The notes under the pieces: model-generated
Seen by the model: only the letters and a program-made list of their open reading frames with translations
Told to the model about the DNA's origin: nothing
Databases searched by the model: none
Made by a program: the position numbers and the translations under genes
Assembly: GCA_026984835.1 (NCBI GenBank)
Contig: JALSRI010000178.1
Location: 10,430 to 74,429, forward strand
DNA length: 64,000 nt
Direction of reading: 5' to 3'
Source of the DNA: Thiohalobacter sp.
GTDB lineage: Bacteria; Pseudomonadota; Gammaproteobacteria; DSM-19610
In this document: positions 1 to 64,000 of the stretch, piece after piece
Layout: each line of letters starts with the position of its first letter
Numbering within the stretch: position 1 is the first letter of the stretch

Positions 1-645
1 CACGGCCTGAGCGGCAAGCCCTACCAGCCGCAGGCCTATGGCCGGAAACTGGTGGGCGACGCCATGGCGCTGCTCGATCACCTCGGTATCGAATCGGCCT
101 GGCTGGGGGGCTATTCGCTGGGTGGCTATGTCGCCCTGCGCGCCAGTGCCGATCACCCGCGCCGCATCCGCGGCGCCGTGTTGATCGGTGCCGGCTGGCA
201 GGACCCGGACGACGAGGCATTCTTCACGGCACTCGACGACTATGCCGCACGCCTGGAACGCGGCGCCGAGACGCGGCCGCTGATGTCCTACCTGGGCGAC
301 GTGCCGCGTTCGCCCGGCCCGCTGCATCTCGCCATCGAACGCCTCATGCTGGGCGTGTTCAACGACAGGCGCGCGCTGGCGGCGCTGGTCAGGAGCCTGC
401 ACGATCTGACGCTGAGCGAGGCGGAACTGCGCCGGCTGACGGTCCCGCTGTGCATCATCGTCGGCACCAGGGATCCCTTGCTGCGCGAGGCCAGGGCGCT
501 GGCTGCGCGTGCGCCGCGTGCCTCGCTGCACCTCGTCGAAGGCGCCGATCACATCATGGCGGCGTTCCGGCGCGAGACCCGGCGGCAGTTCCGGCGATGC
601 CTGGCGCGATGGGAGCTTGATATGGATCAGAACAGCCCCCAATAG
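1..645 (+). CDS. alpha/beta hydrolase fold protein (5' end outside window)
   Basis: Frame 1 is open from base 1. GYSLGGY nucleophile-elbow motif (GxSxG), then a C-terminal D/H region (GADHIM). Confidence 0.7.
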   Translation, partial: HGLSGKPYQPQAYGRKLVGDAMALLDHLGIESAWLGGYSLGGYVALRASADHPRRIRGAVLIGAGWQDPDDEAFFTALDDYAARLERGAETRPLMSYLGDVPRSPGPLHLAIERLMLGVFNDRRALAALVRSLHDLTLSEAELRRLTVPLCIIVGTRDPLLREARALAARAPRASLHLVEGADHIMAAFRRETRRQFRRCLARWELDMDQNSPQ

Positions 646-717
646 TGCTTTTACGGCCACCCCGAAGGTGGTAGTTTGAGCGTACGAGCTTGTGGATCTG
701 CGAAAGGGGGTTCAACC

Positions 718-1041
718 ATGGCTGACGAAAGACTGCAGAAAGAGATCGATGCGATCCGTGCGGACGTCGCGAAGCTGAGCGAGGACATGGCGGAACTCAC
801 GCGCGTGATTCGCACGCTGGGCGTCGAGAAGGCCGGGGAAGTCAAGGATCGGGTCGGCGAGGGGGTGGACGGCGTCAGCGAGGAACTGCGCCGGCGCGTC
901 GAAGCGGCCCGCGAGCGGGCCGGCAAGGCCACCGAGGGTTTCGAGAAGACCGTGGAGCAGTATCCCATGAGCAGCCTGCTGGCGGCCTTCGGCGTGGGCA
1001 TGATCGTGGCCCGCCTGCTGGATTCGGGGGGACGGCGCTGA
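718..1041 (+). CDS. DUF883 / ElaB-YqjD-like membrane-anchored stress protein
   Basis: MADERLQKEIDAIRADVAKL coiled N-terminus and a C-terminal hydrophobic anchor (LLAAFGVGMIVARLL). ATG at 718 preferred over the upstream start at 676, with GGGGG 7 nt upstream. Confidence 0.6.
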   Translation: MADERLQKEIDAIRADVAKLSEDMAELTRVIRTLGVEKAGEVKDRVGEGVDGVSEELRRRVEAARERAGKATEGFEKTVEQYPMSSLLAAFGVGMIVARLLDSGGRR

Positions 1042-1100
1042 ACAACCTCTCGGAACTCGTCATCGCCTTCTTCGACCTGCTGGAGGCCGAGGGCAGGGCG

Positions 1101-1313
1101 TTGCAGCGGGGCGCATTGCGCACCGGTGTTGCGCTCGGGCTGCTGTCCCTGGCCGGCCTGCTGTCCCTGGCCGCCTTCGGTTTCCTGGTCTGGGCCCTGT
1201 ACGGATGGCTCGCGCTCAGTTTCACCCAGCCGGCCGCCGCCGCCCTGACCGGCCTGGCGATACTGTTGTTGACGGGGGTGCTGGCATGGCTGGCGATGCG
1301 CACGTCCCGCTGA
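1101..1313 (+). CDS. YqjE-like (phage holin family) small membrane protein
   Basis: Two hydrophobic helices. Sits second in a DUF883-type trio. The true start may lie upstream, since the frame stays open back to about 1038 and encodes LSELVIAFFDLLEAEGRAL. Confidence 0.45.
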   Translation: MQRGALRTGVALGLLSLAGLLSLAAFGFLVWALYGWLALSFTQPAAAALTGLAILLLTGVLAWLAMRTSR

Positions 1314-1510
1314 CCACCGGGCAGGCCAAGCAGCGGCTGCGCGAGGTGGCGCGCGACGCCGGCATCAGCGGCTGGACGCGCCGCCATCCCTACCACGCCG
1401 TGCTGGTGGCCATGATGGCCGGCCTGGCCGCCGGTGGCGCGCGCCGTTTCGACGACCGGCTGGCGCAGACGCTGCTGGCTGCGCTGCTCGGCGTGTCGCG
1501 GCTGCGATGA
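1286..1510 (+). CDS. YqjK-like small protein
   Basis: Third member of the trio. Internal ATG at 1286 overlaps the end of the previous gene. The stop overlaps the feoA ATG (ATGA). Confidence 0.35.
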   Translation: MAGDAHVPLTTGQAKQRLREVARDAGISGWTRRHPYHAVLVAMMAGLAAGGARRFDDRLAQTLLAALLGVSRLR

Positions 1511-1968
1511 CGGCGCGCCCGGTGCTGCTGCCCGGCACGCAATGTGTAATCGAGGACTTCGGTGACGACGGCGCCCTGACGCGCCACCTGCTGGAAATCG
1601 GTATCACGCCCGGCCTGCAGCTGACCATCGTGCGGCGCGGGCCTTTTGGCGACCCGGTGGAAGTGGCCATGCCCGGCACCCATTCCGTGGTCCTGCGCAG
1701 CGGCGAACTGGCCTCGCTGCGCTGCCGTTTCGTCTCCGGTCCGCTGGCGGCGCTGCCCTGTTCGGCGACCGGGCGCTACCGCGTACGTGCGCTGCAGGGC
1801 GGGCAGCGCCACACCCGGCGTGTCGCCGGGTACGGCCTGCGGCCCGGCCGGGAATTCAGCCTGCTGCCGTGCAGCCGCGGCCGCTACCGGCTTCGCATCG
1901 GGGCCGACGCCCCGGTCGTCGAGCTGGGACGCGGAGAAGCCGCCCGCCTGATCGTCGAGCCGGCCTGA
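1507..1968 (+). CDS. feoA: FeoA-domain protein with tandem FeoA repeats
   Basis: Two SH3-like FeoA segments (LLEIGITPGLQLTIVRRGPFGDPVEV and GYGLRPGREFSLL...RLRIG), directly upstream of feoB. Confidence 0.7.
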   Translation: MTARPVLLPGTQCVIEDFGDDGALTRHLLEIGITPGLQLTIVRRGPFGDPVEVAMPGTHSVVLRSGELASLRCRFVSGPLAALPCSATGRYRVRALQGGQRHTRRVAGYGLRPGREFSLLPCSRGRYRLRIGADAPVVELGRGEAARLIVEPA

Positions 1969-1979
1969 GAGGTGGCCAG

Positions 1980-4007
1980 GTGACGGAGCAGCGCCGCAGC
2001 GTCACGGTCGCCCTCGCCGCCATACCCAACACCGGCAAGACCACCCTGTTCAACCAGCTCACGGGGGCGCGTCAGAGCGTCGGCAACTGGGCCGGCGTGA
2101 CGGTGGCGCGGCGGGTGGGTCATTTCGAGCTGGGCGACTACGATGTCGAGCTGGTCGACCTGCCCGGCGCCTATTCCATCAGCCCCACCACCGAAGAGCA
2201 GCGCATCGTCGAGCGCTACCTGATGCAGACGCCCCCCGACGTGGTGCTCAACCTGCTCGACGCCCGCAACCTGTACCGCGGCCTCGGGCTGACCCTGCAA
2301 CTGGCCATGAGCGGCCTGCCCACGGTGGTGGCGGTGAACATGATGGACGAGGCGCGGCGCCAGGGCCTGGATATCGACATCGACGCCCTGTCACGGCACC
2401 TGGGCATGCCCGTGGTGCCCATCGTGGCGCGCAGCGGCGAAGGGCTGGAACAGCTCAAGGCCGCGCTGCGGGAGGTGATCGAACATCCGGAGACCGAGCA
2501 TCCGCCGCACATCTCCTTCCCGCCGGTGGTCGAGGAACAGGTCATGGAACTGGCGCGCCGCATCGACGCCTTGCCGGAGCGGCCGCCGCTGGACGAGAGT
2601 CTCATCGCCCTGCAACTGCTGAAGGGGGAGGGTGAGCAGGAAGTGCTGGACCCACGCGTACCCGGTTCCGGGGCGGTCGTCGAGGAAGCCGCACGGCGAC
2701 GCCGGACCATAGAGGCCGTGACCGGCCAGCCGTTTGCCACCACCTGCGCCGAGTGCCGCTTCAACGCGGCCCGCGGCCTGGCCATGGAGGCGACCCATGC
2801 CCTGCCGCGGGTCCGCGACGCCGTCGCCAACCGCCTGGACGCGGTGCTGCTGCACCCGCTGTTTGGCCTGCCGCTCTTTTTCCTCATCATGTTCGTGCTG
2901 CTGCAGGTGATCTACGCCATCGGTTTTCCCCTCCAGGATGCGGTGTCGAGCCTGTTCGCGGCCCTGGACGGCTGGTTGCGCGCGCTGGCGCCGCTGCGGG
3001 CCCTGCCGCCCCTGCTGCGCAGCTTCCTGCTCGACGGCCTGGTGGCGGGCGTCGGCGTGGTGGTGACCTTCTTCCCGCTGCTGGCGGTGTTCTTCGTGCT
3101 CATGTCGGTCATGGAGGGCAGCGGCTACATCGCCCGCGCCGCCTTTCTGATGGACCGGCTGATGCATGCGCTGGGACTGGACGGCAAGGCGTTCATCAAC
3201 ATCCTGCTCGGCTACGGCTGCAACGTGCCGGCGGTGATGGGCACCCGTATTCTGTCCAGTCACCACAACCGCATCGTCGCCATGCTGCTGGTGCCGTTCT
3301 CGCTGTGCAGCGCGCGACTGCAGGTGTTTGTGTTCCTGTCGGCCATCCTGTTCGCGCCGTCCACGGCGGCGCTGGTGTTGTTCGGCTTGTACGCGGGCAG
3401 CTTCCTGGCGGTGGTGCTGGTGGGGCTGGTGCTCAAGGCCCTGCGCATCGGCGGCCGGCCCGAGCCCTTCATCATGGAGCTGCCACCCTACCGCGTGCCC
3501 TTGCTGCGCAGCGTGCTGCTGCGCGCCTGGCAGGAGATCCGGGCCTTCCTGCGCCGCGCCGCGACCCTGATCCTGTCCGGCGTGGTGGTGGTGTGGCTGC
3601 TGACCCACGTGCCGGCAGACGTTCCGCCGGGCAGCGCCGGGACCCTGGCCGGCCGGCTCGGCCAGTCGCTGGCCTTCCTGTTCCAGCCGCTCGGCATCCA
3701 CTGGCAGGAGACGGTGGCGCTGATGTTCGGCTTCATCGCCAAGGAGATCGTCATCGGCTCCATGGCGGTGATCCATGGCGGCGGCGACCTGGCCGCGCAG
3801 ATCGAACGGCTGGTGACGCCGCTGCAGGGCCTGAGCTTCATGGTGTTCACCCTGTTGTACACGCCGTGCGTGGCGACCGTGGCGAGTATCCAGGCGGAGT
3901 CGCATTCGTGGAAGGTGACGGCCCTGTCGGTCGGCCAGGGACTGGCGCTGGCCTGGCTGGCCAGCTTCCTGGTCTACCAGGGCGGGCGCCTGCTGGGCTA
4001 CGCCTGA
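1980..4007 (+). CDS. feoB: ferrous iron transporter FeoB
   Basis: N-terminal G-domain (AIPNTGKTTLFNQLTG, DLPG) followed by a polytopic membrane domain. GTG at 1980 chosen because the upstream part of ORF 1869-4007 is Arg/Pro-rich and overlaps feoA. Confidence 0.9.
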   Translation: MTEQRRSVTVALAAIPNTGKTTLFNQLTGARQSVGNWAGVTVARRVGHFELGDYDVELVDLPGAYSISPTTEEQRIVERYLMQTPPDVVLNLLDARNLYRGLGLTLQLAMSGLPTVVAVNMMDEARRQGLDIDIDALSRHLGMPVVPIVARSGEGLEQLKAALREVIEHPETEHPPHISFPPVVEEQVMELARRIDALPERPPLDESLIALQLLKGEGEQEVLDPRVPGSGAVVEEAARRRRTIEAVTGQPFATTCAECRFNAARGLAMEATHALPRVRDAVANRLDAVLLHPLFGLPLFFLIMFVLLQVIYAIGFPLQDAVSSLFAALDGWLRALAPLRALPPLLRSFLLDGLVAGVGVVVTFFPLLAVFFVLMSVMEGSGYIARAAFLMDRLMHALGLDGKAFINILLGYGCNVPAVMGTRILSSHHNRIVAMLLVPFSLCSARLQVFVFLSAILFAPSTAALVLFGLYAGSFLAVVLVGLVLKALRIGGRPEPFIMELPPYRVPLLRSVLLRAWQEIRAFLRRAATLILSGVVVVWLLTHVPADVPPGSAGTLAGRLGQSLAFLFQPLGIHWQETVALMFGFIAKEIVIGSMAVIHGGGDLAAQIERLVTPLQGLSFMVFTLLYTPCVATVASIQAESHSWKVTALSVGQGLALAWLASFLVYQGGRLLGYA

Positions 4008-4024
4008 GGCCCCGGTCGGCGGGC

Positions 4025-4864
4025 TCAGCCGCCGTCGCCGTGTGCCAGGGCGTGGTACTTGCAGCGGATGGCGTCGATGTCGACGCGCGCCGGCGGCAGC
4101 TTCATGTCCAGGGATTCCAGCGTTTCCTGCACGATGCGCGAGATCACCAGGTTGCGATACCACTTGTGGTCGGCGGGGATCACGAACCAGGGCGCATGCC
4201 GGGTGCTGCATTTCTCCAGCGCGTCTTCGTAGGCGCGCTGGTAGTCGTCCCAGAACGCCCGTTCCGAGTAGTCCGATTCGCTGATCTTCCAGTGCTTGGA
4301 CGCATCTTCCAGACGCTTGCCGAAACGCTCCAGCTGCTCTTCCTTGCTGATGTGCAGGAAGAACTTCAGTATGCGCACGCCGCTGTCGGCGAGCTGTTTC
4401 TCGAAGGCGTTGATGGCCGCGTAGCGCTTCGACCAGACCTTTTTCCTGACCAGTTCGTGCACGCGCACCACCAGCACATCCTCGTAGTGCGAGCGGTTGA
4501 AGATGACCACCTCGCCGCGCCGCGGCGTCACCTTGTGCACCCGCCACAGGAAGTCGTGCGCCGCCTCCTCTTCGGTCGGCGCCTTGAAGGGCTGCACCCG
4601 GCAGCCCTGCGGATTCATATGACCGAGTACGTGGCGTATGGTGCCGTCCTTGCCGCCGGCGTCCATGGCCTGCAGGCAGATCAGCAGGGCATGGCGGTTC
4701 TCTGCATACAGCAGGTACTGGAGTTCGCGCAGGCGCTGGTTGGCCTGCACGATTTCCGCGCGGGCCTGCTGCTTGTCGCTCTTGCCGTCGGTGTCGCCGG
4801 GGTCGATGCGGTCCAGCCTGAGCTTCGAACCCGGTTCCACGCGGTATTTCCTGGTGTAGTCCAC
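4025..4864 (-). CDS. polyphosphate kinase 2 family protein (polyP:nucleotide phosphotransferase)
   Basis: PPK2 hallmarks: LICLQAMDAGGKDG Walker-A-like loop, FNRSHYEDVL, WYRN. Confidence 0.85.
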   Translation of the reverse strand: MDYTRKYRVEPGSKLRLDRIDPGDTDGKSDKQQARAEIVQANQRLRELQYLLYAENRHALLICLQAMDAGGKDGTIRHVLGHMNPQGCRVQPFKAPTEEEAAHDFLWRVHKVTPRRGEVVIFNRSHYEDVLVVRVHELVRKKVWSKRYAAINAFEKQLADSGVRILKFFLHISKEEQLERFGKRLEDASKHWKISESDYSERAFWDDYQRAYEDALEKCSTRHAPWFVIPADHKWYRNLVISRIVQETLESLDMKLPPARVDIDAIRCKYHALAHGDGG

Positions 4865-4885
4865 TGTTTTCCTCCTTCCGTCGTA

Positions 4886-7582
4886 TCAATGCTGCCGCCG
4901 CCAGCGCAGCCATTTCCAGGTTTCCATGAAAACGAACACGGGTAGCGCGATGGCGAAGATCAGGGCCCAGTCCACCCAGCCCAGCGTCACGGTGTGCAGG
5001 GCGTCCTGGAGCACGGGCAGGTAGACGGCGCCTACCTGCAGGCCCACGGTTGCCAGCCAGGCGCCCAGCACCCAGGGATTGGTGAAGAAGCCGATCACCG
5101 CCACCGGTTCCGCCAGGGCGCGGAAATTGAAGACGTTCATCTTCTCCAGCACGATGATGCCGGTGAAGGCCACGGTCTGGGCCAGGGCGACGGCCTCTTC
5201 CCCGCCGGTCTGCAGGTAATGGTGGAACAGCCACAGGGTTCCGGTGGCGATGTAGACCCCCAGCGCCAGGATCATCAGCATGCCGGTCCGGTCGAGGATG
5301 GGCTGGCGTGCGGCGCGCGGCGGGCGCTGCATGACGCCCTTCTCGGCCGGCTCCAGGCCCAGGGCCACGGCCGTCATGCCGTCGGTCACCAGGTTCATCC
5401 ACAGGATCTGCACCGGCAGTAGAACCAGAGGGCCGCCCAGCACGATGTTGACGAAGATGGCCAGTACTTCGCCGGTATTGGAGGACAGCAGGTAGCGCAC
5501 GAACTTCTGGATATTGTCGTACTGGCGCCGGCCCTCCTCGACGGCGCCGATGATGGAGGCGAAGTTGTCGTCGGTGAGCACCATGTCGGCGGCGCCCCTG
5601 GCCACGTCGGTGCCGCGCAGGCCCATGGCGATGCCGATGTCGGCCTTCTTCAGCGCCGGGGCGTCGTTGACGCCGTCACCGGTCATGGCCACCACCTCGC
5701 CCAGTCCCTGCAGCAGGGTGACGATGCGCAGCTTGTTGGCCGGCGTGGTGCGGGCGAACAGGACGTGGCCGCTCAGTGCCTGCTTCAGGTCCTCGTCGTC
5801 CAGTGTATCCAGTTCCCGGCCCGTGATGGCGCGTTCCACCGGCAGGCCGATGCGCCGGGCTATGGCCAGGGCGGTGGCGGCGGCGTCGCCGGTTATCATG
5901 AGCGGGCGGATGCCGGCGCCGCGCGCCAGCTCGACGGCCCGCGGCACTTCCGGACGCGGCGGGTCGATGATGCCGACCACGCCCAGCAGGGTGAGTTCGT
6001 TCTCCACCGCGTCCTCGTCGAGGTGGATATCGGGGGGCAGGGTGCGGCGCGCCAGCGCCAGGGTGCGCAGCCCGGATTCGGCCATGGCCGTGTAGGCCTG
6101 CGTGACGGCGGCGCGGCCGGCGTCGTCCAGTTCCCGCTCGACGCCGTCGACGAGCATGCGCGTCGAGCGTTCCAGGATGACCTCGGTCGCCCCCTTGACG
6201 AAGGCCACCATGCCCCCGGGGCGGTGCTCGATGAGGGTCATGCGCTTGCGCAGGGAATTGAAGGAGAATTCGGTGACCGTGTGCGCCTCCGTATCCGGCG
6301 ACAGCCAGGCCTTGCAGGCGGCGACCACCAGCGCCGCCTCGGTGGGTTCGCCGATCTGGTGCCAGCCGCGCTCGTCGCGTTCGATGCGGGCGTGGTTGCA
6401 GCGCAGGCCCGTTTCCAGCAGCGCCAGCAGATCGGTGCGCCGCCGGTAGTCGATCTTCCTGCCGTCCACTTCGAAATGGCCGGCCGGGTCGTAGCCGCTG
6501 CCCGTGACCTCGACTTCTCCGGCCGGCAGCCAGATGCGACGCACGGTCATCTCGTTCCTGGTCAGGGTACCGGTCTTGTCGGTGCAGATTACGGTAGCCG
6601 CGCCCAGGGTCTCGGCCGCCTGCAGGCGACGCAGCAGGGCCTTGCGGCGCACCATGGCGCGGATGCCCAGCGCCAGTGTAATGGTCACCACGGCCGGCAG
6701 CCCCTCCGGCACCACTGCCACCGCCAGGGAGACGCCGGTGAGGAACATCTCCAGCAGCGGCTTGCCCAGCAGCCAGCCGGTCGCTGCGACCACGACGGAG
6801 ACGGCGACCGAGAACAGCCCCAGCTGCTGGCCCAGCACCGCCAGCTTGTGCTGCAGCGGCGTGGTTTCCTCGCCGACGCTCTGGGTGAGGCGGGCGATAC
6901 GGCCGAATTCCGTGTCCATGCCGGTCGCGACGACCAGGCCGCGTCCGCGTCCGTTGGTGATGCTGGTGCCCATCCAGGCCATGCTGCGCCGCCCGGCCAG
7001 TGGCGTGTCGGCGGGCACGGGCTCCACGGCCTTGTGCACCGAGACCGACTCGCCGGTCAGTGCCGATTCGTCGGCCTTGAGATTGACGGCCTCGACCAGG
7101 CGCAGGTCGGCGGGCACGCGATCGCCGATCTCCAGCAGCACCAGGTCACCGGGCACCAGTTCGCCTGCATCGATCTCCAGCTCGTTGCCATTGCGCAGCA
7201 CGGTGCAGCGCGGAGACAGCATGCGCTGCAGTGCGGCCATGGCCTTTTCGGCCTTCCATTCCTGAACGAAACCCAGGACACCATTGAGACCGACGATGGC
7301 GAGTATGGTGAGGGCGTCGCCGGTCTCGCCGATGGTGAAGGAAATGACGGCGGCGACCAGCAGGATGAGGATGAGCACGTCGACGAACTGGCGCGCCAGC
7401 ACCTGATACCAGTGCTCGCGTCTGGCGACCTCGAGCACATTGGGGCCGTGTTCCACCAGGCGCCGCGCGGCGTCGGCGGCATCGAGGCCGTGGGCGGGAT
7501 CGGTCCGCAGCGCGGACGCCAGCACGGCCAGGGGCTGCGCGTGCCAGTCGCCGGCCGGCACTTCAGTCGCCATGCCGCTCAC
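4886..7582 (-). CDS. cation-transporting P-type ATPase (type IIA-like, Ca2+/Mg2+ class)
   Basis: ICTDKTGTLT phosphorylation motif, [26 protein letters not shown], ten predicted TM segments. Start is GTG 7582 or ATG 7573; both overlap the end of the upstream antiporter gene. Confidence 0.9.
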   Translation of the reverse strand: MSGMATEVPAGDWHAQPLAVLASALRTDPAHGLDAADAARRLVEHGPNVLEVARREHWYQVLARQFVDVLILILLVAAVISFTIGETGDALTILAIVGLNGVLGFVQEWKAEKAMAALQRMLSPRCTVLRNGNELEIDAGELVPGDLVLLEIGDRVPADLRLVEAVNLKADESALTGESVSVHKAVEPVPADTPLAGRRSMAWMGTSITNGRGRGLVVATGMDTEFGRIARLTQSVGEETTPLQHKLAVLGQQLGLFSVAVSVVVAATGWLLGKPLLEMFLTGVSLAVAVVPEGLPAVVTITLALGIRAMVRRKALLRRLQAAETLGAATVICTDKTGTLTRNEMTVRRIWLPAGEVEVTGSGYDPAGHFEVDGRKIDYRRRTDLLALLETGLRCNHARIERDERGWHQIGEPTEAALVVAACKAWLSPDTEAHTVTEFSFNSLRKRMTLIEHRPGGMVAFVKGATEVILERSTRMLVDGVERELDDAGRAAVTQAYTAMAESGLRTLALARRTLPPDIHLDEDAVENELTLLGVVGIIDPPRPEVPRAVELARGAGIRPLMITGDAAATALAIARRIGLPVERAITGRELDTLDDEDLKQALSGHVLFARTTPANKLRIVTLLQGLGEVVAMTGDGVNDAPALKKADIGIAMGLRGTDVARGAADMVLTDDNFASIIGAVEEGRRQYDNIQKFVRYLLSSNTGEVLAIFVNIVLGGPLVLLPVQILWMNLVTDGMTAVALGLEPAEKGVMQRPPRAARQPILDRTGMLMILALGVYIATGTLWLFHHYLQTGGEEAVALAQTVAFTGIIVLEKMNVFNFRALAEPVAVIGFFTNPWVLGAWLATVGLQVGAVYLPVLQDALHTVTLGWVDWALIFAIALPVFVFMETWKWLRWRRQH

Positions 7583-8816
7583 CCTTCCCGGGCAGTGCTT
7601 GCGGCTTTCGCCGCAGTTCCTCGCCCCAGCTGCGCACCAGCAGGGTAAAGGCGAGCGGCACCACCAGTGTCGATACCGAGGAGGCGGCGACCAGGGCGGT
7701 GAACAGCTTGATATCGATCAGCCGCGCGTCGAGCAGCAGCTTGGCGACGATGATCTCGGTGGTCAGGCGCGCGTTCAGCCCGATGCCGATGGTCCAGGCT
7801 TCGCGCACATCGATCTTGCCCATCGGCACCATGACGAAGATCCCCAGCAGCTTGCCGACGAAGGCGGCGAGAAACAGCAGCAGGGCGAGCTCCGGTTGCC
7901 GCAGCATGCCCTCCAGGTCCACGCTCAGGCCGACCCAGAAGAAGAATACCAGGCCGAAGAAGCCGTAGCTGATGGCGCGCACCGCACGCGTGGCCTGGGC
8001 ACCGCCCTCGCCGGCGTGCCGGAACACGGGACCGAGCAGCACGCCGGCGGTGATGGCGCCGACCACGGTGCCGAGTTCGGAGTGCTGGGAGTAGCCACCG
8101 AGGCCGAACAGCACCAGCATGGTGAGCAGGATCAGGTTGCGCGGCCGTGGCGCCAGCCAGCGGGCGAGCTGCGGCAGGATCCAGCGGTAGCCGAGCCATG
8201 CCACCAGGGCGAACACCAGCAGGCTGACGACGACGTCGAGTACCTCGCGCTCCGTGGCCATGATGGCGCCGCTCTTTTCGCCGATCCACACCGATACCAG
8301 CGCGACCAGGAATACCTCGATCACGTCGTCCAGCACGCCGGCGCCGACGATGAATTCGCCCACCCGCGTGCGGACGAGCTGGAATTCGTCGAGGATGGGG
8401 ACGATCACCGCCTCCGCTGTCGGCATGCGTGTAAGACCGATGATGAAGGCGATGCCCCAGCCGTAGCCCAGCGCCCACATCACCAGCACGCCGAGCAGGA
8501 ACGGTACGCCGGTGTTGAGCACCGTGGCCCAGACGATGTCCCGGCTGAGCCTGCGCATCTCTCCCAGGTCGATCTGGAGGCCGATGAAGAACAGCAGGAA
8601 CAGGACCCCGAGCTGGGCCAGGAACGCGAACGCATCTCCCAGTGGCGCCCGGACGAGTTCGACGTGGAGCGGGGTGTAGTGCACCGCCATCGCCACGAAC
8701 AGGGCGCCGAGGATGCCGGGGATGCGCAGCCTTTCCAGCAGGCCTGCGAGGCCGAAGGTCAGGCCGAACAGAACCGCCAGCAGCAGGAGCAGCAAGCCTG
8801 TCTCGCTTTCACTCAT
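7563..8816 (-). CDS. cation:proton antiporter (CPA2 / Kef-NapA-like)
   Basis: 417 aa polytopic membrane protein with Na_H_Exchanger-like helices throughout. No RCK domain visible. Confidence 0.75.
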   Translation of the reverse strand: MSESETGLLLLLLAVLFGLTFGLAGLLERLRIPGILGALFVAMAVHYTPLHVELVRAPLGDAFAFLAQLGVLFLLFFIGLQIDLGEMRRLSRDIVWATVLNTGVPFLLGVLVMWALGYGWGIAFIIGLTRMPTAEAVIVPILDEFQLVRTRVGEFIVGAGVLDDVIEVFLVALVSVWIGEKSGAIMATEREVLDVVVSLLVFALVAWLGYRWILPQLARWLAPRPRNLILLTMLVLFGLGGYSQHSELGTVVGAITAGVLLGPVFRHAGEGGAQATRAVRAISYGFFGLVFFFWVGLSVDLEGMLRQPELALLLFLAAFVGKLLGIFVMVPMGKIDVREAWTIGIGLNARLTTEIIVAKLLLDARLIDIKLFTALVAASSVSTLVVPLAFTLLVRSWGEELRRKPQALPGKGERHGD

Positions 8817-8912
8817 CTATCCTGTTTCTCCTGGCAGGGCTCCGGCAGCAGGGCATTGCCCCGACGGAGTACTCCCGCCAGGGTTCAGCCACGCCGGTTG
8901 GCAGCCGGGGGC

Positions 8913-11516
8913 TCAGGCATACAGCCCCTCGCGGCGCAGCAGGGCGAAGGTGCCTTTCTTCACCGCGTCGTTGAACAGACCCCAGGCCAGGGCGTAGGCC
9001 CAGATGTAAGCGGCCCATTGCCAGCCGACCGGTTCCACCCACCAGCCATAGACACCGATCAGCGTGCCCAGCACGGCGCTCCAGAAACTGGCGTGCAGCA
9101 GGGCCGGAGCCGGCAGCGGGCGCTTCCACATCCAGTCCTCGGTGCGGGTGACGAAGATGGTGGTATGGCCGGCCACGATGAGCTTGAGGAAGATGACCGA
9201 CTGGATGAAAGGCTCGGGATAGTCGAGCTGCTGGAGGATGAAGAACAGCAGGAAGGAACTGACGACGCCGGCCACGCCAAGGACGCTCGACACGATCATC
9301 AGCTCCTGCAGGTTCCAGCGCACCGGCTCCTGCTGCACGCGGGTGTTGTCGTAGGCGATGGCCAGGATGGGGATGTCGTTGAGCAGCGCCAGGATGACGA
9401 TCATGATGGCGGTGATGGGGTAGAAGTTGAACACCACGATGGACAGCGTCATGAACAAGAGCACGCGGATGGTTTCCGCGATGCGGTAGACGGCATAGGA
9501 TTTCATGCGCTCGAAAGTGATGCGGGCCTGTTCCATGGCGTGGCCGATGACCGACAGGCCAGGCGCGGTGAGAATGATGTCGGCGGCGGCGCGCGCCGCG
9601 TCGGTGGCGTTGGCGACAGCGAAGCCGCAGTCGGCTTTTCTGAGCGCCGGCGCGTCGTTGACGCCATCGCCGGTCATGCCGACGATATGGCCGGCTTTCT
9701 GCAGGGTCTCCACCAGCGCGTACTTGTCCTCGGGTACCACCTCGGCGAAGATGTCGACCGATTCGATCATCTCCACCAGGGCGGATTCGTGGGTGTGCAC
9801 GAACTCCTGCTCCAGCAAGCGGGTATCGAACAGGTGGTCCAGCTCCTCGATGACTTCGCTGGCGAAGTGGCGCGCCTCCTTGACCGAGACTTGCGGGTTG
9901 AGCTTGTGATAGATGGCGGTCGTCAGCGCCTCGGCCAAGGCCATCAGTTCACTGCCGGACTTGCCGGACAGCTGCTCCGAGCGCATGGCGCGCGGTTCCA
10001 GGCCCAGCAGGCGACCGATCTCGCGGGCGATGGCGATGTTGTCGCCGGTCACCATCTTGACCCGTACACCGTAGTCGCGCATGGCCTCGATGACGGCGGC
10101 CGAGTCTTCGCGCGGCGGATCCATGAGCGGGATCAGGCCGATGATCTCGGGCGGCTGTTTGTCTTCCTGGCGTGCCACCACCAGGGTGCGGTAGCCCTTG
10201 CTGGCCAGCAGGTCGATGGTGCGGCTGATGGCGATGCGTTCGTTGTCCGGCATCTCGGCCATTTCCAGCAGCACCTGGGCGGCGCCCTTGAACACCCGGA
10301 AGCGCCGGCCGTCGCGCTCGATCTCCGCCTCGGTACGCTTGCGCACCGGGTCGAAGGGCGTGAACCCGAGCTGACGGTACGCCTGCCAGTCGCTGTCCGG
10401 GAAGTGCTCGTCGATGTAGTGGAACAGCGGCAGCTCGATCGGGTCGTGGTTCTCCTTGCGTGATGCCAGCACGGCATACAGGAACAATTCCCGCTCGTCA
10501 TGGCCGTCGAGCACAACCGGTTCGGCGACATGCATTTCGTTCCGGGTCAGGGTGCCGGTCTTGTCCGAGCAGAACACGTCCACCCCGGCCAGTTCCTCGA
10601 TAGCCGTCAGGCGTGACACGATGGCCTGGCGCCGCGCCAGGTTCATCGCCCCCACCGCCATGGTGACGGACAGCACGGCGGGCAGGGCCACGGGTATGGC
10701 GGCCACGGTCAGCACCATGGCGAAGCGCAGGATCTCCAGGAAATCCTCATGGCGGAACAGCGCCACCATGAGGATCAGCAGTACCAGCGCGATGGTGACG
10801 ATGATGAGGAAGTTGCCGATCCTGATGACCATCTGCTGGAAGTGGCTGCGCTCCTCCAGCGAGGCCCGGGCCACCAGCGCCACCACAGAGTGGAAGCGGG
10901 TGCTGGCGCCCGTGTTGACCACCACGGCGCGCATCTCGCCCTGTTTGACGATGGTATTGGTGTAGGCGACCTCGCCGCGACGCCGGGTCACCGGCAGGGA
11001 TTCGCCTGTCAGCGCCGACTGGTCGATGGCCAGGTAGTCGCCATCCAGCAACTGTACATCGGCGGGCACCACGTCACCGATCTTCAGCTTGATGATGTCG
11101 CCGGGCACCAGTTCGCGCGCCGGGACCACCTGCCAGTCACCGTCGCGCAGCACGGTGACTTCCAGCGCCATCCTGCGCTTGAGCGCTTCCAGGGCATTCA
11201 TCGCCCGGTGCTCCTGCAGGAAATCCAGGCCGGCGTTGACCAGCAGCATCACGACGATGATGCTGAAATCCTCCCATTTCCCCACCAGCGCCGAGAGTAC
11301 CGCGGCGGTCTCTATCATCCAGGGGATGGGGCCCCAGAAGCGGCGGAAGATGCGATGCCAGAGCGGCTCGACCTTTTCCTCGCTCTCGTTGTAGCCGTAG
11401 CGCTGAAGCCTGGCCCGGACCTCGTCGCTGCGCAGGCCGCTGTCGGCGTCAACGTCGAGTTCGCGCAGGGTGCGGTCGACGTCCTGCCCCAGGTAGTCAT
11501 CCGTCTGTCGGTTCAT
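8913..11516 (-). CDS. P-type ATPase, plasma-membrane proton-pump (type IIIA)-like
   Basis: N-terminus GLRSDEVRARLQRYGYNE...[43 protein letters not shown] 11516 chosen because the longer ORF start at 11657 lies inside ftsH. Confidence 0.85.
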   Translation of the reverse strand: MNRQTDDYLGQDVDRTLRELDVDADSGLRSDEVRARLQRYGYNESEEKVEPLWHRIFRRFWGPIPWMIETAAVLSALVGKWEDFSIIVVMLLVNAGLDFLQEHRAMNALEALKRRMALEVTVLRDGDWQVVPARELVPGDIIKLKIGDVVPADVQLLDGDYLAIDQSALTGESLPVTRRRGEVAYTNTIVKQGEMRAVVVNTGASTRFHSVVALVARASLEERSHFQQMVIRIGNFLIIVTIALVLLILMVALFRHEDFLEILRFAMVLTVAAIPVALPAVLSVTMAVGAMNLARRQAIVSRLTAIEELAGVDVFCSDKTGTLTRNEMHVAEPVVLDGHDERELFLYAVLASRKENHDPIELPLFHYIDEHFPDSDWQAYRQLGFTPFDPVRKRTEAEIERDGRRFRVFKGAAQVLLEMAEMPDNERIAISRTIDLLASKGYRTLVVARQEDKQPPEIIGLIPLMDPPREDSAAVIEAMRDYGVRVKMVTGDNIAIAREIGRLLGLEPRAMRSEQLSGKSGSELMALAEALTTAIYHKLNPQVSVKEARHFASEVIEELDHLFDTRLLEQEFVHTHESALVEMIESVDIFAEVVPEDKYALVETLQKAGHIVGMTGDGVNDAPALRKADCGFAVANATDAARAAADIILTAPGLSVIGHAMEQARITFERMKSYAVYRIAETIRVLLFMTLSIVVFNFYPITAIMIVILALLNDIPILAIAYDNTRVQQEPVRWNLQELMIVSSVLGVAGVVSSFLLFFILQQLDYPEPFIQSVIFLKLIVAGHTTIFVTRTEDWMWKRPLPAPALLHASFWSAVLGTLIGVYGWWVEPVGWQWAAYIWAYALAWGLFNDAVKKGTFALLRREGLYA

Positions 11517-13404
11517 TCCCGCCGCCTTCGGTTTCCCTGACCACCTGCTGGACTTCCTCGCCATCGATGACTTCCTTCTCGCGCAGGCGGGCGGCCAGCG
11601 CGTCCAGGGTATTGCGCCGCGCAGTGAGGATCTCCCGCGCCCGCCGGTGGCCCTCATCGACCAGGGCGCGGACTTCCTCGTCGATCTGGCGCGCCGTCTC
11701 CTCGCTGTAGTTGCGTTCTTCCTGTTCCACGCCCAGGTACATGAGCTGCTGGTGCTTTCCGAAGGTCAGCGGGCCCAGCTTGTCGCTCATGCCGAGCCGG
11801 GTGACCATGGAGCGGGCGATTTCGGTGGCGCGTTCCAAGTCGTTGGAGGCGCCGCTGGAGACGTCGCCGTAGACGATCTCCTCGGCCACCCGGCCGCCCA
11901 GCAGGATGGCGATCTGGTCCTTGAGCTCGCTGACCGTGGACAGGAACTTCTCTTCCACCGGCAGTTGCAGGGTATAGCCCAGCGCCGCCACGCCGCGCGG
12001 GATGATGGAGACCTTGTGCACCGGTTCGCCGGTCGGCACCGTCACGGCCACCAGGGTATGGCCGGATTCATGGAAGGCCACGCGTTCCTTCTCTTCGTCG
12101 CCCAGACCCCGGTGTTTCTTCTCGGGACCGGCGATGACGCGGTCGATGGCGGCCTCGAAGTCGTCCATGGTGACGGCCTCGTGGTTCAGGCGCACGGCAT
12201 GGATGGCGGCCTCGTTGGCGATGTTGGCGAGGTCCGCGCCGACGAAGCCCGGCGTACGTTGCGCCACCACGCGCAGGTCGACGTCTTCGGCCAGCTTCAT
12301 GCCGCGGGTGTGGACCCTGAGGATGGCCTCGCGCGCCTCCAGGTCGGGCTTGTCGACCACGATCTGGCGGTCGAAGCGGCCGGCGCGCAGCAACGCCTTG
12401 TCGAGGATCTCGGGGCGGTTGGTGGCCGCCATCACCACCACGCCCACCGACGGGTCGAAGCCGTCCATTTCGGTGAGCAGCTGGTTCAGCGTCTGTTCGC
12501 GCTCGTCGTGCCCGCCCACCGGGGAGCCCATGCCCCGCGCGCCGCCGATGGCGTCCAGCTCGTCGATGAAAATGATGCAGGGAGCCTTCTGGCGCGCCTG
12601 CTCGAACAGGTCGCGGACCCGTGCCGCGCCCACGCCGACGAACATTTCGATGAACTCCGAGCCGCTGATGCTGAAGAAGGGTACCCGGGCCTCGCCGGCC
12701 ACCGCCCGCGCCAGCAGCGTCTTGCCGGTGCCGGGCGGGCCCATGAGCAGCACGCCCTTGGGCATGTGGCCGCCGAGACGCTGGATACGGGCCGGGTCCT
12801 TGAGGAAGGCGATGGTCTCGGCCAGTTCCTGCTTGGCCTCTTCGGCGCCGGCGACGTCGTCGAAGGTGACCTTGACGTCCTCCTCCGAATGGATGCGCAC
12901 CTTGTTGCCGATGTTGAGGAAGCTTCTGCCCATGCCGCCCATGCGCTGGGCCATCCAGCCCCACAACAGGAACAGCAGGCCGAAGGGCAGCACCCAGTTG
13001 AAGAAGAAATTGCTCAGCCAGTTGTCGCCCTGGCGCACGACGAACTTGACGCCATGCTTTTCCAGGTTCCTGGCCAGGTCGTTGTCCCACAGCGGAATGG
13101 TGACGAAGCGCCTGGGTTCCTGGGTGGCCGGGTCCTTGAGGGTCAGGGTGCCGGTGATGACTTTCCGGGTGACGACGGCCTCCGCCACCTCACCTTTCTC
13201 GACGTGTTCCAGGAACTCGCTGTAGGGGATCTCGGTCCGGCGCACCTCGCGGTAGCCCTGCCACAGGTAGAAGGACACCACCAGGAAGATGATGTACAGC
13301 CAGAGGGTGAAGTCGGGGCGCTGCCAGAACTTGCGTTCGGCCGGCTTGTTGATCTCGATTTCCGGTTTTTTGTTGCTGCCGACCTTGAAATGGCTCTTCT
13401 TCAT
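11497..13404 (-). CDS. ftsH: ATP-dependent zinc metalloprotease FtsH
   Basis: N-terminal TM pair, AAA+ Walker A GPPGTGKT, second region of homology, HESGH zinc site. Confidence 0.95.
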
Positions 13405-13461
13405 GGCGTCCTCGTCGGGTTGGCGTGCGTGCCGCAGTGGTCAGCGGACAGGATACACCGC

Positions 13462-13490
13462 ATAATGGTGCCCGACCCGGCGCGATTCAA
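13462..13490 (-). promoter_or_regulatory. sigma70-like promoter candidate for ftsH operon (TTGAAT-17-CATTAT)
   Basis: Read on the minus strand: -35 at 13490-13485, -10 at 13467-13462. ftsH ATG is at 13404. Confidence 0.3.
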
Positions 13491-13514
13491 GCCCGTTTCC
13501 CGCAAGGAGCCGTC

Positions 13515-13916
13515 ATGCTCGTTGGAATCCTGTTCATCTGGCTGGTCACGGCCTTCGGCCTGTGGATCGTCACCCTGGTGGTGCCCGGCGTCACGGCGCG
13601 TTCGACGGGCAGCCTGCTGCTGGCGGCGCTGGTGCTGGGCCTGGTCAACGCCTTCATCCGGCCGCTGCTCTGGTTGCTGACCCTGCCGCTCACGGTGCTG
13701 ACCTTCGGCCTGTTCGCGCTGGTCATCAATGCCTTCACCCTCTGGTTCACCGGCGCCGTGGTCAACGGCTTCGAGGTGCGCGATTTCGCTTCGGCGCTGC
13801 TGGCGGCGCTGGTCATGGCGCTGCTGGGCCTGGCCGGCTTCATCCTGCTGCAGTGGCTGATGATGGGCGAGGTGCACTGGATGTACATGACCGGCCGGCA
13901 AGGCGTCTACCTGTAG
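13515..13916 (+). CDS. DUF360 / phage holin 4_2 family membrane protein
   Basis: Four hydrophobic helices with FIRPLLWLLTLPLTVLTFGLF typical of the family. ATG 13515 preceded by AAGGAG. Confidence 0.6.
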   Translation: MLVGILFIWLVTAFGLWIVTLVVPGVTARSTGSLLLAALVLGLVNAFIRPLLWLLTLPLTVLTFGLFALVINAFTLWFTGAVVNGFEVRDFASALLAALVMALLGLAGFILLQWLMMGEVHWMYMTGRQGVYL

Positions 13917-13954
13917 GGGCTTTCCCTGCGAAGCTGCGGCGGTGGCCCGGACAT

Positions 13955-14737
13955 TCAGGCGCGGCCGCCGCCTGCGCGGGCATGGATCAGCACGTAGCGC
14001 AGGCCGAGCAGCACCAGGAAGAGGCCGAAGAAGGCCCGCAGCCGGGCCTCCGGCAGCGCCAGCGCCAGGTGGCTGCCGACGGCGGCGCCGGCCAGTGCAC
14101 CGATGGCCAGCGGCAGCACCAGCGGCCGGCAGACATTGCCCAGCCGCCAGTTCTCCCAGCTGCCGGCCAGCGTCGCCGGCAGCCGCGCGGCCAGCGAGCA
14201 GCCCTGGGCGAGTTGCTGCGGCATGCCCAGCCCCAGCACGAACAGCGGCGCCAGCACCGGTCCGCCGCTGATGCCGACAACGCCGGCGACCAGACCCTCG
14301 ACGATGCCCACCCCGACCAGGTAGGGTGCCGACCAGGGTTCCTGTATCACCCAGCCCGCCGGCAACTGTTCCCGGAAGATCACCAGCAGGCCGCCCACTG
14401 CCACCACGGCGCCGAATTCGCGCTTGAGCGTGTCCGGCGGCAGGCGTTCCGACCAGGCCGCCGCCAGCGGCGTGACGATCATCGACGGAATGGCCACCCA
14501 CAGTACCGTCCACAGGTCGACCTGGCCGCGCAAGCCGTAGACGGCCGTGCCGGTGGCGGCCGAGAAGACCGCCACCGTGATGGCCGTGCCGCGCGCCGCC
14601 AGCGGTGCCAGTCCGGCCCAGCCCATGAGCAGCGGGATCACCAGCGTACCGCCGCCGAGACTGACCAGGCCGCCGCCGAAGCCGGCGACGAAACCGATGC
14701 CGAGACCCTTGAGCCAGGACGGGCGTTGCGGTTGCAC
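13955..14737 (-). CDS. TauE/SafE family sulfite/anion exporter
   Basis: Gly-rich polytopic protein with a two-fold internal repeat (GGGLVSLGGG, GISGGPVLAP). GTG 14737 chosen, 7 nt after the glgP stop. Confidence 0.7.
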   Translation of the reverse strand: MQPQRPSWLKGLGIGFVAGFGGGLVSLGGGTLVIPLLMGWAGLAPLAARGTAITVAVFSAATGTAVYGLRGQVDLWTVLWVAIPSMIVTPLAAAWSERLPPDTLKREFGAVVAVGGLLVIFREQLPAGWVIQEPWSAPYLVGVGIVEGLVAGVVGISGGPVLAPLFVLGLGMPQQLAQGCSLAARLPATLAGSWENWRLGNVCRPLVLPLAIGALAGAAVGSHLALALPEARLRAFFGLFLVLLGLRYVLIHARAGGGRA

Positions 14738-14744
14738 GGCGCGC

Positions 14745-17252
14745 TCAACGCTGCCAGAGAATGCGGTTGGCCTCCAGCGGCACACTGGCATGCGGGTGCG
14801 CCGGTACCACCCGCACCGTGTAGTCACGGGCCGGTCGCTGGGCGGGAATCAGGGCAGAGTAGCGGTAACCGTTCACCGCGCCGGCGAGTTCCTCCATGCG
14901 TTGCAGGGGATAGCGTTCCGGCATCGACTCCGCGTCGTGGGGGTCGGCATAGAGTTCCACGCGGACGCTGTCCGGATCCAGGTCATCGAGGTACAGCTGG
15001 ACCTCGACGCCGATCTTCAGATCGTCCTCCTCGATCACGACATTGCCGAAATGGAGGGCCGGCCAGTGCAACTCGATCTGGCGCTGCCAGTCACGGATGG
15101 CGCGGGCCAGGGCGGCGTCATCTGCCGAGCGCGCCTGCGCCGCGCGGGCCAGCGGCAGGTAGTGGGCTTCCGTGTATTCGCGCAGCATGCGGTTGGTGGA
15201 GAAGCGCGGCGTGAGCTCCGCCATGCTGCGGCGCATGTGTGCCACCCACTCCCGTGGTATGCCCTGGGCGTCGCGGTGGTAGAACAGCGGCACGATCTCC
15301 TGTTCCAGCAGCCGGTACAGGGCCTCTGCCTCTTTGGCGTCCCAGGCCGGGTCGGCGTCGTGTTCGCGGCCGTCGCCGAGGCGCCAGCCCAGCCCCGGCT
15401 GCCAGGCCTCGGCCCACCAGCCGTCCAGTTCGGACAGGTTCAGACCGCCGTTGACCAATACCTTCATGCCGCTGGTGCCGCAGGCCTCCCAGGGCCGGCG
15501 CGGGGTGTTGATCCAGACGTCGATGCCTTCCACCAGGTGACTGGCGGCGAGCAGATCGTAGTCCACCAGGAACACCGTGTGGCGTCCTAGGTCGTGGTCG
15601 CGGATGAAACTGAACCACTCACGGATCATGGCCTGGCCTTCGTGGTCCCGGGGGTGCGCCTTGCCGGCGATGACCAGTTGTACGGGTTGCTCGCTGCGCC
15701 TGAGCAGCGCCGCCAGCCGGGCCGGTTCGTGCAGCAGCAGGTTGGGTCGCTTGTAGGTGGCAAAGCGGCGCGCGAAGCCGAGGGTCAGGATGTTGGGATC
15801 GAGCAGGTCGCCCGGGCCACGGTTGGCCGGTTGTTGATAGTCCCTGCGGCGGCGCAGCCATTCGACGAGCCGCTGGCGGTTGCGGGTGCGCATTTCCCAC
15901 AGCTCGGCATCCGACACCCGGTAGATGGCGTCCTTCATTTCCTGCAGTTCGTCGCGCCAGCGGTCCTTGCTGCAGGCGGTCGTCCACAGGCGGTCCGACT
16001 CCACCGAGTCCCAGCTCGGCACGTGCACGCCGTTGGTGACGTGGCCGACCGGCACTTCAGCGTTCGGCCAGCGCGGAAACAGCGGTTCGAACAGCCGGCG
16101 GCTGACCTGGCCATGCAGGCGGCTCACGCCGTTGACGGCGGCGCTGCCGTGGATGGCCAGCCAGGCCATGTTGAAGGGCTCGTTCGCATCGTCCGGGTTG
16201 GCGCGGCCCAGGGCCAGCAACGCGTCCGGCGCCAGCCCGGCCCGTTCGCACCAGGGCGCCAGGTAGTGGCGCACCAGCCCGGGTGCGAAGCGATCGAAGC
16301 CGGCATCCACCGGCGTATGGGTGGTGAACAGGTTGCCGGCACGGGTCGCCACCAGGGCGGTGGCGAAATCCGTGTCCTGGCGTGCCTTGAAGGCGCGCGC
16401 CCGTTCCAGCACCGCGAAGGCGGCGTGGCCCTCGTTGAGATGGCAGGCCCCGGGCGTTGCCCCCAGCTGTTCCAGCAGTCGCCAGCCACCCACCCCCAGC
16501 ACCAGTTCCTGCTGCAGGCGCAGTTCCGGTCCGCCGCCATAGAGCTCGCTGGTGATGCCGCGGTCAGCGGCGTCGTTGAGCGGGTGGTTGCTGTCCAGCA
16601 GGTAAAGGCGGACCCGGCCCACCTGCACCTGCCAGACGCGCAGCAGCAGTTCGCGGCCGGGGAATTCGAGGCGGACGGTCAGCCATTCGCCGTCGGCGTT
16701 GCGCATCGGGGTCGCCGGCAGCAGGGTGGGGTCGTTGTAGGGGTAGAAGGCCAGCTGGTTGCCGTCGGCGTCCAGCGCCTGGCGAAAATAACCCTGCTGG
16801 TAGAGCAGGCCGATGGCCTGCAGCGGCACACCCAGTTCGGAGCAGGTCTTGAGATGATCGCCGGCCAGTACGCCAAGCCCGCCCGAGTACAGGGGCAGCG
16901 CCTCGCTGAGGCCATACTCCATGCAGAAATAGGCCACCGGCTCCAGTCCGCCGGCGCCGTACTTTTGTGAGAACCAGGTATCGCCGCCCAGGGCCGCCTT
17001 CTGTTCCTCGCGCAGTTCCCGCAACAGGGTGCGGAAGTCTGCATCGCCGGCCAGCGCCTGCAGCCGTCCCAGGCTGACCGTCTGCAGTATCAGCCAGGGA
17101 TTGCGGGTATGGCGCCACAGCGGTTCGTCGATGCGTCGCCACAGGGCATCGGCCACATGGCTCCAGGACCAGCGCAGGTCCAGCGCCAGCAGGCGCAGGT
17201 CTGCCAGTTCCTGCGGCAGGTCGGGGCGTGCTTCGTAGGGCATGTGATCCAT
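14745..17252 (-). CDS. glgP: alpha-glucan (glycogen/maltodextrin) phosphorylase, GT35
   Basis: 835 aa. PLP-lysine region EACGTSGMKVLVNGGLNLSELDGWW. Confidence 0.9.
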   Translation of the reverse strand: MDHMPYEARPDLPQELADLRLLALDLRWSWSHVADALWRRIDEPLWRHTRNPWLILQTVSLGRLQALAGDADFRTLLRELREEQKAALGGDTWFSQKYGAGGLEPVAYFCMEYGLSEALPLYSGGLGVLAGDHLKTCSELGVPLQAIGLLYQQGYFRQALDADGNQLAFYPYNDPTLLPATPMRNADGEWLTVRLEFPGRELLLRVWQVQVGRVRLYLLDSNHPLNDAADRGITSELYGGGPELRLQQELVLGVGGWRLLEQLGATPGACHLNEGHAAFAVLERARAFKARQDTDFATALVATRAGNLFTTHTPVDAGFDRFAPGLVRHYLAPWCERAGLAPDALLALGRANPDDANEPFNMAWLAIHGSAAVNGVSRLHGQVSRRLFEPLFPRWPNAEVPVGHVTNGVHVPSWDSVESDRLWTTACSKDRWRDELQEMKDAIYRVSDAELWEMRTRNRQRLVEWLRRRRDYQQPANRGPGDLLDPNILTLGFARRFATYKRPNLLLHEPARLAALLRRSEQPVQLVIAGKAHPRDHEGQAMIREWFSFIRDHDLGRHTVFLVDYDLLAASHLVEGIDVWINTPRRPWEACGTSGMKVLVNGGLNLSELDGWWAEAWQPGLGWRLGDGREHDADPAWDAKEAEALYRLLEQEIVPLFYHRDAQGIPREWVAHMRRSMAELTPRFSTNRMLREYTEAHYLPLARAAQARSADDAALARAIRDWQRQIELHWPALHFGNVVIEEDDLKIGVEVQLYLDDLDPDSVRVELYADPHDAESMPERYPLQRMEELAGAVNGYRYSALIPAQRPARDYTVRVVPAHPHASVPLEANRILWQR

Positions 17253-17255
17253 GGT

Positions 17256-19643
17256 TCAGTCCTGTCCGGTGTCCGGCTGCGACCACGTCCAGTCGCGGAT
17301 CTCCGGCATGTCCTCGCCGTGGGTGGTGATGTATTCGCGGTGTTCCACCAGCTTGTCGTGCAGGGCCTGGTGCAGGTGGCCGGCGCGGTCGCTGAGCGCC
17401 GGCACCCGGTCGGCCACGTCCATGACCAGGTGGAAGCGGTCCAGGTCGTTGCGCACCACCATGTCGAAGGGCGTGGTGGTGGTGCCTTCCTCCTTGTAGC
17501 CGCGCACGTGCAGGTGGTCGTGGAAGCGGCGCCGGTAGGTCAGCCGGTGGATCAGCCAGGGATAGCCGTGGAAGGCGAAGATGACCGGGATGTCGGTGCC
17601 GAACAGGGCGTCGAAATCGGCATCCGGCAGGCCGTGCGGGTGCTCCTCGTGCGGCTGCAGGGTCATGAGGTCGACCACGTTGACGACGCGGATGCGCAGT
17701 TCCGGTGCGAACGCGCGCAGCAGTTGCACCGCCGCCAGGGTCTCGATGGTGGGCACGTCGCCGCAGCAGGCCATGATCACGTCGGGCTTGCCGTCCTGGT
17801 CGTTGCTGGCCCATTCCCAGATGCCGATGCCGGCCGTGCAGTGCTTGATGGCGGCATCCATGTCCAGCCACTGTGGTTCCGGCTGCTTGCCGGCGACGAT
17901 GACGTTGACCAGGTTGCGCGACGCCAGGCACCGGTGGGTGACGTGCAGCAGGCAGTTGGCGTCCGGCGGCAGGTAGACGCGCACGATGTCGGCCTTCTTG
18001 TTGACCACGTGGTCAATGAAGCCCGGGTCCTGGTGCGAGAAGCCGTTGTGGTCCTGGCGCCAGACGTGCGAGGTGAGCAGGATGTTGAGCGAGGCGATGT
18101 CGGCGCGCCAGGGGATCTCGTTGCACACCTTGAGCCACTTGGCGTGCTGGTTGAACATGGAGTCCACGATATGGATGAAGGCCTCGTAGCAGGAGAACAG
18201 GCCGTGGCGGCCGGTCAGCAAATAGCCCTCCAGCCAGCCCTGGCAGGTGTGCTCGGACAGGATCTCCATGACGCGGCCGTCGGGTGCCAGGTGGTCGTCG
18301 TAGTCGTAGCGCTCGGCCAGCCAGGTCCGGTCGGTGACTTCCAGCAGGGCGCCGAGGCGGTTGGAGACGGTCTCGTCCGGCCCCATGATGCGGAAGTTGG
18401 CTGCTTCTTCATTCCGCTTCATGACGTCGCGCAGGTAGTCGCCCATGCGCCGCGTGGCCTCGCCCTGCGCAGCACCGGGCTGCTTCACTTCCAGTGCGTA
18501 GTCGCGGTAGTCGGGCAGGTGCAGCGGTTTCAGCAGCAGGCCGCCGTTGGCGTGCGGGTTGGCGCCCATGCGCCGTCTGCCCTGCGGCGCCAGCCCGGCG
18601 ATCTCCGGTTTGAGCCAGCCGCTGTTGTCGAACAGTTCCTCCGGCCTGTAGCTCTTCATCCAGTCTTCGAGAATCTTCAGGTGTTCGGGCCGGGTCACAT
18701 CCGGGATGGGCACCTGGTGGGCGCGCCAGTAGCCTTCCACTTTCAGGCCGTCGACCTCCCTGGGCCCGGTCCAGCCCTTGGGGGTGCGCAGGATGATCAT
18801 GGGCCAGCGCGGCAGGCGCACCTCGCCCCCCTCGCGCGCGCGCTGCTGGATGGCGCGGATGTCGGCCATCACCCGGTCGAAGACCGCCGCAAGCTGCTGG
18901 TGGACGGCCTCGGGTTCGTCGCCCGCCACCAGGTGCGGCTGATAGCCGTAGCCTTCGAACAGCCGGATCAGGTCGGCGGCGTCGATGCGCGCCAGTACCG
19001 TGGGATTGGCGATCTTGTAGCCGTTCAGGTGCAGCACCGGCAGCACGGCGCCATCGCGCGCCGGATCCAGGAACTTGTTGGAGTGCCAGGCGGTGGCCAG
19101 CGGCCCGGTCTCGGCCTCGCCGTCGCCGACCACGCACAGGGCGACCAGGTCCGGGTTGTCGAACACGGCGCCGAAGGCGTGGGCGATGGAATAGCCCAGC
19201 TCGCCGCCCTCGTGGATGGAGCCGGGCGTCTCCGGCGCGCAGTGGCTGGGCACCCCGCCGGGGAAGGAGAACTGCCGGAACAGCCGCTTCATGCCGGCCT
19301 CGTCGCGCGACACCTCCGGGTACAGCTCGCTGTAGGTGCCCTCCATCCAGGTGCTGGCCACCAGCGCCGGGCCGCCGTGGCCGGGCCCGGTGATGAAGAT
19401 GGCGTTGAGGTCGTCGCGCTTGATGATCCGGTTCATGTGCGCGTACAGCAGGTTCAGGCCGGGCGTGGTACCCCAGTGACCGAGGCGACGCGGCTTGATG
19501 TGTTCGGGCTTCAGCGGTTCCTTCAGCAGCGGGTTGTCCATGAGGAAGATCTGGCCGGCGGACAGGTAGTTGGCGGCGCGCCACCAGGCGTGCAATTGCC
19601 ATACCTCGTGCTCGTCGAGCGGGGTGTCTGGATTTCCGTTCAT
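17256..19643 (-). CDS. xfp: phosphoketolase (xylulose-5-P / fructose-6-P)
   Basis: 795 aa. N-terminus [11 protein letters not shown]...[11 protein letters not shown] and TPP-binding regions typical of Xfp. Confidence 0.95.
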
Positions 19644-22150
19644 TTCCTTTCTCCTTTTGCATCCTGGTTCTGAAGAGTTGTTGCCGGTGGAGGTGCCTTA
19701 TGCCAGGAGCTGTGCAGTGATTGCTTGAGGGTGTCCAGGAATCTGCGGTGCCGCGGGTTGTGGTGCTCAAGATGGCGGTACACATGCACCTTGACCAGGT
19801 CGGTGACGAAGGCCGAGGCCACCGAGTAGCCCCAGATCAGGGCAATCTCAGGCCAACTGATCGGCGTGATTAGGCCAAAGCCGTAGGCGGCCATCAGCGT
19901 GGCGGCCAGCTTGGTGACCACCGCAGACCAGACCATGACAGGTGCAGGCCAGGGCCGTTCCCAGAAGTGCCCCTTCGAGCGGGCGACGAACAGCACCAGG
20001 TGGCCCGCCACTGCCATCTTGAGAAAGACATAGGTCTGGACCTGGGGCGTGTCGAGTTGCAGCCAGTCCATGGCCAGCAGCAGCATGCCAAAGCTGCCGA
20101 TTATGCCCACCACGCCCATGGCGGTGGCCACGGTGATCACCTGTGACATGTTCCAGCGCACCGGCCGCGGGGACAGGCCGGTGTGGTCGTAGGCGATGGT
20201 CATGATGGGTACATCATTGAAGAAGGCCAGCAGGATGATCATGACCGCGGTGATGGGATAGAAGTCGAAGAACACCATGGCCAGGACCACGAAGAACATG
20301 ATGCGGATGGTCTCGCTGATACGGTAGATGGCATAGCTGTTCATGCGCACGAAGATGCGCCGCGCCTCCTCGATGGCGCCAATGATGACCGACAGTCCCG
20401 GTGCCGTCAGCACAAGGTCTGCCGCCGCACGGGCGGCGTCGGTGGCACCGCTGACTGCAATGCCCACGTCGGCCTGTTTCAGGGCTGGCGCATCGTTGAC
20501 ACCGTCACCGGTCATGCCGGTGATGTGGTCGCGGGCCTGCAGGATCCTGACAATGGCGAACTTGTGCTCGGGGAAGACTTCGGCAAAGCCGTCGGCCTGC
20601 TCCACCCGATCGGCCGTTGCCGGGTCTGCTGCGTTGCGATCTCCGATGGCAGGCAGCGCATCGGCGCGCAGGATGTTCGCGCCAAGCCCGAGGCGGCTGG
20701 CGATCTGCCGGGCGATGGCAAGGTTGTCGCCAGTCACCATTTTCACTCCGACACCGTAAGCCCGTGCCCGGCCGATGGTATCAGCCGAGTCCTCGCGCGG
20801 CGGGTCGAACAGCGACAGGATGCCGAGCAGGGTCCATTCCCCTCCAGCCGGCTTGCGCGCCACGGCCAGCGCACGGTAGCCCTGATCTGCGAAACGTTCC
20901 ACCACTTGTTGCGCGTGCTGGCGCTGACTGGCGTCCAGTCCGGTCATTTCGATGATGACCTGCGGTGCCCCCTTGGCCACCTGGAACCGTTGTCCGGAGC
21001 TGTCTTCCAGGGTGGCCTCGGTTCGCTTGCGCACCGGGTCGAAAGGGACGAACTCCAGTTGCCGGTAGTCATCCAGGCCGGTTTTGTTCTCCAGCCCTCT
21101 CAGCACCGCCTCGTCGATGGCATCCCGGTCTTCCTCGCGGGAGGCCAGTGCCGCCGCCAGCAGGACCTCCTGCTCGTCACTGGCCACGAAGCGCTCCACT
21201 TCGCCGAGGGTCAGCCGGTTCTGCGTCAGTGTGCCGGTCTTGTCCGAGCACAGGACATCCATGCTGGCCATTTCCTCGATTGATTCCAGGCGGGTGACGA
21301 TGGCCTTGAGCCGTGACAGCGCCACAGCACCCACGGCCATGGTCATGGACAGAACCGCCGGCATGGCGACCGGGATGGAAGCCACGGTCAGGATGAGGGC
21401 GAACTGGACCAGGTCCAGCCAGGGTGCATGGCGGTGCAGTTGTACCAGCAGCAGCAAGGTCACCAGGCCGAGGCTGACATAGATCAGGTAGTCTCCGATG
21501 GAGAGTACGGCGTTCTGAAAGTGTGATGCGGTATGGGCCTGCTGTACCAGGCCGGCGGTTTTCCCGAAGCGGGTGCGGGTGCCGGTAGCGGTCACCTCGG
21601 CCAGCACTTCGCCCTGTTTGACCACTGTGCCGGAGAAGGCGGTATCTCCGGCGCGTACGGTGACAGGCAGAGATTCGCCGGTCAGCGCCGACTGGTCGAC
21701 ACTGAGGTAGTCGCCACCGACCAGTCTGACATCGGCAGGAATCACATCACCGAGACGGATCCGGACGATATCGCCGGGCACCAGCTCCCGGGCATCGATT
21801 TCCTGCCAGAGACCGTCCCGCAATACCCGTGCCTTCAGGGCAAGTTGCTTCTTCAGCGCCTCGACCGCATTACCTGCGGTATACTCCTGCCAGAAACCGA
21901 CCAGAGCGTTGAATATCAGCAGGGCGGATATGATGCCGAGATCCGCCCAGTGTCGGGCCAGTGCCGACAGTACGGCGGCAATCTCGATCATCCAGGGAAT
22001 GGGGCCCCAGAAATAGCCCAGCAACTTGAGCAAGGGAGATATCTTTTGCTCTGCCAGGGCGTTGGGGCCGTATTGCTGCAGGCGTCGTTCGGCCTCGCGG
22101 GAATCCAGTCCCCGTGGTTGCTGCTGCGCTTGTATTGTCGCGTGGTTCAT
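19640..22150 (-). CDS. P-type ATPase, plasma-membrane proton-pump (type IIIA)-like, second copy
   Basis: [17 protein letters not shown]...[40 protein letters not shown]. 4-nt overlaps with ackA upstream and xfp downstream. Confidence 0.85.
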
Positions 22151-23358
22151 TCCTGTCTCCTGGTCTGTTCATCCCGCGGCCCGACACAGACGAGTGAATG
22201 GGTGTGTCGGGCCACGACGTGCTCCTCGTCGGTGGCAATGCGCAATACCGACACGCGGCTGTCCGGTGCGCCGATGCAGGTCGCGTTGCGGTTATTGGCG
22301 CCGGCGTCGATCATGATCCCCAGCCAGGCCGTCTGGTGGCAGATACGCTCGCGTATGGCCGGCGCGTTCTCGCCGATGCCAGCGGTGAACACCAGCGCGT
22401 CCAGGCCGCCCAGCGCGCCCGCCAGCGAGGCGATGGCACGGCTGGTGTGGTGCACGAAATAGTCCACGGCCCCGGCCGCCTCCGGGCGCGGGTTGCCCAG
22501 CAGTTCGCGCATGTCGCCGTTGCCGCCGGCCAGGCCGGCCAGGCCGCTGTGGTGGTTGAGCAGGTCGTCCACTTCGGTCACCGACAGGCCGGCCTCACGG
22601 ATGAGGTAGGTCACCACGCCCGGGTCGAGCTGGCCGGGGCGGGTGGCCATGGGCACGCCGTCCAGCGGCGTGAAGCCCATGGTGGTGGCGACGCTGCGGC
22701 CGTCGCGCAGCGCGCACAGGCTGGCGCCGTGGCCGAGGTGCGCGATGACGATCTTTCCCCCGGCCGCGGCGCCGAGATGCGCTGGCAGTACCGACGCGAT
22801 GTATTCGTAGGACAGGCCATGGAAGCCGTAGCGGCGGATGCCGCGGTCGAACCAGTGGCGGGGCAGGGCATAGCGCTGCTCGTTGGGCGGCATGCTGCAG
22901 TGGAAGGCGGTATCGAAGCAGGCCACCTGGGGCAGGTCGGGATTGAGCCTGCGCAGCGCCTCGATGGCGGCCAGGTTGTGCGGCATGTGCAGCGGCGCCA
23001 GCGGCACGAAGGCGCGCAGCGCGTCGAGTATGTCCGCGTCGATGCGCACCGGCCGGTCGAAGCGGTGGCCGCCGTGTACCACGCGGTGGCCGGCGGCGGC
23101 CAGCTCGCCGTAGTCGGCCTGTCGTCCGAGCCAGTCCAGCAGCCGGTCGAGGGCCCGTTCGTGGTCGGCGACCGCCGCGGGTTCGTCCAGCAGCGGCTTG
23201 CTGCCGGCGTCGAAGACCCGGAAGCGCGCCGCCGCGCCGAGACCCTGGAACCGGCCATGGCAGCGGCGCAGCGGTTCCCGCCCGCTTGTGCTGAACAAGG
23301 CGAACTTGAGGCTCGAGGAGCCGGCGTTGAGTACCAGAATGGAATCAGCCCGGGCCAC
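22147..23358 (-). CDS. ackA: acetate kinase
   Basis: ILVLNAGSSSLKF N-terminus; 403 aa ASKHA fold pattern. Confidence 0.9.
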   Translation of the reverse strand: MARADSILVLNAGSSSLKFALFSTSGREPLRRCHGRFQGLGAAARFRVFDAGSKPLLDEPAAVADHERALDRLLDWLGRQADYGELAAAGHRVVHGGHRFDRPVRIDADILDALRAFVPLAPLHMPHNLAAIEALRRLNPDLPQVACFDTAFHCSMPPNEQRYALPRHWFDRGIRRYGFHGLSYEYIASVLPAHLGAAAGGKIVIAHLGHGASLCALRDGRSVATTMGFTPLDGVPMATRPGQLDPGVVTYLIREAGLSVTEVDDLLNHHSGLAGLAGGNGDMRELLGNPRPEAAGAVDYFVHHTSRAIASLAGALGGLDALVFTAGIGENAPAIRERICHQTAWLGIMIDAGANNRNATCIGAPDSRVSVLRIATDEEHVVARHTHSLVCVGPRDEQTRRQE

Positions 23359-23365
23359 GGGGACG

Positions 23366-24766
23366 CTACAGCTCGAACACGTCGTTCAGGCCGGGCATGT
23401 GTACCCGGGTGTCCTGAAGGTGGCTGGCGAAATGCCGCATCACCTCTTCCTCGCCGTGTACCAGGATGCAGTGCTCGGGGCCGCCGGTCTGGCGGTACCA
23501 GGCCAGCAGTTCGTCGCGGTCGGCGTGCGCGGAAAAACCGCCTATGGTATAGAGGCGGGCCCGTACCGGAATGTCCTCGTGGAAGATCCGCACCTTGTCG
23601 GCGCCGTCGATGATGCGCCGCGCCAGGGTGCCGCGCGCCGCGTAGCCGACGAAGATGACGCTGGAATCATCGCGCCACAGGTTGTGGCGCAGGTGGTGGC
23701 GCACGCGGCCGCCGGTGCACATGCCGGAGCCGGCCATGATGACGGCACCGCCGCCGATGTTGTTCAGCGCGATGGACTGGGCGGTCTCGCGGGTGAAGTG
23801 CAGGCCCGGCAGCGAGAAGGGGTCGTTGCCTTCCCGGAACAGTTCGGCAGTCCGGGCGTCGTAGCATTCCGGGTGGCGCTCGAAGATCCGGGTGGCGGAG
23901 ATGGCCATGGGGGAATCCAGGAACACCTGCATGCTGGCCGGCAGCCGGCCCTGATCCACGCCTTCGTGCAGGAAGTAGAGGATCTCCTGGGCGCGTTCCA
24001 GGGCGAAAGTGGGGATGATCACGTTGCCGCCGCGGCGGAACGTGTCCTCGATGCCGCTGTAGAGTTCCTCGATGGAGGGCTTGAGCTGCTTGTGCAGGCG
24101 GTCGCCGTAGGTGGTCTCCATGACCACCACGTCGGCGTGCGGCGGCGTGGCCGGGTCGCGCAGCAGGGCGCGGCCGGAGTAGCCGAGGTCGCCCGAGAAC
24201 AGCACGCTGCGGCGACGGCCGCCTTCCTCCAGCTCCAGGAAGATACTGGCCGAGCCCAGGATGTGGCCGGCGTCGAGGAAGGTGGCGCGGATGCCGGGAG
24301 CGATCTCCAGCGGACTGCCGTAGACGGCGCTGCGGCCGAAGAACTCCATGCCGTTCAAGGCATCGAGCAGGTTGTACAGGGGGTCGACTTCCCGTTGCGG
24401 GTGGTGGTGGCCGTGTGCGCGCCGGGCCTTGCGCGACTGGTACTCGGCTTCTTCCTCCTGCAGGTGGGCAGCGTCGAGCATGACCAGGCGTGCCAGCTCG
24501 CGGCTGGCCGCGGTGGTGATGATTTCGCCCTGGAAGCCGCGTTTGGCCAGCAGCGGTATGCGGCCGCAGTGGTCGAGGTGGGCGTGGGTGAGCAGCAGGT
24601 AGTCGATGTCGGCCGGCTCGAAGCCGAAGGGTGCCGCGTTTTCCTCGGCCAGTTCGCGGCCGCCCTGATACAGGCCGCAGTCGATGAGGATACGCTTGCC
24701 ATTGCATTCCAGCAGGTGACAGGAGCCGGTGACTTCGTGGTCGGCGCCGTGGAAGGAGATTTTCAT
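23366..24766 (-). CDS. MBL-fold metallo-hydrolase with beta-CASP / RNA-specificity domain
   Basis: HAHLDHCG motif, then beta-CASP-type motifs and a C-terminal FSAHAD. ATG 24766 (MKISFHGA) chosen because the upstream extension is Arg/Ser-rich junk. Confidence 0.8.
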   Translation of the reverse strand: MKISFHGADHEVTGSCHLLECNGKRILIDCGLYQGGRELAEENAAPFGFEPADIDYLLLTHAHLDHCGRIPLLAKRGFQGEIITTAASRELARLVMLDAAHLQEEEAEYQSRKARRAHGHHHPQREVDPLYNLLDALNGMEFFGRSAVYGSPLEIAPGIRATFLDAGHILGSASIFLELEEGGRRRSVLFSGDLGYSGRALLRDPATPPHADVVVMETTYGDRLHKQLKPSIEELYSGIEDTFRRGGNVIIPTFALERAQEILYFLHEGVDQGRLPASMQVFLDSPMAISATRIFERHPECYDARTAELFREGNDPFSLPGLHFTRETAQSIALNNIGGGAVIMAGSGMCTGGRVRHHLRHNLWRDDSSVIFVGYAARGTLARRIIDGADKVRIFHEDIPVRARLYTIGGFSAHADRDELLAWYRQTGGPEHCILVHGEEEVMRHFASHLQDTRVHMPGLNDVFEL

Positions 24767-24794
24767 GGTCTGTTGTTCCTCGTCGTGCAGGGGG

Positions 24795-25757
24795 TCAATC
24801 GAACAGCGGGGTTCCGTTGGCCTGGTGCCAGCGCTGGATGCCTTCCCAGGCGTCCAGCGCCGATTCCGCGAACCAGAACAAGTCCCGGTCCTCGTCGTCG
24901 ATGACGCCTTCCGCGGCGAGGAAGTCAAAGTCGACGACGCGTCGCCAGTAGGCCTCGCCCATCAGCACCACCGGCAGTGGCTTTATCTTGCGTGTCTGAA
25001 TCAGTGTCAGCGTCTCGAACAACTCGTCCAGGGTTCCGTAGCCACCGGGGAAGGCGACCAGCGCACGGGCGCGCAGCAGGAAGTGCAGCTTGCGCAGGGC
25101 AAAGTAATGGAATCGGAAGCACAGCCCGGGGGTGAGATAGGGATTGGGAAACTGTTCGTGGGGCAGGGTGATGTTGAGGCCGATGGTCTTGGCGCCCGCT
25201 TCCCAGGCGCCGCGGTTGGCCGCTTCCATCATGCCGGGCCCTCCGCCGGTCATCAGCACCACGCGCGAATCCTGTGGGCCGCTGCCGCTGTCGCCCACCA
25301 GGCGGCCGAACTCCCGGGCGATGTCGTAGAAACGGCTCTTGTCGAGAATGCGCCGGGCGATATCCAACTGACGTTTGAGCGCGGCGTCGGCGGGGCTGGC
25401 CTGCAGCGCCCGTTCGAGTTCCTTTACCCTGCGGCGCGCCATGGCCGGTTCGTGAATGCGGGTGCCGCCGAACACGACGATGGTGTGGCGGATACTGTGC
25501 TGTTCCAGCAGCAGTTCCGGCTTGCTGTAGTCGAGTTGCAGGCGGACTCCGCGGGTGGCGCCCTGGCGCAGAAAGTCGATATCCGCGTCGGCTGGCCGGT
25601 AGGACGGGTTTTCCATGAGTGCCTGCACCCGGTCATGGGCGCCGGCATCGTCCTCGATTGCCTTGGGCGTCTGCCAGGGAAGCTTCTCGTGGCGTCGGAT
25701 CGGGTGGGGTGGCGGCGGTATCGACAGATCGTCCCGCGGTGGTGGCTGCTTGCTCAA
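24795..25757 (-). CDS. LOG / TIGR00730 family Rossmann protein (nucleotide 5'-monophosphate nucleosidase-like)
   Basis: GGGPGMMEAANRGA and PGGYGTLDELFE motifs. Candidate TTG start at 25757 overlaps the pta stop (TTGA); the alternative is ATG at 25616. Confidence 0.75.
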   Translation of the reverse strand: MSKQPPPRDDLSIPPPPHPIRRHEKLPWQTPKAIEDDAGAHDRVQALMENPSYRPADADIDFLRQGATRGVRLQLDYSKPELLLEQHSIRHTIVVFGGTRIHEPAMARRRVKELERALQASPADAALKRQLDIARRILDKSRFYDIAREFGRLVGDSGSGPQDSRVVLMTGGGPGMMEAANRGAWEAGAKTIGLNITLPHEQFPNPYLTPGLCFRFHYFALRKLHFLLRARALVAFPGGYGTLDELFETLTLIQTRKIKPLPVVLMGEAYWRRVVDFDFLAAEGVIDDEDRDLFWFAESALDAWEGIQRWHQANGTPLFD

Positions 25758-26707
25758 GCTCGTTCCTCCCCCTCGTGATGCATGATCACGGCCAGTGCCG
25801 CCGCAGCCAGCCGCGCGACCGGCGGGTCGGACCGTGAGGGTAGCATGATGGGAACCCGTGCGCCGACCACGATGCCGGCCAGGGTGGCGCCGGCCAGGTA
25901 CTCCAGGTCCTTGGCGAGGATGTTGGCGGCATTCAGGTCCGGCGCCAGCAGGATGTCCACGTCGCCGGACACCGGACTGTCGATGTGCTTGATGTGGGCC
26001 GCTTCCGCCGAAATGGCGTTGTCGAAGGCCAGCGGGCCGTCGACGACGGCGTGCAGGATCTGACCGCGCTCGGCCATCTTGCTCAGGCAGGCGGCGTCGA
26101 TGGTGGAGGCGATGGCGGGCTTGACTACCTCCACGGCGGACAGGGCGGCCACCTTGGGGCGTTCGACGCCCAGCAGGCGTGCCAAGTCGATGGCGTTGCG
26201 CAGGATGTCGGCCTTGATGGCCAGATCGGGGGCGATGTTGATGGCGGCGTCGGTGATGAACAGCAGCTTGTCGTAGCTCGGCAGTTCGGTCACGAACACG
26301 TGGCTGACCCGCTTGCCGGTCCGCAGTCCGGCCAGTACCGGATGCATCAGGGCGTCGGTGTGGATCCAGCCCTTGGCCAGCGCCGCGACTTCGCCGCGCT
26401 GAGCCAGTTCGACGCCCAGGCGCGCGGCTTCCTGCTCCGTATCGGCCGCGATCAGGCGCTGCGCGTCGAGGGAGCGCCCCAGCGTCCCACACAGGGCGCG
26501 GACGCGCCGAGGGTCGCCAATCAGTACCGGTTCCACCAGGCCGGCATCATGGGCCTCCATCATGCCCTGCAGGACGTGACTTTCCTCGGCGTTGACGACG
26601 GCGACGGGGATGGGGCCGTAGCGGCGGGCCCGCTCCAGGTAGGCCTGCAGCCGCGGGCAGGCCCGGGCAGCGGCCGGAGTGGCTGGTTCCCGTGGCGGAG
26701 CGGACAC
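25754..26707 (-). CDS. pta: phosphate acetyl/butyryl transferase family protein
   Basis: PTA_PTB-like sequence (ITDAAINIAP, DGPLAFDNA, LLAPDLNAANILAK). GTG 26707 lies 2 nt after the ppsA stop. Confidence 0.8.
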   Translation of the reverse strand: MSAPPREPATPAAARACPRLQAYLERARRYGPIPVAVVNAEESHVLQGMMEAHDAGLVEPVLIGDPRRVRALCGTLGRSLDAQRLIAADTEQEAARLGVELAQRGEVAALAKGWIHTDALMHPVLAGLRTGKRVSHVFVTELPSYDKLLFITDAAINIAPDLAIKADILRNAIDLARLLGVERPKVAALSAVEVVKPAIASTIDAACLSKMAERGQILHAVVDGPLAFDNAISAEAAHIKHIDSPVSGDVDILLAPDLNAANILAKDLEYLAGATLAGIVVGARVPIMLPSRSDPPVARLAAAALAVIMHHEGEERA

Positions 26708-26709
26708 GA

Positions 26710-29166
26710 TCAGGTGTCCCCGGGCCCTTGCTTCGCGGTCTGCAGGCGTGCTTCCGCCTCCACCACGCGGCGCAGGGTGGCAAGCACGGTGTCCGGATTG
26801 AGGCTGATGGAGTCGATACCGATACCGACCAGGTATTCCGCCACCTCGGGGTAGTCCGAGGGCGCCTGGCCACAGATGCCGCTGTGGCGCCGGTTGCGGC
26901 GGCAACCCTCGACTGCCCAGCGGATCATCTTCAACACACCGGGGTCGCGTTCGTCGTAGTCGAAGGCCAGGATCTCGCTGTCACGGTCCACGCCCAGGGT
27001 GAGCTGGGTGAGGTCGTTGGAACCGATGCTGAAGCCGTCGAACAGTTCACTGAATTCGTCGATCTCGACCACGTTGTTGGGTATCTCGCACATCACGTAG
27101 ATCTTCAGGCCATTGTCGCCGCGTACCAGGCCGTGTGCAGCCATGCTGTCGATGACCTTGCGACCCTCCGGTACGCGCCGGCAGAAGGGGATCATCAGGA
27201 TGATGTTGTCCATGCCGATCACTTCGCGGGCGCGCTTCATGGCGGCGCACTCGAGGGCGAAGCCGTCGGCATAGTCCGGATGCGTGTAGCGGGCCGCACC
27301 GCGGAAACCGATCATCGGGTTGTCCTCGACCGGTTCGAAGGTCTTGCCGCCCAGCAGGGTGGCGTACTCGTTGGTCTTGAAATCACTCATGCGCACCACG
27401 CATGGCCGTGGCCACACCGACGCGGCCAGGGTGGCCACCCCCTCGGAAAGGGTCTTGACGAAAAAATCGACCGGGTCGTCGTAGGCAGCGCTAAGGACGC
27501 CCAGCGCCTCGCGGGTCCGGGCATCGACGCGGTCCGGGTGCCTGAGTGCCATCGGGTGCGCCTTGATGTATTCATTGATGATGAATTCCATGCGCGCCAG
27601 GCCGATGCCGTCCACCGGCAGGGCGGCCAGGCTGAAGGCCTGGTCAGGGTCGCCGAGGTTCATCATGATCCTGGTCATCGGTCGCGGCAGCTCGCCGAGA
27701 TCGGTCTCCTCGATGTCGTAGTCGAGGATGCCTTCGTAGACCTTGCCGGTCTCGCCCTCGGCGCAGCTGACGGTGACCGGCTGACCGTCGCCAAGCACCC
27801 TGGTGGCGTCCTCGGCGCCCACCACGGCGGGAATGCCGAGCTCACGCGAGACGATAGCAGCGTGACAGGTGCGCCCGCCGCGGTTGGTGACGATGGCGGC
27901 AGCGGTCTTCATCACCGGCTCCCAGTCCGGGGTGGTGGTGTCGGCCACCAGCACCTCGCCGGGCCGGAAATCGGCGAGATGGCCGACGTCGGCGATGACG
28001 TGCACCTTGCCGGCGCCGATGCGGGTGCCGACGGCCCGGCCCTGGACCAGCACACGGGATCTCGCCTTGAGGTGATAGAGGCGCAGTATGCTGTCCTTCT
28101 TCTGGGACTCCACCGTCTCCGGGCGCGCCTGCACCATGTAGAGCTGGCCGTCGATGCCGTCCCTGGCCCATTCCATGTCCATGGGTTTGTGGAAACCGGC
28201 CTGGCGGGAATAGTGCTTCTCGATCTTGATGGCGTAGTCGGCCAGCACCATGACATCGTCGTCCGAAATGCAGAAACGCGCGCGTTCTGTGGGCGTGGTG
28301 TCGATATTGCGTGTGTACTCGACGGCGATGTTGTCCGTGTTGAGGGTGTCGGTGAACACCATTTTCTGCTCTTTGGCGCCGAGCCTGCGCTTGAGTACCG
28401 CCCGGCAGCCTTTCTCGAAGGTGGGCTTGTGCACGTAGAAGCTGTCCGGATCGATGGTGCCCTGGACCACGTTCTCGCCCAGCCCCAGCGCCGCGTTGAT
28501 GAACACCACGTCGCGGAAGCCGGTTTCGGTGTCCAGCGAGAACATGACGCCGCTGGCGCCCTGGTCGCTGCGGACCATCTTCATGACGACGACACACAGG
28601 TAGACCCTGTAGTAGTCGAATCGGTTGTCGTACTTGTAATGAATGGAGCGGTCGGTGAAATTGGAGGCCAGGCAGCGCTTGTAGGCGTCGAGCAGGGCGT
28701 CGTCTCCGCTGATGTGCAGGTAGGTATCGTTCTGGCCAGCGAACGAGGCTTCGGGCGAGTCTTCCGCTGTCGCCGAGGAACGCACCGCCAGTGACACGTC
28801 GTCGCCGTATTCCTGCCTGAGCCGCGCGTACTGGGCAAGGATGTCCGCTTTCAGATCGTCGGGCAGGGTGCAGCCATAGACGATCTCCCGGGCCCTGGCG
28901 CCGCGCGTCTGCAGGTCCCTGACATCGTCGGGATCGAGCCCGTCCAGTGCCTGGTGCAGCCTCGGCCAGGCCTCGTTGGCATCCAGCACATAACGGTAGG
29001 CCGCGGCGGTTACCGCGAATCCATTGGGAACGCGAACGCCTTCGCTGGTGAGATTGCGGTACATCTCCCCCAGGCTGGCGTTCTTGCCGCCCACCTCGGG
29101 GATGTCGTCGATACCGATTTCGCCGAACCAGCGAGTATAGGCTGGCCTGTCTTTTGTCGCTGCCAT
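26710..29166 (-). CDS. ppsA: phosphoenolpyruvate synthase (pyruvate, water dikinase)
   Basis: 818 aa. N-terminus GGKNASLGEM, phosphohistidine loop GGRTCHAAIVSRELGIPAVVG, C-terminal PEP-utilising domain. Confidence 0.95.
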   Translation of the reverse strand: MAATKDRPAYTRWFGEIGIDDIPEVGGKNASLGEMYRNLTSEGVRVPNGFAVTAAAYRYVLDANEAWPRLHQALDGLDPDDVRDLQTRGARAREIVYGCTLPDDLKADILAQYARLRQEYGDDVSLAVRSSATAEDSPEASFAGQNDTYLHISGDDALLDAYKRCLASNFTDRSIHYKYDNRFDYYRVYLCVVVMKMVRSDQGASGVMFSLDTETGFRDVVFINAALGLGENVVQGTIDPDSFYVHKPTFEKGCRAVLKRRLGAKEQKMVFTDTLNTDNIAVEYTRNIDTTPTERARFCISDDDVMVLADYAIKIEKHYSRQAGFHKPMDMEWARDGIDGQLYMVQARPETVESQKKDSILRLYHLKARSRVLVQGRAVGTRIGAGKVHVIADVGHLADFRPGEVLVADTTTPDWEPVMKTAAAIVTNRGGRTCHAAIVSRELGIPAVVGAEDATRVLGDGQPVTVSCAEGETGKVYEGILDYDIEETDLGELPRPMTRIMMNLGDPDQAFSLAALPVDGIGLARMEFIINEYIKAHPMALRHPDRVDARTREALGVLSAAYDDPVDFFVKTLSEGVATLAASVWPRPCVVRMSDFKTNEYATLLGGKTFEPVEDNPMIGFRGAARYTHPDYADGFALECAAMKRAREVIGMDNIILMIPFCRRVPEGRKVIDSMAAHGLVRGDNGLKIYVMCEIPNNVVEIDEFSELFDGFSIGSNDLTQLTLGVDRDSEILAFDYDERDPGVLKMIRWAVEGCRRNRRHSGICGQAPSDYPEVAEYLVGIGIDSISLNPDTVLATLRRVVEAEARLQTAKQGPGDT

Positions 29167-29225
29167 GGTTCTTTCCTTGCCATGTGGTTGGTAGGCCGGC
29201 GCAGACGTTCCGGGGGATACGAACC

Positions 29226-29266
29226 ATTCTAGCGCATACGCCGCCGCGTGCCTTGATGCGGATCAA
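29226..29266 (-). promoter_or_regulatory. FNR/CRP-family box (TTGATgcggATCAA, 29253-29266) plus -10-like TAGAAT (29231-29226) upstream of ppsA
   Basis: Perfect 14-bp palindrome. Its centre is about 40.5 bp upstream of the start site implied by the -10 hexamer. ppsA ATG is at 29166. Confidence 0.6.
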
Positions 29267-29361
29267 CGGCAGGCCGAGGGGGCCGGCTTCGCTCCAGGAA
29301 TCATGCTGTCTTCGCCTTGCGCAGGGCGATGCCTGGCTGCGCGCTGCCGTCGAACAGTACC

Positions 29362-29400
29362 GCCAGCACCGGTCCGGCGTAGCCGAAGGCCGGTGCTGGC
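29362..29400 (-). terminator. long hairpin after yfdX (11-bp perfect stem GCCAGCACCGG / CCGGTGCTGGC)
   Basis: Starts 11 nt past the yfdX stop, between yfdX and the ppsA promoter. No clear U-tract, so an intrinsic terminator function is uncertain. Confidence 0.4.
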
Positions 29401-29410
29401 GCCAGCTGCC

Positions 29411-30320
29411 TCAGCGATTTTTGATCCACTGGCCGATACGGTCCCACCAGCCCTCGATGGTGGCGCCCGCACCCTTGTCCTTCTTGCCTTTCTTGAGTTC
29501 GTCGGACAGGGTTCTCATCTCCTTTTGCAATTGGGCGATGGCCTTCTTCTCGTCCTCGCCGGCCTTCCTCGCATAGGCGTCCAGCTCCCGCTTCGCCGCC
29601 GCCAGCGCCGCGCGGGCTTCCTCGTTGTCACCCTTGTCGATGGCGGCCTTGGCCAGCATCAGGTTGTCGCGGGCGCGCTCCAGCGGCAAGGTCACGTCCA
29701 GCTCGACGAAATACAGGCCCTGCGACACCGATGCCAGCGCCTGGTCGGCGCCCTTGGTGTCGTTCTTGGCCAGCCGCGTCGCCGCCAGGTCCAGTGCATC
29801 GCTGGCCAGGCCGACGTCGAACAGGATCTGCACGTCCCGCAATTCGTCGTTCGCCACGATCTCGGCGCCCGGGGCACCGGTGGCCCGGCCAGCCCGGCGC
29901 CGCGCAGCCATGGCCCGGTGCAGCGGGGTGAGCAGCGATACTTCATCCAGTTCGTCGAAGACGGGCACCAGGGTATCCTTGACCTCGTCCTCGTCCTCGT
30001 AGTTCAGCTCGCCGGCCGTGATCTTTGCCTTGACATGGTAGACGGGTTCCGCCTTTGCGATGATGGCGGCCAGCTTGCGGGCCTTGGCGATCTCCGCGGC
30101 GGCCTGCTTGCTGTCCTTGTGTTTCAGCGCCGTTCGGGCATTGTAGGTGTGGCGCAGCAGGCGCCCCGCGGCGATGGAGACGGCGCGCTGCTCGGCCGGT
30201 GTCAATGTATGTTCGGCCCGGGTGTCGATCTTGGCCGCGATGCGGGGTGTGGCCAGTACGGGGCCGGTGCCGAGGGCGAGCGCCAGGATCACGGCGCTGG
30301 TGAGATGGGTCTTGTGCATG
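29411..30320 (-). CDS. YfdX family periplasmic protein
   Basis: Signal peptide (AVILALALGTGPVLA). Helical repeats with AKxxL/ARxAL patterns and a Lys-rich C-terminus typical of YfdX. ATG 30320. Confidence 0.6.
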
Positions 30321-30345
30321 GGTATACTCCTTTTTTTCGTTTGTG

Positions 30346-30368
30346 AACAATCGACAGGTGGCGCGTCT
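30346..30368 (+). promoter_or_regulatory. ECF-type promoter candidate (GAAC-N15-CGTC) upstream of the ECF sigma gene
   Basis: tgtGAACaatcgacaggtggcgCGTCtcc, 42 nt upstream of ATG 30410. Matches the generic autoregulated ECF pattern. Confidence 0.4.
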
Positions 30369-30409
30369 CCACGACGCGATGACCTGTCCACTCCCTGGGA
30401 GTTGATTGA

Positions 30410-31000
30410 ATGACGGATGAGGATGCCAGTCGGTTCCCGGCAGGCTGGTTGGGGCGCCTGCGGCGCGGGGAACTGGCGCGGCCGCGGGGCCGTCTTTCCT
30501 CTGGGGAGTCGCGTTTCCGCCGCGAGCTCCTGGCCCTGCTGCCACGCATGCGCGGCCATGCTCTGGCGCTGACGGGGGCGGCGGATCGGGCCGACGATCT
30601 GTTGCAGGACACCTGTGAGCGGGTGCTGCTGCGCTGGCGGCAGTGGAACGGCAGTGGTTCGCTGGTCGCCTGGGTGCTGCGGATCATGCACAACCTGTGG
30701 TACGACCGCCTGCGCGCCGAGGCGGTGCGGGCCACGGACCCGCTGCCCGAGGACGACCCGGTGCTGGCGGATCCGCCCGGCGCCGAGGGGCATACGGAGT
30801 TGCAACAGACGCTGGCGGCCATGGTGGCGTTGCTGCCCGAACAGCGCGCGGCGCTGTTACTGGTCAGTGTCGAGGGTCTGAGTTACCGGGAGGCGGCCGG
30901 TATATTGGGGGTGCCGGTGGGTACGGTGCGCAGCCGGGTGTCCCGGGCGCGAGCGGCGCTGGTGGAGGCATTGAAGCCAGCGGTGGGGAGGCAATCATGA
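30410..31000 (+). CDS. ECF-type RNA polymerase sigma-70 factor
   Basis: Region 2 (DLLQDTCERVL...WVLRIMHNLWYDRLR) and region 4 (LLLVSVEGLSYREAAGILGVPVGTVRSRVSRAR). Confidence 0.85.
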   Translation: MTDEDASRFPAGWLGRLRRGELARPRGRLSSGESRFRRELLALLPRMRGHALALTGAADRADDLLQDTCERVLLRWRQWNGSGSLVAWVLRIMHNLWYDRLRAEAVRATDPLPEDDPVLADPPGAEGHTELQQTLAAMVALLPEQRAALLLVSVEGLSYREAAGILGVPVGTVRSRVSRARAALVEALKPAVGRQS

Positions 31001-31800
31001 TGCAGTTGGACGATGAAACGCTGAACGCCTACCTGGACGGTGAACTGGATCCGGTCGTGCGCGCCGACGTGGAAGCGGCGCTGGCCCGCGATGCGGAGGC
31101 GCGCGCGCGCCTGGAGGCGCTGCGGCGCGTATCCCTGCTGGGCCGGACGGCGGTGGACGAGTTGAGCCGTTTGAGTGTGGACGAATCACTGCAGGAACGG
31201 GTCTGGCCGTTGCCGAAGCCGGAACCCGACTGTCCTGCAGCACGAACCGGCCGTGCCATGACGATCCTGTCGGGTGCGCTGGTGCTGCTACTGGGGATGG
31301 GGCTCGGCGCCTGGCTGTTCCCGTCATCCCCCCGGCTGGCCGGGGAAGCGGCGGCCGTTGCCACGGCCTGGCCTCGCCAAGCCGCCTGGTTCCACCACCT
31401 GGCCGCCGAGCGGCGGACCCATGCACGGCCCCTGGTGCTGGATGTGGAGGGGAGCGAGCCGGCCCGGCTGCAGGTGGAACTGAACCGGACGCTTCAGCAG
31501 CGGGTCGTCGTCCCGGATCTCTCCGACCTGGGCCTGCGGCCGCTGGGTGCCCGCCTGCTGGTGGAACAGGCGCGGCCGCTGGCGCAGATCTTCTACCAGG
31601 ATGCCGGTGGCAACCTGGTCAGCCTGCTGGTGGCGCTGGACAGCGGGCCGGACACCCGGCCGCGCTTCGAACGGGTCGACGACGGTCCGGCGACGGCGCA
31701 GTGGCGGCGGGCGAACACCCGCTACGTACTGGTCGGAGAGCCGGAGCGCGTGCGCCTGCAGGACCTGGTGCCGGTGGTGGCGGAGCGCACCACCCGCTGA
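30997..31800 (+). CDS. anti-sigma factor (single-pass membrane)
   Basis: ATG overlaps the sigma stop (ATGA). N-terminus LNAYLDGELDP...ARL, one TM helix, periplasmic C-domain. Confidence 0.7.
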   Translation: MMQLDDETLNAYLDGELDPVVRADVEAALARDAEARARLEALRRVSLLGRTAVDELSRLSVDESLQERVWPLPKPEPDCPAARTGRAMTILSGALVLLLGMGLGAWLFPSSPRLAGEAAAVATAWPRQAAWFHHLAAERRTHARPLVLDVEGSEPARLQVELNRTLQQRVVVPDLSDLGLRPLGARLLVEQARPLAQIFYQDAGGNLVSLLVALDSGPDTRPRFERVDDGPATAQWRRANTRYVLVGEPERVRLQDLVPVVAERTTR

Positions 31801-31971
31801 GGGGCGGTATGCCTGCGGCACCACGGGCCTGCGGCGCGAAGGTCCCCGATCTTTTCCAGAGAACGGATCTCCTGTTGAGCCGGCATAGCTGGTTGCCGGG
31901 TCGACAAGGTAGAGAGACTCTGCCGGAACAAGGCGCTTCCAGGACTTCTTTCAGCAGGCTGAAGCGGCCGT

Positions 31972-32520
31972 TCATGGATGAACCCGCCCGTCAGACGCCG
32001 GTTGCGTCAGGCCGGCCTTTCGGTAGCGCAGGAAAGTCAATGGGCCGTAACAGGCGACGACCAGCGCATAGCCCATGATACCCAGACCCACATGGTAGCC
32101 GGGATCGGTGGTTTCGCTGGGATACAGATACATGACGGTTGCGCCCAGGATACCCATGAACAAGGCCGGCATCAGGCTGAAGATCAGGCTCGGGACGGGG
32201 CTGGCGGCAGCCGCCATGCGCACCAGCAGTGCACGGTATTCGTTTTCACCCATGGCGCGGATGAGCCACAGTTTGCTGCTGTTGGACGCGGCCACCAGCA
32301 ATGAAGCCACCATGATCACGATACCCGAACCGACATCCCACCAGGGTATGAGGAATACCAATGTCGTCAGCACGGCAAACGGCCAGCGCAGGCGCCGGAT
32401 CACAGCATTGGATTCGAGCTCCAGCCTGGGTGAGGCCAGGTAGGTCGACCCGATATCACCCAGGCGTGAGACCAGGATCAGGATGGCCAGGGCCGTCTTG
32501 ACGCTTTCATGTGCTTCCAC
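31972..32520 (-). CDS. hypothetical polytopic membrane protein
   Basis: 182 aa with 5-6 hydrophobic segments and coding-like composition. No family recognised. Confidence 0.45.
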   Translation of the reverse strand: MEAHESVKTALAILILVSRLGDIGSTYLASPRLELESNAVIRRLRWPFAVLTTLVFLIPWWDVGSGIVIMVASLLVAASNSSKLWLIRAMGENEYRALLVRMAAAASPVPSLIFSLMPALFMGILGATVMYLYPSETTDPGYHVGLGIMGYALVVACYGPLTFLRYRKAGLTQPASDGRVHP

Positions 32521-32807
32521 GATACGAATTCCTTGCCTGTCCGCGCCGGTTTGCAGGAGTGCGCCGGCTGTTGAGTCAAGTTATTGAATGATAGCACTCG
32601 CTGCTCGATCCGGCTTGCCCGGGATGACGCCGACTGATGCGCGGCGGGGAATCGGGAGGGCATTGCAGAAGCCTCTTGTTGCCCGTTGTGCGCGCTGGAC
32701 TTCATGCGGGCCCAGGCTGTGAGGGAGTCGTTTTGCTCGGGGAGAATCGTTATCATGGTCGCCAGCCAGGTTGCGATACGGGCCGTTCAGTCTCCGGTAG
32801 CCGAACC

Positions 32808-33656
32808 ATGACGTCCTTTGTGCACTATCTTCTGCCCTGGGAGTTTTCCCCCCTCGTCGTCCTGTTCTGCCTGCTGGCAGGCGGTGTCTACCTGCGTGGC
32901 TGGTCGCGCTGCCGACGCACCGCCCAGCCAGTCGGTTACTGGCCGTTGGCGTCTTATATGACCGGGCTGCTGATCGTTTACCTGGTGATGCAGACCCGGT
33001 TCGATTACCTGTCGCAACACATGCTGTGGATCCACCGGCTGCAGCACCTGGTGTTGCACCACCTCGGGCCTTTCCTGATGATGCTGGGCAATCCCGGCAA
33101 GGTCCTGGCCCAGGGCGTGCCGGCAGGGTTCCAGGCGGCGGTGCTGGCGCCCTTGTGGCGCTTCCCGCCGGTCCGGGCGCTGTATGCGCTGCTGCAGAAC
33201 GCGGTGGTGGCGCCGCTGCTGTTCGTCGGGCTGATCTGGTTCTGGCTGCTGCCGGACGTTCACTTCACTGCCATGCTGAGTGCCGGACGCTACCAGCTGA
33301 TGAACTGGAGCATGCTGATCGATGCGCTGCTGTTCTGGTGGCTGATCCTCGATCCGCGCCCGCGGCACGCGGCGCGCCGGCTCGGTTACGGGGCGCGCAT
33401 TGTCATCCTGACCCTGATCGTGCCGCCGCAGATTCTGATCGGCGCGCACATGGCACTGGCGAAAGTTTCACTGTACCCGGTGTACAACGTGTGCGGACGC
33501 GCCTGGCCGATCAGTCCGCTGGTCGACCAGCAGATCGCCGGGCTGGTGACCTGGATACCGGCCAGCATGATGAGCGTCATCGGGGTGCTGCTGCTGGTGC
33601 GGCGCTGGATGAATGAGAGTCAGAATACCGCGCTGCCGGCAGCGGGGCTGTCCTGA
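32808..33656 (+). CDS. cytochrome c oxidase assembly protein (Caa3_CtaG-like membrane protein)
   Basis: Polytopic. HMLWIHRLQHLVLHHLGPFL His-rich helix typical of the CtaG/caa3 family. ATG 32808. Confidence 0.65.
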   Translation: MTSFVHYLLPWEFSPLVVLFCLLAGGVYLRGWSRCRRTAQPVGYWPLASYMTGLLIVYLVMQTRFDYLSQHMLWIHRLQHLVLHHLGPFLMMLGNPGKVLAQGVPAGFQAAVLAPLWRFPPVRALYALLQNAVVAPLLFVGLIWFWLLPDVHFTAMLSAGRYQLMNWSMLIDALLFWWLILDPRPRHAARRLGYGARIVILTLIVPPQILIGAHMALAKVSLYPVYNVCGRAWPISPLVDQQIAGLVTWIPASMMSVIGVLLLVRRWMNESQNTALPAAGLS

Positions 33657-33657
33657 C

Positions 33658-34092
33658 ATGCCGGGCATGCGCATGACAGCGGCGACCTTGTTGCTGCTTG
33701 TCTGCTGCGGAGCTGCTGCAGCGGCCGGACTCTCCGCCCGGCATGCCTGGATACGCCTGCTGCCCGGAGACCTGCCTGCAGCCGGTTACCTGGAACTGGT
33801 GAACACGGGGGCGGACAGCGTGCGGCTGACAGGCGCGCAGAGTCCGGGCTTTGGCACGATCGAGTTGCATGAAAGCTCGGAGCAGAGCGGTGTCGCCCGC
33901 ATGCGCCGGGTGGAGCGCCTGGCGATCCCGGCGGGCGGAACCCTGGTGCTGGAACCCCGTGGTTACCACCTGATGCTGTCCGGGCCGAGCGGCGACCTGC
34001 AACCGGGTGAACGGGTGCCGGTGACGCTCGAGTTTTCGGATGGGACCCGTCTGCCGGTCAGCTTTCTCCTGCGCGACGCGAGCGGACGGTGA
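33658..34092 (+). CDS. copper chaperone PCu(A)C
   Basis: Signal peptide, then HxM-type Cu site (IELHES, GGYHLML equivalent PRGYHLMLSG). Confidence 0.75.
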   Translation: MPGMRMTAATLLLLVCCGAAAAAGLSARHAWIRLLPGDLPAAGYLELVNTGADSVRLTGAQSPGFGTIELHESSEQSGVARMRRVERLAIPAGGTLVLEPRGYHLMLSGPSGDLQPGERVPVTLEFSDGTRLPVSFLLRDASGR

Positions 34093-34679
34093 CACGACCG
34101 CGGCACAATCTGTGGGCGGTGGCCGTGCTGTTGATGCTGGCAGCCGGCTGTGCCCGCTCGCCGTCACCCTGGGGACTGCACGATATCAGCGGACTCATGC
34201 CGCCCCTGGTCTTCACGCTGCACGACGGCAGCGGCCACATCCGGCATGCGTATGATTTCCGGGGTGAGGTCGTGCTGCTGTACTTCGGTTATACCCACTG
34301 CCCGGACATCTGCCCCACCACGCTGGCCAGCCTGGTCAGCGCCACGCGAAGGCTGGGTGCAGCAGCCGACCGGACCCGGATACTGTTTGTTTCCGTGGAC
34401 CCGGCCCGTGATAGTCCAGCGGTGCTGCAGCGTTACCAGCAGGCGTTCGGTCCACGGGTCACGGCCCTGAGCGGGACACCGGCGCAGCTGCGCGAGCTGA
34501 CACGGCGTTATCGCGTCAGCTACGGTCTCGGCAAGCCCGACGCTGATGGCCGCTACGAAGTCTCGCACAGCAGCGCCGTGTTCATCTTCGACCGTGATGG
34601 CGCCGCACGCCTGCTGGCAACCGGCACGGACGGTGCCGGAAAAATCGCCACCGATCTCAAACGGCTGTTGGATGGATAA
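34089..34679 (+). CDS. SCO1/SenC family copper chaperone / thiol-disulfide protein (lipoprotein)
   Basis: Lipobox LAAGC, CPDICP motif, thioredoxin-like fold. 4-nt overlap with PCuAC. Confidence 0.85.
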   Translation: MTRPRHNLWAVAVLLMLAAGCARSPSPWGLHDISGLMPPLVFTLHDGSGHIRHAYDFRGEVVLLYFGYTHCPDICPTTLASLVSATRRLGAAADRTRILFVSVDPARDSPAVLQRYQQAFGPRVTALSGTPAQLRELTRRYRVSYGLGKPDADGRYEVSHSSAVFIFDRDGAARLLATGTDGAGKIATDLKRLLDG

Positions 34680-34837
34680 CCTGCCGGCCGGCGGATTGTG
34701 TATTGCCTGATTTCGGGCCAGAGCGAATGCCCGCTGATGCACAACCGGCGGGCGGCAGCGCCAGGTTGTCGGCCTGTGGTGGCGACGTATCGGCGGCAAC
34801 GGTCACGGGTGACGGTTCGATGCGGGGACGGGCGCGT

Positions 34838-35755
34838 TCAGGGCGCCGCTTTCCCGGCGGCCGCGAGGGGGACATACCCGGCGCGGGCGGCCACCGCCTG
34901 GCCGGCCGGTGAGCGCGCGTAGCGGACGAAGGCTGCCAGGGCCGCTGGCAGCCGTCCCGACGGCGGCAGGTTGACGGCGATGGCGAGCTTTCGGCTCATG
35001 GGATACCGCTGGCTGCGGATGGCGGCCGCGTCGGGCAGGGCGGCGGTGGCACCGGCGTCCCTGGCCACGGCCAGCGCCCGAAGGCCGGCCGAACGCAGCG
35101 CGCTGGAGGAGAAGCCGATGGCGTCAGGCTGGCTCGTCAGCGCCGCCTCCAGTGCATCCGGACCCGCCACGGCCTGGAAACCGGGGCCGAAATCGCCGCC
35201 GCACAGGGCGACCTTGCGAAACAGGCGGCTGGCCCCGGTATTGGTGGTCAGCCCATAGGGGCGGATGCGCCGCGATGCCAGTGAGCCCCCGACCCCGAGG
35301 GCGCCCCAGGTCTCGATGCCAGCGCGTGCGCCACAGCGCAGGGTATCGGAGTAGACGGCGTCGAGCTGGGCCAGCGTGATACGCCGGAGCGGGTTGCCGT
35401 CGCTCACATAGACGGCGACGGCATCCATGGCAACGGGGTAGAAGGTGGGGGGGTAGCCGAAACGCGCCTCGAAGGCGGCACGCTGACCGGCACTCGCGGG
35501 CAGCGCCACCAGCACGGCATCTTCGCTGCCGTTGACCAGCGCGGCAAAGCCGGCCTCGGTGCCGGTGTCGGCCACCGCCACGCTGATGCCGGGCGCGTAG
35601 CGCCGGAAGCCGTCGACCCAGGCGGTGACCAGGTCGGCCAGTGTCAGCGAACCGCCGAGCTGCAGCGGGCCGGCGACCAGCGGCCCGGCGTGCGCCGGCA
35701 GTATCGCTGTGGTGGCCAGCAGCAGCAGCGTGTTCAGCAGTCTTCTCGCCTTCAT
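34838..35755 (-). CDS. PstS-family phosphate-binding periplasmic protein (orphan)
   Basis: Signal peptide; PBP-like motifs (GGS.TLADL, DTGTEAGF, ITLAQLDAVY). No pstCAB genes nearby. Confidence 0.65.
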   Translation of the reverse strand: MKARRLLNTLLLLATTAILPAHAGPLVAGPLQLGGSLTLADLVTAWVDGFRRYAPGISVAVADTGTEAGFAALVNGSEDAVLVALPASAGQRAAFEARFGYPPTFYPVAMDAVAVYVSDGNPLRRITLAQLDAVYSDTLRCGARAGIETWGALGVGGSLASRRIRPYGLTTNTGASRLFRKVALCGGDFGPGFQAVAGPDALEAALTSQPDAIGFSSSALRSAGLRALAVARDAGATAALPDAAAIRSQRYPMSRKLAIAVNLPPSGRLPAALAAFVRYARSPAGQAVAARAGYVPLAAAGKAAP

Positions 35756-35818
35756 GTCCCTGTTCTCCGGGTCCGGCCATACCCGGTTCGAGTATGACGG
35801 GCAAATGTTACCAGGATG

Positions 35819-37279
<1,461 letters not shown>

Positions 37280-37302
37280 TCACCCCGGAACGAGGATGGC
37301 GT

Positions 37303-37896
37303 ATGGATCTCCACGCACTGGTGTACAGCACCTCGCCGCAGTGGTCGCAGTTCGGTCTGCCGCTCGTGTTCGCGGGCGCCCTGCTGGAGGGGGAAACGGT
37401 GGTGCTGCTGGCGGGGGTGCTCTGCCATCGCGGGCTTCTGCCGCTGGAGTGGACGGTCGTGCTGGCGGCTGCCGGTGCCTTCACGGGAGACCAGACCTGG
37501 TTTCATCTGGGGCGCCGCTACGGTCTGCGTGCCCTGTCCCGTTTTCCATGGCTGGCGCGACGCGCAGCGCAGGTGCGGCCCTGGGTCGAACAGCGCGCCG
37601 ACTGGATCGCCGCCACGTCGCGTTTCGTCTACGGGACCCGCACCGTGGCGCCGTTGCTGCTGGGCATGCACGGTTATCCGTCCCCGCGTTTCCTCCTCGT
37701 CAATTCGTTCAGCGCGCTGCTGTGGGCCGTCGCGGTGGTCGGCGCCGGTTACCTCGTCGGTGCGGGTGCCGAACAGCTGTTCGGGCGTGTCCGCCACATC
37801 GAGCAGCTGCTGCTGGTGGTCGGTGGGCTCATGCTGCTGCGCTGGTGGCTGCGGCGCAGGGAGACCGGCGGTTCTTCCAGTGAGGGCGGCAAATGA
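37303..37896 (+). CDS. DedA family membrane protein
   Basis: GETVVLLAGVL, GDQTWFHLGRRYG and YGTRTVAP motifs typical of the SNARE-associated/DedA family. Confidence 0.75.
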   Translation: MDLHALVYSTSPQWSQFGLPLVFAGALLEGETVVLLAGVLCHRGLLPLEWTVVLAAAGAFTGDQTWFHLGRRYGLRALSRFPWLARRAAQVRPWVEQRADWIAATSRFVYGTRTVAPLLLGMHGYPSPRFLLVNSFSALLWAVAVVGAGYLVGAGAEQLFGRVRHIEQLLLVVGGLMLLRWWLRRRETGGSSSEGGK

Positions 37897-39293
37897 CGGA
37901 GTTGAGTTCCACGCTGGAGGTCATCTGGGCGGCGTTGTTGCACCTGGCGACGGTTGTGGGCGTCCTGCTGGCACTGCTGCTGGTGGCGCAGGTGCTGCGC
38001 AGCCCGCGGACGCCGGCCGCGACCATCGGCTGGCTGCTCGCCATCCTGGTCGTGCCGGTGGCCGGTATTCCGCTCTACCTCGCCTTCGGCGAGCGCAAGG
38101 TGCGGGCACAGATCCGGCGCAAGGCCAGGATCGAATTGCCGGACACGCCTGATACCCACGACCACCCGCTGCACAGCCTGCTGGTGTCGTTGGGAATTCC
38201 GTCCTCCAGTCCCGGCAACCGGGTCGCTTTCCATGCCGATGAAGAACAGGCCCGCCAGGCGTTGTTCGCCATGTTGGATGGCGCCCGGCAGTCGATCGAC
38301 ATCGCCATCTTCATCCTGGGCGACGACCGGGTCGGGCGGGAGATCCTGACACGCCTGGAGCACAAGGCCGGCCAGGGGGTGCGGGTGCGGCTGTTGCTGG
38401 ATGGGGTGGGATCGTTCCAGTTGCCGCGGCACGCGCTGCAGCCATTGCGGGCGCAGGGGGGAAGGGTGGCCTGGTTCATGCCGGTGGTGCACCGCCCGTT
38501 GCGGGGCAGGACCAACCTGCGCAACCACCGCAAGCTGGTCATCGTCGACGGTGGGCAGGTGTGGACGGGCGGGCGCAATCTCGCCACCGAGTACCTGGGC
38601 CCCGGTTGTGACGGTGGTTGCTGGATCGATCTGAGTTTCTGCCTGCAAGGCCCCGGGGTGGCCGTTTGTCGTGCTGTGTTCGAGGCGGACTGGCGGTTTG
38701 CGACCGGTGACCGGAGCGACGTCGGGCTCGTGCCCGTACCCGCCGCCGATGGGGCGAGCCGCGTGCAGGTGATCCCTTCGGGGCCGGACGTGCGGGACGA
38801 CCCGATCTACGCCGCCCTGCTGACGGCTGCCTTCGAGGCGAGACAGCGGATCCTGATCGTCACGCCCTACTACGTACCGGACCCCGGGGTGCAGGAGGCC
38901 TTGCGGCTGGCCGCACTGCGTGGGGTGCGGGTCGAGCTGATTCTGCCGCTGCGTTCCAATCATCGCCTGGCAGACATTGCCCGCAATCGCTACCTGCGTG
39001 AACTGGCGGCGGCCGGTGCGGTTCTCTGGTTTCTGCCCGAGGTCATGATTCACGCCAAGGCCGTGGTGGTGGACAACGGCTTTGCCATGGCCGGTACCGC
39101 CAACATGGATATTCGCAGCCTGTTCCTGAACTACGAGGTGGTGTGCGCTTTTTATAGCCCCGCCGATATCGTCTGGCTGACAAGCTGGCTGGAGTCGCTG
39201 CGTGACCGCTGTCGGCGCCACCGTCCGCCGCCGGCCGGCGTACTCGGGGATATCCTGGAGGGGCTGGTACTGCTGGGCGCCTACCAGTTGTGA
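37893..39293 (+). CDS. cls: cardiolipin synthase (PLD superfamily)
   Basis: Two N-terminal TM helices and two HKD motifs (NHRKLVIVDG, IHAKAVVVDN). 4-nt overlap with dedA. Confidence 0.9.
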   Translation: MTELSSTLEVIWAALLHLATVVGVLLALLLVAQVLRSPRTPAATIGWLLAILVVPVAGIPLYLAFGERKVRAQIRRKARIELPDTPDTHDHPLHSLLVSLGIPSSSPGNRVAFHADEEQARQALFAMLDGARQSIDIAIFILGDDRVGREILTRLEHKAGQGVRVRLLLDGVGSFQLPRHALQPLRAQGGRVAWFMPVVHRPLRGRTNLRNHRKLVIVDGGQVWTGGRNLATEYLGPGCDGGCWIDLSFCLQGPGVAVCRAVFEADWRFATGDRSDVGLVPVPAADGASRVQVIPSGPDVRDDPIYAALLTAAFEARQRILIVTPYYVPDPGVQEALRLAALRGVRVELILPLRSNHRLADIARNRYLRELAAAGAVLWFLPEVMIHAKAVVVDNGFAMAGTANMDIRSLFLNYEVVCAFYSPADIVWLTSWLESLRDRCRRHRPPPAGVLGDILEGLVLLGAYQL

Positions 39294-39441
39294 CCGGGCG
39301 AGCGGACGACAGGCGCCCAGGCGGCAACCGCCCCGGGCCATTGCTCGTGGGCGCGCCTGCGAACCGGTAACACCGCGGTTGTGCTTGGCCGTGCCGCGCT
39401 ATCGCCGCGGGCGCACGGAAAATATGATGATCTCGCCCGCG

Positions 39442-40632
39442 TCAGCGCAGGGAACGGTAGCCCAGGTGCTGGCCGCGGCGCGACAGCACCAGCTGCCACA
39501 GCTGGCCCTGGCCGGAGCGGAACAGCCCGGCGCAGAGGTGCAGGTAGTATTTCCACATGCGATAGAAACGCACGTCGTAGCGGTGGCGCAATTCGGGCCA
39601 GGCGGCGTCGAAGTTTTGCCACCAGGCCATGAGGGTCGGTACATAGTCGGCGCCGAAGTTGTGCCAGTCCTGGATCACCAGCTGCGGTTCGATCGCGGCA
39701 CTGATCTGGCGCGCCGAGGGCAGCACGCCGTTGGGGAAGATATAGCGGTCGATCCAGGGGTCACTGCCGCGGCTGGTCTCGAAGTTGCCGATGGTGTGCA
39801 GCAGAAACAGCCCGTCCTCCGCCAGCAGGCGGTGCACGGTGTCGAAATAGGTGTCGTAGTTCTTCGGCCCGACGTGCTCGAACATGCCGACCGAGACGAT
39901 CTTGTCGAACCGGCCGCGCTGCTCGCGGTAGTCCCGCAGCGCGATCTCCACCGGCAGGCCGGCGCAGCGTTGCTGCGCCAGCCGCTGCTGTTCGCGCGAC
40001 ACGGTGATGCCCGTCACCCGGACCCCATAGTGGCGGGCGGCGTGGCTGGCCAGGCCGCCCCAGCCACAGCCGATGTCCAGCAGGTGTTCGCCGGGCTGCA
40101 GGTCCAGCTTGCGGCAGATCAGGTCCAGCTTGGCCAGCTGGGCATCGGCGAGGTTGTCGGCTGTGGCCCAGTAGCCGCAGCTGTAGCTCATGGTGGGGTC
40201 GAGCATGGCCTGATAGATGTCGTTGCCGATGTCGTAGTGGCGCTCACCGACCTCGAAGGCGCGCCGGCCCGCCTGGCGATTGACGAGCAGGTTGTGCAGC
40301 AGGCTGAGCGCGCCGGCCAGTAACAGCCGCAGGCGGGGCAGGAGGCGGATACGGCGGTCGATGTCGGCGCGCAGCAGGCGCTCGAAGAGTACGTCGAGCT
40401 GCCCGGCGTCCCACAACCCGTCCATGTAGGCCTCGCCGAAGCCGAGCGAGCCGCGACTGAGGACGCGGCGGTAGGTGGCGGGATCGTGGATACGGATATC
40501 CCAGGGGCGGTGGCCGTTCAGACGCACGTCTGCCTCTGCCAGCAGTTCGACCAGTATCCGCGGGGCGGCAGCCGACTTTGCGGCGGGTGCGCCCGGGTTC
40601 AGGTCGCCATTGATGTGGGGAGTGTAATCCAT
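39442..40632 (-). CDS. cfa: cyclopropane-fatty-acyl-phospholipid synthase
   Basis: SAM motif LLDIGCGWGGLA, FDKIVSVGMFEHVG, C-terminal YLxxCAGxFR. ATG 40632 preceded by GGAGGG. Confidence 0.9.
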   Translation of the reverse strand: MDYTPHINGDLNPGAPAAKSAAAPRILVELLAEADVRLNGHRPWDIRIHDPATYRRVLSRGSLGFGEAYMDGLWDAGQLDVLFERLLRADIDRRIRLLPRLRLLLAGALSLLHNLLVNRQAGRRAFEVGERHYDIGNDIYQAMLDPTMSYSCGYWATADNLADAQLAKLDLICRKLDLQPGEHLLDIGCGWGGLASHAARHYGVRVTGITVSREQQRLAQQRCAGLPVEIALRDYREQRGRFDKIVSVGMFEHVGPKNYDTYFDTVHRLLAEDGLFLLHTIGNFETSRGSDPWIDRYIFPNGVLPSARQISAAIEPQLVIQDWHNFGADYVPTLMAWWQNFDAAWPELRHRYDVRFYRMWKYYLHLCAGLFRSGQGQLWQLVLSRRGQHLGYRSLR

Positions 40633-40758
40633 ACTGCCCTCCATGAACGGGTACCGACCGGCTGTCAGTGACCCACGGCCCCACGGCCCAACGGGCCACG
40701 ACAATCGTGTCGAAGTTGATAAATTGGGGCTGGCTGCAGGAATGTCAAGCCCGGCCGA

Positions 40759-41451
40759 TCAGGCCCCGGGTGCCGGCACCCGGTGTTCCCGCAGGCGCAG
40801 ATCGGCCGTGAATTCATAGACCAGCGGTGTTCCTGTCGGAATCTCCCGCTGCACGATCTGCTGCGGAGACAATGCCTCGATGTGCATGACCAGCGCGCGC
40901 AGCGAATTGCCGTGCGCCGATACCAGTACCCGCTGCCCCGCGCGCAGCTGCGGCACGATGCGTTCCTGGTAGTAGGGTATGACGCGCGCGGCGGTCATGG
41001 CCAGGCTCTCGCCGCCCGGTGGCGGTTCGTCGTAGCTGCGCCGCCAGCGGTGCACCTGATCGGCGCCGAAGCGCTTGCGCGCCAGGTCCTTGTTCATGCC
41101 CTGCAGGTCCCCGTAGTAGCGCTCGTTGAGTGCCTCGGCGACATAGACCTTGAGTTCTCCGGCATCGCCCGGCGCCGGTGTGAAACGCTCGTACCAGTCC
41201 CGCTCGTGCTCGTGGACGCGCACGTATTGTTCGCAGAAACGGTTCCGCTTCAGGATCTCGTACAGCGTGTCCTGCGCCCGCAGCAGGGCAGAAGTGAAGG
41301 CGACATCGAAATGTTCCTGCGCCAGCCGTTCTCCGGCCCGTTGTGCCTCCGCCGTGCCGCCGTGGCTCAGGGAGACGTCGATCCAGCCGGTGAAGCGGTT
41401 CTGCAGGTTCCAGACCGACTGGCCATGACGGACCAGGACGAGGTGCGCCAT
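40759..41451 (-). CDS. gpmA: 2,3-bisphosphoglycerate-dependent phosphoglycerate mutase / histidine phosphatase
   Basis: LVRHGQSVWN catalytic His motif, RRSYD, SAHGNSLRAL. Confidence 0.85.
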   Translation of the reverse strand: MAHLVLVRHGQSVWNLQNRFTGWIDVSLSHGGTAEAQRAGERLAQEHFDVAFTSALLRAQDTLYEILKRNRFCEQYVRVHEHERDWYERFTPAPGDAGELKVYVAEALNERYYGDLQGMNKDLARKRFGADQVHRWRRSYDEPPPGGESLAMTAARVIPYYQERIVPQLRAGQRVLVSAHGNSLRALVMHIEALSPQQIVQREIPTGTPLVYEFTADLRLREHRVPAPGA

Positions 41452-41458
41452 GGCGCTG

Positions 41459-41812
41459 TCAGGCCGTCGTCGCCGGTGGAGCGAACTCGTCCACCGCTTT
41501 CAGCAGCGGCGTCATGAACATGTAGGCCGGGCCACCGTGCATGATGACCGCCATGAAACCGGCCTCGACGATCTGGTCGCGGCTGGCGCCGGCCTTGACC
41601 GCTTCCTCGACGTGGAAGGCGATGCACCATTCGCATTGGGCGGCCACCGCCAGCGCCACGTTGATGAGTTCCTTCTGGCGGATGTCCAGCGCCTTGCCTC
41701 CCTCGGCCCGCTTGAGAAAGCTGAGAAAGCCGCTGGTTTCGACGGGATAGTCCTCTTCCAGCCGTTGGGTGAGTTGCATGACTTCGCCGAGCTTGTCTTT
41801 CATGGTTCCCAC
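41459..41812 (-). CDS. carboxymuconolactone decarboxylase (AhpD-like) family protein
   Basis: 117 aa with a CEWCIAFH CxxC motif. Confidence 0.75.
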   Translation of the reverse strand: MGTMKDKLGEVMQLTQRLEEDYPVETSGFLSFLKRAEGGKALDIRQKELINVALAVAAQCEWCIAFHVEEAVKAGASRDQIVEAGFMAVIMHGGPAYMFMTPLLKAVDEFAPPATTA

Positions 41813-41850
41813 GGGATACCTCCTTGCCGGGTTGCAATGGTCGTAACGCC

Positions 41851-41873
41851 GGGTCCGGGGTTCGCCCGGACCC
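41851..41873 (-). terminator. hairpin after DedA-related gene (GGGTCCGGG gttcg CCCGGACCC)
   Basis: 9-bp GC stem 10 nt past the stop at 41883. No U-tract. Confidence 0.3.
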
Positions 41874-41882
41874 CGCCTGGAT

Positions 41883-42485
41883 TCAGTCCCGGTTGCCGTT
41901 GCGATGTGTGACCCAGATCACCAGCAGCGCCGCCAGCGTCAGGGCGACCAGCATCCAGGGCCGCTGCGCAGGCGCCAGCTGCAGCCACAATACCCCCAGC
42001 CAGTGTCCACTGCCAAGGTGCACGAGCAGCCACAGGAAGGCCGCAGCGACATCGATGGCATAGAAGGTCAGTACAGGTACACCGAACACGCCGGCCGCCA
42101 TGGGGACCATGGGATGAATCACCCACATGATGCGGCCGGCGAACAGTGCAAGGCGGCCGTGACGCTCGAACAGGGCATGGGCGCGCCGCTGCAGGCGGCG
42201 GGAATGGTGCCAGCCCAGCCGCTCCTGCCATTGCGTATGGCCCAGCCGACCCAGCCAGTAGCCCAGGCTGTCGGCGCACAGCGCACCCGCCAGTGCGCAG
42301 GCCAGCACGTGCCGGAAATCCAGCAGGCCCTGGGCCGACAGTGAGCCGATGGCCGGGATCAGGATGAAGCCGGGGATGAGCAGGCCAAGCACCGGGCTGG
42401 ATTCCAGGCTCACCAGCAGGGCGATGGCCGGGCACGGCCAGGGACTGTGCAGCAGCCAGTCTCCGATGGCTGGGTGCGGTGTCAT
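41883..42485 (-). CDS. DedA-related membrane protein
   Basis: 200 aa, polytopic, with DSLGYWLGR and LFAGRIMWVIHP segments resembling DedA. Confidence 0.55.
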   Translation of the reverse strand: MTPHPAIGDWLLHSPWPCPAIALLVSLESSPVLGLLIPGFILIPAIGSLSAQGLLDFRHVLACALAGALCADSLGYWLGRLGHTQWQERLGWHHSRRLQRRAHALFERHGRLALFAGRIMWVIHPMVPMAAGVFGVPVLTFYAIDVAAAFLWLLVHLGSGHWLGVLWLQLAPAQRPWMLVALTLAALLVIWVTHRNGNRD

Positions 42486-43192
42486 CGCCGGTATTTCTTG
42501 TGCAGGTCGCTCAGCATCTCCGCCTGCAGGGTCTGGATCTCCAGCAGCCGTGGCAGCTCGTGGTGCAGAATCTGGTCCAGCTTCTCGTCGATGATGCGAA
42601 TCTCGAGTTCGGCCTTCAGGTTGACCTGGTAGTCATTCTCGGCGCGCAGTCGGTCGCGCTCTTCCTGCCGGTTCTGGCTCATCATGATGACCGGCGCCTG
42701 CAGGGCGGCCAGCAGCGACAGCACCAGGTTGAGGAGGATATAGGGGTAGGGGTCGAACGGCGTTTTCAGGATGAGAAACGTATTGATGACGATCCACAAT
42801 GCGAGAAACAGGCTGAACGAGATGATGAAACTCCAGCTGCCGCCGAATTCCGCAACCTTGTCGGCGATGCGGTCACCCAGGCCGAGACTCTGCTCGTACT
42901 GCTCGTTGATGTTCTCCGACAGCAATTGCTCGTTCTGCAGGCTTTTCACCACCTCCTGTTCCAGCTCGTCGAGTTCGCCCAGATCCTTTTCCATCAACTG
43001 GCGTATGTAACGGGTGCGGAAGCGGTTCAGGCACGAAAAACAGATGCAGCCGTCCTCCGACCAGTCCGGCACCTCCTGGCGGATCATCGGCAGCAGGTCC
43101 TGGCGGACCAGTGCGGCCGACAGCATCTCGCGCCGCGGCTTGGTCTGGTGGCAGACCTGGCAGGTGCACGGGTTATGGCCGCGCCGGCTCAT
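42482..43192 (-). CDS. DUF1003 domain membrane protein with N-terminal Cys-rich segment
   Basis: GSWSFIISFSLFLALWIVIN...DPYPYILLNLVLS...QAPVIMMSQNRQ is the DUF1003 core. N-terminus has CTCQVC...CICFSC. Confidence 0.7.
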   Translation of the reverse strand: MSRRGHNPCTCQVCHQTKPRREMLSAALVRQDLLPMIRQEVPDWSEDGCICFSCLNRFRTRYIRQLMEKDLGELDELEQEVVKSLQNEQLLSENINEQYEQSLGLGDRIADKVAEFGGSWSFIISFSLFLALWIVINTFLILKTPFDPYPYILLNLVLSLLAALQAPVIMMSQNRQEERDRLRAENDYQVNLKAELEIRIIDEKLDQILHHELPRLLEIQTLQAEMLSDLHKKYRR

Positions 43193-43480
43193 GTACGGCC
43201 CCCGGCAGCGGTATTCCACAGTGGCCGGGCAGGCGGGACCGGCGCAGCGGGCCGGGTGAACTCCGGGGCGGGGCGTGCCGACATGCTCATTCCTCCTGCG
43301 GGCGTGGCCGGACGGATCATGCGTACCCTAGGCGGCCAGGCTGCACAATTCAAGCCGGCTGGCACGGCCCCGAATTCGTCGGTAACAGCCGGCGGGCGGC
43401 GTGGACGCGCCGGTTTGCTGTTATCATCCCCGTCGAGGGGCCACGTTGGCCCGGAGGTTAACTTTCTGTGAGACGCTATC

Positions 43481-43930
43481 ATGAATGCTGACAATCCTTC
43501 CTGTGTCATCGCCGCCCTGGATCTCTCCGACGACGTCCATGCAGTAGCGGAACGTGCCTGCCTGCTGGCGTCCTGCCTGGAAGTCCCGGCCCGCCTCGTG
43601 CACATCGTCGACGATGCGGCGATCGTCAACCCGGCCAACGAATTCAGCCTCGGCGGCCTGGTGGCGGGGGAGTTCGAGGAGCAGGAGATCGAGGCGGAGC
43701 TGTTCGCGCGCCGCTATATCGAATCGCGCATCGAGGGCATCAGCAGTGAATGCGCCACCCTGGAGATACTGACGGGGCGTCCGGCCGGCAAGCTGGAAGA
43801 CCATGCCCGGGAGACGGGCGCCCGGGTGATCGTGGTTGGCCAGCCCGAGAGCCGCTTCGGCTCCATCGTCAAGCACCTCACCCGGCACGCGCCTTGCGAC
43901 GTGCACATCGTACGGGTGCCCGAGCGCTGA
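43481..43930 (+). CDS. universal stress protein family
   Basis: USP-like layout (VIAALDLSDD...ARLVHIV...ARVIVVG...APCDVHIV). The ATP-binding Gly motif is degenerate. Confidence 0.65.
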   Translation: MNADNPSCVIAALDLSDDVHAVAERACLLASCLEVPARLVHIVDDAAIVNPANEFSLGGLVAGEFEEQEIEAELFARRYIESRIEGISSECATLEILTGRPAGKLEDHARETGARVIVVGQPESRFGSIVKHLTRHAPCDVHIVRVPER

Positions 43931-43939
43931 GTGCGGCGA

Positions 43940-44878
43940 TCAAGCCAGCCGTTTCGCCAGCGCGTCCCTGAGTTCGCGTTTGGCCGGCCGCGCCTGGCGG
44001 TAGATCTCGTCGGCGCGAAAGAATTCCAGCATGCGGATATTGCTGAGCGGCGGCCGGATGTAGATATCCGGACGTCGCAGCTTCAGTTTTTCGTCGACGA
44101 TGGCGCGCTGCATGATGTGCACGGAGTTGAAGATGGCGTCGAAGAAGGAGGGGCGGGCGTCACCGTTCTCGGGTGAAACAGTGCCCATGACATCGATGGC
44201 GACGGTGATGTCACAGTCGTCGGGCAGCAGGTCCCAGGGCACCGGGTTGACCGTGCCGCCGTCCACCAGCACGCGGTCGTCCAGTCGCACCGGCGTAAAC
44301 AGGCCGGGCAGCGCCATGCTGGCCTGGATGGCGGGCAGTACCGGTCCGCTGTCCAGCACCACCTGGCGCCGCTCCCAGAAGTCTGCCGCCACGATCTTGA
44401 GGGGGATGGCGAGCTGGTCGAAACGGCTGGCGTGGACCGCCTGGCGCAGGTAGCGGATGAAGTTCTCGCCGTCGATGAGGCCGCCGCTGCCCAGTTCCGG
44501 ATCGATGAAATCGATCCATTTGAATACATCCGAGCGGAACAGGGAGTTGGACCAGCCGCGCTTGCCGGGCGCCACCGGGCCGTTGATGAAGCGGTGGATC
44601 TGCCTGCCGGACAGGCCGCTGGCATAGAGGGCGCCGATCACCGCCCCCATGCTGCTGCCGCTGATGGCGCAGGGCTTGATGCCCAGTTCGTCGAACACCT
44701 CCAGCATCAGGATGTGCGCCAGGCCCTTGGCGCCGCCGGCGCCCAGCGCCAGGCCGACCCGCGGCGCCGGCCTGGCCGGCTGGCCCGTTCCGTCGCCAGT
44801 GGCCAGTGAACGCGAGGCTGCGCCTGCCATCAGCATGGCGATGAAACTCCTTCTCGACAGGGTGCAGGACATGGACAT
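43940..44878 (-). CDS. patatin-like phospholipase with Tat-type signal
   Basis: SRRSFIAML twin-arginine motif, GAGGAKG oxyanion loop, GSSMG nucleophile, DGG catalytic Asp. Confidence 0.8.
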   Translation of the reverse strand: MSMSCTLSRRSFIAMLMAGAASRSLATGDGTGQPARPAPRVGLALGAGGAKGLAHILMLEVFDELGIKPCAISGSSMGAVIGALYASGLSGRQIHRFINGPVAPGKRGWSNSLFRSDVFKWIDFIDPELGSGGLIDGENFIRYLRQAVHASRFDQLAIPLKIVAADFWERRQVVLDSGPVLPAIQASMALPGLFTPVRLDDRVLVDGGTVNPVPWDLLPDDCDITVAIDVMGTVSPENGDARPSFFDAIFNSVHIMQRAIVDEKLKLRRPDIYIRPPLSNIRMLEFFRADEIYRQARPAKRELRDALAKRLA

Positions 44879-44980
44879 GCCAGCCGCTCGATGCCGTATG
44901 CACGGTGGAGCCCCAAGGGTACACGCCTTGGCGGTTCTGTTACAAACGCCGATCCGGTAGCATCCCGGCCAGGGCCGTTC

Positions 44981-46099
44981 CTACAGGGGGGCGGGGGTTT
45001 CCAGGCGCTGGGCGAGGGTGGCCAGGAGTTCGTCGAAAGGCTGGATGAACTTGTCGATGCCTTCCCGCAGCAGTTGCTCCGTTACGCTGTCGAGGTCGAT
45101 GCCGACGGCGGCCAGTTCCTGCAGCTGCGCGCGCGCCGCGTCGACGTCCTGCTCCAGCCGCAGCGCCGGCCGGCCGTGGTCACGGTAGGCGGCCAGGGTC
45201 TTGAGCGGCACGGTGTTGACGGTGTCCGGGCCGATCAGGGCGTCGACGTACAGCACGTCGCTGTAGGCCGGGTTCTTGGTGCTGGTGCTGGCCCACAGCA
45301 GCCGCTGGCTGCGGGCGCCGGCGCCTTCCAGAGCCTCCCAGCCGGGGCCGGAGAACCGTGCCTTGTACTCCTGGTAGGCGATCTTGCCCGAGGCGATGGC
45401 GGTCTTGCCGCGCAGGGCCAGGGCGCGCCGGCGCAGGCTCTCGTCACGTACCGATTCCAGCAGCCTGTCGACCAGCACGTCGATGCGGCTCATGAAGAAG
45501 CTGGCCACCGAGGCGACGCCGTCGAGCGGCTTGCCCAGCCGCTGGCGATCCTGCAGGCCGTCGATGAAGGCCTGCGCCACCTCGCGGTAGCGCGCCAGGC
45601 TGAACAGCAGCGTGGCGTTGACGTTGATGCCTTCGCAGATCAGGCTGCGGATGGCCGGCAGGCCCTCCCGGGTAGCCGGCACCTTGATCATGACGTTGGG
45701 CCGGTCGAGCAGGCCCCACAGGCGGCGCGCGGCGATGACCGTGGCCTCGCTGTCGTGGGCCAGGTGCGGCGAGACTTCCATGCTGACATAGCCGTCGCGG
45801 CCGCCGCTGGTTTCGTACACCGGGCGCAGCAGGTCGGCGGCCTGGCGCAGATCCTCCAGCACCAGCGCCTCGTAGGCGGCGCGCGCGTCGCTGCCTTCGC
45901 GCGCCAGTTGCTCTATGGCGGCGTCGTAGTCGTCGTGGTCCAGGATGGCCTTGCGCAGGATGGCGGGGTTCGAGGTGACGCCGGATATGCCGTCCTCCTC
46001 GATGAGGCGGCGGAACCCGCCGCCGGTCAGCAGGCCGCGGTGGATGTCGTCCAGCCAGATGCTCTGGCCGAGGCTTTGCAGTCGTCTGAGCGGATTCAT
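44981..46099 (-). CDS. tal: transaldolase
   Basis: GQSIWLDDI, GVTSNPAI, Schiff-base Lys region VMIKVPAT. Confidence 0.9.
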   Translation of the reverse strand: MNPLRRLQSLGQSIWLDDIHRGLLTGGGFRRLIEEDGISGVTSNPAILRKAILDHDDYDAAIEQLAREGSDARAAYEALVLEDLRQAADLLRPVYETSGGRDGYVSMEVSPHLAHDSEATVIAARRLWGLLDRPNVMIKVPATREGLPAIRSLICEGINVNATLLFSLARYREVAQAFIDGLQDRQRLGKPLDGVASVASFFMSRIDVLVDRLLESVRDESLRRRALALRGKTAIASGKIAYQEYKARFSGPGWEALEGAGARSQRLLWASTSTKNPAYSDVLYVDALIGPDTVNTVPLKTLAAYRDHGRPALRLEQDVDAARAQLQELAAVGIDLDSVTEQLLREGIDKFIQPFDELLATLAQRLETPAPL

Positions 46100-46911
46100 G
46101 GGGCGTACTCCCTGTGTGGGTCGGGCTGCCGTTGCAGCGGGTCCTGGCGGTAGAAGAGCTGCAGTTGCCGGTAGACGTCAGGATACGTGTGGTGCAGGCG
46201 CTGCGGCAACTCGAAGAACAGCTCGCTCAGCACCGCGAAGAACTCGGCGGGGTTTTCCGCCGCGTAGGGGTCGATGGCCGTATGGTGGTGGCGTTCGACC
46301 TTGTCGTACAGGTCCCGGTAGGCCTGCGACAGGGCCCGGGTCCAGTCTTCGCGCACCATGCCGGGGTGCAGGGGCGGCATGCCGTTGGCGGCGCCGTTGA
46401 GCATGTCCAGCTTGTGGGCGAACTCGTGCAGGATGACGTTGGAACCGGCGCCGTGCGGACTGGCGTCCGGGCGTGCGTCGTCCCAGGACAGGATGACCGG
46501 ACCGCGGCCCCAGGCCTCGCCGCCCAGGGCGCGGCGCTTTTCGTGCACCACGCCGGCGGCGTCCATCTCTTCGTGGGTGACGACGAAGGTGTCGGGGTAG
46601 ACGATGACCTCGCTCCAGCCGTCGAACCAGTCGAGGTCGAGTTCCAGGATCAGCAGGCAGGCCTGGGCGGCGATCAGCACACGCATGCGTGCGTCCACTT
46701 CCAGGCCGCCGGCGCCGTTGACGGTCTTCTCGTGCAGGAACAGGGAGGCCAGCAGGCGCAGCCGGTGCTGCGCGTCGCGGTCGAGGGCGGCCAGTACCGG
46801 CACCTCGGCGACGCAGGCCGCCCACAGCCGGGCCGGGATGCGCCGGTGCAGCAGGATGCGGCTGCGCCACCAGCGCCGCAGCCGCGTCAGGACACCGGGG
46901 GCCCGACTCAC
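46096..46911 (-). CDS. M90 (MtfA-like) zinc metallopeptidase
   Basis: HEFAHKLD zinc motif and NPAEFFAV(L)SE. GTG 46911 chosen, since upstream in-frame sequence is low-complexity. 4-nt overlap with tal. Confidence 0.7.
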   Translation of the reverse strand: MSRAPGVLTRLRRWWRSRILLHRRIPARLWAACVAEVPVLAALDRDAQHRLRLLASLFLHEKTVNGAGGLEVDARMRVLIAAQACLLILELDLDWFDGWSEVIVYPDTFVVTHEEMDAAGVVHEKRRALGGEAWGRGPVILSWDDARPDASPHGAGSNVILHEFAHKLDMLNGAANGMPPLHPGMVREDWTRALSQAYRDLYDKVERHHHTAIDPYAAENPAEFFAVLSELFFELPQRLHHTYPDVYRQLQLFYRQDPLQRQPDPHREYAP

Positions 46912-46939
46912 TCCGGGACAGCGCCGCCGGTCGCAAGAC

Positions 46940-47470
46940 TCATTGCGGGCGCACGCGGTGGAAGCTGGTGCCGTGGCACTTCGGGCAGGGCGGGATGCGG
47001 CCGGCGCGCTTGAAATGGAGCTGCTCGCCACACTGGTCGCAGATCAGGGTGCCGGGGCCGGCGATCTCGCCGGTATGGTAGGTCGGACCCAGTTCCAGGT
47101 CTTCCTTGAACTTCAGCAGCTCGACGGTGGTCTTGTCGCTGGCCTGCAGGATCAGGTCCAGCAGGCTGCTCTCGATGAGCTCGGTCTCGAATCCCAGCCA
47201 GTCCTTCAGTTCGCCGCCGGTCTCGGCCAGGTACTCGCCGGCGTCCACCAGGTCGCGCTTGAGGTACCCGGCAACTTTGTCGGCCTCTTCGCGCGTCAGC
47301 TCTTCCAGCTCCAGGGCCTTTTCCTTGGCTTCGTCGATCAGCTTGTGCAGGACCGGCGCGCTTTTCTCCTTCGCCTTGCGGAAATCCGCCATCACGCGTT
47401 CCAGCATCAGTTCGTAGGCTTCGCCGAGCACGTCCACCGGGTCGTGGCGTAGGGGGTCTTTTCTGCTCAT
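46940..47470 (-). CDS. zinc-ribbon protein (DUF1451-like)
   Basis: Helical N-domain and C-terminal CDQCG...CPKCH ribbon. ATG 47470. Confidence 0.6.
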   Translation of the reverse strand: MSRKDPLRHDPVDVLGEAYELMLERVMADFRKAKEKSAPVLHKLIDEAKEKALELEELTREEADKVAGYLKRDLVDAGEYLAETGGELKDWLGFETELIESSLLDLILQASDKTTVELLKFKEDLELGPTYHTGEIAGPGTLICDQCGEQLHFKRAGRIPPCPKCHGTSFHRVRPQ

Positions 47471-47693
47471 TCGGACAGATCTCCGTCGGTTCGTGTCATG
47501 AAGGCCGGCGGGCGGCGCCGCGCGCCTGGTGCGCCGCAGTCGCTTCGCCTTGCCTGGGATCAATTTGAAAACAACCAAATTGAACTATATTTGTCATAGA
47601 AGTGTAGGCCCGCTGCCGGGATTTCAATCTGGCGGCCTGTCGTGGTCCCGAAGGGTACAACTATAACCTAACCGCAAAAAGGAGGTATTTATC

Positions 47694-48197
47694 ATGAGAC
47701 GTCTGTATTTTCTGCTGCCCGATCTGGAGACCACCCACAAAGTGGTGGACGAGCTGCTGCTGGCGCGGGTCGAGGAGCGTCATATCCATGTCATCGCCCG
47801 CGAGGGCGTGCCCCTGGGCGACCTGCCGCAGGCATCGCTGGTGCAGAAGAGCGATTTCGTGCCGGCCATGGAGCGCGGCATCGCGCTGGGCGGCGCCACC
47901 GGCGTGCTGGCGGGCCTGGCGGCGCTGGCCATGCCGGGCGTGGTGGTGGCCGGCGGCGCGCTGCTGGCCATGGGCCTGCTGGGCGCCGGCATGGGCGCCT
48001 GGCTGGGCGGCATGATCGGCCTCGACGTGGAGAACACCCGCATCAAGCAGTTCGAGTCGGCAATCCAGGCGGGCGAGATCCTGGTGCTGGTCGACGTGCC
48101 CAAGGACCGGGTGGAGGAGATCCAGAACCTGGTCCGCAAGCATCATCCGGACGTGGACTTCGAGGGCACCGAGCCGACCATCCCGGCCTTCCCCTGA
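47694..48197 (+). CDS. DUF1269-like membrane-associated stress protein
   Basis: Soluble N-domain, Gly-zipper hydrophobic core (GIALGGATGVLAGLAALA...GAGMGAWLGGMIG), C-terminal domain. Strong AAGGAGG RBS. Confidence 0.6.
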   Translation: MRRLYFLLPDLETTHKVVDELLLARVEERHIHVIAREGVPLGDLPQASLVQKSDFVPAMERGIALGGATGVLAGLAALAMPGVVVAGGALLAMGLLGAGMGAWLGGMIGLDVENTRIKQFESAIQAGEILVLVDVPKDRVEEIQNLVRKHHPDVDFEGTEPTIPAFP

Positions 48198-48206
48198 GCG
48201 AAGGGT

Positions 48207-48647
48207 TCAGCCGCTGCGGACGGTCAGTACGTCGCAGGGGGCGCGGTGCAGGACGCCGTGGGCCGTCGATCCCAGCAGGCGGCCGATGCCGCGGCGTCCG
48301 TGGCTGCCGATGACGATGAGGTCGGCGCCGTGACGTTCGGCGGCATGGGCGATCTCGACGGCCGCCGAGCGGTTGGTGAACAGGATCTCGGTGTCGTCGG
48401 CCTCAACACCCAGTTCCCCGGCCAGTCGTTGCAGCCGTTGCTGCGCTTCCTGCTCGAACCAGCTGGCGGGGTCGAGGTTTTCCGGCGGTATCCAGTCCAT
48501 CGGCAGGTCTTCCGGGAAATAGTCGATGACGTGCAGCAGCCGCAACCTGGCGTGGCAGCAGTCGGCGATTTCGCGCGCTTTGCGGGCGGCGGCCCGGGAG
48601 GCCTCGGAAAAGTCCGTGGCCAGGAGGATATTCCCGTAGATGTCCAT
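48207..48647 (-). CDS. universal stress protein UspA family
   Basis: ILLATDFSE, LLHVID, GSHGRRGIGRLLGSTA ATP-binding motif. ATG 48647, because the upstream ATG 48683 falls inside the predicted -10 region. Confidence 0.85.
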   Translation of the reverse strand: MDIYGNILLATDFSEASRAAARKAREIADCCHARLRLLHVIDYFPEDLPMDWIPPENLDPASWFEQEAQQRLQRLAGELGVEADDTEILFTNRSAAVEIAHAAERHGADLIVIGSHGRRGIGRLLGSTAHGVLHRAPCDVLTVRSG

Positions 48648-48681
48648 GGTGCGTTCTTCCGTCCGGTGTGGGTGCGCTTTC

Positions 48682-48723
48682 ATGATAGGGCCAGGCCGCC
48701 ATGTATTGCTTGACCCAGGTCAA
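48682..48723 (-). promoter_or_regulatory. FNR/FixK-type box (TTGACccagGTCAA, 48710-48723) plus -10-like TATCAT (48687-48682) upstream of usp
   Basis: Perfect palindrome. Its centre falls at -41.5 relative to the start site implied by the -10 hexamer. usp ATG is at 48647. Confidence 0.55.
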
Positions 48724-48909
48724 GCACCGTGGCCGCGATCCGTGGCAGAGTGAGGAATCTGCCGGGCGGGCTTGAAATGGAATTGCGTGGCCCCACTAAC
48801 TGTTCCAGTTCGATGCCCGATCCGTCCCGCAACCGCGCACCAGGAGGCACCACCGGTTGGAACCGAAAAGCCACGTTCCGAAGCAGATCACAGCGCGGGT
48901 CGCGCTCTG

Positions 48910-49233
48910 ATGGAGCACCGGCGTGACCAGCGCATCCCATGCTCGCTCGATGTCGCCCTGTACCGGCGTGGCGTCTACGCGGGCCCCGCGGTCACACTCA
49001 ATGTCAGCCCGGACGGGCTGTGCATACGCACCGGGCTCGAGCTGAGGCGCAACGAAATGGTCGAAGTCGTATTCCCTGAACAGCTCAGGGCAGACGGCTG
49101 GCCGCCCCGGGAGCACGCGCTGGTGACGCACGTGGAGCCGGGTCATGCGGGGCTGTGGTTCGGGGAGCGCGTGTTCCGCGACGTGGCAATCATCGAGCGC
49201 GGCTGCCGCGACTCGCACGATAATCCTGATTAG
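48910..49233 (+). CDS. PilZ domain protein (putative c-di-GMP receptor)
   Basis: RRDQR (RxxxR) followed by NVSPDG (D/NxSxxG). Confidence 0.6.
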   Translation: MEHRRDQRIPCSLDVALYRRGVYAGPAVTLNVSPDGLCIRTGLELRRNEMVEVVFPEQLRADGWPPREHALVTHVEPGHAGLWFGERVFRDVAIIERGCRDSHDNPD

Positions 49234-49270
49234 TCGGTCAACGACCGCAGGGCGGTCACGGAGAGCGAAC

Positions 49271-50302
49271 ATGGACAAGAGGTTGCAAGGTCTGCAGGAC
49301 ACCATCGCGGACATGGTGCAGGAAGGACGCGGCATCCTGGCCGCCGACGAAAGCCTGCCCACCATGGCCAGGCGATTCAAACCGATCGGTGTGGAATCCA
49401 CCGAAGAAACGCGCCGCAGCTGGCGCTCGCTGCTGCTCACCACGCCGGGTCTGGGGGAATACATCAGCGGCGTCATCCTGTTCGAGGAGACGCTGGGCCA
49501 GAAGAGCGACGACGGCACCCTGTTGCCGGCGGTGGCCTGGCAGCAGAAGATCGTGCCGGGCGTGAAGGTGGACAAGGGCAAGATTCCGCTGGCGCTGTCG
49601 CCGGGCGATCTCATCACTCAGGGGCTGGACGGACTGGCGGAGCGGCTGCGGACCTACCGCGACCAGGGCGCCCGTTTCGCCAAGTGGCGCGAAGTCTATC
49701 CGATCGACAAGCACGTCCCCAGCAGGCACGGCATCAAGGCCAATGCGGAAATGCTGGCGCGCTACGCGGCCGTCTGCCAGGAAGAGGGCTTCGTGCCCAT
49801 CGTCGAGCCGGAAGTGCTGATGGACGGCGACCACGACATCGAGCGCTGCGCCGAGGTCACCGAGGCGGTGCTGCACGCGGTGTTCCATGCCCTGCACCGC
49901 CACCACGTGGCACTGGAGTACATGCTGCTCAAGCCCAACATGGTGCTGCCGGGCAAGGAGACCGGCAGGGCCCGGCCGGCGGAGGTGGCCGAGGCGACGC
50001 TGCGGGTGCTGAAACGCACCGTGCCGGCGGCCGTGCCCAGCGTCAATTTCCTGTCTGGCGGCCAGGGGCCGGAAGAGGCCACCGTCAACCTCGACGCCAT
50101 CAACCGCCTGGCGAAGGACGTCGGCGCCCCCTGGCGGCTGAGCATTTCCTACGGCCGCGCCCTGCAGCAGCCGGCCCTGCATGCCTGGGCCGGCAGGGCG
50201 GAGAACGTCGCCGCTGCCCAGCAGGCGCTGCTCAAGCGCGCCCGCCTCAACAGCCTGGCGATGCGGGGCGCCTATACGCCGGACATGGAGGACGAGACGT
50301 GA
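49271..50302 (+). CDS. fba: fructose-bisphosphate aldolase, class I
   Basis: GILAADES, ISGVILFEETL, KVDKG and LLKPNM patterns of class I FBA. Confidence 0.9.
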   Translation: MDKRLQGLQDTIADMVQEGRGILAADESLPTMARRFKPIGVESTEETRRSWRSLLLTTPGLGEYISGVILFEETLGQKSDDGTLLPAVAWQQKIVPGVKVDKGKIPLALSPGDLITQGLDGLAERLRTYRDQGARFAKWREVYPIDKHVPSRHGIKANAEMLARYAAVCQEEGFVPIVEPEVLMDGDHDIERCAEVTEAVLHAVFHALHRHHVALEYMLLKPNMVLPGKETGRARPAEVAEATLRVLKRTVPAAVPSVNFLSGGQGPEEATVNLDAINRLAKDVGAPWRLSISYGRALQQPALHAWAGRAENVAAAQQALLKRARLNSLAMRGAYTPDMEDET

Positions 50303-50883
50303 GCGATGCACAGCAGGACAAGCCGACGCCGTCCGGGCGTCTGGTGCTCGCCATCGGCATCTACGACGACGAGAACAAGGCCACCCGGGCCATCGAACGG
50401 CTGATCGCCGACGATTTTCCCATGGACCGCATCTCCCTGCTGCGCAAGAGCGGCGGCCTGGGTGACGACATGCTGGGGCTGGCCTACACCAACACCGCCG
50501 AGCGGGTGAAGACCTGGGGACGGCACGGTGCCGCGTGGGGGGCATTGTGGGGACTGCTGGCCGGCGCCACCGGCCTGTTCGTGCTGCCCGGCATCGGGCC
50601 GCTGCTGGCGGCCGGGCCGGTGGTCGAGGCCCTGGGTGGCGCCATCGCCGGGGCGGCCGTGGCCGGCGGCGCCATGGCCGCCGGCGCCGCCCTGACACAG
50701 CTGGCCAGCGCCCTGCACCGCATGGGCATTCCCGCAGAAGACATCAAGCAGATCCACGAGGCCATCGAGCAGGACCGCTATGTGCTGATTCTGCATTGCC
50801 AGCCCTCGGAGGCCGAACACTGCGCCTCGCGCCTGGGCTGGTCCGGCGCCGACCCGGTGCTGGTGATGCCGGTGGAGCACTGA
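50299..50883 (+). CDS. DUF1269-like / general-stress-type membrane-associated protein
   Basis: GTG overlaps the fba stop (GTGA). Same three-part layout as 47694-48197, with Gly/Ala-zipper core WGALWGLLAGATG...GGAIAGAAVAGGAMAAGA. Confidence 0.55.
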   Translation: MSDAQQDKPTPSGRLVLAIGIYDDENKATRAIERLIADDFPMDRISLLRKSGGLGDDMLGLAYTNTAERVKTWGRHGAAWGALWGLLAGATGLFVLPGIGPLLAAGPVVEALGGAIAGAAVAGGAMAAGAALTQLASALHRMGIPAEDIKQIHEAIEQDRYVLILHCQPSEAEHCASRLGWSGADPVLVMPVEH

Positions 50884-50916
50884 GGCTCTGGCATACGGAG
50901 GCTCTGGCACAGGCAG

Positions 50917-50943
50917 GGTGGGGTGAGCGCAGCGAACCCCACC
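50917..50943 (+). repeat. REP-like palindromic element, type 1 (GGTGGGGTgagcgcagcgaACCCCACC)
   Basis: 8-bp stem with 11-nt loop. Near-identical copy at 51096-51122. Confidence 0.8.
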
Positions 50944-51047
50944 ACGACACCGGTGCGGTGGATACCGCCGCGGGGGATCGAGTGCTTCCGCTCCACCACA
51001 CCATCCACGTCGTTGCCTCCCGGTCGGTGGTTCTGCCGGCCGGTCAT

Positions 51048-51075
51048 GGTGGGGTTCCCTTCGGTTACCCCGCCC
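51048..51075 (-). repeat. REP-like palindromic element, type 2 (inverted orientation)
   Basis: The reverse complement, GGGCGGGGTAACCGAAGGGAACCCCACCATGAC, matches 60988-61020 closely. Confidence 0.75.
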
Positions 51076-51095
51076 TACGGGCTTCGTTGCGGCAG

Positions 51096-51122
51096 GGTGG
51101 GGTGAGCACAGCGAACCCCACC
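51096..51122 (+). repeat. REP-like palindromic element, type 1
   Basis: GGTGGGGTgagcacagcgaACCCCACC, one mismatch to the copy at 50917. Confidence 0.8.
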
Positions 51123-51170
51123 GGCGGTGTCGGAGGCGGCTGCCCCGGGGGTTGACGTGCAGACGCTCCA

Positions 51171-51779
51171 CTAGTCCTGCGGAGGGTCTTGCGCCAGGTC
51201 GTCGAACCGGTGGCGTATCTTGTCCAGTTCCTTTCTCCAGGCTTCCGGGTCGCCGTAGTCCATGAAATGGCTGAAGCGGCTGTGCGGTTCCAGCACCCGG
51301 CTGGCGTGCTTGATGGGGCACCAGTACTGTTCCGTGCGGGCCGCCACCTCTCGCACGAAGGCGATGACGCCGTTGCCATAGCCGCAGTACACGCAGTTGA
51401 GTTTCTCGATGGCATTCAGGTAGGCGAGCTGGTGCCGGTCGATGATGACGTAGTCGGCGCGCCGCACCCGCGGGATGCCGTAGACGCGGAAACAGGTGTG
51501 CTGGTAGATCACCACCATCAGGTCGAGCAGCGCGAAGGGCACCACCAGGCTGTAGATGACGGGGGCGGTGAGGATGTGGGCGGGGCGGGCCTCGCGCAGG
51601 TAGCGCAGCAGGCTGATCTTCTGGCGCCGGTGCAGGCGGCGCACGGCCCGCGCGAAGCGCACGTGGTGGCCGCGAAGCTGGTAACTCAGCGCCTGCTGGC
51701 GGGCGTTGAGCTCCTCTTCGAGCTGTTTCTCCAGCTCGCGGATCTTCGCGACAATCGAGGTGATGTTCTCGTTGATCAT
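51171..51779 (-). CDS. hypothetical protein: coiled-coil N-terminus, one TM helix, Cys-rich C-domain
   Basis: 202 aa with clean coding composition. CFRVYG...NCVYCGYGNG...WCPIKH cysteine pattern. No family recognised. Confidence 0.55.
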   Translation of the reverse strand: MINENITSIVAKIRELEKQLEEELNARQQALSYQLRGHHVRFARAVRRLHRRQKISLLRYLREARPAHILTAPVIYSLVVPFALLDLMVVIYQHTCFRVYGIPRVRRADYVIIDRHQLAYLNAIEKLNCVYCGYGNGVIAFVREVAARTEQYWCPIKHASRVLEPHSRFSHFMDYGDPEAWRKELDKIRHRFDDLAQDPPQD

Positions 51780-51833
51780 GGGGTGCGCTCCGGGCCTGGC
51801 CGGCCCGCCGGCGGATGTGGCGCACCAGGGCTG

Positions 51834-52757
51834 TCAGGCGGGTTCGTGAGACGCCAATACTGACCCAGGTTCGAGTGCACTGGCAAGCAGCGGCGCCAGC
51901 GGCAGGCGGTTGCTCGGGTGCGGCACGCTGTCGGTGCTGCACACGTGGGTGACGCCGGCCGCCGCCAGGCGCTGCTCGGCGTCGCCCACGAACAGCGCGT
52001 GGGTGACCAGCACCGACAGCGAGGCGGGGCGGTGGCGGGCCAGCGCGCGCGCCGTCTCTTCCAGGGTGCGTCCGGTGCTGGCGACGTCGTCGACCAGCAC
52101 CAGGTTGCGGCCGCCGTAGTCGGCCGCGGGGAGGGAGATGCGCACGTCGCGGTCGCCGCGACGCTCCTTGCGGGCGACCCGGTAGTCGAAGCCGCCGCGC
52201 GCGGCGATGGCGGCGACCCACTGTTCGGATTCCTCGTCGGGCCCGATCAGGAAGGGGCGGTCGCCGTGCACGGCCAGGTAGTCGGCCATGGGCGCGGTGG
52301 CGCTGAGGGTGACGGCGCGCGCCACCGGCACGGCCTCCTGCAGCCGGTGCACGCGGTGCAGGTGCGGGTCGACGGTGATCAGGGCGTCGAAGTGGCGCGC
52401 CAGCATGGCGCCGACGACACGCTGGCTGACCGCCTCGCCGGGATGGAAGGCGATGTCCTGGCGCATGTAGGCCAGGTAGGGCGCCACCAGGGTCAGGTGA
52501 CGGGCGCCGAGCTGGCGCGCAGTGACCGCCGCCAGCTCCAGTTCCACCAGCTTGTCGTTGGGCCGGTCGAGGCTGCGGCAGAAGATCACCTGCTCGGGCA
52601 GCGGCAGCGGCAGGCGCACCTTGCTCTCGCCGTCGGGGAAGTGGTGGACCTCCACTTCCGCGTAGGGCAGGCCGGCCGCCCCGGCCAGGCGGCGGGCGGG
52701 GTCGCGGTAGTCGGGGAAGCCGAGAAGGGTGCGGGAGCCTGCTTTGGGATCTGCCAT
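51834..52757 (-). CDS. ribose-phosphate pyrophosphokinase-like phosphoribosyltransferase
   Basis: FPDGESKVRL, VDPHLH, and PRPP loop LVLVDDVASTGRTL. Diverges from canonical Prs in the R5P loop. Confidence 0.75.
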   Translation of the reverse strand: MADPKAGSRTLLGFPDYRDPARRLAGAAGLPYAEVEVHHFPDGESKVRLPLPLPEQVIFCRSLDRPNDKLVELELAAVTARQLGARHLTLVAPYLAYMRQDIAFHPGEAVSQRVVGAMLARHFDALITVDPHLHRVHRLQEAVPVARAVTLSATAPMADYLAVHGDRPFLIGPDEESEQWVAAIAARGGFDYRVARKERRGDRDVRISLPAADYGGRNLVLVDDVASTGRTLEETARALARHRPASLSVLVTHALFVGDAEQRLAAAGVTHVCSTDSVPHPSNRLPLAPLLASALEPGSVLASHEPA

Positions 52758-52775
52758 CTGTGTGTTCCGTCGATC

Positions 52776-52804
52776 TGGTGGGGTTCGCTGCGATCACGTC
52801 ACCC
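52776..52804 (-). repeat. REP-like element, type 1, degenerate left arm
   Basis: The reverse complement contains GATCGCAGCGAACCCCACC. Lies between the TP-like and Prs-like genes. Confidence 0.6.
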
Positions 52805-52844
52805 TGGAGTGATTGTGGGCAGGGATGCCGGATTGATATCGGCC

Positions 52845-54362
52845 TCAGCCTTCTACGCTGAAGCCGCTGTCGCGTTCGGCGGCGGCGCAGGCGAAGCGGA
52901 AATCGGCCTCGAACTCGGCGTGGATGGCATACAGGGGCTCGCCGCGTTTCACGCTGTCGCCCACCTTGTGGTACAGGTCCACGCCGGCACCCTTGTCCAT
53001 GGGGGCGCCGGCCAGGCGTGCGATGCGGGCCATGCGCAGGTTGTCGATGGCTGACACAGTGCCGGTGCGCGGCGAGACGACCTTGCGGCACAGGCGGCCC
53101 GGTTCGAGCCGCTCCCGGCGTGGGCCCTGGGCGGCGACGATGGCCTGCATCTTTTCCAGCGCGCGGCCGGAGTCGAGGATGTCACGGGCCAGCGCATAGC
53201 CCTGGCCGCCACGCACATCGGGGTCGAATTCGAGGATGCGGCCGGCCAGTTGCAGGGCTTTCTCGCGCAGATCGGCCGGCGCCTGCGGATCGCGGCGCAA
53301 CACGCGCATGACGTCGCGCGCTTCCAGCACCGGGCCGATGCCGTTTCCGATCGGCTGGTGACCGTCGGTGAGGACCACTTCCAGGTGCAGGCCGCTGCGG
53401 TCGCCGACGAACTCGAACAGCTTGCGCAGCTGCAGCGCATCCTGCTGGCGGCGCACCTTGGCGGTGGGTCCGACCGGGATGTCGATCAGCAGGTGGGTGG
53501 CGCCGGCGGCCAGCTTCTTGGACAGGATGGAGGCCACCATCTGGCCGGGCGAGTCCATGGACAGGGGGCGTTCCACCGAGATCAGGATGTCGTCCACCGG
53601 CGCCAGCCTGGCGGTGCCGCCCCAGGCCAGGCAGCCGCGCTGGATGTGCACGATCTCCTTGAGCCGGTCCGGCGGCAGTTCCACTTCGGCCAGCACTTCC
53701 ATGGTGTCGGCGGTGCCGGCCGGGGAAGTGATGGCACGGCTGGAGGTCTTGGGAATGGGCATGCCGTGGGCCGCCACGATGGGCACCACCAGCATGCTGG
53801 TGCGGTTGCCGGGAATGCCGCCGATGCAGTGCTTGTCGGCCACCAGCGGTTCACCCCAGTTGAGGCGTTCGCCGCTGTCGACCATGGCCTGGGTCAGGTG
53901 CAGCACTTCCTCGCGCTCCAGTCCGGTCTCGGCGCAGGCCACCAGGAAGGCTGCCATTTCGATCTTGGAATAGCGGTTCTCGACGATGTCGCGGGTGATG
54001 CCGGTATAGTCGTCACGGCCCAGACGCTCGCCGGCGATCTTGCGGTGCACCGCGTGCAGGGAGGCGGGCGGCTGGGCGTGGGCCACGCAGGCGGCGCTGC
54101 CTTCCGGCAACGCCAGTTGTTCGAAGGCCTGTTCGGACAGGCCCAGTTCCCCGGGCGCGGTGATGGCGTCGTCGTCGACCACGTTGAGCACCGCCAGCAC
54201 CGGCGCGCCGTTGCCCTCGACCCGGATCTCGACCTTGTTGAGGGCCTGGAAGCCCTCGCTGCGGTAGACCCGGCAGTTGCGGTTCAGGTAGGCAACGTTC
54301 TCGCGGTAGGTGTCGATGGCGACGCGCCGCAGTTGCAGCGAATGGGTGGTGTTCTGGTCCAC
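52845..54362 (-). CDS. thymidine phosphorylase family protein (AMP-phosphorylase-like subgroup)
   Basis: [37 protein letters not shown]. The N-terminal extra domain resembles the roughly 500-aa putative thymidine phosphorylase group. GTG 54362 is a provisional start. Confidence 0.75.
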
Positions 54363-54454
54363 GCGAAAGGTCTCCCCGTGCAGTCGTGCCAGTGTTGCAT
54401 CCCGGCCGCGCCGGCGCAACGCCGCCCGCGGCTCTTCGCCCGCGTGATGCGCGC

Positions 54455-55591
54455 TCAGCCCGCGTGCCGGTAGCGGTACAGGTACAGCCACTCGAAGAAA
54501 CGCTTGGCCAGGTGCAACAGGCGGCTGCGCAGCACCAAGGTGCGAGACGGGTTGCGGAAAACCAGGATGCCCGAGTCCAGGGTGTCGACGATGCAGACGA
54601 GTTCTGCGCGGAAGGTCGCGGTGGCGGGTTTTCCATCTAGCTCCGCCAGCAGGTTGTCGGCGGCGGCCACCGCTTGCAGGTCGGCCATGTGGGCCTGCTT
54701 GGGCATCCAGTCCGGGCCCGGGAAGCTGCCGCTGTCGCCGGCCACGTAGACGCGCTCGCTTTCGACCACCCGGCACTGCGCGTCGGCGCGGAACAGGCCG
54801 CCCTCCGAGAGGGGCAGGCCGCTGTCGGCGGCCCAGGCCGGACCCGTCATGCCCGGCATGAACAGGATCAGGTCGGCTTCGATGTCGCCGCCCTCGGTCT
54901 CCACCCGGTTCTCCGCGAAGCCCTTGATCTTGTGTCCGAGGTGCGTTTCGATGCCGCGCCGCCGCATCTCCGCCAGTAGCCCGCGCACCGCCTTTTCGCC
55001 CAGGCGCTTGCCCGGCTGCGGCGCCGGGTTGAAGAACACCAGCCGGAATCGCTCCCGTCGGCCTTCGCGACGCAACTGGGTGTCGAGGCCGAACAGCACT
55101 TCGAACATGGGGCCGCCGCGCATGGCCGAGGGCTCTTTCGGGTTGCCGCCGAACCCCACCGCGATGGTGCCCTGTTGCAGCGCGGCCAGCCGGTCGCGGA
55201 TCCGTTCGGCTGCTTCCACGCCCTCGCAGATCGTCAGCGCGTGTTCGATGCCGGGCAGCTTCCTGATGAAGCGGCCGCCGCTGGCGATCAGCAGGGCGTC
55301 GTTGTGCAGATCGCCATGGTCGGTATGCACCACGCGCCCGCCCCCGGACAGGCCGGTCACCGTGCCGGCGTGGAAGTTCAGCCGGTGCTTGCGCAGAAAG
55401 CCCTGCAGCGGGACGCGCAGGTCTTCGCCGCGGCGCAGACCCGACGGGATCCAGATCAGGCCCGGGTAGTAGAGGAACTCGTCGCGCGGTGCGACCAGGG
55501 TGATGTCGGCGTCCGGTGCCTTGCGGCGCAGCCGCCGTGCGGCGGTGAGTGCGGCAAAGCCGGCTCCGATGACGGTGATCGAACGTGACAT
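54455..55591 (-). CDS. NAD(P)/FAD-dependent oxidoreductase (NDH-2 / sulfide:quinone reductase-like)
   Basis: [17 protein letters not shown] dinucleotide fold, a second GG motif, VYVAGD. ATG 55591. Confidence 0.7.
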
Positions 55592-55726
55592 GCTGCGCCT
55601 CCTGGCGGGATCCCGGCCGTGGATATTAGCAGAAACTGATATTGAGGGCGGCGCCGGCCGTTTCAAGCGGGCGTTCTGTGGGAAAGGGGTTTCGGTGGTG
55701 GCGGCCGTTCGCGGGTGGTGCGGACA

Positions 55727-55996
55727 TCATCCGGGCGTCTTGCCGGACAGGTGGTAGGCGAAGGCGATGACCTGGGCGACGGCGAGATACAGGTTCTCGG
55801 GGATTTCCTCACCCAGGTCGACGCGCGCGAGCAGTTCCGCCAGCGCCTCGTTCTCCTGCAACGGAATATCGTGGCGGCGGGCCAGCTCGACGATGCGTTC
55901 GGCGAGCGCATGGCGGCCCTTGGCGGTGACGCGCGGCGCCTGGCTGCCGTCGTATTCCAGCGCCACGGCCAGCAGCGGCGGATCGGCGTCCTTCAT
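55727..55996 (-). CDS. FlhB C-terminal-domain-like protein (EscU/YscU/HrcU family fragment)
   Basis: 89 aa: AVALEYD...APRVTAKG...ALAERIVELARRHDIPLQENEALAELL. 4-nt overlap with the upstream FliK-like gene. Confidence 0.7.
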   Translation of the reverse strand: MKDADPPLLAVALEYDGSQAPRVTAKGRHALAERIVELARRHDIPLQENEALAELLARVDLGEEIPENLYLAVAQVIAFAYHLSGKTPG

Positions 55997-57378
55997 GCCT
56001 GCTCGTCGATCAGGGGAGCGGCGCTGGCCGTATCCGCCGCGGGGAGGCTGCCGCGGTGGCATTCGATGTCCCCGACATCCAGGCCCGTATCCCGCAGCGT
56101 GCGGCGCAGCTCGTGCAGGTGATCCCGCAGCAGCGGTACGGTATCCGGCCGCTCGGCCCAGAAACGCGCCGACACGGTGTCGTCCTGCAGTTGCACCTGC
56201 GCCTGTACCGGGCCCAGTGCCGGCAGGTCGAACGCCAGCTGTACTGTCCAGATGGCCGGCTGGCGCCGCCCGCCCGCCCGGGGCCGGCCGCCTTCGCGTC
56301 TGACGCGCAGCGACCACAGGTCGATGTCGTCGCCGCGCCGCACCGGCAGGTCGAACAGCCATTCGATCAGGCCGCGGTCGCCCTCCCTGGGCACCGCCGC
56401 CAGCTGCGACAGGTGCAGACGCGCCAGCGCCGCTTCGGCCTGCTGCAGCAGTTCCGTGCGCAGGCTGCCGAGGCGGACCAGTTGTTCGAGGTCGCGCGCG
56501 ACCACCGCCTGGGGGCGGGGCGGCCGGCCTGGCAGCGGCGGTGGCGGGGGGGATGCCGGGGGACGGACGCCGATCGACCGGCCGGGTGTCGCCGGTGGCA
56601 GGGGCAGGGCGGCAGCCGCCGGGCGCAGCGGCGGTGGCGCCATCCTCTGTTGCAGCCGCGCCAGCACCTGCAGGGGGAGGGGGCTGCCACGTGCATCGAC
56701 TGCTTCCGCTGCCGGACGGTCCGCTCCGGCTGCTGGCCGGGCGCGTCCGGGCGGAGCCGCTGCCGCGGCCGGCGGCGCGGATCCCCGGGGGGCGCCAGGC
56801 AGGCTGGCGCGCAGCAATCGCACCAGCCGCAGCAGGTTGGCCTTGAAGTCGCCGCCAGGCGGAGTGGCGCCGCTGCCGGCCAGCAGCCGCGGCTCCAGGA
56901 ACAGGCCGGTGTTGCGCAGGGCCTCTTTCAGCCCCGGCGCCCTGGCCACTTCGCGGCTGTCGGCCAGATCGGCGGTGAGTTTCCGTACTGCTGCGTCGAG
57001 GGCGGCGGGCAGGGCGGGACGCGACTGGCGCGTCAGCGCGGCGAGGGTTCCGAGCAGCGGCGCCAGTGGCGCCTGACGTGGCAGCAGCTGCCGGAAGGCG
57101 CTTGCCACCGGGTCGTCTTCGGCCAGCGCCGACAGGATGCGCAGTACCGGCAGGCGGCCCGTCTCCTGGACCCGCAGATCGATGCGCTGGCCCGGCTGCA
57201 GCGGCAGTGAAGTCTCCGCCATCACCTGCCGATGACCTATCTGCAGCAGTACCCGGCCGGCCTCGCTGCGGCCGACCGTCGCCTGCAGCAGCTGGCCGGC
57301 GGTCCAGGCCGGCGATTTGCCGGTGGCCGGGCCGGCGGGTTGGCCGGGAATGCCGGATGTGGGTGAAGGGGGCTTCAT
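55993..57378 (-). CDS. FliK-like hook-length control domain protein
   Basis: Pro/Ala-rich centre. C-terminal Flg_hook-like region (WLFDLPVRRGDDIDLWSLRV...WTVQLAFDLPALGPVQAQVQL). Confidence 0.6.
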   Translation of the reverse strand: MKPPSPTSGIPGQPAGPATGKSPAWTAGQLLQATVGRSEAGRVLLQIGHRQVMAETSLPLQPGQRIDLRVQETGRLPVLRILSALAEDDPVASAFRQLLPRQAPLAPLLGTLAALTRQSRPALPAALDAAVRKLTADLADSREVARAPGLKEALRNTGLFLEPRLLAGSGATPPGGDFKANLLRLVRLLRASLPGAPRGSAPPAAAAAPPGRARPAAGADRPAAEAVDARGSPLPLQVLARLQQRMAPPPLRPAAAALPLPPATPGRSIGVRPPASPPPPPLPGRPPRPQAVVARDLEQLVRLGSLRTELLQQAEAALARLHLSQLAAVPREGDRGLIEWLFDLPVRRGDDIDLWSLRVRREGGRPRAGGRRQPAIWTVQLAFDLPALGPVQAQVQLQDDTVSARFWAERPDTVPLLRDHLHELRRTLRDTGLDVGDIECHRGSLPAADTASAAPLIDEQA

Positions 57379-57398
57379 GGCGGCTGCTGGCGCAAAAC

Positions 57399-57414
57399 TG
57401 GCATCTATACTGCA
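57399..57414 (+). promoter_or_regulatory. sigma54-type -24/-12 candidate (TGGCAT-N5-CTGCA)
   Basis: GG and GC dinucleotides at canonical spacing. Sits 46 nt upstream of the GYF-pentapeptide ATG (57460). Confidence 0.35.
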
Positions 57415-57459
57415 GTATTTTACCCGGCAAGGGAACGGTCCCTCCCCTCAGGACAGGTT

Positions 57460-58389
57460 ATGGACGCTCGGCATTCGAAACAGACTCTGTGGTATACGCG
57501 ACGCGGCGGCGTGGAGCGGGGCCCCTATCCGGCCGGCCAGATCAGCCGCTACGTTCTGCTCGGGCGCATTCGCATGGACGACGAGCTGCGACCCGACAGC
57601 GGCGGCCCCTGGCTGCCGCTCGCTGAGCGCCAGGAACTGGTGCCCGAGGTCATGAAGCTGCCGCCCACCGAGGAAAACCTGCAGAAGCTGGCCATGGCGC
57701 GCATGCGCGAGGACGAACGCCGGCCCGGCGATCGGCGCGAACGTCAGCCGCGTCCACCGGCGGAGGTGCTGGAGCGGCGCCGCAGCGACGAGCGGCGCCA
57801 GCCCGAGACCGAGACCATGCAGCGCCACCGCGAACTCAAGCAGCAGGTCATTGCCGCTGAACCGGCCGGGGCCGATTCATACCGTTATCCGCTGTTGTTC
57901 GCTGTGCTGGTGCTGGTCGCCTTCGCCGCCGGCTACCTGATGGGGGACGTCGACAGTGCCGCGACCGCGGCACCCGATTGCGCCGCGGTCGCGGCCGCCG
58001 GCGTCAACTGGGACAACTGCACCCTGTCCGGCATGCGCGCCAGCGGCGCCGACCTGGCTGGCGCCAGCATCCGCAACGCCCGGCTGGATCACGCCAGCCT
58101 CAGGCGTGCCGCACTCGGCGGCGCGCGGCTCGATTACAGCAGCCTAGCGCTGACCGACCTCCGGCACGCCGACCTCACCGGGGCGGCGCTGGTCGGTGCC
58201 GTGTTGCGCGGCGCCGACCTGCGCGGCGCGCGGCTGCGCCAGGCCAACCTGGCCTATGCCAATCTCAGCGGCGCGCGCATCGAGGGAGCGGATTTCCGCG
58301 GCGCCGTGCTCGACCAGGCCATCTGGGTCGACCGCCGCGTCTGCGCACGCGGCTCGGTGGGCGTGTGCCGGCGCTCAGCGGCGGAATGA
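57460..58389 (+). CDS. GYF_2-domain / single TM / pentapeptide-repeat protein
   Basis: N-terminus WYTRRGGVERGPYPAGQISRYVLLGRI, Arg/Glu-rich linker, TM helix, C-terminal A(D/N)LxG pentapeptide repeats. Confidence 0.65.
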   Translation: MDARHSKQTLWYTRRGGVERGPYPAGQISRYVLLGRIRMDDELRPDSGGPWLPLAERQELVPEVMKLPPTEENLQKLAMARMREDERRPGDRRERQPRPPAEVLERRRSDERRQPETETMQRHRELKQQVIAAEPAGADSYRYPLLFAVLVLVAFAAGYLMGDVDSAATAAPDCAAVAAAGVNWDNCTLSGMRASGADLAGASIRNARLDHASLRRAALGGARLDYSSLALTDLRHADLTGAALVGAVLRGADLRGARLRQANLAYANLSGARIEGADFRGAVLDQAIWVDRRVCARGSVGVCRRSAAE

Positions 58390-58938
58390 TTCGGTACCGT
58401 AGCGCCACACCCGGACGCTGTCGGACCAGTAGTCGGGCGCCAGGCCGGCTTTCAGCTTGAGCTGCTGCAGGAACAGGCGCGGCTCCGGCAGCGATTCCCA
58501 CACGCTGGGCAGGAAGGTGCCCCGGTTGCCGCCTTCCTGCAGGATGAGGCCGTCGACGCCGGGCCGAAGCTGGCGCAACAGATCCTGTTCCGAATCGAAT
58601 TCCATCGGTTCGGGCCTGCTCAGCACGGAGATCTCCAGGTCCAGCCCATCCAGTTCCTTCGCTTCCAGCGGCAGGAAGCGCGGGTCGCGGAAGGCGGCGG
58701 CGAAGGCGTTGTAGGCCACGTCCTCGATCAGCGGGCGGTGGGCCTCCAGGCTGCCGATGCAGCCGCGCAACTGCCCGTGCCGGTGCAGGGTCACGAAGCT
58801 GGCACCGGGTTCGCGCAGGCGTTCCCCGTAGTCCGTCGGCGATACCGCAAGGGGGCGACCCTGTTGCAGGCCGTTGCGTATCGACTGCCATGCGGTGTCG
58901 ATGAGGGTGGCGCGCTCGTCCTCGCTCAGCATGGTCAA
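58375..58938 (-). CDS. AmmeMemoRadiSam system protein A (AMMECR1 domain)
   Basis: LRGCIGSLEA motif. Adjacent to a MEMO1 homologue and a radical SAM gene. Confidence 0.85.
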   Translation of the reverse strand: MTMLSEDERATLIDTAWQSIRNGLQQGRPLAVSPTDYGERLREPGASFVTLHRHGQLRGCIGSLEAHRPLIEDVAYNAFAAAFRDPRFLPLEAKELDGLDLEISVLSRPEPMEFDSEQDLLRQLRPGVDGLILQEGGNRGTFLPSVWESLPEPRLFLQQLKLKAGLAPDYWSDSVRVWRYGTESFRR

Positions 58939-59729
58939 TGCAGTTCGTAGGCCCCGTAGCCGACCACGCGGTCACGGGGGCCGGCGGTATCGCCGGAGTT
59001 GCGCAGGTCCAGCGTGTGCGCCTGCAGGCCGTGGCGACGGGCCGCCAGCAGCAGCCCGTTCAAGGGGTTGCGACCGCAGGCCTGCTCGTGGTGGATGGCT
59101 TCGGGGTGCAGCTGTTCGATGGCACGCGAAGTGGCCGAGTCGATGGTGCGCGCCGTCTCGTAGTCGTGATAGTGGCTCAGGTCGGAACTGATGACGAACA
59201 GGGTCTCGTCACCGTCCCACAGTGGCTCCAGCACCTCGGCCACCTCCCCGGGCTCCGCATCGCCCACGACCAGCGGCACCAGGCTGAAGTCCTCCAGTAC
59301 CGTCTGCAGGAAGGGCAACTGCACCTCCAGGCTGTGTTCGTCGCGGTGTGCCTCGTCCAGTACCTGGACCTGGGGCAGTGACAGGATCTGCTCCAGCGCC
59401 GCCTGGTCGACCGGCACCAGCCCCAGCGGGGTGGCGAAATAGCGTGCGCTGCTGGCCGCCAGACCGTGGAAGGCGACGCGGTGCGCCGGCCCCAGCAGCA
59501 CCACCCGGCGGATGCGCGAGCGCAGCGGTTGCAGCCGGGCGTAGGCGCGGGCCGCCACCGGGCCGGAATAGATGTAGCCGGCGTGCGGCACGATGAGCGC
59601 CTTCGGCGGCGGGCCGGCCGGCGCCTCTTCCCCGGCCAGGAAGTCCGCCACCTGCTGCTGCAGCAGCGCCGGGTCGTCGGGATAGAACATGCCGGCGACC
59701 GCGGGTTGTCTGATCTGGATCACTGTCAT
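58935..59729 (-). CDS. AmmeMemoRadiSam system protein B (MEMO1 family)
   Basis: AGMFYP, IVPHAGYIYSG, SSDLSHY. Confidence 0.85.
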   Translation of the reverse strand: MTVIQIRQPAVAGMFYPDDPALLQQQVADFLAGEEAPAGPPPKALIVPHAGYIYSGPVAARAYARLQPLRSRIRRVVLLGPAHRVAFHGLAASSARYFATPLGLVPVDQAALEQILSLPQVQVLDEAHRDEHSLEVQLPFLQTVLEDFSLVPLVVGDAEPGEVAEVLEPLWDGDETLFVISSDLSHYHDYETARTIDSATSRAIEQLHPEAIHHEQACGRNPLNGLLLAARRHGLQAHTLDLRNSGDTAGPRDRVVGYGAYELH

Positions 59730-59800
59730 CGCCCCTGTCTGCTTCTATACTATTATCAATAGGACTGCAAGGCAGGAATTGCAAGGGGAGTGGACAGCCG

Positions 59801-60907
59801 ATGAACGAACACAGCGACGAATTCGATCCCAGGTATACCGTGCCCACCCGCTACTGGCACAAGCTGGAAGACGGCCGCGTGCAGTGCGACCTGTGTCCCC
59901 GGCTGTGCAAGCTGCACGAGGGCCAGCGCGGCCTGTGTTTCATCCGCGCCAACCAGGGAGGCGAGATCGTGCTGACCAGCTACGGGCGCTCCAGCGGCTT
60001 CTGCGTGGACCCGATCGAGAAGAAGCCGCTCAACCATTTCCTGCCCGGCACGCCGGTGCTGTCCTTCGGCACCGCCGGCTGCAACCTGGCCTGCAAGTTC
60101 TGCCAGAACTGGGATATCAGCAAGTCGCGCGAGATCGACACCCTGGCCGACCACGCCAGCCCGGAACGCATCGCGAAAGTCGCGCAGGAACTGGGCTGCC
60201 GCAGCGTCGCCTTCACCTACAACGACCCGGTCATCTTCCACGAATACGCCATCGACATCGCCCGTGCCTGTCACGAGCGCGACATCCGGACCGTCGCCGT
60301 GACCGCCGGTTATATCGAGCCCGAGCCGCGCAAGGAGTTCTTCGCCCACATGGATGCCGCCAACGTCGACCTGAAGGCCTTCACCGACCGCTTCTACTGG
60401 AAGATCTGCGGCGGCCACCTGCAGCCGGTGCTGGATACCCTGGTCTACCTGAAGCACGAGACCGACGTCTGGTTCGAGCTCACCACGCTGCTGATCCCGG
60501 GCGAGAACGACAGCGACGAGGAACTCGAGGAGATGACCCGGTGGGTGGTGAAGGAACTGGGGCCCGACGTGCCCATGCATTTCACCGCCTTCCATCCCGA
60601 CTACAAGATGATGGACTACCCACTGACCCCGCCCGGGACGCTGGAACGGGCACGGCGCATCGCCATGGACAGCGGCGTACGCTATGCCTACACCGGCAAC
60701 GTGCACGACAAGGCCGGCGGCAGCACCTGGTGCCACAAGTGCGGCGCCCTGCTCATCGAGCGCGACTGGTACGTGCTGGGCGAATGGGGCCTGGACGAGA
60801 ACGGCTGCTGCAAGTCCTGCGGCGAGAAGCTGCCCGGTGTCATCGAGGCCCGGCCGGGCGACTGGGGCGCCAAGCGCCTGCCGGTGCGGCTGGCGGCCTA
60901 CGGTTGA
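59801..60907 (+). CDS. AmmeMemoRadiSam system radical SAM enzyme
   Basis: N-terminal CDLCPRLC, CNLACKFCQN radical SAM cluster, C-terminal CHKCG...CKSCG. Confidence 0.85.
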   Translation: MNEHSDEFDPRYTVPTRYWHKLEDGRVQCDLCPRLCKLHEGQRGLCFIRANQGGEIVLTSYGRSSGFCVDPIEKKPLNHFLPGTPVLSFGTAGCNLACKFCQNWDISKSREIDTLADHASPERIAKVAQELGCRSVAFTYNDPVIFHEYAIDIARACHERDIRTVAVTAGYIEPEPRKEFFAHMDAANVDLKAFTDRFYWKICGGHLQPVLDTLVYLKHETDVWFELTTLLIPGENDSDEELEEMTRWVVKELGPDVPMHFTAFHPDYKMMDYPLTPPGTLERARRIAMDSGVRYAYTGNVHDKAGGSTWCHKCGALLIERDWYVLGEWGLDENGCCKSCGEKLPGVIEARPGDWGAKRLPVRLAAYG

Positions 60908-60928
60908 CTCCGAAAAACTCGGCGTTCC

Positions 60929-60955
60929 GGTGGGGTTCGCTGCGCTCGCCCCACG
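60929..60955 (-). repeat. REP-like palindromic element, type 1 (inverted orientation)
   Basis: The reverse complement is GTGGGGCGAGCGCAGCGAACCCCACC. Confidence 0.75.
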
Positions 60956-60987
60956 GGTGACCTTGACGGTTGTCGCGGCCTCCGTTG

Positions 60988-61014
60988 GGTGGGGTGACGG
61001 AAGGGAACCCCACC
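60988..61014 (+). repeat. REP-like palindromic element, type 2
   Basis: GGTGGGGTgacggaagggAACCCCACC followed by ATGAC, as in the copy at 51048. Confidence 0.75.
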
Positions 61015-61044
61015 ATGACTGTCCGGCAGCCACCCGCCGGTGCT

Positions 61045-63234
61045 TCAGTCCTCGAGCACGAGGAACAGCCCCGCCAGCGGCGGCAGGTCCAGCACGATGG
61101 AGCAGGGCTGCCCCATCCAGGGCACGTCTTCGCTCTGGTGCACGCCGTCCACGTGCAGGTTGCTGCCGGCGTAATACTCCGAGTCGGAGTTCAGCAGCAG
61201 GCGGTAGCTGCCGGGCGCCGGTACGCCGAGGCGGAAGCCGGGACGCGGCACGGGGGTGAAGTTGAAGGTGGCGAGCAGGATCTGGTCGGGCGCCAGGCGC
61301 ATGAAGCTCAGCAGCGAGTTGTCGGCGTCGTCGCAGTCCAGCCAGGCGAAGCCAGCGGATTCGAAGTCGTGGTGGTGCAGGGCCGGCTGGTTGCGGTGCA
61401 GGTGGTTGAGGTCGCGCACCAGTTGCTGCAGGCCGCGGTGGCGGAACTCGTCCAGCAGGTGCCAGTCCAGTGACCGGTCGAAATCCCACTCCGCATACTG
61501 GCCGAACTCGTTGCCCATGAACAGCAGCTTCTTGCCGGGGTAGGCGTACATGTAGGTATAGAGCAGGCGCAGGTTGGCGAAGCGCTGCCAGGCGTCGCCG
61601 GGCATCTTGTCCAGCATGGAACCCTTGCCGTGCACCACCTCGTCGTGCGAGAAGGGCAGCACGAAGTTCTCCGTGAAGGCGTACAGCAGGCCAAAGGTGA
61701 GTTCCTTGTGGTGGAACTTGCGGTGTACCGGGTCCTTGCTCATGTACACCAGGGTGTCGTGCATCCAGCCCATGTTCCATTTCATGCTGAAGCCGAGGCC
61801 GCCGGCATCCACCGGCCGGGTGACCTGTGGCCAGGCGGTGGATTCCTCGGCGATGACCAGGGTGCCGGGCTGTTCGGTATGGGTGACTTCGTTGAGGTGG
61901 CGCAGGAAGTCGATGGCTTCCAGGTTTTCGCGGCCGCCGAATTCGTTGGGGATCCAGTCCCCCGGGTCGCGCGAGTAGTCGAGGTACAGCATGGAGGCGA
62001 CGGCATCCACGCGCAGGCCGTCGATGTGCATGTCTTCCAGCCAGAACACCGCCGAGGCGAGCAGAAAGTTGCGCACCTCGTTGCGTCCGTAGTTGTAGAT
62101 GTAGGTGCCCCAGTCGCGGTGTTCGCCGCGGCGCGGGTCCTCGTGTTCGTACAAGGGTGTGCCGTCGAAGCGGGCCAGGGCAAAATCGTCCCGGGGGAAA
62201 TGCGCCGGCACCCAGTCCAGGATCACGCCGATGCCGTTGCGGTGGCAGTGGTCGACGAAGTAGCGGAAGTCGTCGGGGTCGCCGAAGCGGCTGGTGGGGG
62301 CGAAATAGCCGGTGCTCTGGTAGCCCCAGGAGGCGTCCAACGGGTGTTCCGTGACGGGCAGCAGTTCGATGTGGGTGAAGCCGAGCGGCTTGACGTAGTC
62401 GACCAGCCGGTGGGCCAGGGCGCGGTAGTTCAGGAACTGGCCGGCCTCGTCACGCTGCCACGAACCCAGATGCACCTCGTAGGCGGACATGGGCGCATGC
62501 AGCCAGTCGCCGCCGCGGCGCGCCTGCATCCAGGCCTCGTCCGACCAGGCGTATTCGCTGGGCCGGGTGACCATGGAAGCGGTGCCGGGACGGACCTCGT
62601 AGCGCCGGGCATAGGGGTCGGCCTTCAGGTGTATGCTGCCGTGGGCGCGGTTGCGCAGCTCGAACTTGTAGTATTCGTGGTCGCCCAGGCCGGGGACGAA
62701 CAGCTCCCAGACGCCGCTGCCGCCGCGAACCCGCAGCGGGTGGCAGCGGCCGTCCCAGCGGTTCCAGTCGCCGACCACGCTGACCCGCTCGGCGTTGGGC
62801 GCCCACACGCCGAAGCGCACGCCCCGGACGCCGTCGACCTCCACCCTGTGCGCACCCAGGAAGCGGTGCGCGTGCAGGTGGCGTCCCTCGCCGAACAGGT
62901 GCAGGTCGAAGTCGCCGATCTGCGGCGGGAAGCAGTAGGGGTCCCAGTTGGTCCACTCGATGCCGGCGTCGTCGATCCAGCGCAGCCGGTAGCGCTCCGG
63001 CACCCGTTCGGCGGCGCCGCGCCATTCGAAGAAGCCGCTGTCGCCCAGCCGTTGCAGGGGCTCGCCGGCCTCCTCCAGCCACACCTCGGTGGCGTAGGGC
63101 AGCCAGGCCCGCACCAGCGCCTGGTCGCCGTCCTGGTGGCGGCCCAGTACCTCGAAGGGGTCGTGGTGGCGTGCCTGCTGGATGCGCAGCAGCCCGTCGG
63201 GCAGGGGGGGGGCGGATTGGAGCGCACGTGTCAC
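61045..63234 (-). CDS. glgB: 1,4-alpha-glucan branching enzyme
   Basis: 729 aa. GH13 motifs [44 protein letters not shown]. Confidence 0.95.
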
Positions 63235-63377
63235 GGATGAAACCCTGTCGTGTGGATGGACGGAAACGAATCGGCCGGCGGGTCTTCAACACCGGCGCAT
63301 AGATGGTACCATAGGCGGCAACGAAGGCGGCCACCAGCGGGACGAGGCTGCCAGCGCCTGCAGGGAGACGTCGTTTC

Positions 63378-64000
63378 ATGAACCCTACCCATTCGGCACG
63401 CTTCGTCAGTCGCCTGACGCGGGATACCATTGCCTTGATCCTGGCCGGGGGGCGTGGCTCGCGCTTGCGGCAGCTCACCCTGTGGCGCGCCAAGCCGGCG
63501 GTGCCCTTCGGCGGCAAGTTCCGCATCATCGACTTCCCGCTGTCCAACTGCGTGAACTCGGGCATCCGTCGCATCGGCGTGCTGACCCAGTACAAGGCGC
63601 ACTCGCTGATCCAGCACATCCAGCGCGGCTGGGGTTTCCTGCGCGGCGAGTTCGGCGAGTTCGTGGAGCTGCTGCCGGCCCAGCAGCGCATCGAGTCGTC
63701 CTGGTATGCCGGTACCGCCGACGCCGTCTACCAGAATCTCGATATCCTGCGCAATCACAACCCGGAATACGTACTCGTCCTGGCCGGGGACCACATCTAC
63801 AAGATGGACTACGGTCCCATGATCGCCCAGCACGTAGAGAGCCAGGCCGACATGACCATCGGCTGTATCGAGGTGGACCTGCAGCGGGCGCGGGAGTTCG
63901 GGGTCATGACAGTGGATGCCGACGACCGCATCACCGACTTCAACGAAAAGCCGGATCAGCCCCAGCCCCTGCCGGGCCGGGACGACGTGGCGCTGGCGTC
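63378..64000 (+). CDS. glgC: glucose-1-phosphate adenylyltransferase (3' end outside window)
   Basis: My own translation from ATG 63378: [58 protein letters not shown]. Not in the ORF track because no stop falls inside the window. Confidence 0.9.

Follow-up and report, generated by a model that had tools for sequence, protein, structure and literature searches.

No function has been established for bacterial P3A (plant/yeast-type) P-type ATPases, and a recent review states that prokaryotic P3A pumps are found chiefly in archaea and that their function is undetermined (PMC10654040). In the 64-kb stretch of DNA analysed here (hereafter the window), the gene of one such pump overlaps that of an accessory FtsH protease and probably shares an operon with the gene of the cell's only PPK2, which raises the question of whether these genes form a functional unit and what it would serve. 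The source genome is a MAG of an uncultured gammaproteobacterium of the sulfur-sediment type with an estimated contamination of 4.3%, and all parts of the operon lie on one contig.

Layout and bounds of the five genes

The original prediction described positions 4025-13404 as five minus-strand genes in series, and both the coordinates and the families proved to be as claimed. In the direction of reading, the genes encode FtsH, a P3A H+-ATPase, a CPA2 antiporter, a P2A ATPase and a class III PPK2, and they are flanked as follows.

1980-4007, plus strand: feoB, convergent, with feoA before it; its stop at 4007 marks the downstream end of the operon
4025-4864, minus strand: predicted class III PPK2, 279 aa (TIGR03709)
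4886-7573, minus strand: P2A-like ATPase, starting at ATG 7573 (895 aa) or GTG 7582 (898 aa)
7563-8816, minus strand: CPA2-family cation/H+ antiporter, 417 aa (PF00999)
8817-8912, minus strand: P3A-CPA2 spacer of 96 nt, structured, without a U tract
8913-11516, minus strand: P3A-type P-type ATPase ('a-type'), likely start ATG 11516, 867 aa (TIGR01647)
11497-13404, minus strand: accessory ftsH, 635 aa (TIGR01241)
13465-13491, minus strand: candidate sigma-32 (RpoH)-type promoter, CTTGAA-N15-CACCAT(TAT), located some 60-87 nt ahead of the ftsH start codon (ATG)
13515-13916, plus strand: DUF360/Phage_holin_4_2 membrane protein gene, divergent; upstream end of the operon

The start of the P3A gene overlaps the ftsH stop by 20 nt, the P2A start overlaps the CPA2 stop by 11 nt (ATG 7573) or 20 nt (GTG 7582), and PPK2 follows P2A after a gap of 21 nt that holds a strong GGAGGA ribosome-binding site, so that the coordinates bear out every junction originally reported. 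The 96-nt spacer between P3A and CPA2 has a fold of -49.6 kcal/mol (z-score -2.1), and two separate transcripts, split at this structure, are possible. No promoter-like and no convincing terminator-like site was found in the spacer, and within the operon the count of intrinsic terminators and sigma-70 promoters was not above the shuffled expectation. The room between ftsH and the divergent DUF360 gene amounts to a 110-nt promoter region. Together, the five genes probably constitute one transcription unit, in which transcription would have to run across the 96-nt gap.

The GC3 of the operon (0.88-0.90) is close to that of the genome and thus well ameliorated, indicating that the operon is not a fresh insertion; a recent foreign origin was rejected on this composition. 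With the P3A copy of the neighbouring xfp operon, three P2/P3-type ATPases lie in 17.3 kb (4886-22150) and the two P3A copies are 48% identical, in agreement with the prediction of three P-type ATPases in 18 kb, two of them paralogous IIIA-like pumps.

Identities of the protease, the transporters and the kinase

In profile searches, FtsH reached 779.4 bits against TIGR01241 (cut-off 600) and matched the Pfam families FtsH_ext, AAA, AAA_lid_3 and Peptidase_M41. All of its motifs are present, namely Walker A (GPPGTGKT), Walker B (IIFIDELD), the pore loop (MFVGVG), the second region of homology and the HESGH zinc site, and its two TM helices (32-50 and 133-151) are preceded by a cytoplasmic N-terminal extension of about 30 aa (...FWQ), a motif common to its clade. 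That clade comprises 49 sequences with an SH-aLRT support of 100, stands apart from the housekeeping and tLST FtsH groups, and crosses phyla with a patchy distribution. The proposed check for a second, housekeeping ftsH was positive: the other copy of the genome, 47-49% identical, lies on contig C104 in the context rlmE-ftsH-folP-glmM, which is not found around the window gene. The window ftsH, whose type occurs in 4 of 24 genomes of the same family, is an accessory copy, as had been supposed.

The family calls made earlier for the pumps, the antiporter and PPK2 were likewise right, judging from profile matches and motifs. The operon P3A protein scored 895.6 bits against TIGR01647 (equivalog cut-off 615.5; 991.8 bits for the xfp-operon copy), and its best solved relatives are AHA2 (551 bits) and Pma1 (538 bits). 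Alignment to 5ksd showed that it keeps the equivalents of AHA2 Asn106, Arg655 and Asp684 in VNAG, ETIRVL and LLNDIP, which we take to be the proton-site residues (TM2 Asn, TM5 Arg and the proton acceptor Asp, respectively). The AHA2 residue numbering is the established one and that of PMC10654040. Compared with the plant and fungal plasma-membrane H+-ATPases and the archaeal P3A pumps, the window protein thus shares the Asp, the TM5 Arg and the TM2 Asn with its closest solved relatives but is bacterial, lacks the terminal regulatory domains and has gained about 51 residues within its P domain. This insert is common to the homologues at loci L087, L031 and L055 and is not found in the second copy (IIIA_b) of the window. 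In this class, 40 of the 400 genomes sampled encode a P3A ATPase. On the conserved residues, the operon P3A is predicted to be an H+ pump.

The CPA2 protein matched PF00999 with 146 bits, above its cut-off, and TIGR00932 with 109 bits, below the cut-off of 238. It consists of the membrane domain alone, without an RCK/KTN domain, and its alignment with NapA places VLDDV at D156/D157, GKLLG at K305 and NARL at R331. For the P2A protein, the best solved relatives are SPCA1 (607 bits), Listeria LMCA1 (522 bits) and SERCA2 (about 508 bits), and alignment to SPCA1 revealed the ion-site motifs PEGL in M4, SSNTGEV in M5, NLVTD in M6 and a Glu in M8 (LEKMN), which presumably correspond to SERCA E309, N768, E771, N796, T799, D800 and E908. 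Its equivalog scores of 748 against 798 for TIGR01522 and 659 against 703 for TIGR01116 fall near but under the cut-offs, a shortfall to be expected in a bacterial branch. Since both the P2A and the CPA2 proteins score under NCBIfam equivalog cut-offs, their ion specificity is uncertain; the SERCA/SPCA/CtpF-like P2A would most likely export Ca2+ in exchange for H+.

PPK2, a single-domain protein, scored 389.7 bits against TIGR03709 (cut-off 247.2), and its best solved relatives are the single-domain structures 5lc9, 5o6k and 6an9 (deposited as polyphosphate:AMP phosphotransferase) as well as 3rhf and 6au0, of which 6au0 is labelled 'Class III'. It is the sole PPK2 of the genome, which also encodes one PPK1. 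These matches suggest a class III polyP:AMP/ADP phosphotransferase that accepts both AMP and ADP, and the earlier idea of a contribution to adenylate charge fits such an enzyme.

Recurrence of the arrangement and control of the operon

The exact five-gene order was not found elsewhere in 54 FtsH-centred loci, in 19 CPA2-centred metagenome loci, in the 88%-identical relatives or in 20 P3A-centred loci, save for partial synteny in G223. In this complete genome the order is feoAB> <PPK2-ppsA-zrp-P3A-permease-ftsH DUF360>, with 69-82% identity and with the flanks of the window, DUF360 (81% identical) beside ftsH and feoB (78% identical) beside PPK2, and a CPA2-Usp-P2A group lies 4 kb from the ftsH...P3A...PPK2 string. 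Among the CPA2 loci with enough downstream DNA to see the next gene, P2A follows CPA2, with or without Usp, in 13 of 13, which points to CPA2-(Usp)-P2A as a conserved unit and suggests that its two transporters work as a pair. Other combinations are P3A-CPA2-Usp-P2A-x-Usp-FtsH at locus L087 and a P-ATPase-x-PPK2 operon adjoining a clade FtsH at locus L036. Moreover, a P2/P3 pump occurs within 6 kb of 9 of 54 clade FtsH loci vs 0 of 26 non-clade loci (p = 0.027).

Judged from these neighbourhoods, namely the skeleton and flanks shared with G223, the conserved CPA2-P2A pair and the pump-FtsH enrichment, the association of the genes is not due to chance. The contrary view, that accessory genes have piled up in a variable region and are transcribed and used independently, could draw on an order seen in this genome alone, on the absence of the CPA2 gene from all 40 relatives searched, on the high variability of the surroundings of clade ftsH genes and on the closest orthologue (88% identical), which is monocistronic in G003. 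Nevertheless, coupled expression is favoured by the overlaps at two junctions and by the short gap at another, the sub-modules recur in differing orders in unrelated lineages, and the ameliorated GC3 speaks against a fresh insertion, so that adjacency without functional meaning appears improbable. The dedicated module of the original prediction therefore stands in part: its sub-modules recur and PPK2 suits the proposed role in adenylate charge, but the exact order is confined to this genome, CPA2 is missing from the 40 relatives searched, and the supposed link to respiration found no support, as set out below.

The candidate promoter in the 110-nt region, CTTGAA-N15-CACCATTAT, has a -10 element, CACCATTAT, one mismatch from CCCCAT, and combines CTTGAA, a spacer within 13-16 nt, a CCCCAT-like -10 and the right position and orientation, by which sigma-32 promoters were defined here. 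It is the single match in the window, where 0.06 are expected by chance, and it agrees with CTTGAA-N14-CCCCATTTA, the consensus of E. coli dnaKp1 (PMC10216364). The motif is kept upstream of the orthologous ftsH genes in G223, G021 and G008. Genome-wide, the strict motif has five matches, among them those at grpE-dnaK and at two genes for thioredoxin-fold proteins, while lon and ibpA are preceded by relaxed forms. The genome has rpoH on contig C147. The motif is absent upstream of 48 other clade ftsH genes and of the G003 ftsH, and it is not conserved upstream of CPA2 units. Its restriction to the nearest FtsH group of the window (82-88% identity) indicates that regulation differs between lineages.

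The original prediction took the loss of respiration as the trigger, and FNR/Anr boxes were searched for as TTGAT-N4-ATCAA with at most one mismatch and as TTGA-N6-TCAA. No such box was found in the 110-nt ftsH promoter region, and TTGA-N6-TCAA is absent from 4-13.5 kb save for a one-mismatch site at 7708-7721, which falls within the CPA2 codons for the conserved LIDIK sequence, has no -10 element and is probably coincidental. The regions upstream of 50 clade ftsH genes and of CPA2 units likewise share no conserved FNR-like site. FNR/Anr control of the operon was rejected on the lack of a site in the ftsH promoter region, and one regulator motif for the whole FtsH clade was rejected as well, as neither an FNR-like nor a sigma-32-like motif is kept upstream of the 48-50 clade genes. 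Nothing thus ties this operon to respiration loss, and the conserved promoter motif is of the sigma-32 type; the trigger originally proposed is plausible from the neighbouring operon, not from this one.

From that neighbour comes another explanation, in which the five genes make up a module for survival under low oxygen or fermentation that is induced together with the FNR-controlled ppsA-pta-ackA-P3A-xfp-glgP operon and keeps up ion gradients and adenylate charge once respiration stops. A perfect FNR box (29253-29266) heads this adjacent operon, a second lies at a usp gene (48710), and in other genomes clade ftsH genes adjoin genes of Crp/Fnr-family regulators, glgP, xfp and USP genes. Two known systems offer parallels. 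In the lxa locus of Burkholderia cenocepacia J2315 (Sass et al. 2013), the ATP-dependent Zn protease BCAM0309 is up 130-fold at low O2, and the locus also contains the cation-transporting P-type ATPase BCAM0318, ackA, a pta-like gene, a metal-dependent RNase, a LOG-type 'lysine decarboxylase' and USPs (PMC3721108). Like the window, where the same families are spread over two adjacent operons, lxa is an accessory island with Anr/FNR-type regulation nearby. However, the window protease is probably coupled to P3A at the level of translation, through the gene overlap, and sits with CPA2 and PPK2, three genes that do not appear among the lxa genes taken from that paper (PMC3721108), and the Anr box is at the neighbouring ppsA operon instead of at ftsH, which has a sigma-32-type promoter; the two proteases were compared by family alone.

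The second parallel is CtpF of Mycobacterium tuberculosis, a SERCA-like P2A pump in the stress/dormancy gene set under DosR (PMC6879984). A USP gene precedes P2A in relatives of the window locus. The ctpF gene, presumably, neighbours the USP gene Rv1996. In the window, by contrast, P2A (with Ca2+ transport predicted) is paired with CPA2, as in the 13 loci, the USP gene is lost and the candidate promoter is sigma-32-like, not of the DosR type. Considering the missing FNR box at ftsH, the lack of conserved FNR-like sites in the clade and the sigma-32 type of the conserved motif, control by oxygen is a possible but not a probable account of this operon, and sigma-32 stress control could coexist with an anoxic role.

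A proposed stress kit for membrane re-energising

We give a probability of roughly 0.55 to the following reading: the genes form one operon, assembled in the lineage from horizontally mobile stress-island parts under a sigma-32 (RpoH)-type promoter, and serve as a stress kit that re-energises the membrane and restores ion balance on ATP and polyP with a protease of its own. The trigger would be a sigma-32-activating stress, for instance heat, membrane proteins that are misfolded or damaged, or another proteotoxic condition. The electrogenic P3A pump would move one H+ out per ATP and restore both the membrane potential and the pH of the cytoplasm independently of the respiratory chain, the CPA2 exchanger (Asp-Asp type) would use this gradient to drive Na+ or K+ out, and the SERCA/CtpF-like P2A pump would move, most likely, Ca2+ out against H+ in. 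PPK2 would convert AMP to ADP and ATP with polyP made by the PPK1 of the genome, feeding both the pumps and the protease, and the breakdown of polyP would also release chelated cations that the exporters could remove. The accessory FtsH may survey or turn over the pumps, which are abundant and polytopic, along with other membrane proteins that have been damaged, and by analogy with E. coli it may feed back on sigma-32.

Islands for hypoxia and proteostasis that hold additional FtsH copies and cation pumps are already known (lxa, DosR and tLST), and the operon combines parts familiar from bacterial stress-survival islands in a new layout and does not represent a system of a new kind. What it offers is a testable hypothesis of ATP- and polyP-powered membrane re-energisation under stress. 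Sulfur-oxidising gammaproteobacteria of sediments keep polyphosphate reserves and are exposed to fast changes in redox state and temperature, and kits of this sort may explain how they survive energy interruptions.

A heat-shock-type promoter at an accessory ftsH also recalls the horizontally spread tLST (LHR) islands, which are linked to heat and envelope stress and carry an accessory FtsH, cardiolipin synthase, YfdX and a KefB/CPA2-type antiporter. The tLST of an E. coli plasmid contains cls-ftsH-sHsp-yfdX1-yfdX2-hdeD...trx and a cation:proton antiporter (PMC8290217), the wider window has cls and yfdX in addition to the CPA2 gene and the accessory ftsH, and on alphaproteobacterial plasmids an accessory FtsH occurs with Hsp20, DegP, YbaL and ackA/pta. 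However, the window FtsH shares only 51% identity with the tLST FtsH and belongs to another clade, which has good support. The called genes from position 1 to about 39 kb include no ClpK/ClpG, sHsp20-GI, HdeD-GI or Trx-GI, and the P2A and P3A pumps and PPK2 that the window adds are not among the tLST genes of the one E. coli plasmid example. On the FtsH tree and gene content, membership of the operon in such an island was rejected and is considered very improbable.

The stress-kit reading leaves room for a more specific proposal, in which the FtsH clade is a dedicated partner protease of P2/P3-type pumps, setting their abundance and clearing damaged molecules, and forms with P3A and class III PPK2 a unit that is complete in itself and re-energises the membrane without respiration. 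The precedent is Salmonella, where MgtA and MgtB, both P-type ATPases, are proteolytic substrates of FtsH (PMC10580885), and where, with the small proteins MgtS/MgtU, FtsH sets the level of P3-type pumps. The FtsH acting in Salmonella is the housekeeping one and the genes are unlinked, whereas the window encodes a dedicated paralogue, co-operonic with the pumps, whose proteolytic role is putative. We consider this proposal rather unlikely; if true, bacterial P3A ATPases would for the first time have a defined role in physiology. A clade of accessory FtsH proteins that spreads from phylum to phylum and tends to lie beside P-type pumps extends the Salmonella precedent to dedicated paralogues. 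Seen as a partner protease, the clade would be marked by its N-terminal extension of about 30 aa, its cross-phylum spread and its repeated siting beside P2A/P3A ATPases.

Gene string and the accessory FtsH

Five co-directional genes lie in series on the minus strand, as originally predicted, and the ORF listing, the Pfam and NCBIfam scans and independent gene calling on the source contig were all concordant:

11497-13404, minus strand: ftsH, 635 aa
8913-11516, minus strand: P3A-type ATPase, 867 aa from an ATG with a Shine-Dalgarno-like purine run upstream
7563-8816, minus strand: CPA2 antiporter, 417 aa
4886-7573, minus strand: P2A-type ATPase, 895 aa (898 aa if the start is the GTG at 7582)
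4025-4864, minus strand: PPK2, 279 aa
13465-13491, minus strand: sigma-32-type promoter candidate CTTGAATCGCGCCGGGTCGGGCACCATTAT, within the 110-nt ftsH promoter region

The predicted junctions were also recovered: ftsH and the P3A gene overlap by 20 nt, the CPA2 and P2A genes by 11 or 20 nt, and a 21-nt gap carrying a strong GGAGGA site separates P2A from PPK2, while P3A and CPA2 stand 96 nt apart. The unit is bounded downstream by convergent feoAB (feoB stop at 4007) and upstream by a divergent DUF360/holin_4_2 gene starting at 13515, which leaves 110 nt for the ftsH promoter region. The source genome is a MAG, its contamination estimated at 4.3%, and every part of the operon is on one 100-kb contig.

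The window FtsH is intact, with two TM helices, Walker A and B motifs, an MFVGVG pore loop, an arginine-finger region and HESGH. It had been proposed to be an accessory copy, and the 2.87-Mb assembly indeed holds a second ftsH on contig C104 with rlmE upstream and folP and glmM downstream, the canonical gammaproteobacterial housekeeping setting; its product is 47-49% identical to the window copy. Among 40 relatives searched, the housekeeping type was found in 39, the sole exception being an incomplete assembly, and the window type only in 4 of 24 same-family genomes and one genome of another family. In a maximum-likelihood tree, the window FtsH fell within a clade of 49 sequences (SH-aLRT 100) from Gammaproteobacteria (Sedimenticola, Chromatiales, methanotrophs, Halieaceae), Desulfobulbaceae, Acidobacteriota, Ignavibacteriota and Myxococcota. 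Culturable carriers of the clade FtsH include Congregibacter variabilis and Methylomonas sp. TEB. The nesting of Desulfobulbaceae among the gammaproteobacteria indicates lateral transfer. Its members have in common a cytoplasmic N-terminal extension of ~30 residues (...FWQ), which housekeeping FtsH lacks. The accessory FtsH proteins of tLST plasmids and alphaproteobacterial plasmids are 51-54% identical and distinct from the clade. Weak Peptidase_M41-like domains (81 and 66 bits) occur in two large tandem ORFs on contig C212 of the source genome, 10199-13753 (plus strand, 1184 aa) and 13659-15758 (plus strand, 699 aa); since these ORFs show only 32-36% identity to FtsH over part of their length, they are divergent FtsH-like proteins.

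Conservation of the string and its parts

The original prediction regarded the five genes as a dedicated module for ion gradients and adenylate charge when respiration is unavailable. The observation behind it stands, and the interpretation is backed only in part: by gene-order comparison, the parts of the string are conserved and the whole is not. In the complete genome G223, from another family, forward feoAB is followed on the reverse strand by PPK2-ppsA-zrp-P3A-APC permease-ftsH, then by forward DUF360 and reverse tauE, with protein identities of 69-82%, and CPA2-Usp-P2A lies on the other strand, 4 kb away. The window layout thus looks like a compaction of the G223 layout, with the CPA2-P2A unit placed between P3A and PPK2. 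'Gammaproteobacteria bacterium Milos-ODIII6' (locus L087) carries P3A-CPA2-Usp-P2A-x-Usp-FtsH on a single strand, a string in which PPK2 was not found. Just upstream of it is a PHO4/PiT-type phosphate transporter gene (L087 positions 1-816), a neighbor that fits a possible tie of the gene set to phosphate or polyphosphate turnover.

In every locus with enough downstream DNA (11 metagenome loci, Milos-ODIII6 and G223), the P2A pump comes after the CPA2 gene, usually across an intervening USP gene and with stop/start overlaps. A P2/P3 ATPase lies within 6 kb of a clade FtsH gene in 9/54 loci versus 0/26 loci of other FtsH types (Fisher's p = 0.027, phylogeny not corrected for); pump order and orientation vary among the nine, and genome G011 adds one further adjacency. 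In another gammaproteobacterium, a P-type ATPase-x-PPK2-transaldolase operon converges on the clade FtsH gene. Three results speak against a conserved module: the ftsH of G003, 88% identical, is monocistronic between chromate transporter and cupin genes; the CPA2 gene was absent from all 40 relatives searched; and no relative had a PPK2 above 51% identity. Because its parts are conserved and the whole string is not, the operon is, on this comparative evidence, specific to its lineage and put together from stress genes of a shared, mobile pool. The operon was not assembled recently, since its GC3 of 0.88-0.90 is close to that of the genome.

Directly downstream of clade FtsH genes, an APC-family amino-acid permease gene (~440 aa) was seen in 9/55 loci and an M90 (MtfA-like) peptidase gene in 6/55; L087, L055 and G223 are among these loci, and in G223 the permease start overlaps the ftsH stop.

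Predicted activities of the pumps, antiporter and PPK2

The best solved relatives of the operon P3A pump are Arabidopsis AHA2 and yeast/Neurospora Pma1, and the proton-transport residues equivalent to AHA2 Asn106, Arg655 and Asp684 are kept. The third P-type pump predicted nearby is a second P3A copy, 48% identical and 8 kb away, in a ppsA-pta-LOG-RNase-ackA-P3A-xfp-glgP-tauE operon. Compared with this copy, the operon pump has an extra P-domain segment of ~51 residues, common to pumps of three other lineages, which marks a P3A subtype. Bacterial P3A pumps can be sorted into an a-type with this insert (residues about 519-579 of the window protein; also L087, L031 and L055) and a b-type without it (window 19640-22150, G011 and L009). 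The insert sits between the TGDN and FAEVxPExK segments and contains a conserved HES motif; both types adjoin clade FtsH genes. A recent review describes the P3A pumps of prokaryotes as chiefly archaeal, with a transport function still unknown (PMC10654040). Sampling 400 genomes of the window's class turned up strong P3A matches (E <= 1e-150) in 40, a frequency that exceeds the 'mainly methanogenic archaea' picture of that 2023 review, and glgP, xfp, ackA and a beta-CASP RNase gene stand beside many of them.

Human SPCA1, Listeria LMCA1 and SERCA are the nearest relatives of the P2A pump, which scores just under the NCBIfam equivalog cut-offs; given its SERCA-like ligands in M4, M5, M6 and M8, Ca2+/H+ exchange is its most likely activity. 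The CPA2 protein consists of the membrane domain only, and its retention of the NapA Asp-Asp pair, Lys305 and Arg331 points to a putative electrogenic cation/H+ exchanger for Na+ or K+. PPK2 scored above the TIGR03709 cut-off, and its nearest structures are single-domain PPK2s entered as polyphosphate:AMP phosphotransferases, of which one bears the label class III. Class III PPK2 enzymes phosphorylate AMP and ADP from polyphosphate. The operon copy is the only PPK2 of the genome, which also encodes one PPK1.

Control and proposed role

A role without respiration predicts an FNR/Anr site, and a TTGA-N6-TCAA search of the window found none before ftsH; the two perfect sites belong to ppsA (29253) and a usp gene (48710). 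Instead, CTTGAATCGCGCCGGGTCGGGCACCATTAT is the sole window match to CTTGAA-N13-16-CNCCAT (0.06 expected). The motif is the same as the sigma-32 consensus of E. coli given for dnaKp1, CTTGAA-N14-CCCCATTTA (PMC10216364). The block is kept upstream of orthologous ftsH in G223 (as CTTGAA-N14-CCCCATTAT), G021 and G008, amid diverged flanking sequence. A slightly stricter form has only five matches in the whole genome, before the accessory ftsH, grpE-dnaK, a TrxC-like thioredoxin gene and a CnoX/YbbN-like gene and at one other site; relaxed forms precede lon, ibpA and probably htpG, and RpoH is encoded. The best inference from these motifs is that the operon is driven by a heat-shock sigma factor. 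Neither 48 more distant clade genes nor the G003 ftsH have the motif upstream, and Crp/Fnr-family regulator genes, USP genes or others adjoin ftsH in other lineages, before or after it, so control varies from lineage to lineage. Within the operon, neither an internal promoter nor a convincing terminator was detected. The 96-nt P3A-CPA2 spacer (8817-8912) forms two stable hairpins (-49.6 kcal/mol, z = -2.1), has no U tract and may serve in mRNA processing or stability. A sigma-70-like promoter for the divergent DUF360 gene, TGGTCA-17-CATAAT (13438-13466, plus strand), overlaps the sigma-32-type ftsH promoter candidate back to back.

In the proposed mechanism, a stress presumed to activate sigma-32 would cause all five products to be made together. 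E. coli housekeeping FtsH degrades sigma-32, so feedback on it by the accessory FtsH is conceivable. The P3A pump, as a putative ATP-driven electrogenic proton pump, would restore membrane potential and pH without respiration; the conserved pair of a presumed proton-coupled CPA2 cation exporter and a P2A Ca2+-type pump would restore cation balance. PPK2 would phosphorylate AMP and ADP at the expense of polyphosphate, to the benefit of these ATP consumers. Polyphosphate hydrolysis would also free bound divalent cations and K+, which might rationalize the cation exporters beside PPK2. The extra FtsH would cope with the burden of polytopic pumps and of damaged membrane proteins; Salmonella FtsH degrades the P-type ATPases MgtA and MgtB (PMC10580885). 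A neighboring FNR-boxed fermentation operon could supply ATP, making an anoxic role plausible but unproven.

The operon belongs among the variants of known stress-survival gene sets. In the Burkholderia cenocepacia lxa locus (PMC3721108), an extra Zn protease is induced 130-fold at low O2, and the other genes encode a cation ATPase, AckA, a Pta-like protein, a metal-dependent RNase, a LOG-type protein and USPs. The overlap of gene families with the window is strong, but the five-gene operon lacks an Anr-type site, the one lxa criterion that could be checked, although the next operon has such a site. CtpF of the DosR regulon is a hypoxia-induced SERCA-like pump (PMC6879984). In the tLST/LHR islands, an accessory FtsH occurs together with cls, YfdX and a KefB-type antiporter; membership of the operon was rejected because its FtsH belongs to a different clade and the core genes are absent from the called genes of the first ~39 kb of the window. 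Features that appear not to have been described before are an FtsH paralogue coupled to a P3A pump in a bacterium, the P3A subtype with the insert, the conservation of CPA2-(Usp)-P2A as a unit and the presence of a genome's sole PPK2 in such an operon, and the main value lies in what the operon suggests on bacterial P3A pumps and dedicated FtsH paralogues.

CIRCE-type inverted repeats, TTAGCACTC-N9-GAGTGCTAA, precede both groES (contig C110) and the heat-shock sigma factor gene rpoH (contig C147) in the source genome, which suggests that rpoH may be under HrcA control in this gammaproteobacterium. At 617-630 of the window, a one-mismatch FNR-like site, TTGATATGGATCAG, lies ~90 nt upstream of a DUF883-type trio running into feoA-feoB, consistent with putative FNR-activated Fe(II) uptake.

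Follow-up and report, generated by a model that had tools for sequence, protein, structure and literature searches.

A nine-gene cluster behind an FNR-type box, joining glycogen breakdown, a phosphoketolase-acetate kinase route and a P3A-type proton pump, as a possible low-oxygen survival operon

Why should the gene for a proton pump of the plant and fungal plasma-membrane type lie between the genes for acetate kinase and phosphoketolase in a bacterium, in a run of nine genes that stands behind an FNR-type box? The run was found in a 64-kb stretch of metagenomic DNA, the whole of which is called the window below. We give a probability of about one half to the reading that the cluster is an operon for survival under low oxygen or energy limitation, an operon that suggests what bacterial P3A pumps serve for. 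The organism is known from its metagenome only. Because the window carries caa3 oxidase assembly genes, the host is taken to be an aerobe; it is an uncultured, high-GC proteobacterium that respires aerobically, probably a gammaproteobacterium. The features discussed are as follows.

29346-29415, minus strand: strong stem-loop, directly 3' of the stop (29411) of a yfdX-like gene
29253-29266, no strand assigned: FNR/Anr/FixK-type palindrome TTGATGCGGATCAA, a perfect match
29226-29231, minus strand: candidate -10 hexamer TAGAAT
13955-29166, minus strand: nine-gene cluster, in the order ppsA, pta, LOG, beta-CASP RNase, ackA, P3A H+-ATPase, xfp, glgP, tauE
26710-29166, minus strand: ppsA, phosphoenolpyruvate synthase, 818 aa, first gene (Pfam PPDK_N, PEP-utilizers, PEP-utilizers_C)
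25754-26707, minus strand: short Pta/Ptb-type phosphate acetyl/butyryl-transferase, 317 aa, GTG start (PF01515)
24795-25757, minus strand: LOG-family (type II LOG-like) nucleotide phosphoribohydrolase, 320 aa, TTG start, TTGA overlap with pta (PF03641)
23366-24766, minus strand: beta-CASP metallo-beta-lactamase-fold ribonuclease, 466 aa (Lactamase_B, Beta-Casp, RMMBL)
22147-23358, minus strand: ackA, acetate/propionate kinase, 403 aa (PF00871, E = 2e-107)
19640-22150, minus strand: type IIIA (P3A) P-type H+-ATPase, 836 aa, ATGA overlaps with ackA and xfp
17256-19643, minus strand: xfp, xylulose-5-phosphate/fructose-6-phosphate phosphoketolase, 795 aa (XFP_N, XFP, XFP_C)
14745-17252, minus strand: glgP-type alpha-glucan phosphorylase, 835 aa, DUF3417 class (PF11897, PF00343)
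13955-14737, minus strand: TauE/SafE (TSUP) anion permease, 260 aa, last gene (PF01925)
4025-13404, minus strand: co-directional neighbour unit with an FtsH paralogue, a second P3A ATPase, a CPA2 antiporter, a P2A Ca-type ATPase and PPK2

The gene order, strand and coordinates given in a preliminary description of this DNA agree with the gene calls and with Pfam and NCBIfam, by which each of the nine identities was confirmed, and all nine products also appear, at the lengths listed above, in the independent gene calls of the source contig (ENA ERZ27262647 k141_134518, 148 kb). Recomputation returned the same eight junction spacings that had been claimed, from ppsA to tauE 2, -4, 28, 7, -4, -4, 3 and 7 nt (minus denotes overlap); all three overlapping junctions are of the start-stop type, ATGA or TTGA. 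Within the cluster the minus strand shows no promoter of sigma-70 consensus, and terminator-like matches (12, against 7.5 +/- 3.3 in shuffles) are not in excess, which favours a survival operon read as a single transcript. The stem-loop that follows the yfdX-like gene probably sets the 5' boundary as a terminator or insulator; RNA folding gives it -46.8 kcal/mol (z = -3.77), and none of 200 shuffles is equally stable. At the 3' boundary a convergent gene begins 38 nt past tauE, and RNA folding found no stable hairpin 3' of tauE. The predicted product is probably one mRNA of ~15.3 kb, with its genes partly coupled in translation.

As the DNA was assembled from short metagenomic reads, the arrangement might be a chimeric contig, or a random same-strand run preceded by a fortuitous AT-rich palindrome. 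However, GC across the region is uniform (0.63-0.70), an independent contig from another sample again carries RNase-ackA-ATPase-xfp at 75-93% protein identity, comparable arrays occur in many loci, and the box is far above chance. We therefore find an artefact hardly credible.

That box is the sole perfect TTGAT-N4-ATCAA match in the 64 kb. With at most one mismatch allowed, the window holds 4 FNR-type matches where 0.24 are expected, a count that none of 100 shuffles reached; the perfect box previously claimed in front of ppsA stands. As read from the sequence, a start predicted from TAGAAT puts the box centre ~40.5-41.5 nt upstream, a distance that would fit class II FNR/Anr activation at a candidate promoter; at promoters of that class the box is centred near -41.5 and takes the place of a -35 element. 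Further FNR-like boxes stand at sensible places, which also counts for a low-oxygen operon: a one-mismatch box at 617 lies upstream of a feoAB cluster, another at 7708-7721 lies ~135 nt upstream of the 895-aa P2A ATPase gene (of the P2A ATPase-PPK2 pair), and the box at 48710 lies 63 nt upstream of a USP gene. Gene calls and Pfam found no FNR/Anr regulator gene in the 64-kb window; in Methylothermaceae B42, a Crp/FNR-type gene adjoins ppsA-ATPase. FNR-like boxes precede ppsA orthologues in some cases only, and within 350 nt upstream of P3A genes they are not significantly enriched (3 of 85, against a background of 1.3%; p ~0.10). Because FNR, Anr, Dnr and FixK share this type of box, the operon might answer to NO or to a FixLJ cascade instead of directly to oxygen; we infer oxygen as its signal.

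The genes of the carbon and ATP route score above the cut-offs of their families: PpsA reaches 1103.9 bits against NCBIfam model NF005057 (cut-off 598), AckA 349 bits against TIGR00016 (293.4), Xfp 1473.6 bits against NF003619 (962) and GlgP 773.4 bits against TIGR02094 (191.7). The Pta/Ptb-type protein has 393.7 bits against NF006045 (cut-off 282) and 359.9 bits against PRK11890, which is below the 413 of that model. The window also encodes glgB, transaldolase, class I aldolase, dPGM and enolase, and these lend support to the route because such a route needs them; transketolase and epimerase were not seen in the 64 kb. An XPK-ACK route or bifid shunt calls for a bona fide Xfp and AckA together with carbon rearrangement, and here both enzymes are accompanied by the transaldolase and class I aldolase of the window.

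PpsA is classically gluconeogenic, and AckA-Pta is able to run in the acetate-activating direction. The cluster could therefore serve the cycling of stored carbon, much as in glycogen- or polyphosphate-accumulating bacteria during an anaerobic feast: AckA and Pta would activate imported acetate to acetyl-CoA, PpsA would act in gluconeogenesis, GlgP would give ATP and carbon, and the P3A pump would restore the proton-motive force that acetate uptake consumes. Established biochemistry makes AckA, Pta and PpsA reversible or gluconeogenic; PPK2, glgB and two more P-type ATPases lie within the window, and PPK2 adjoins P3A genes in four other loci (L005, L008, L041 and L079). Phosphoketolase, however, takes no part in acetate assimilation, and its reaction toward acetyl-phosphate is effectively irreversible. 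Neither PHA synthesis nor acetate permease genes were seen in the 64-kb window, and the sole published physiological precedent found for xfp with ackA in non-fermenters is the generation of ATP. We consider storage cycling unlikely.

The pump is, by profile score and by its residues, a true member of the type IIIA family. It reaches 991.8 bits against the equivalog model TIGR01647 (cut-off 615.5), and the next-best family, IIIB Mg, gives 385 bits, below its 610.75. Compared with solved structures, it matches AHA2 (5KSD) at E = 7e-197 and Pma1 at E ~1e-178. In an alignment to AHA2 it keeps the phosphorylation motif DKTGT and the equivalents of N106, R655 (ETIRIMF) and D684 (FFNDVPIMT); in the proton path the acceptor is an Asp in TM6, with an Arg in TM5 and an Asn in TM2 (PMC10654040). 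The earlier call of a type IIIA-like ATPase is thus upheld by both the model score and the conserved residues, in which the protein is like AHA2 and Pma1. In contrast to those two, it is a bacterial, operon-encoded, predicted pump known from sequence, and with ~48 residues past the last aligned helix it has no regulatory tail of the plant or fungal type. The view of the pump as an exotic, eukaryote-like gene does not hold. P3A ATPases are common among bacteria, and the more than 8000 homologues that were scored include many bacterial proteins with 75-87% identity.

The other two unusual members fared differently. The beta-CASP protein, described beforehand as RNase-like, has the T. thermophilus RNase TTHA0252 as its nearest structure (E = 4.7e-93), which bears the description out; Cas14 of type VII CRISPR was rejected as an identity (NF045584, 374 bits against a cut-off of 800). 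For the protein called nucleosidase-like, membership in the LOG family is supported, with type II LOGs and TT1465 as nearest solved structures (E ~1e-36), a PGGYGTLDE motif in the translation and 88.7 bits against TIGR00730, slightly below the 96.35 cut-off. It resembles a type II LOG, and the nucleotide 5'-monophosphate nucleosidase PpnN was rejected (NF038390, 19.3 bits against 450).

Across many unrelated bacteria from metagenomes, the gene families of the operon recur side by side with their order shuffled, and this recurrent co-location supports a functional link between them. The closest relative (L168) keeps RNase-ackA-ATPase-xfp. Seven of the nine families are found in one locus as ppsA-LOG-RNase-ackA-xfp-glgP-ATPase (L089); others carry ATPase-xfp-glgP-ackA (L028) or PPK2-ATPase-ppsA-LOG-RNase-tauE (L041), ppsA overlaps the ATPase gene in L169, and in a second organism of the same metagenome the ATPase adjoins glgP-xfp-RNase. 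Of 34 RNase-anchored loci spanning 8 kb or more, 16 have a partner gene, as do 17 of 69 ATPase-anchored loci. As to the conservation of gene order, proposed as a check in the preliminary description, the order is variable.

This variability bears on a further explanation, in which the locus is a hypoxia or stationary-phase island of stress genes that share a neighbourhood and no mechanism, possibly with internal promoters and with no ATP dedicated to the pump. The pump would then act in acid or ion homeostasis, perhaps on a cation other than H+, and the RNase and LOG protein would be RNA and nucleotide housekeeping. Gene order and membership do vary widely, and 65 of 80 ATPase-anchored loci have no partner within reach. 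Within the operon, GC3 is lowest in the ATPase gene (0.78, against 0.80-0.93), whose product shares 76-79% identity with copies from Desulfobulbaceae and Pirellulales; both observations suggest independent horizontal mobility. In the literature, moreover, the pump is treated as an acid-resistance gene of acidophiles, and a 2023 review states the transport function of prokaryotic P3A ATPases to be undetermined (PMC10654040). Against such an island, the ATPase gene is flanked by ATGA overlaps on both sides and the order is kept in the closest relative, which argues that it is expressed together with ackA and xfp; in other lineages the gene for the pump directly adjoins or overlaps a ppsA, glgP, ackA or RNase gene; and the pump retains the Asn, Arg and Asp that bind the proton. 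An uncoupled island is possible, but we lean against it.

The claim that the arrangement is novel was overstated. Several of its families stand behind Anr-like motifs in the lxa locus of Burkholderia cenocepacia J2315, and xfp and a metallo-beta-lactamase gene are low-oxygen-responsive in Pseudomonas aeruginosa, where ackA-pta supports survival by anaerobic pyruvate fermentation. The lxa locus, from an aerobe, is activated by low oxygen, and persistence under anoxia depends on it (Sass et al. 2013, PMC3721108). It contains ackA, pta/ptb, a LOG "lysine decarboxylase", a metal-dependent RNase, a cation-transporting ATPase and USPs, with an Anr/FNR-like motif (TGA-N6-TCA core) upstream of lxa genes. 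All of these lxa/Anr-type families are present in the operon and window, as a family-level match of Pfam and NCBIfam results to the published list. The lxa locus, however, is a multi-operon island of ~50 genes, whereas here one nine-gene operon includes xfp, glgP, ppsA and a P3A pump. The word phosphoketolase does not occur in PMC3721108, neither glycogen phosphorylase nor PEP synthase was found there among the lxa genes, and the subtype of the cation ATPase is left unstated.

In P. aeruginosa, PA3613 (xfp), the adjacent metallo-beta-lactamase-annotated PA3614 and the P-type ATPase PA1429 are tabulated as low-oxygen-responsive (PMC8575079). The Anr regulon shares the TTGAT-N4-ATCAA box and, at the level of annotation, these kinds of gene, but its genes are dispersed over several loci and, as far as the text seen goes, those units are without glycogen phosphorylase or PpsA. 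In Synechococcus elongatus PCC 7942, XPK-ACK provides ATP for dark anaerobic survival (PMC10365998, citing Chuang and Liao 2021). Control there is allosteric, ATP inhibiting XPK, in contrast to the candidate FNR-type promoter here, and a P3A pump, RNase, LOG or PpsA linked to the pathway is not mentioned in the text seen. The DosR regulon of Mycobacterium tuberculosis is likewise a hypoxia regulon of an aerobe with a P-type ATPase (CtpF) and USPs (PMC6879984, PMC3721108). It differs in that DosR is not of the CRP/FNR type, CtpF is a P2A Ca2+ pump and the phosphoketolase route is missing. The operon is a compact version of known low-oxygen survival gene sets; our reading of the literature turned up neither an account of this compact form nor one of a link between P3A pump, phosphoketolase and glycogen phosphorylase.

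The anoxic ATP function put forward earlier thus has partial support, from recurrent co-location, the XPK-ACK precedent (PMC10365998) and the gene identities. In the survival operon that we prefer, a CRP/FNR-family activator at 29253-29266 would probably drive one mRNA. As respiration fails, GlgP would phosphorolyse stored glycogen, Xfp would split fructose-6-phosphate or xylulose-5-phosphate to acetyl-phosphate without NADH, and AckA would convert acetyl-phosphate to ATP and acetate; Pta would connect acetyl-phosphate with acetyl-CoA, and PpsA, perhaps running from AMP to ATP, would act at the PEP/pyruvate node. The P3A ATPase would spend part of the ATP, expelling one proton per ATP, so that membrane potential and the pH of the cytoplasm would be held while acetic acid is formed. 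A reversed F1Fo ATPase could serve the same job. The beta-CASP RNase and LOG protein would probably cut back RNA and nucleotide pools and might supply the route with ribose-5-phosphate, and TauE would export an anion. The direction of flux, proton pumping and the roles of PpsA, LOG, RNase and TauE are predicted.

More tentatively, and with considerable doubt, bacterial P3A pumps in general could be the dedicated membrane energiser and pH-stat of a widespread, horizontally mobile module for anoxic survival that runs from glycogen, by redox-neutral phosphoketolase cleavage, to acetyl-phosphate and ATP. Such a module may also burn RNA-derived ribose-5-phosphate by way of the conserved beta-CASP RNase/LOG pair. 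If true, this would be the first physiological role for prokaryotic P3A ATPases, and it would suggest that the plasma-membrane pump of plants and fungi ancestrally kept pH and membrane potential on substrate-level ATP.

The neighbour unit at 4025-13404 is probably a transcript separate from the nine-gene operon. Its P3A ATPase (867 aa) has 895.8 bits against TIGR01647, its P2A Ca-type ATPase is 895 aa long, and its PPK2 matches TIGR03709.

The window, about 68% G+C by composition, comes from a 148-kb metagenome contig (ENA ERZ27262647, k141_134518) whose gene calls match exactly the lengths and boundaries given in a preliminary description for nine consecutive genes on one strand, 13955-29166. 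All nine gene identities proposed there are borne out by Pfam and NCBIfam models, and the recomputed junctions reproduce its spacing of 2, -4, 28, 7, -4, -4, 3 and 7 nt, where negative values are overlaps. Three junctions are start-stop overlaps of the ATGA or TTGA type. In reading order, the genes are as follows.

Genes of the operon (all on the minus strand)
ppsA, PEP synthase; equivalog NF005057, 1103.9 bits against a cut-off of 598
pta, short Pta/Ptb-type phosphotransacylase; Pfam, NCBIfam
24795-25757, LOG-family protein; Pfam, NCBIfam
23366-24766, beta-CASP metallo-beta-lactamase RNase; Pfam, NCBIfam
ackA, acetate kinase; Pfam, NCBIfam
19640-22150, type IIIA (P3A) proton-efflux P-type ATPase, 836 aa; TIGR01647, 991.8 bits against a cut-off of 615.5
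xfp, phosphoketolase; Pfam, NCBIfam
glgP, TIGR02094 alpha-glucan phosphorylase; Pfam, NCBIfam
tauE, TauE/TSUP permease; Pfam, NCBIfam

The perfect FNR palindrome (TTGAT-N4-ATCAA) described earlier in front of ppsA is present as TTGATGCGGATCAA at 29253-29266, and the window contains four FNR-box matches with at most one mismatch, against 0.24 expected. A TAGAAT hexamer is read from the sequence at 29231-29226. We infer that the box is centered about 40.5-41.5 nt upstream of the predicted start, the classical class II FNR/Anr arrangement. On the 5' side of the operon, a very stable hairpin predicted by RNA folding (-46.8 kcal/mol, z = -3.77) directly follows the stop codon of a yfdX-like gene and sets that gene apart from the predicted FNR promoter. 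On the 3' side, a convergent membrane-protein gene of 133 aa (13515-13916, plus strand) comes to within 38 nt of the tauE stop codon, and RNA folding found no stable hairpin 3' of tauE. The 133-aa product is probably a small membrane protein; a prophage origin, suggested by its match to Phage_holin_4_2, was rejected in view of the lack of phage genes nearby and of any NCBIfam match.

Internal promoters or terminators, which would split the cluster into separately regulated units, were sought by consensus scan. No sigma-70 consensus promoter was found on the minus strand inside the cluster, and the 12 terminator-like matches there represent no excess over shuffled sequences (7.5 +/- 3.3) and thus no evidence for a subdivided cluster. 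Scanning the entire window for Rfam families and tRNAs gave no matches, and so no sign of a riboswitch or leader RNA. From these scans of boundaries and internal signals, the simplest reading is that the nine genes form a single predicted transcription unit.

Conservation of the gene order had been proposed earlier as a comparative check. The exact nine-gene order is absent among 160 related loci, where the best matches are L089, with seven of the nine families, and L168, with a four-gene stretch, but the families do recur as neighbors. A pump-anchored set, with one genome per species, comprised 80 loci; at least one further family of the nine occurs in 15 of them, and a partner gene, PPK2 included, in 17 of the 69 loci of at least 8 kb. 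In an RNase-anchored set from metagenome contigs (L088-L167), an energy or ATPase partner was found in 16 of 34 loci of at least 8 kb, and the LOG gene lies directly upstream of the RNase gene in 24 of the 56 loci with room for it. Loci in this range with the LOG-RNase pair vary in GC content from 38% to 71%. LOG followed by beta-CASP RNase is a strongly conserved pair, for which we know of no described joint function.

Gene arrangements in related loci
L028: ATPase-xfp-glgP-ackA
L016: ATPase-ppsA-LOG-ackA
L041, Acidihalobacter: PPK2-ATPase-ppsA-LOG-RNase-tauE
L020, Chloroflexia bin: ATPase-ackA-xfp
L006 and L008, Desulfobulbaceae: glgP-ATPase
Methylothermaceae B42: Crp/FNR-type regulator gene divergent from ppsA-DUF308-ATPase
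L089: ppsA-LOG-RNase-ackA-xfp-glgP, then the start of a P3A gene, all in one direction
L168, closest relative, short contig from a sister sample: RNase-ackA-ATPase-xfp at 93, 75, 87 and 92% identity, in identical order
L169: ppsA overlapping the pump gene, with class I aldolase and VTT genes after the pump
L086, same metagenome (k141_40441), different organism: P3A ATPase-PfkB converging on CPA2 antiporter-glgP-xfp-small ORF-beta-CASP RNase

The pump- and RNase-anchored comparisons together establish the gene set as a recurring neighborhood whose order is shuffled. The L086 array, being from a second organism, places the module in more than one member of the community. Among cultured bacteria, Mangrovitalea sediminis, Acidihalobacter and Thiomonas sp. 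FB-6 carry a similar cluster.

The earlier claim of novelty must be narrowed, because the kind of system is already known from several precedents. The lxa locus of Burkholderia cenocepacia, which has an Anr-like motif, is induced by low oxygen, and the bacterium needs it to persist under anoxia; its content resembles that of the operon, with acetate kinase, phosphate acetyl/butyryl-transferase, a LOG 'lysine decarboxylase', a metal-dependent RNase, a cation ATPase and universal stress proteins (PMC3721108). The low-oxygen-responsive genes tabulated for Pseudomonas aeruginosa include PA3613 (phosphoketolase), the adjacent PA3614, annotated as a metallo-beta-lactamase, and the P-type ATPase PA1429 (PMC8575079). 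In Synechococcus, XPK-ACK provides ATP for dark anoxic survival (PMC10365998), and the DosR regulon of Mycobacterium tuberculosis includes the P-type ATPase CtpF (PMC6879984). What appears to be new is the compaction into one operon, predicted to be translationally coupled, and the repeated partnership of the P3A pump with phosphoketolase, acetate kinase, glycogen phosphorylase and PpsA. No description of an xfp-glgP-P3A or FNR operon was found in the literature searched, which omits most subscription journals, so that a prior description is possible.

Strictly respiring bacteria face oxygen-free spells, and how ATP, pH and membrane potential are then kept up is only partly understood. Elsewhere the window encodes feoAB, two universal stress proteins, transaldolase, class I aldolase, dPGM, enolase and glgB, the last of which implies that the host makes glycogen. 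Cardiolipin and cyclopropane-fatty-acid synthases are also present, as are caa3 oxidase assembly genes, which mark the host as an aerobic respirer.

The best-supported model is that the operon serves survival under oxygen or energy limitation. The interpretation offered in the preliminary description is partly supported: the identities of the genes, their spacing, the box and the pattern among related loci are shown, and the remainder of the model we infer. GlgP would phosphorolyse glycogen, and phosphoketolase would split sugar phosphates to acetyl-phosphate without NADH, a cleavage that would suit an aerobe without fermentative electron sinks. AckA would make ATP from this acetyl-phosphate route, and the P3A pump would spend ATP, at one proton each, to hold internal pH and membrane potential during acetic acid production. 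By established thermodynamics, a one-proton pump can hold up a steeper gradient than an F1Fo ATPase run in reverse, which moves 3-4 protons per ATP. Pta would join acetyl-phosphate to acetyl-CoA, while PpsA may work in the direction PEP + AMP + Pi -> pyruvate + ATP, as reported for Thermococcus. More speculatively, the LOG-RNase pair may free ribose-5-phosphate from RNA or nucleotides into the phosphoketolase route; we propose this step because of the strong conservation of the pair and because a 'pentose turnover' class occurs among low-oxygen-induced genes both inside and outside the lxa locus (PMC3721108).

So read, the operon would unite fuel release (GlgP), NADH-free ATP synthesis (Xfp and AckA) and a proton pump under one oxygen-type switch, a complete and testable survival circuit. 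A specialist in anaerobic regulation would find the operon itself unsurprising. What gives it value is the concrete, testable role that it suggests for bacterial P3A pumps, which repeatedly lie beside fermentative ATP genes, and the unexplained LOG-RNase pair, whose conservation hints at RNA or nucleotide turnover tied to anoxic energy metabolism.

Among known structures, the pump comes closest to Arabidopsis AHA2 (E = 7e-197), with fungal Pma1 next. Alignment to AHA2 places in the pump the DKTGT phosphorylation site and equivalents of Asn106, Arg655 and Asp684, the proton acceptor/donor and its partners in AHA2 (PMC10654040). Only about 48 residues extend beyond the last aligned helix, so the pump has no regulatory tail of plant or fungal type. 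P3A stoichiometry is one proton per ATP, and a 2023 review regards prokaryotic P3A function as still open and places these pumps mainly in methanogenic archaea (PMC10654040). The pump, called eukaryote-like in the preliminary description, is no eukaryote-like rarity: P3A genes appear abundant in bacteria, with more than 8000 homologues scored, many of them 75-87% identical and found in genome bins of Gammaproteobacteria. Copies 76-79% identical occur in Desulfobulbaceae and Pirellulales genome bins, and the pump gene has the lowest GC3 of the operon (0.78 vs 0.80-0.93); together, these identities and the GC3 value suggest that bacterial P3A genes move horizontally across phyla. The best match for the RNase is TTHA0252, a beta-CASP RNase of Thermus thermophilus (E = 4.7e-93); assignment to Cas14 was rejected at 374 bits against a cut-off of 800. 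The LOG protein is closest to type II LOG phosphoribohydrolases and has the PGGxGTxxE motif, while its score against the NCBIfam model for PpnN fell under the cut-off and that identity was rejected.

In L036 a perfect FNR box precedes the pump gene by about 200 nt, and perfect boxes also lie upstream of LOG-RNase in L120 and L136. A one-mismatch box is conserved in the divergent ppsA/LOG region of L092-L094, which probably come from related organisms and are the only loci with a box of at most one mismatch upstream of a ppsA orthologue. Family-wide FNR control of P3A genes was rejected, as the 350-nt stretch before the pump gene holds a box with at most one mismatch in 3 of 85 loci, against a background of 1.3% (p about 0.10). 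Since enrichment upstream of P3A genes overall is not significant, control by this box type appears limited to some lineages rather than universal. No CRP/FNR regulator gene lies within the 64-kb window.

The region around the operon is rich in stress and related genes. Downstream on the same strand are an FtsH paralogue, a second P3A ATPase, a CPA2 antiporter, a P2A Ca-type ATPase and PPK2.

Other features of the window
617-630, FNR-like box TTGATATGGATCAG, one mismatch, upstream of a small-gene cluster running into feoA-feoB (genes about 718-4007, plus)
4025-4864, minus, PPK2, following the P2A ATPase; gene call
4886-7573, minus, P2A Ca-type ATPase, 895 aa; gene call
7708-7721, FNR-like box TTGATATCGATCAG, one mismatch, inside the CPA2 antiporter gene at its 3' end; P2A ATPase-PPK2 begins about 135 nt downstream
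8913-11516, minus, second P3A ATPase paralogue, 867 aa; TIGR01647, 895.8 bits
11497-13404, minus, extra FtsH gene, its 3' end overlapped for 20 nt by the 867-aa pump gene
37893-40704 and 61045-63234, membrane-remodelling genes (PLD-type cardiolipin synthase-like, cyclopropane-fatty-acid synthase-like, DedA/VTT) and glgB
47550-47578, two two-mismatch FNR boxes between a DUF1451-peptidase M90-transaldolase unit and a divergent 167-aa gene
48710-48723, symmetric variant box TTGACCCAGGTCAA; a gene for a universal stress protein (48207-48647, minus) begins 63 nt downstream
51834-54362, minus, archaeal-type thymidine phosphorylase-like protein (505 aa), then PRK07199-type ribose-phosphate diphosphokinase

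The FNR-like boxes at 617, 7708 and 48710 depart from the palindrome at one or two positions. The box at 7708-7721 may be an internal low-oxygen promoter, by analogy with DosR-controlled CtpF, and that at 617-630 is consistent with FNR control of ferrous iron uptake. In 6 of 80 metagenome loci, the gene for the beta-CASP RNase has a homologue of the 867-aa pump beside it. L162 and L163 have an FtsH homologue close to the RNase gene, and in L162 a perfect FNR box precedes FtsH. The 420-aa ORF at 39442-40704 returned no record in look-up, and its start codon probably differs. The 505-aa phosphorylase-like protein scores 502.5 bits, just below the AMP phosphorylase equivalog cut-off of 535; with its PRPP-synthase-like partner it may form a nucleotide-to-ribose-phosphate salvage pair, matching the pentose theme of the LOG-RNase pair.

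Follow-up and report, generated by a model that had tools for sequence, protein, structure and literature searches.

The sixth of nine co-directional genes on the minus strand (ppsA-pta-LOG-betaCASP-ackA-P3A-xfp-glgP-tauE) encodes a P3A (type IIIA) P-type ATPase (19640..22150, minus strand; 836 amino acids, ATG start), and we regard it as fairly probable (about 0.6) that this pump is a functional electrogenic H+ exporter, co-transcribed with fermentation genes, which would spend fermentation ATP when oxygen is lost. Coordinates refer to the window, i.e. the whole stretch of 64,000 nucleotides that was analyzed. The gene itself is unsurprising, as annotation pipelines already name the family. 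It lies in a single packed operon together with enzymes predicted to make ATP from stored sugar independently of oxygen, behind a putative promoter of the low-oxygen type. Our search of the open-access literature turned up no paper that links a P3A pump with phosphoketolase and acetate kinase.

The reading frame that the first-pass annotation had marked at 19640-22150 is real, and the protein motifs it quoted were found in the translation. The open frame comprises 842 amino acids and reaches six codons upstream of the ATG; as these six are the only upstream codons in the open frame, the start is unambiguous. The gene product was identified by profile scores, by alignment with solved relatives and by individual residues. 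The NCBIfam model for type IIIA H+-ATPases (TIGR01647) gave 991.8 bits versus a cut-off of 615.5 and was covered over model positions 1-755. The second-best model, IIIB Mg (TIGR01524), gave 385 bits and stayed under its cut-off of 610.75, and the scores with the IIA, IIC, IID, IIIB and Kdp models were all far under their cut-offs. By these HMM scores the Mg2+, Ca2+, K+ and heavy-metal subfamilies were ruled out for the pump. Among the solved structures the best relative is AHA2 (659 bits, E = 7e-197, query residues 12-788), followed by the Pma1 structures (597 and 588 bits; E = 1e-175 to 1e-178) and by MgtA (325 bits). The type IIIA assignment made at first pass therefore stands, and the pump falls outside the Mg/K/heavy-metal subclasses, membership of which had been named as counter-evidence.

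A single alignment with AHA2 extends through residue 828 of the AHA2 chain, and the ten-helix membrane domain is colinear with that of AHA2 according to the alignment and the hydropathy peaks. At the level of sequence, this bacterial pump is truly related to the membrane proton pump of plants and fungi. Ahead of the conserved core there are only 11-12 residues, and approximately 48 follow the last aligned residue; neither a plant R domain nor a fungal tail was present when both were looked for in the sequence and in the alignments with AHA2 and Pma1. The pump is part of a wide prokaryotic P3A clade without the plant and fungal regulatory termini. An AlphaFold2 model from a 20-sequence alignment placed helices where they are expected; with a mean pLDDT of 59.5 and a pTM of 0.35 it was too poor for fold search or site geometry and was set aside. 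The family call can do without a structure model because the match with the AHA2 sequence suffices.

The catalytic core of the pump contains the phospho-Asp D303 (DKTGT), TGES at 157 and GDGVNDAP at 548, and TM4 reads PVAMP (260-264). The residues N81, R616 and D646 align with N106 (TM2), R655 (TM5) and D684 (TM6) of AHA2, exactly the residues to which Palmgren 2023 (PMC10654040) assigns the roles of proton acceptor and of its control; R610 (TM5) aligns with R695 of N. crassa Pma1. N81 and D646 occur in 74 out of 74 homologues and R616 in 61 of them. A TM5 glutamate, E613, is found in the pump and in 61/74 prokaryotic homologues, at a position where AHA2 carries Ile and Pma1 carries Leu, and it could alter the stoichiometry or the ion choice of the pump. 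In a variant subgroup (13/74 homologues) the set E/R/N is replaced by M/(D or S)/D, which shows that the site is evolutionarily tunable. The caution expressed earlier, that ion specificity cannot be read from the sequence, was justified and can now be narrowed: the alignment of TM4 and TM6 that had been proposed shows D646 and the TM4 P-x-A-M-P motif to be kept, and the equivalents of N106, R655 and D684 are all conserved. As the proton-site residues of AHA2 are all kept, H+ is favored and is most likely the ion carried.

The operon begins with ppsA for phosphoenolpyruvate synthase (26710..29166; NF005057 1104 bits, cut-off 598; Pfam PPDK_N, PEP-utilizers and PEP-utilizers_C) and continues with a gene for a phosphate acetyl/butyryl-transferase (pta/ptb-like; 25754..26707; NF006045 393 bits, cut-off 282), whose GTG start at 26707 lies 2 nt past the ppsA stop. 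The gene for a LOG/TIGR00730-family Rossmann protein (“possible lysine decarboxylase”; 24795..25757; PF03641) overlaps pta by 4 nt and scores 88.7 bits with TIGR00730, slightly under the cut-off of 96. It is followed by a gene for a β-CASP RNase-like protein of the metallo-β-lactamase fold (23366..24766; Beta-Casp, RMMBL and Lactamase_B, with matches from residue 1) and by ackA for acetate/propionate kinase (22147..23358; PF00871 360 bits; TIGR00016 349 bits, cut-off 293). Beyond the pump gene lie xfp for phosphoketolase (17256..19643; NF003619 1474 bits, cut-off 962), 3 nt further on glgP for an α-glucan phosphorylase of the DUF3417/TIGR02094 type (14745..17252; TIGR02094 773 bits, cut-off 192), and as the last gene one for a TauE/SafE-family membrane protein (13955..14737; PF01925 133 bits), all on the minus strand. 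The junctions measure, in order, 2, −4, 28, 7, −4, −4, 3 and 7 nt, no convincing internal terminator was found within the operon, and a gap of 550 nt separates tauE from ftsH. A TauE gene likewise follows the P3A gene in L109. Two further open reading frames were rejected: a 370-amino-acid ORF (13401-14513) is spurious as an operon member, having no family match and overlapping the TauE gene, which has one, and a 565-amino-acid ORF (24795-26492) results from extending the LOG frame too far, across pta.

The 4-nt overlaps noticed on both sides of the pump gene were borne out, as the ackA stop and the pump start share ATGA and the pump stop and the xfp start do the same. Shine-Dalgarno sequences are located 6 nt 5' of the pump ATG (AGGAG) and 7 nt 5' of the xfp ATG (AAGGAG). 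The translational coupling that had been read from these overlaps is plausible but generic, ATGA being the commonest operon junction type, and the overlap with xfp is not kept in L110, the closest relative to share this gene order (ATPase 87% identical), where a 62-nt spacer precedes xfp. At 0.778, GC3 is lower in the pump gene than in the other operon genes (0.82-0.93); other membrane-protein genes nearby have 0.89-0.90. Taken together, the low GC3 and the missing xfp overlap in L110 suggest that the insertion is possibly recent and the coupling possibly incidental. The adjacency of ackA, pump and xfp holds, but a three-gene sandwich is too narrow a picture, since the pump is one cistron of a nine-gene operon behind an FNR box.

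This box is a perfect FNR/Anr-type palindrome, TTGATGCGGATCAA (TTGAT-N4-ATCAA; 29253..29266), which was found by consensus match upstream of ppsA and is the sole perfect match in the window. Sites of this type with at most one mismatch occur four times in the window compared to 0.24 expected, and none of 100 shuffles reached four. A candidate −10 hexamer of the operon promoter, TAGAAT (29226..29231, minus strand; consensus match), has the center of the box 28.5 nt upstream of it, near class II geometry. Of the genome's six Crp/Fnr-family genes, none was found near the operon on its contig. From the promoter sequence, the operon is probably induced by low oxygen via this FNR-type promoter.

The host genome contains two RuBisCO large-subunit genes and glgA (glycogen synthase), and a search in it for NarG gave no match. 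In such a glycogen-storing autotroph, the operon would supply ATP upon loss of oxygen with neither respiration nor a net redox cost. The α-glucan phosphorylase would free sugar phosphate from stored glycogen, phosphoketolase would split the sugar phosphate to yield acetyl-phosphate, and acetate kinase would convert acetyl-phosphate to ATP. Part of that ATP would drive the pump, which most likely transports H+ outward and electrogenically by the mechanism of AHA2 and Pma1, with D303 phosphorylated and the proton handed off from D646 under the control of R616 and N81. Membrane potential and a non-acid cytoplasm would thereby be maintained, which we take to be the most likely purpose of the pump. 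The genome also encodes a second, paralogous P3A ATPase in the neighboring ftsH operon (8913..11657, minus strand; TIGR01647 896 bits in two stretches), which is 50% identical to the pump, has the same proton-site residues and carries an N-terminal extension. A CPA2 antiporter and a P2A ATPase neighbor the locus, and a cation antiporter near a P3A gene occurs in G004 as well.

Of 401 genomes drawn evenly from the phylum, 19 (approximately 5%) had a match above the TIGR01647 cut-off. None of 12 bacterial control genomes did; two archaeal controls (M. jannaschii, M. acetivorans) exceeded it. The first-pass statement that the subclass is uncommon in bacteria is thus roughly right as a proportion, but absolute numbers are large, with at least 8000 proteins at E <= 1e-100 and at least 600 stretches in species-representative genomes. 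Among the best 80 genome loci, approximately 16 have xfp, ackA, glgP, ppsA, LOG or betaCASP within 6 kb, in varying orders, and approximately 80% have none of the partner genes within that distance. In the evenly drawn phylum sample, at least one of the genes xfp, ackA, glgP, ppsA and pta lies within 9 kb at 6 out of 14 P0001-type loci. By our own estimate, which assumes six single-copy genes within about 11 neighbors, chance linkage would amount to approximately 2%. The linked contexts occupy at least 13 separate places on the pump tree, which is itself at odds with taxonomy. Arrangements seen in genomes of the same family are xfp-P3A separated by 0 nt, P3A adjoining glgP and P3A adjoining ftsH; the order betaCASP-ackA-P3A-xfp recurs unchanged on a metagenome contig, and plasmid p1 of B. 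thailandensis carries ftsH-ackA-P3A with pta and PPK2 close by.

Other readings of the pump have to be weighed against a proton exporter. It might be a P3A-fold mover or counter-transporter of a cation other than H+ (H+/K+ or Na+), working in ion homeostasis together with the CPA2 antiporter and the P2A ATPase, which we consider unlikely but the most serious of the alternatives. The additional TM5 carboxylate E613, shared by 61/74 prokaryotic homologues and not by AHA2 and Pma1, would fit such a function; by our own alignment it stands at the position of Ser775 of the Na,K-ATPase. TM4 argues to the contrary, since PVAMP offers no acidic residue at the position equivalent to the ion-site carboxylate Glu309 of SERCA. 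The tunable site of the 13/74 homologues with M/(D or S)/D, the cation antiporters that accompany P3A genes both here and in G004, and a review that lists as undetermined what prokaryotic P3A pumps transport (PMC10654040) all leave room for another ion; the pump itself, however, keeps the complete Asn/Arg/Asp proton triad, and its scores with the IIA, IIC, IID, IIIB and Kdp models point away from the cation pumps of these classes.

The pump could also be a general device for acid stress and pH homeostasis, as is assumed for Acidithiobacillus, having reached its operon place by co-transfer and not through a specific role in anoxic energy supply. The literature that we found on bacterial “proton-efflux P-type ATPase” genes consists mainly of studies on acidophiles, chiefly Acidithiobacillus, acidophile genomes are present among the homologues, and Acidiphilium has plasmid-borne copies. 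As acetate fermentation makes an acid load, the two roles would overlap. However, it is in sediment, vent and methanotroph lineages, and not in acidophiles, that the closest homologues are found, most acidophile copies belong to the M/D/D variant subgroup or to clades other than that of the pump, and the FNR-type site together with the gene set suggests oxygen and not pH as the signal, so that we judge this role improbable. Least credible, and in our opinion very improbable, is that a recent horizontal insertion placed the gene between ackA and xfp by accident, its function being unrelated to that of the neighbors. The low GC3 relative to nearby membrane-protein genes, the departure of the pump tree from taxonomy, the best genome matches (a betaproteobacterial MAG and Desulfobulbaceae, 76-77% identity) and the different xfp junction in L110 would agree with an accident. 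It is difficult to reconcile with an intact frame preceded by a good Shine-Dalgarno sequence, and with the recurrence of the same small gene set in differing orders and in distant pump clades, far above the chance expectation estimated by us.

P3A proton pumps energize all plant and fungal cells. For the prokaryotic members, a review from 2023 lists the function as an open question, with no transport assay for any of them (PMC10654040). The operon and its recurring linkage in distant bacteria and on plasmids provide a testable idea of what bacterial P3A pumps do. As a tentative extension, to which we give somewhat less than even weight, these pumps may constitute the specialized output of a horizontally mobile, Crp/Fnr-controlled survival module that would turn storage polymers (glycogen, perhaps polyphosphate via PPK2) into acetyl-phosphate and ATP without respiration. 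At one H+ per ATP such a pump might keep up the membrane potential at phosphorylation potentials so low that a reversed F1Fo ATPase could not do so. If this were true, the plasma-membrane pump of plants and fungi would ancestrally have served to energize the membranes of non-respiring cells.

Among known systems, AHA2 (Arabidopsis thaliana, P3A, PDB 5KSD) can be aligned colinearly with the pump between the N-terminal helix and TM10, and the pump shares with it DKTGT, TGES, GDGVNDAP, the TM4 P-x-A-M-P motif and the N106/R655/D684 equivalents. It differs by its short N-terminus, by the absence of the C-terminal R domain (approximately 100 residues), by R610 as in fungal Pma1, by E613 in place of the AHA2 Ile, and by being bacterial and operon-encoded. 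Pma1 (N. crassa 1MHS/7NY1; S. cerevisiae 7VH5) shares the P3A fold (588-597 bits), and D646 aligns with its TM6 Asp, numbered Asp-730 in N. crassa by Palmgren 2023 (PMC10654040); the pump lacks the N-terminal extension of Pma1 (approximately 85 residues) and the fungal C-terminal tail, and carries R616, as in the plant enzyme, at the position of a His in Pma1. MgtA, a P3B Mg2+-ATPase of the sister subfamily, has the TM6 Asp in common with the pump but not the TM5 Arg, which P3B pumps lack (PMC10654040). Archaeal P3A ATPases (e.g. M. jannaschii MJ1226, cited in PMC10654040) are likewise prokaryotic and free of regulatory termini, and the archaeal homologues share TM5 YRI-x-ET-x-R and TM6 ND-x-P in the alignment; they form a separate clade on the tree. 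No linkage with phosphoketolase or acetate kinase was seen at the archaeal P3A loci checked, and one Methanoculleus locus has ppsA and a weak glgP match nearby.

The low-oxygen-activated (lxa) locus of B. cenocepacia presumably spans BCAM0275a-0323, a range that includes the number BCAM0309. It has been described as containing ackA, pta/ptb, a “lysine decarboxylase”, a metal-dependent RNase, a cation ATPase and Anr-like regulators. The FtsH BCAM0309 is reported to be micro-oxically induced in strain H111, which according to the same paper does not have the lxa locus. Genes reported as Anr- or low-oxygen-related in P. aeruginosa include PA3613 (phosphoketolase), PA3614 (metallo-β-lactamase fold) and PA1429 (P-type ATPase). 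BCAM0318, the lxa ATPase, and PA1429 resemble the pump in being described as P-type ATPases. The gene content matched here comprises ackA, pta/ptb, the LOG-type gene, the β-CASP RNase, a cation P-type ATPase and a nearby FtsH; unlike the lxa and Anr gene sets, these genes are arranged here in one short packed operon with one FNR-type site, together with glycogen phosphorylase and ppsA.

The ATPase is encoded on the minus strand by a frame of 836 residues (19640-22150) that begins with ATG, and this start is certain since the open frame extends only six codons further upstream. The first-pass annotation had claimed a type IIIA-like P-type ATPase between acetate kinase and phosphoketolase with 4-nt overlaps on both sides. 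The observation is confirmed: the motifs quoted for the protein are found in its translation, profile matches identify the upstream frame (22147-23358) as an acetate/propionate-family kinase (ackA) and the downstream frame (17256-19643) as phosphoketolase (xfp), and each junction is an ATGA in which start and stop codon overlap. Canonical Shine-Dalgarno motifs are located within the respective preceding gene, AGGAG 6 nt 5' of the ATPase ATG and AAGGAG 7 nt 5' of the xfp ATG; the ATGA overlaps here are ordinary.

The interpretation as a type IIIA (P3A) pump is supported as well. The protein comprises the Pfam domains Cation_ATPase_N, E1-E2_ATPase and HAD hydrolase, and matches the NCBIfam equivalog TIGR01647 (“plasma-membrane proton-efflux P-type ATPase”) over its full length with 991.8 bits at a cut-off of 615.5. 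All models of other P-type subfamilies stay far under their own cut-offs, the next best being IIIB Mg with 385 versus 610.75 bits. The best solved-structure match is Arabidopsis AHA2 (659 bits, query 12-788), with Neurospora and yeast Pma1 at 597 and 588 bits and solved MgtA at 325 bits. The catalytic motifs TGES (at 157), DKTGT (with D303) and GDGVNDAP (at 548) are all preserved.

Three residues form the proton site of P3A pumps (Palmgren 2023, PMC10654040). In the alignment against AHA2 and Pma1, which the first-pass annotation had suggested, all three are kept: N81 corresponds to AHA2 N106, R616 to R655 and D646 to D684, and R610 is the equivalent of fungal R695. As P3B pumps lack the Arg in TM5 (PMC10654040), its presence favors H+ as the transported ion. 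TM5 reads YRISETIR and differs from AHA2 and Pma1 in its glutamate E613, a position occupied by Ile in AHA2 and by Leu in Pma1. The set E613/R616/N645 is common to 61 of 74 aligned bacterial and archaeal homologues; in the other 13 (loci L036, L037, L039, L045, L051-L053, L058, L065, L072, L074, L075 and L083) it is replaced by a co-varying set M/(D or S)/D, so that the Arg matching AHA2 R655 is absent from TM5 and TM6 has Asp-Asp. Such a subgroup could have a different pKa tuning or transport another ion. Copies from Acidithiobacillus, Igneacidithiobacillus and Acidihalobacter belong to it.

Unlike eukaryotic P3A pumps the protein has no long regulatory termini, with 11-12 residues before the core and approximately 48 after it. 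A short segment after TM10 (residues ~797-836, window ~19643-19762) is kept among close homologues with the consensus YRHLxHRxPRHRxFLxxxxQPLH, and residues 800-815 are predicted as a helix in an AlphaFold2 model that was built on a shallow alignment and is of low confidence. This segment could represent a minimal regulatory or membrane-surface helix replacing the eukaryotic R domain.

The pump gene occupies position six in a run of nine minus-strand genes. Apart from the ATPase, which was assigned by TIGR01647, they were identified by profile matches: ppsA (PEP synthase, 26710-29166), a phosphate acetyl/butyryl-transferase (pta, 25754-26707), a LOG/TIGR00730-family protein (24795-25757), a beta-CASP RNase-like protein (23366-24766), ackA, the ATPase, xfp, a DUF3417/TIGR02094 alpha-glucan phosphorylase (glgP, 14745-17252) and a TauE/SafE membrane protein (13955-14737). 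The junctions measure, in order, 2, -4, 28, 7, -4, -4, 3 and 7 nt, no convincing intrinsic terminator was found within the run, and a gap of 550 nt follows it. Two further minus-strand frames are probably spurious, a consequence of the high G+C content, one of 370 aa without a family match that overlaps the TauE gene (13401-14513) and one of 565 aa in which the LOG frame is over-extended across pta (24795-26492).

A perfect TTGATGCGGATCAA palindrome is found 87-100 nt 5' of the ppsA start, and the distance from its centre to a TAGAAT hexamer is 28.5 nt. As a consensus match, this arrangement fits a class II promoter activated by FNR/Anr. FNR-type sites with at most one mismatch occur four times in the window versus 0.24 expected; the three further ones (617-630, 7708-7721 and 42783-42796) are consensus matches with one mismatch each.

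Beyond the 550-nt gap a second run contains ftsH (11497-13404), a second P3A paralogue (8913-11657, minus strand), a CPA2 antiporter of the Na+/H+-exchanger family (7563-8816), a P2A-like ATPase (4886-7582; best match PMR1/SERCA type, under cut-off) and PPK2 (4025-4864), and three P-type ATPases thus lie within 18 kb. The paralogue shares 50% identity and the same proton-site residues with the ATPase and matches TIGR01647 with 896 bits, split over two stretches; its N-terminus is extended by about 60 residues, it has an insertion following model position 501, and it is of the P3A type that is commoner among genomes of the host's family. The FNR-like site at 7708-7721 falls into the CPA2 gene at its 3' end, approximately 130 nt 5' of the P2A-like ATPase start, a position that suggests possible membership of the neighbouring ion-pump genes in the same regulon.

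The host genome (2.87 Mb in 259 contigs) contains two RuBisCO large-subunit genes and glgA, and gave no match to narG. From this combination the host looks like a glycogen-storing autotroph and gives no indication of a nitrate reductase of the NarG type. Its six Crp/Fnr-family genes are all located elsewhere than in the operon.

Family, residues, operon layout, the regulator-type site and the recurring linkage are results of the analysis; the transported ion, the signal that induces the operon, its substrate and the purpose of operon and pump are inferred. The best-supported reading is a chain leading from oxygen loss through an FNR-type switch-on and glycogen-derived ATP to proton pumping by the P3A ATPase. 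Upon oxygen loss an FNR-type activator would turn the operon on. Glucan phosphorylase would convert glycogen to glucose-1-phosphate, phosphoketolase would form acetyl-phosphate from fructose-6-phosphate or xylulose-5-phosphate, and acetate kinase would produce ATP; these reactions are established biochemistry of the three families. Part of that ATP could be hydrolysed by the pump to expel protons, which would keep the membrane potential and counter the acidification by acetate formation. At a low ATP/ADP ratio a pump moving 1 H+ per ATP might hold a high potential that would be out of reach for a reversed F1Fo ATPase with its 3-5 H+ per ATP, and this advantage would account for carrying a dedicated pump.

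The linkage of pump and enzyme genes recurs. Genes for xfp, ackA, glgP, ppsA, LOG or beta-CASP occur within 6 kb of the pump at approximately 16 of the 80 best loci, in differing orders, and when the phylum was sampled without bias, 6 of the 14 loci carrying this type of pump had xfp, ackA, glgP, ppsA or pta at a distance of at most 9 kb (e.g. xfp-ackA-glgP-P3A, glgP-P3A-ppsA and PPK2-P3A-xfp). Chance adjacency, estimated by us for six single-copy genes and a neighbourhood of about 11 genes, is near 2%; the pump tree has linked contexts in no fewer than 13 separate positions. In another genus of the same family (G004:C1:565000-584900) xfp and P3A adjoin with a 0-nt gap in the order sugar-porter MFS, ackA, copper-type P1B ATPase, unknown gene, xfp, P3A, unknown gene and CPA1 Na+/H+ antiporter, the pump (55% identical) being from another clade of P3A. 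In that genome a second copy (ackA, truncated xfp, P3A), with two TGA codons in frame, appears to have degenerated. Three more genomes of the family show P3A-ftsH (G011) or glgP adjoining P3A (G016 and G019). Close homologues on Methylothermaceae and Sedimenticola contigs lie downstream of ppsA-DUF308, and YfdX and a Crp/Fnr-type gene are close by; on the Sedimenticola contig enolase and a phosphoglycerate-mutase-family gene also precede the pump gene. The identical order betaCASP-ackA-P3A-xfp is found on a metagenome contig (L110), with a 62-nt spacer 5' of xfp.

The first-pass annotation regarded the subclass as uncommon in bacteria, which agrees with our counts: the TIGR01647 cut-off is passed by 19 of 401 genomes drawn evenly from the phylum, mostly from one family, by none of 12 bacterial control genomes and by two methanogen controls. 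Yet the total is large, with at least 8000 proteins matching the ATPase at E <= 1e-100, many already annotated “plasma-membrane proton-efflux P-type ATPase”, and at least 600 matching stretches in species-representative genomes of many phyla. Among close relatives of the host 11 of 41 have a P3A homologue.

On the pump tree phyla and domains are intermixed, the best genome matches (76-77% identity) come from a betaproteobacterial MAG and Desulfobulbaceae, 13 copies at 50-58% identity are plasmid-borne, and the GC3 of the gene (0.778) is the operon minimum compared to 0.82-0.93 in the other genes and 0.89-0.90 in neighbouring membrane-protein genes. Taken together, these observations point to a horizontal spread of the pump gene. 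Identity between L110 and the window is 87% for the ATPase and 75% for ackA versus 93% and 92% for the flanking beta-CASP and xfp genes; with the GC3 values this hints at a different history of the operon middle.

The ATPase belongs to a known, routinely annotated kind of protein, and its moderate interest arises from the context, a compact FNR-fronted glycogen-to-ATP-to-pump operon that exemplifies an association which is mobile and recurs. In the open-access bacterial literature searched, mentions of P3A pumps mainly concern acidophiles, where a role in pH homeostasis is presumed, and no paper tying prokaryotic P3A pumps to phosphoketolase fermentation was found. Palmgren (2023) places prokaryotic P3A pumps mainly in methanogens, with their transport function undetermined (PMC10654040); our counts show them to be far more widespread in bacteria than this wording suggests. 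The operon context provides a direct experimental handle on their function.

A B. thailandensis plasmid (p1, NZ_CP068711.1, 32344-58767) carries ftsH-ackA-P3A with pta, copper ATPase and PPK2 nearby, a set resembling the lxa-type low-oxygen locus; among these genes lie one of a group II intron and one for an IS3 transposase. BCAM0309 is numbered inside BCAM0275a-0323, which we take to be the range of the lxa locus. This FtsH gene appears in the micro-oxia induction table of strain H111, a strain without the lxa locus (PMC3759415). The low-oxygen-activated lxa locus of Burkholderia cenocepacia comprises acetate kinase, phosphate acetyl/butyryl-transferase, a “lysine decarboxylase”, a metal-dependent RNase, a cation-transporting ATPase and Anr-like regulators, and its kinds of genes match those of the operon reported here (PMC3721108). 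The operon also matches in gene kinds the low-oxygen-induced phosphoketolase PA3613, metallo-beta-lactamase-fold protein PA3614 and P-type ATPase PA1429 of P. aeruginosa (PMC8575079).
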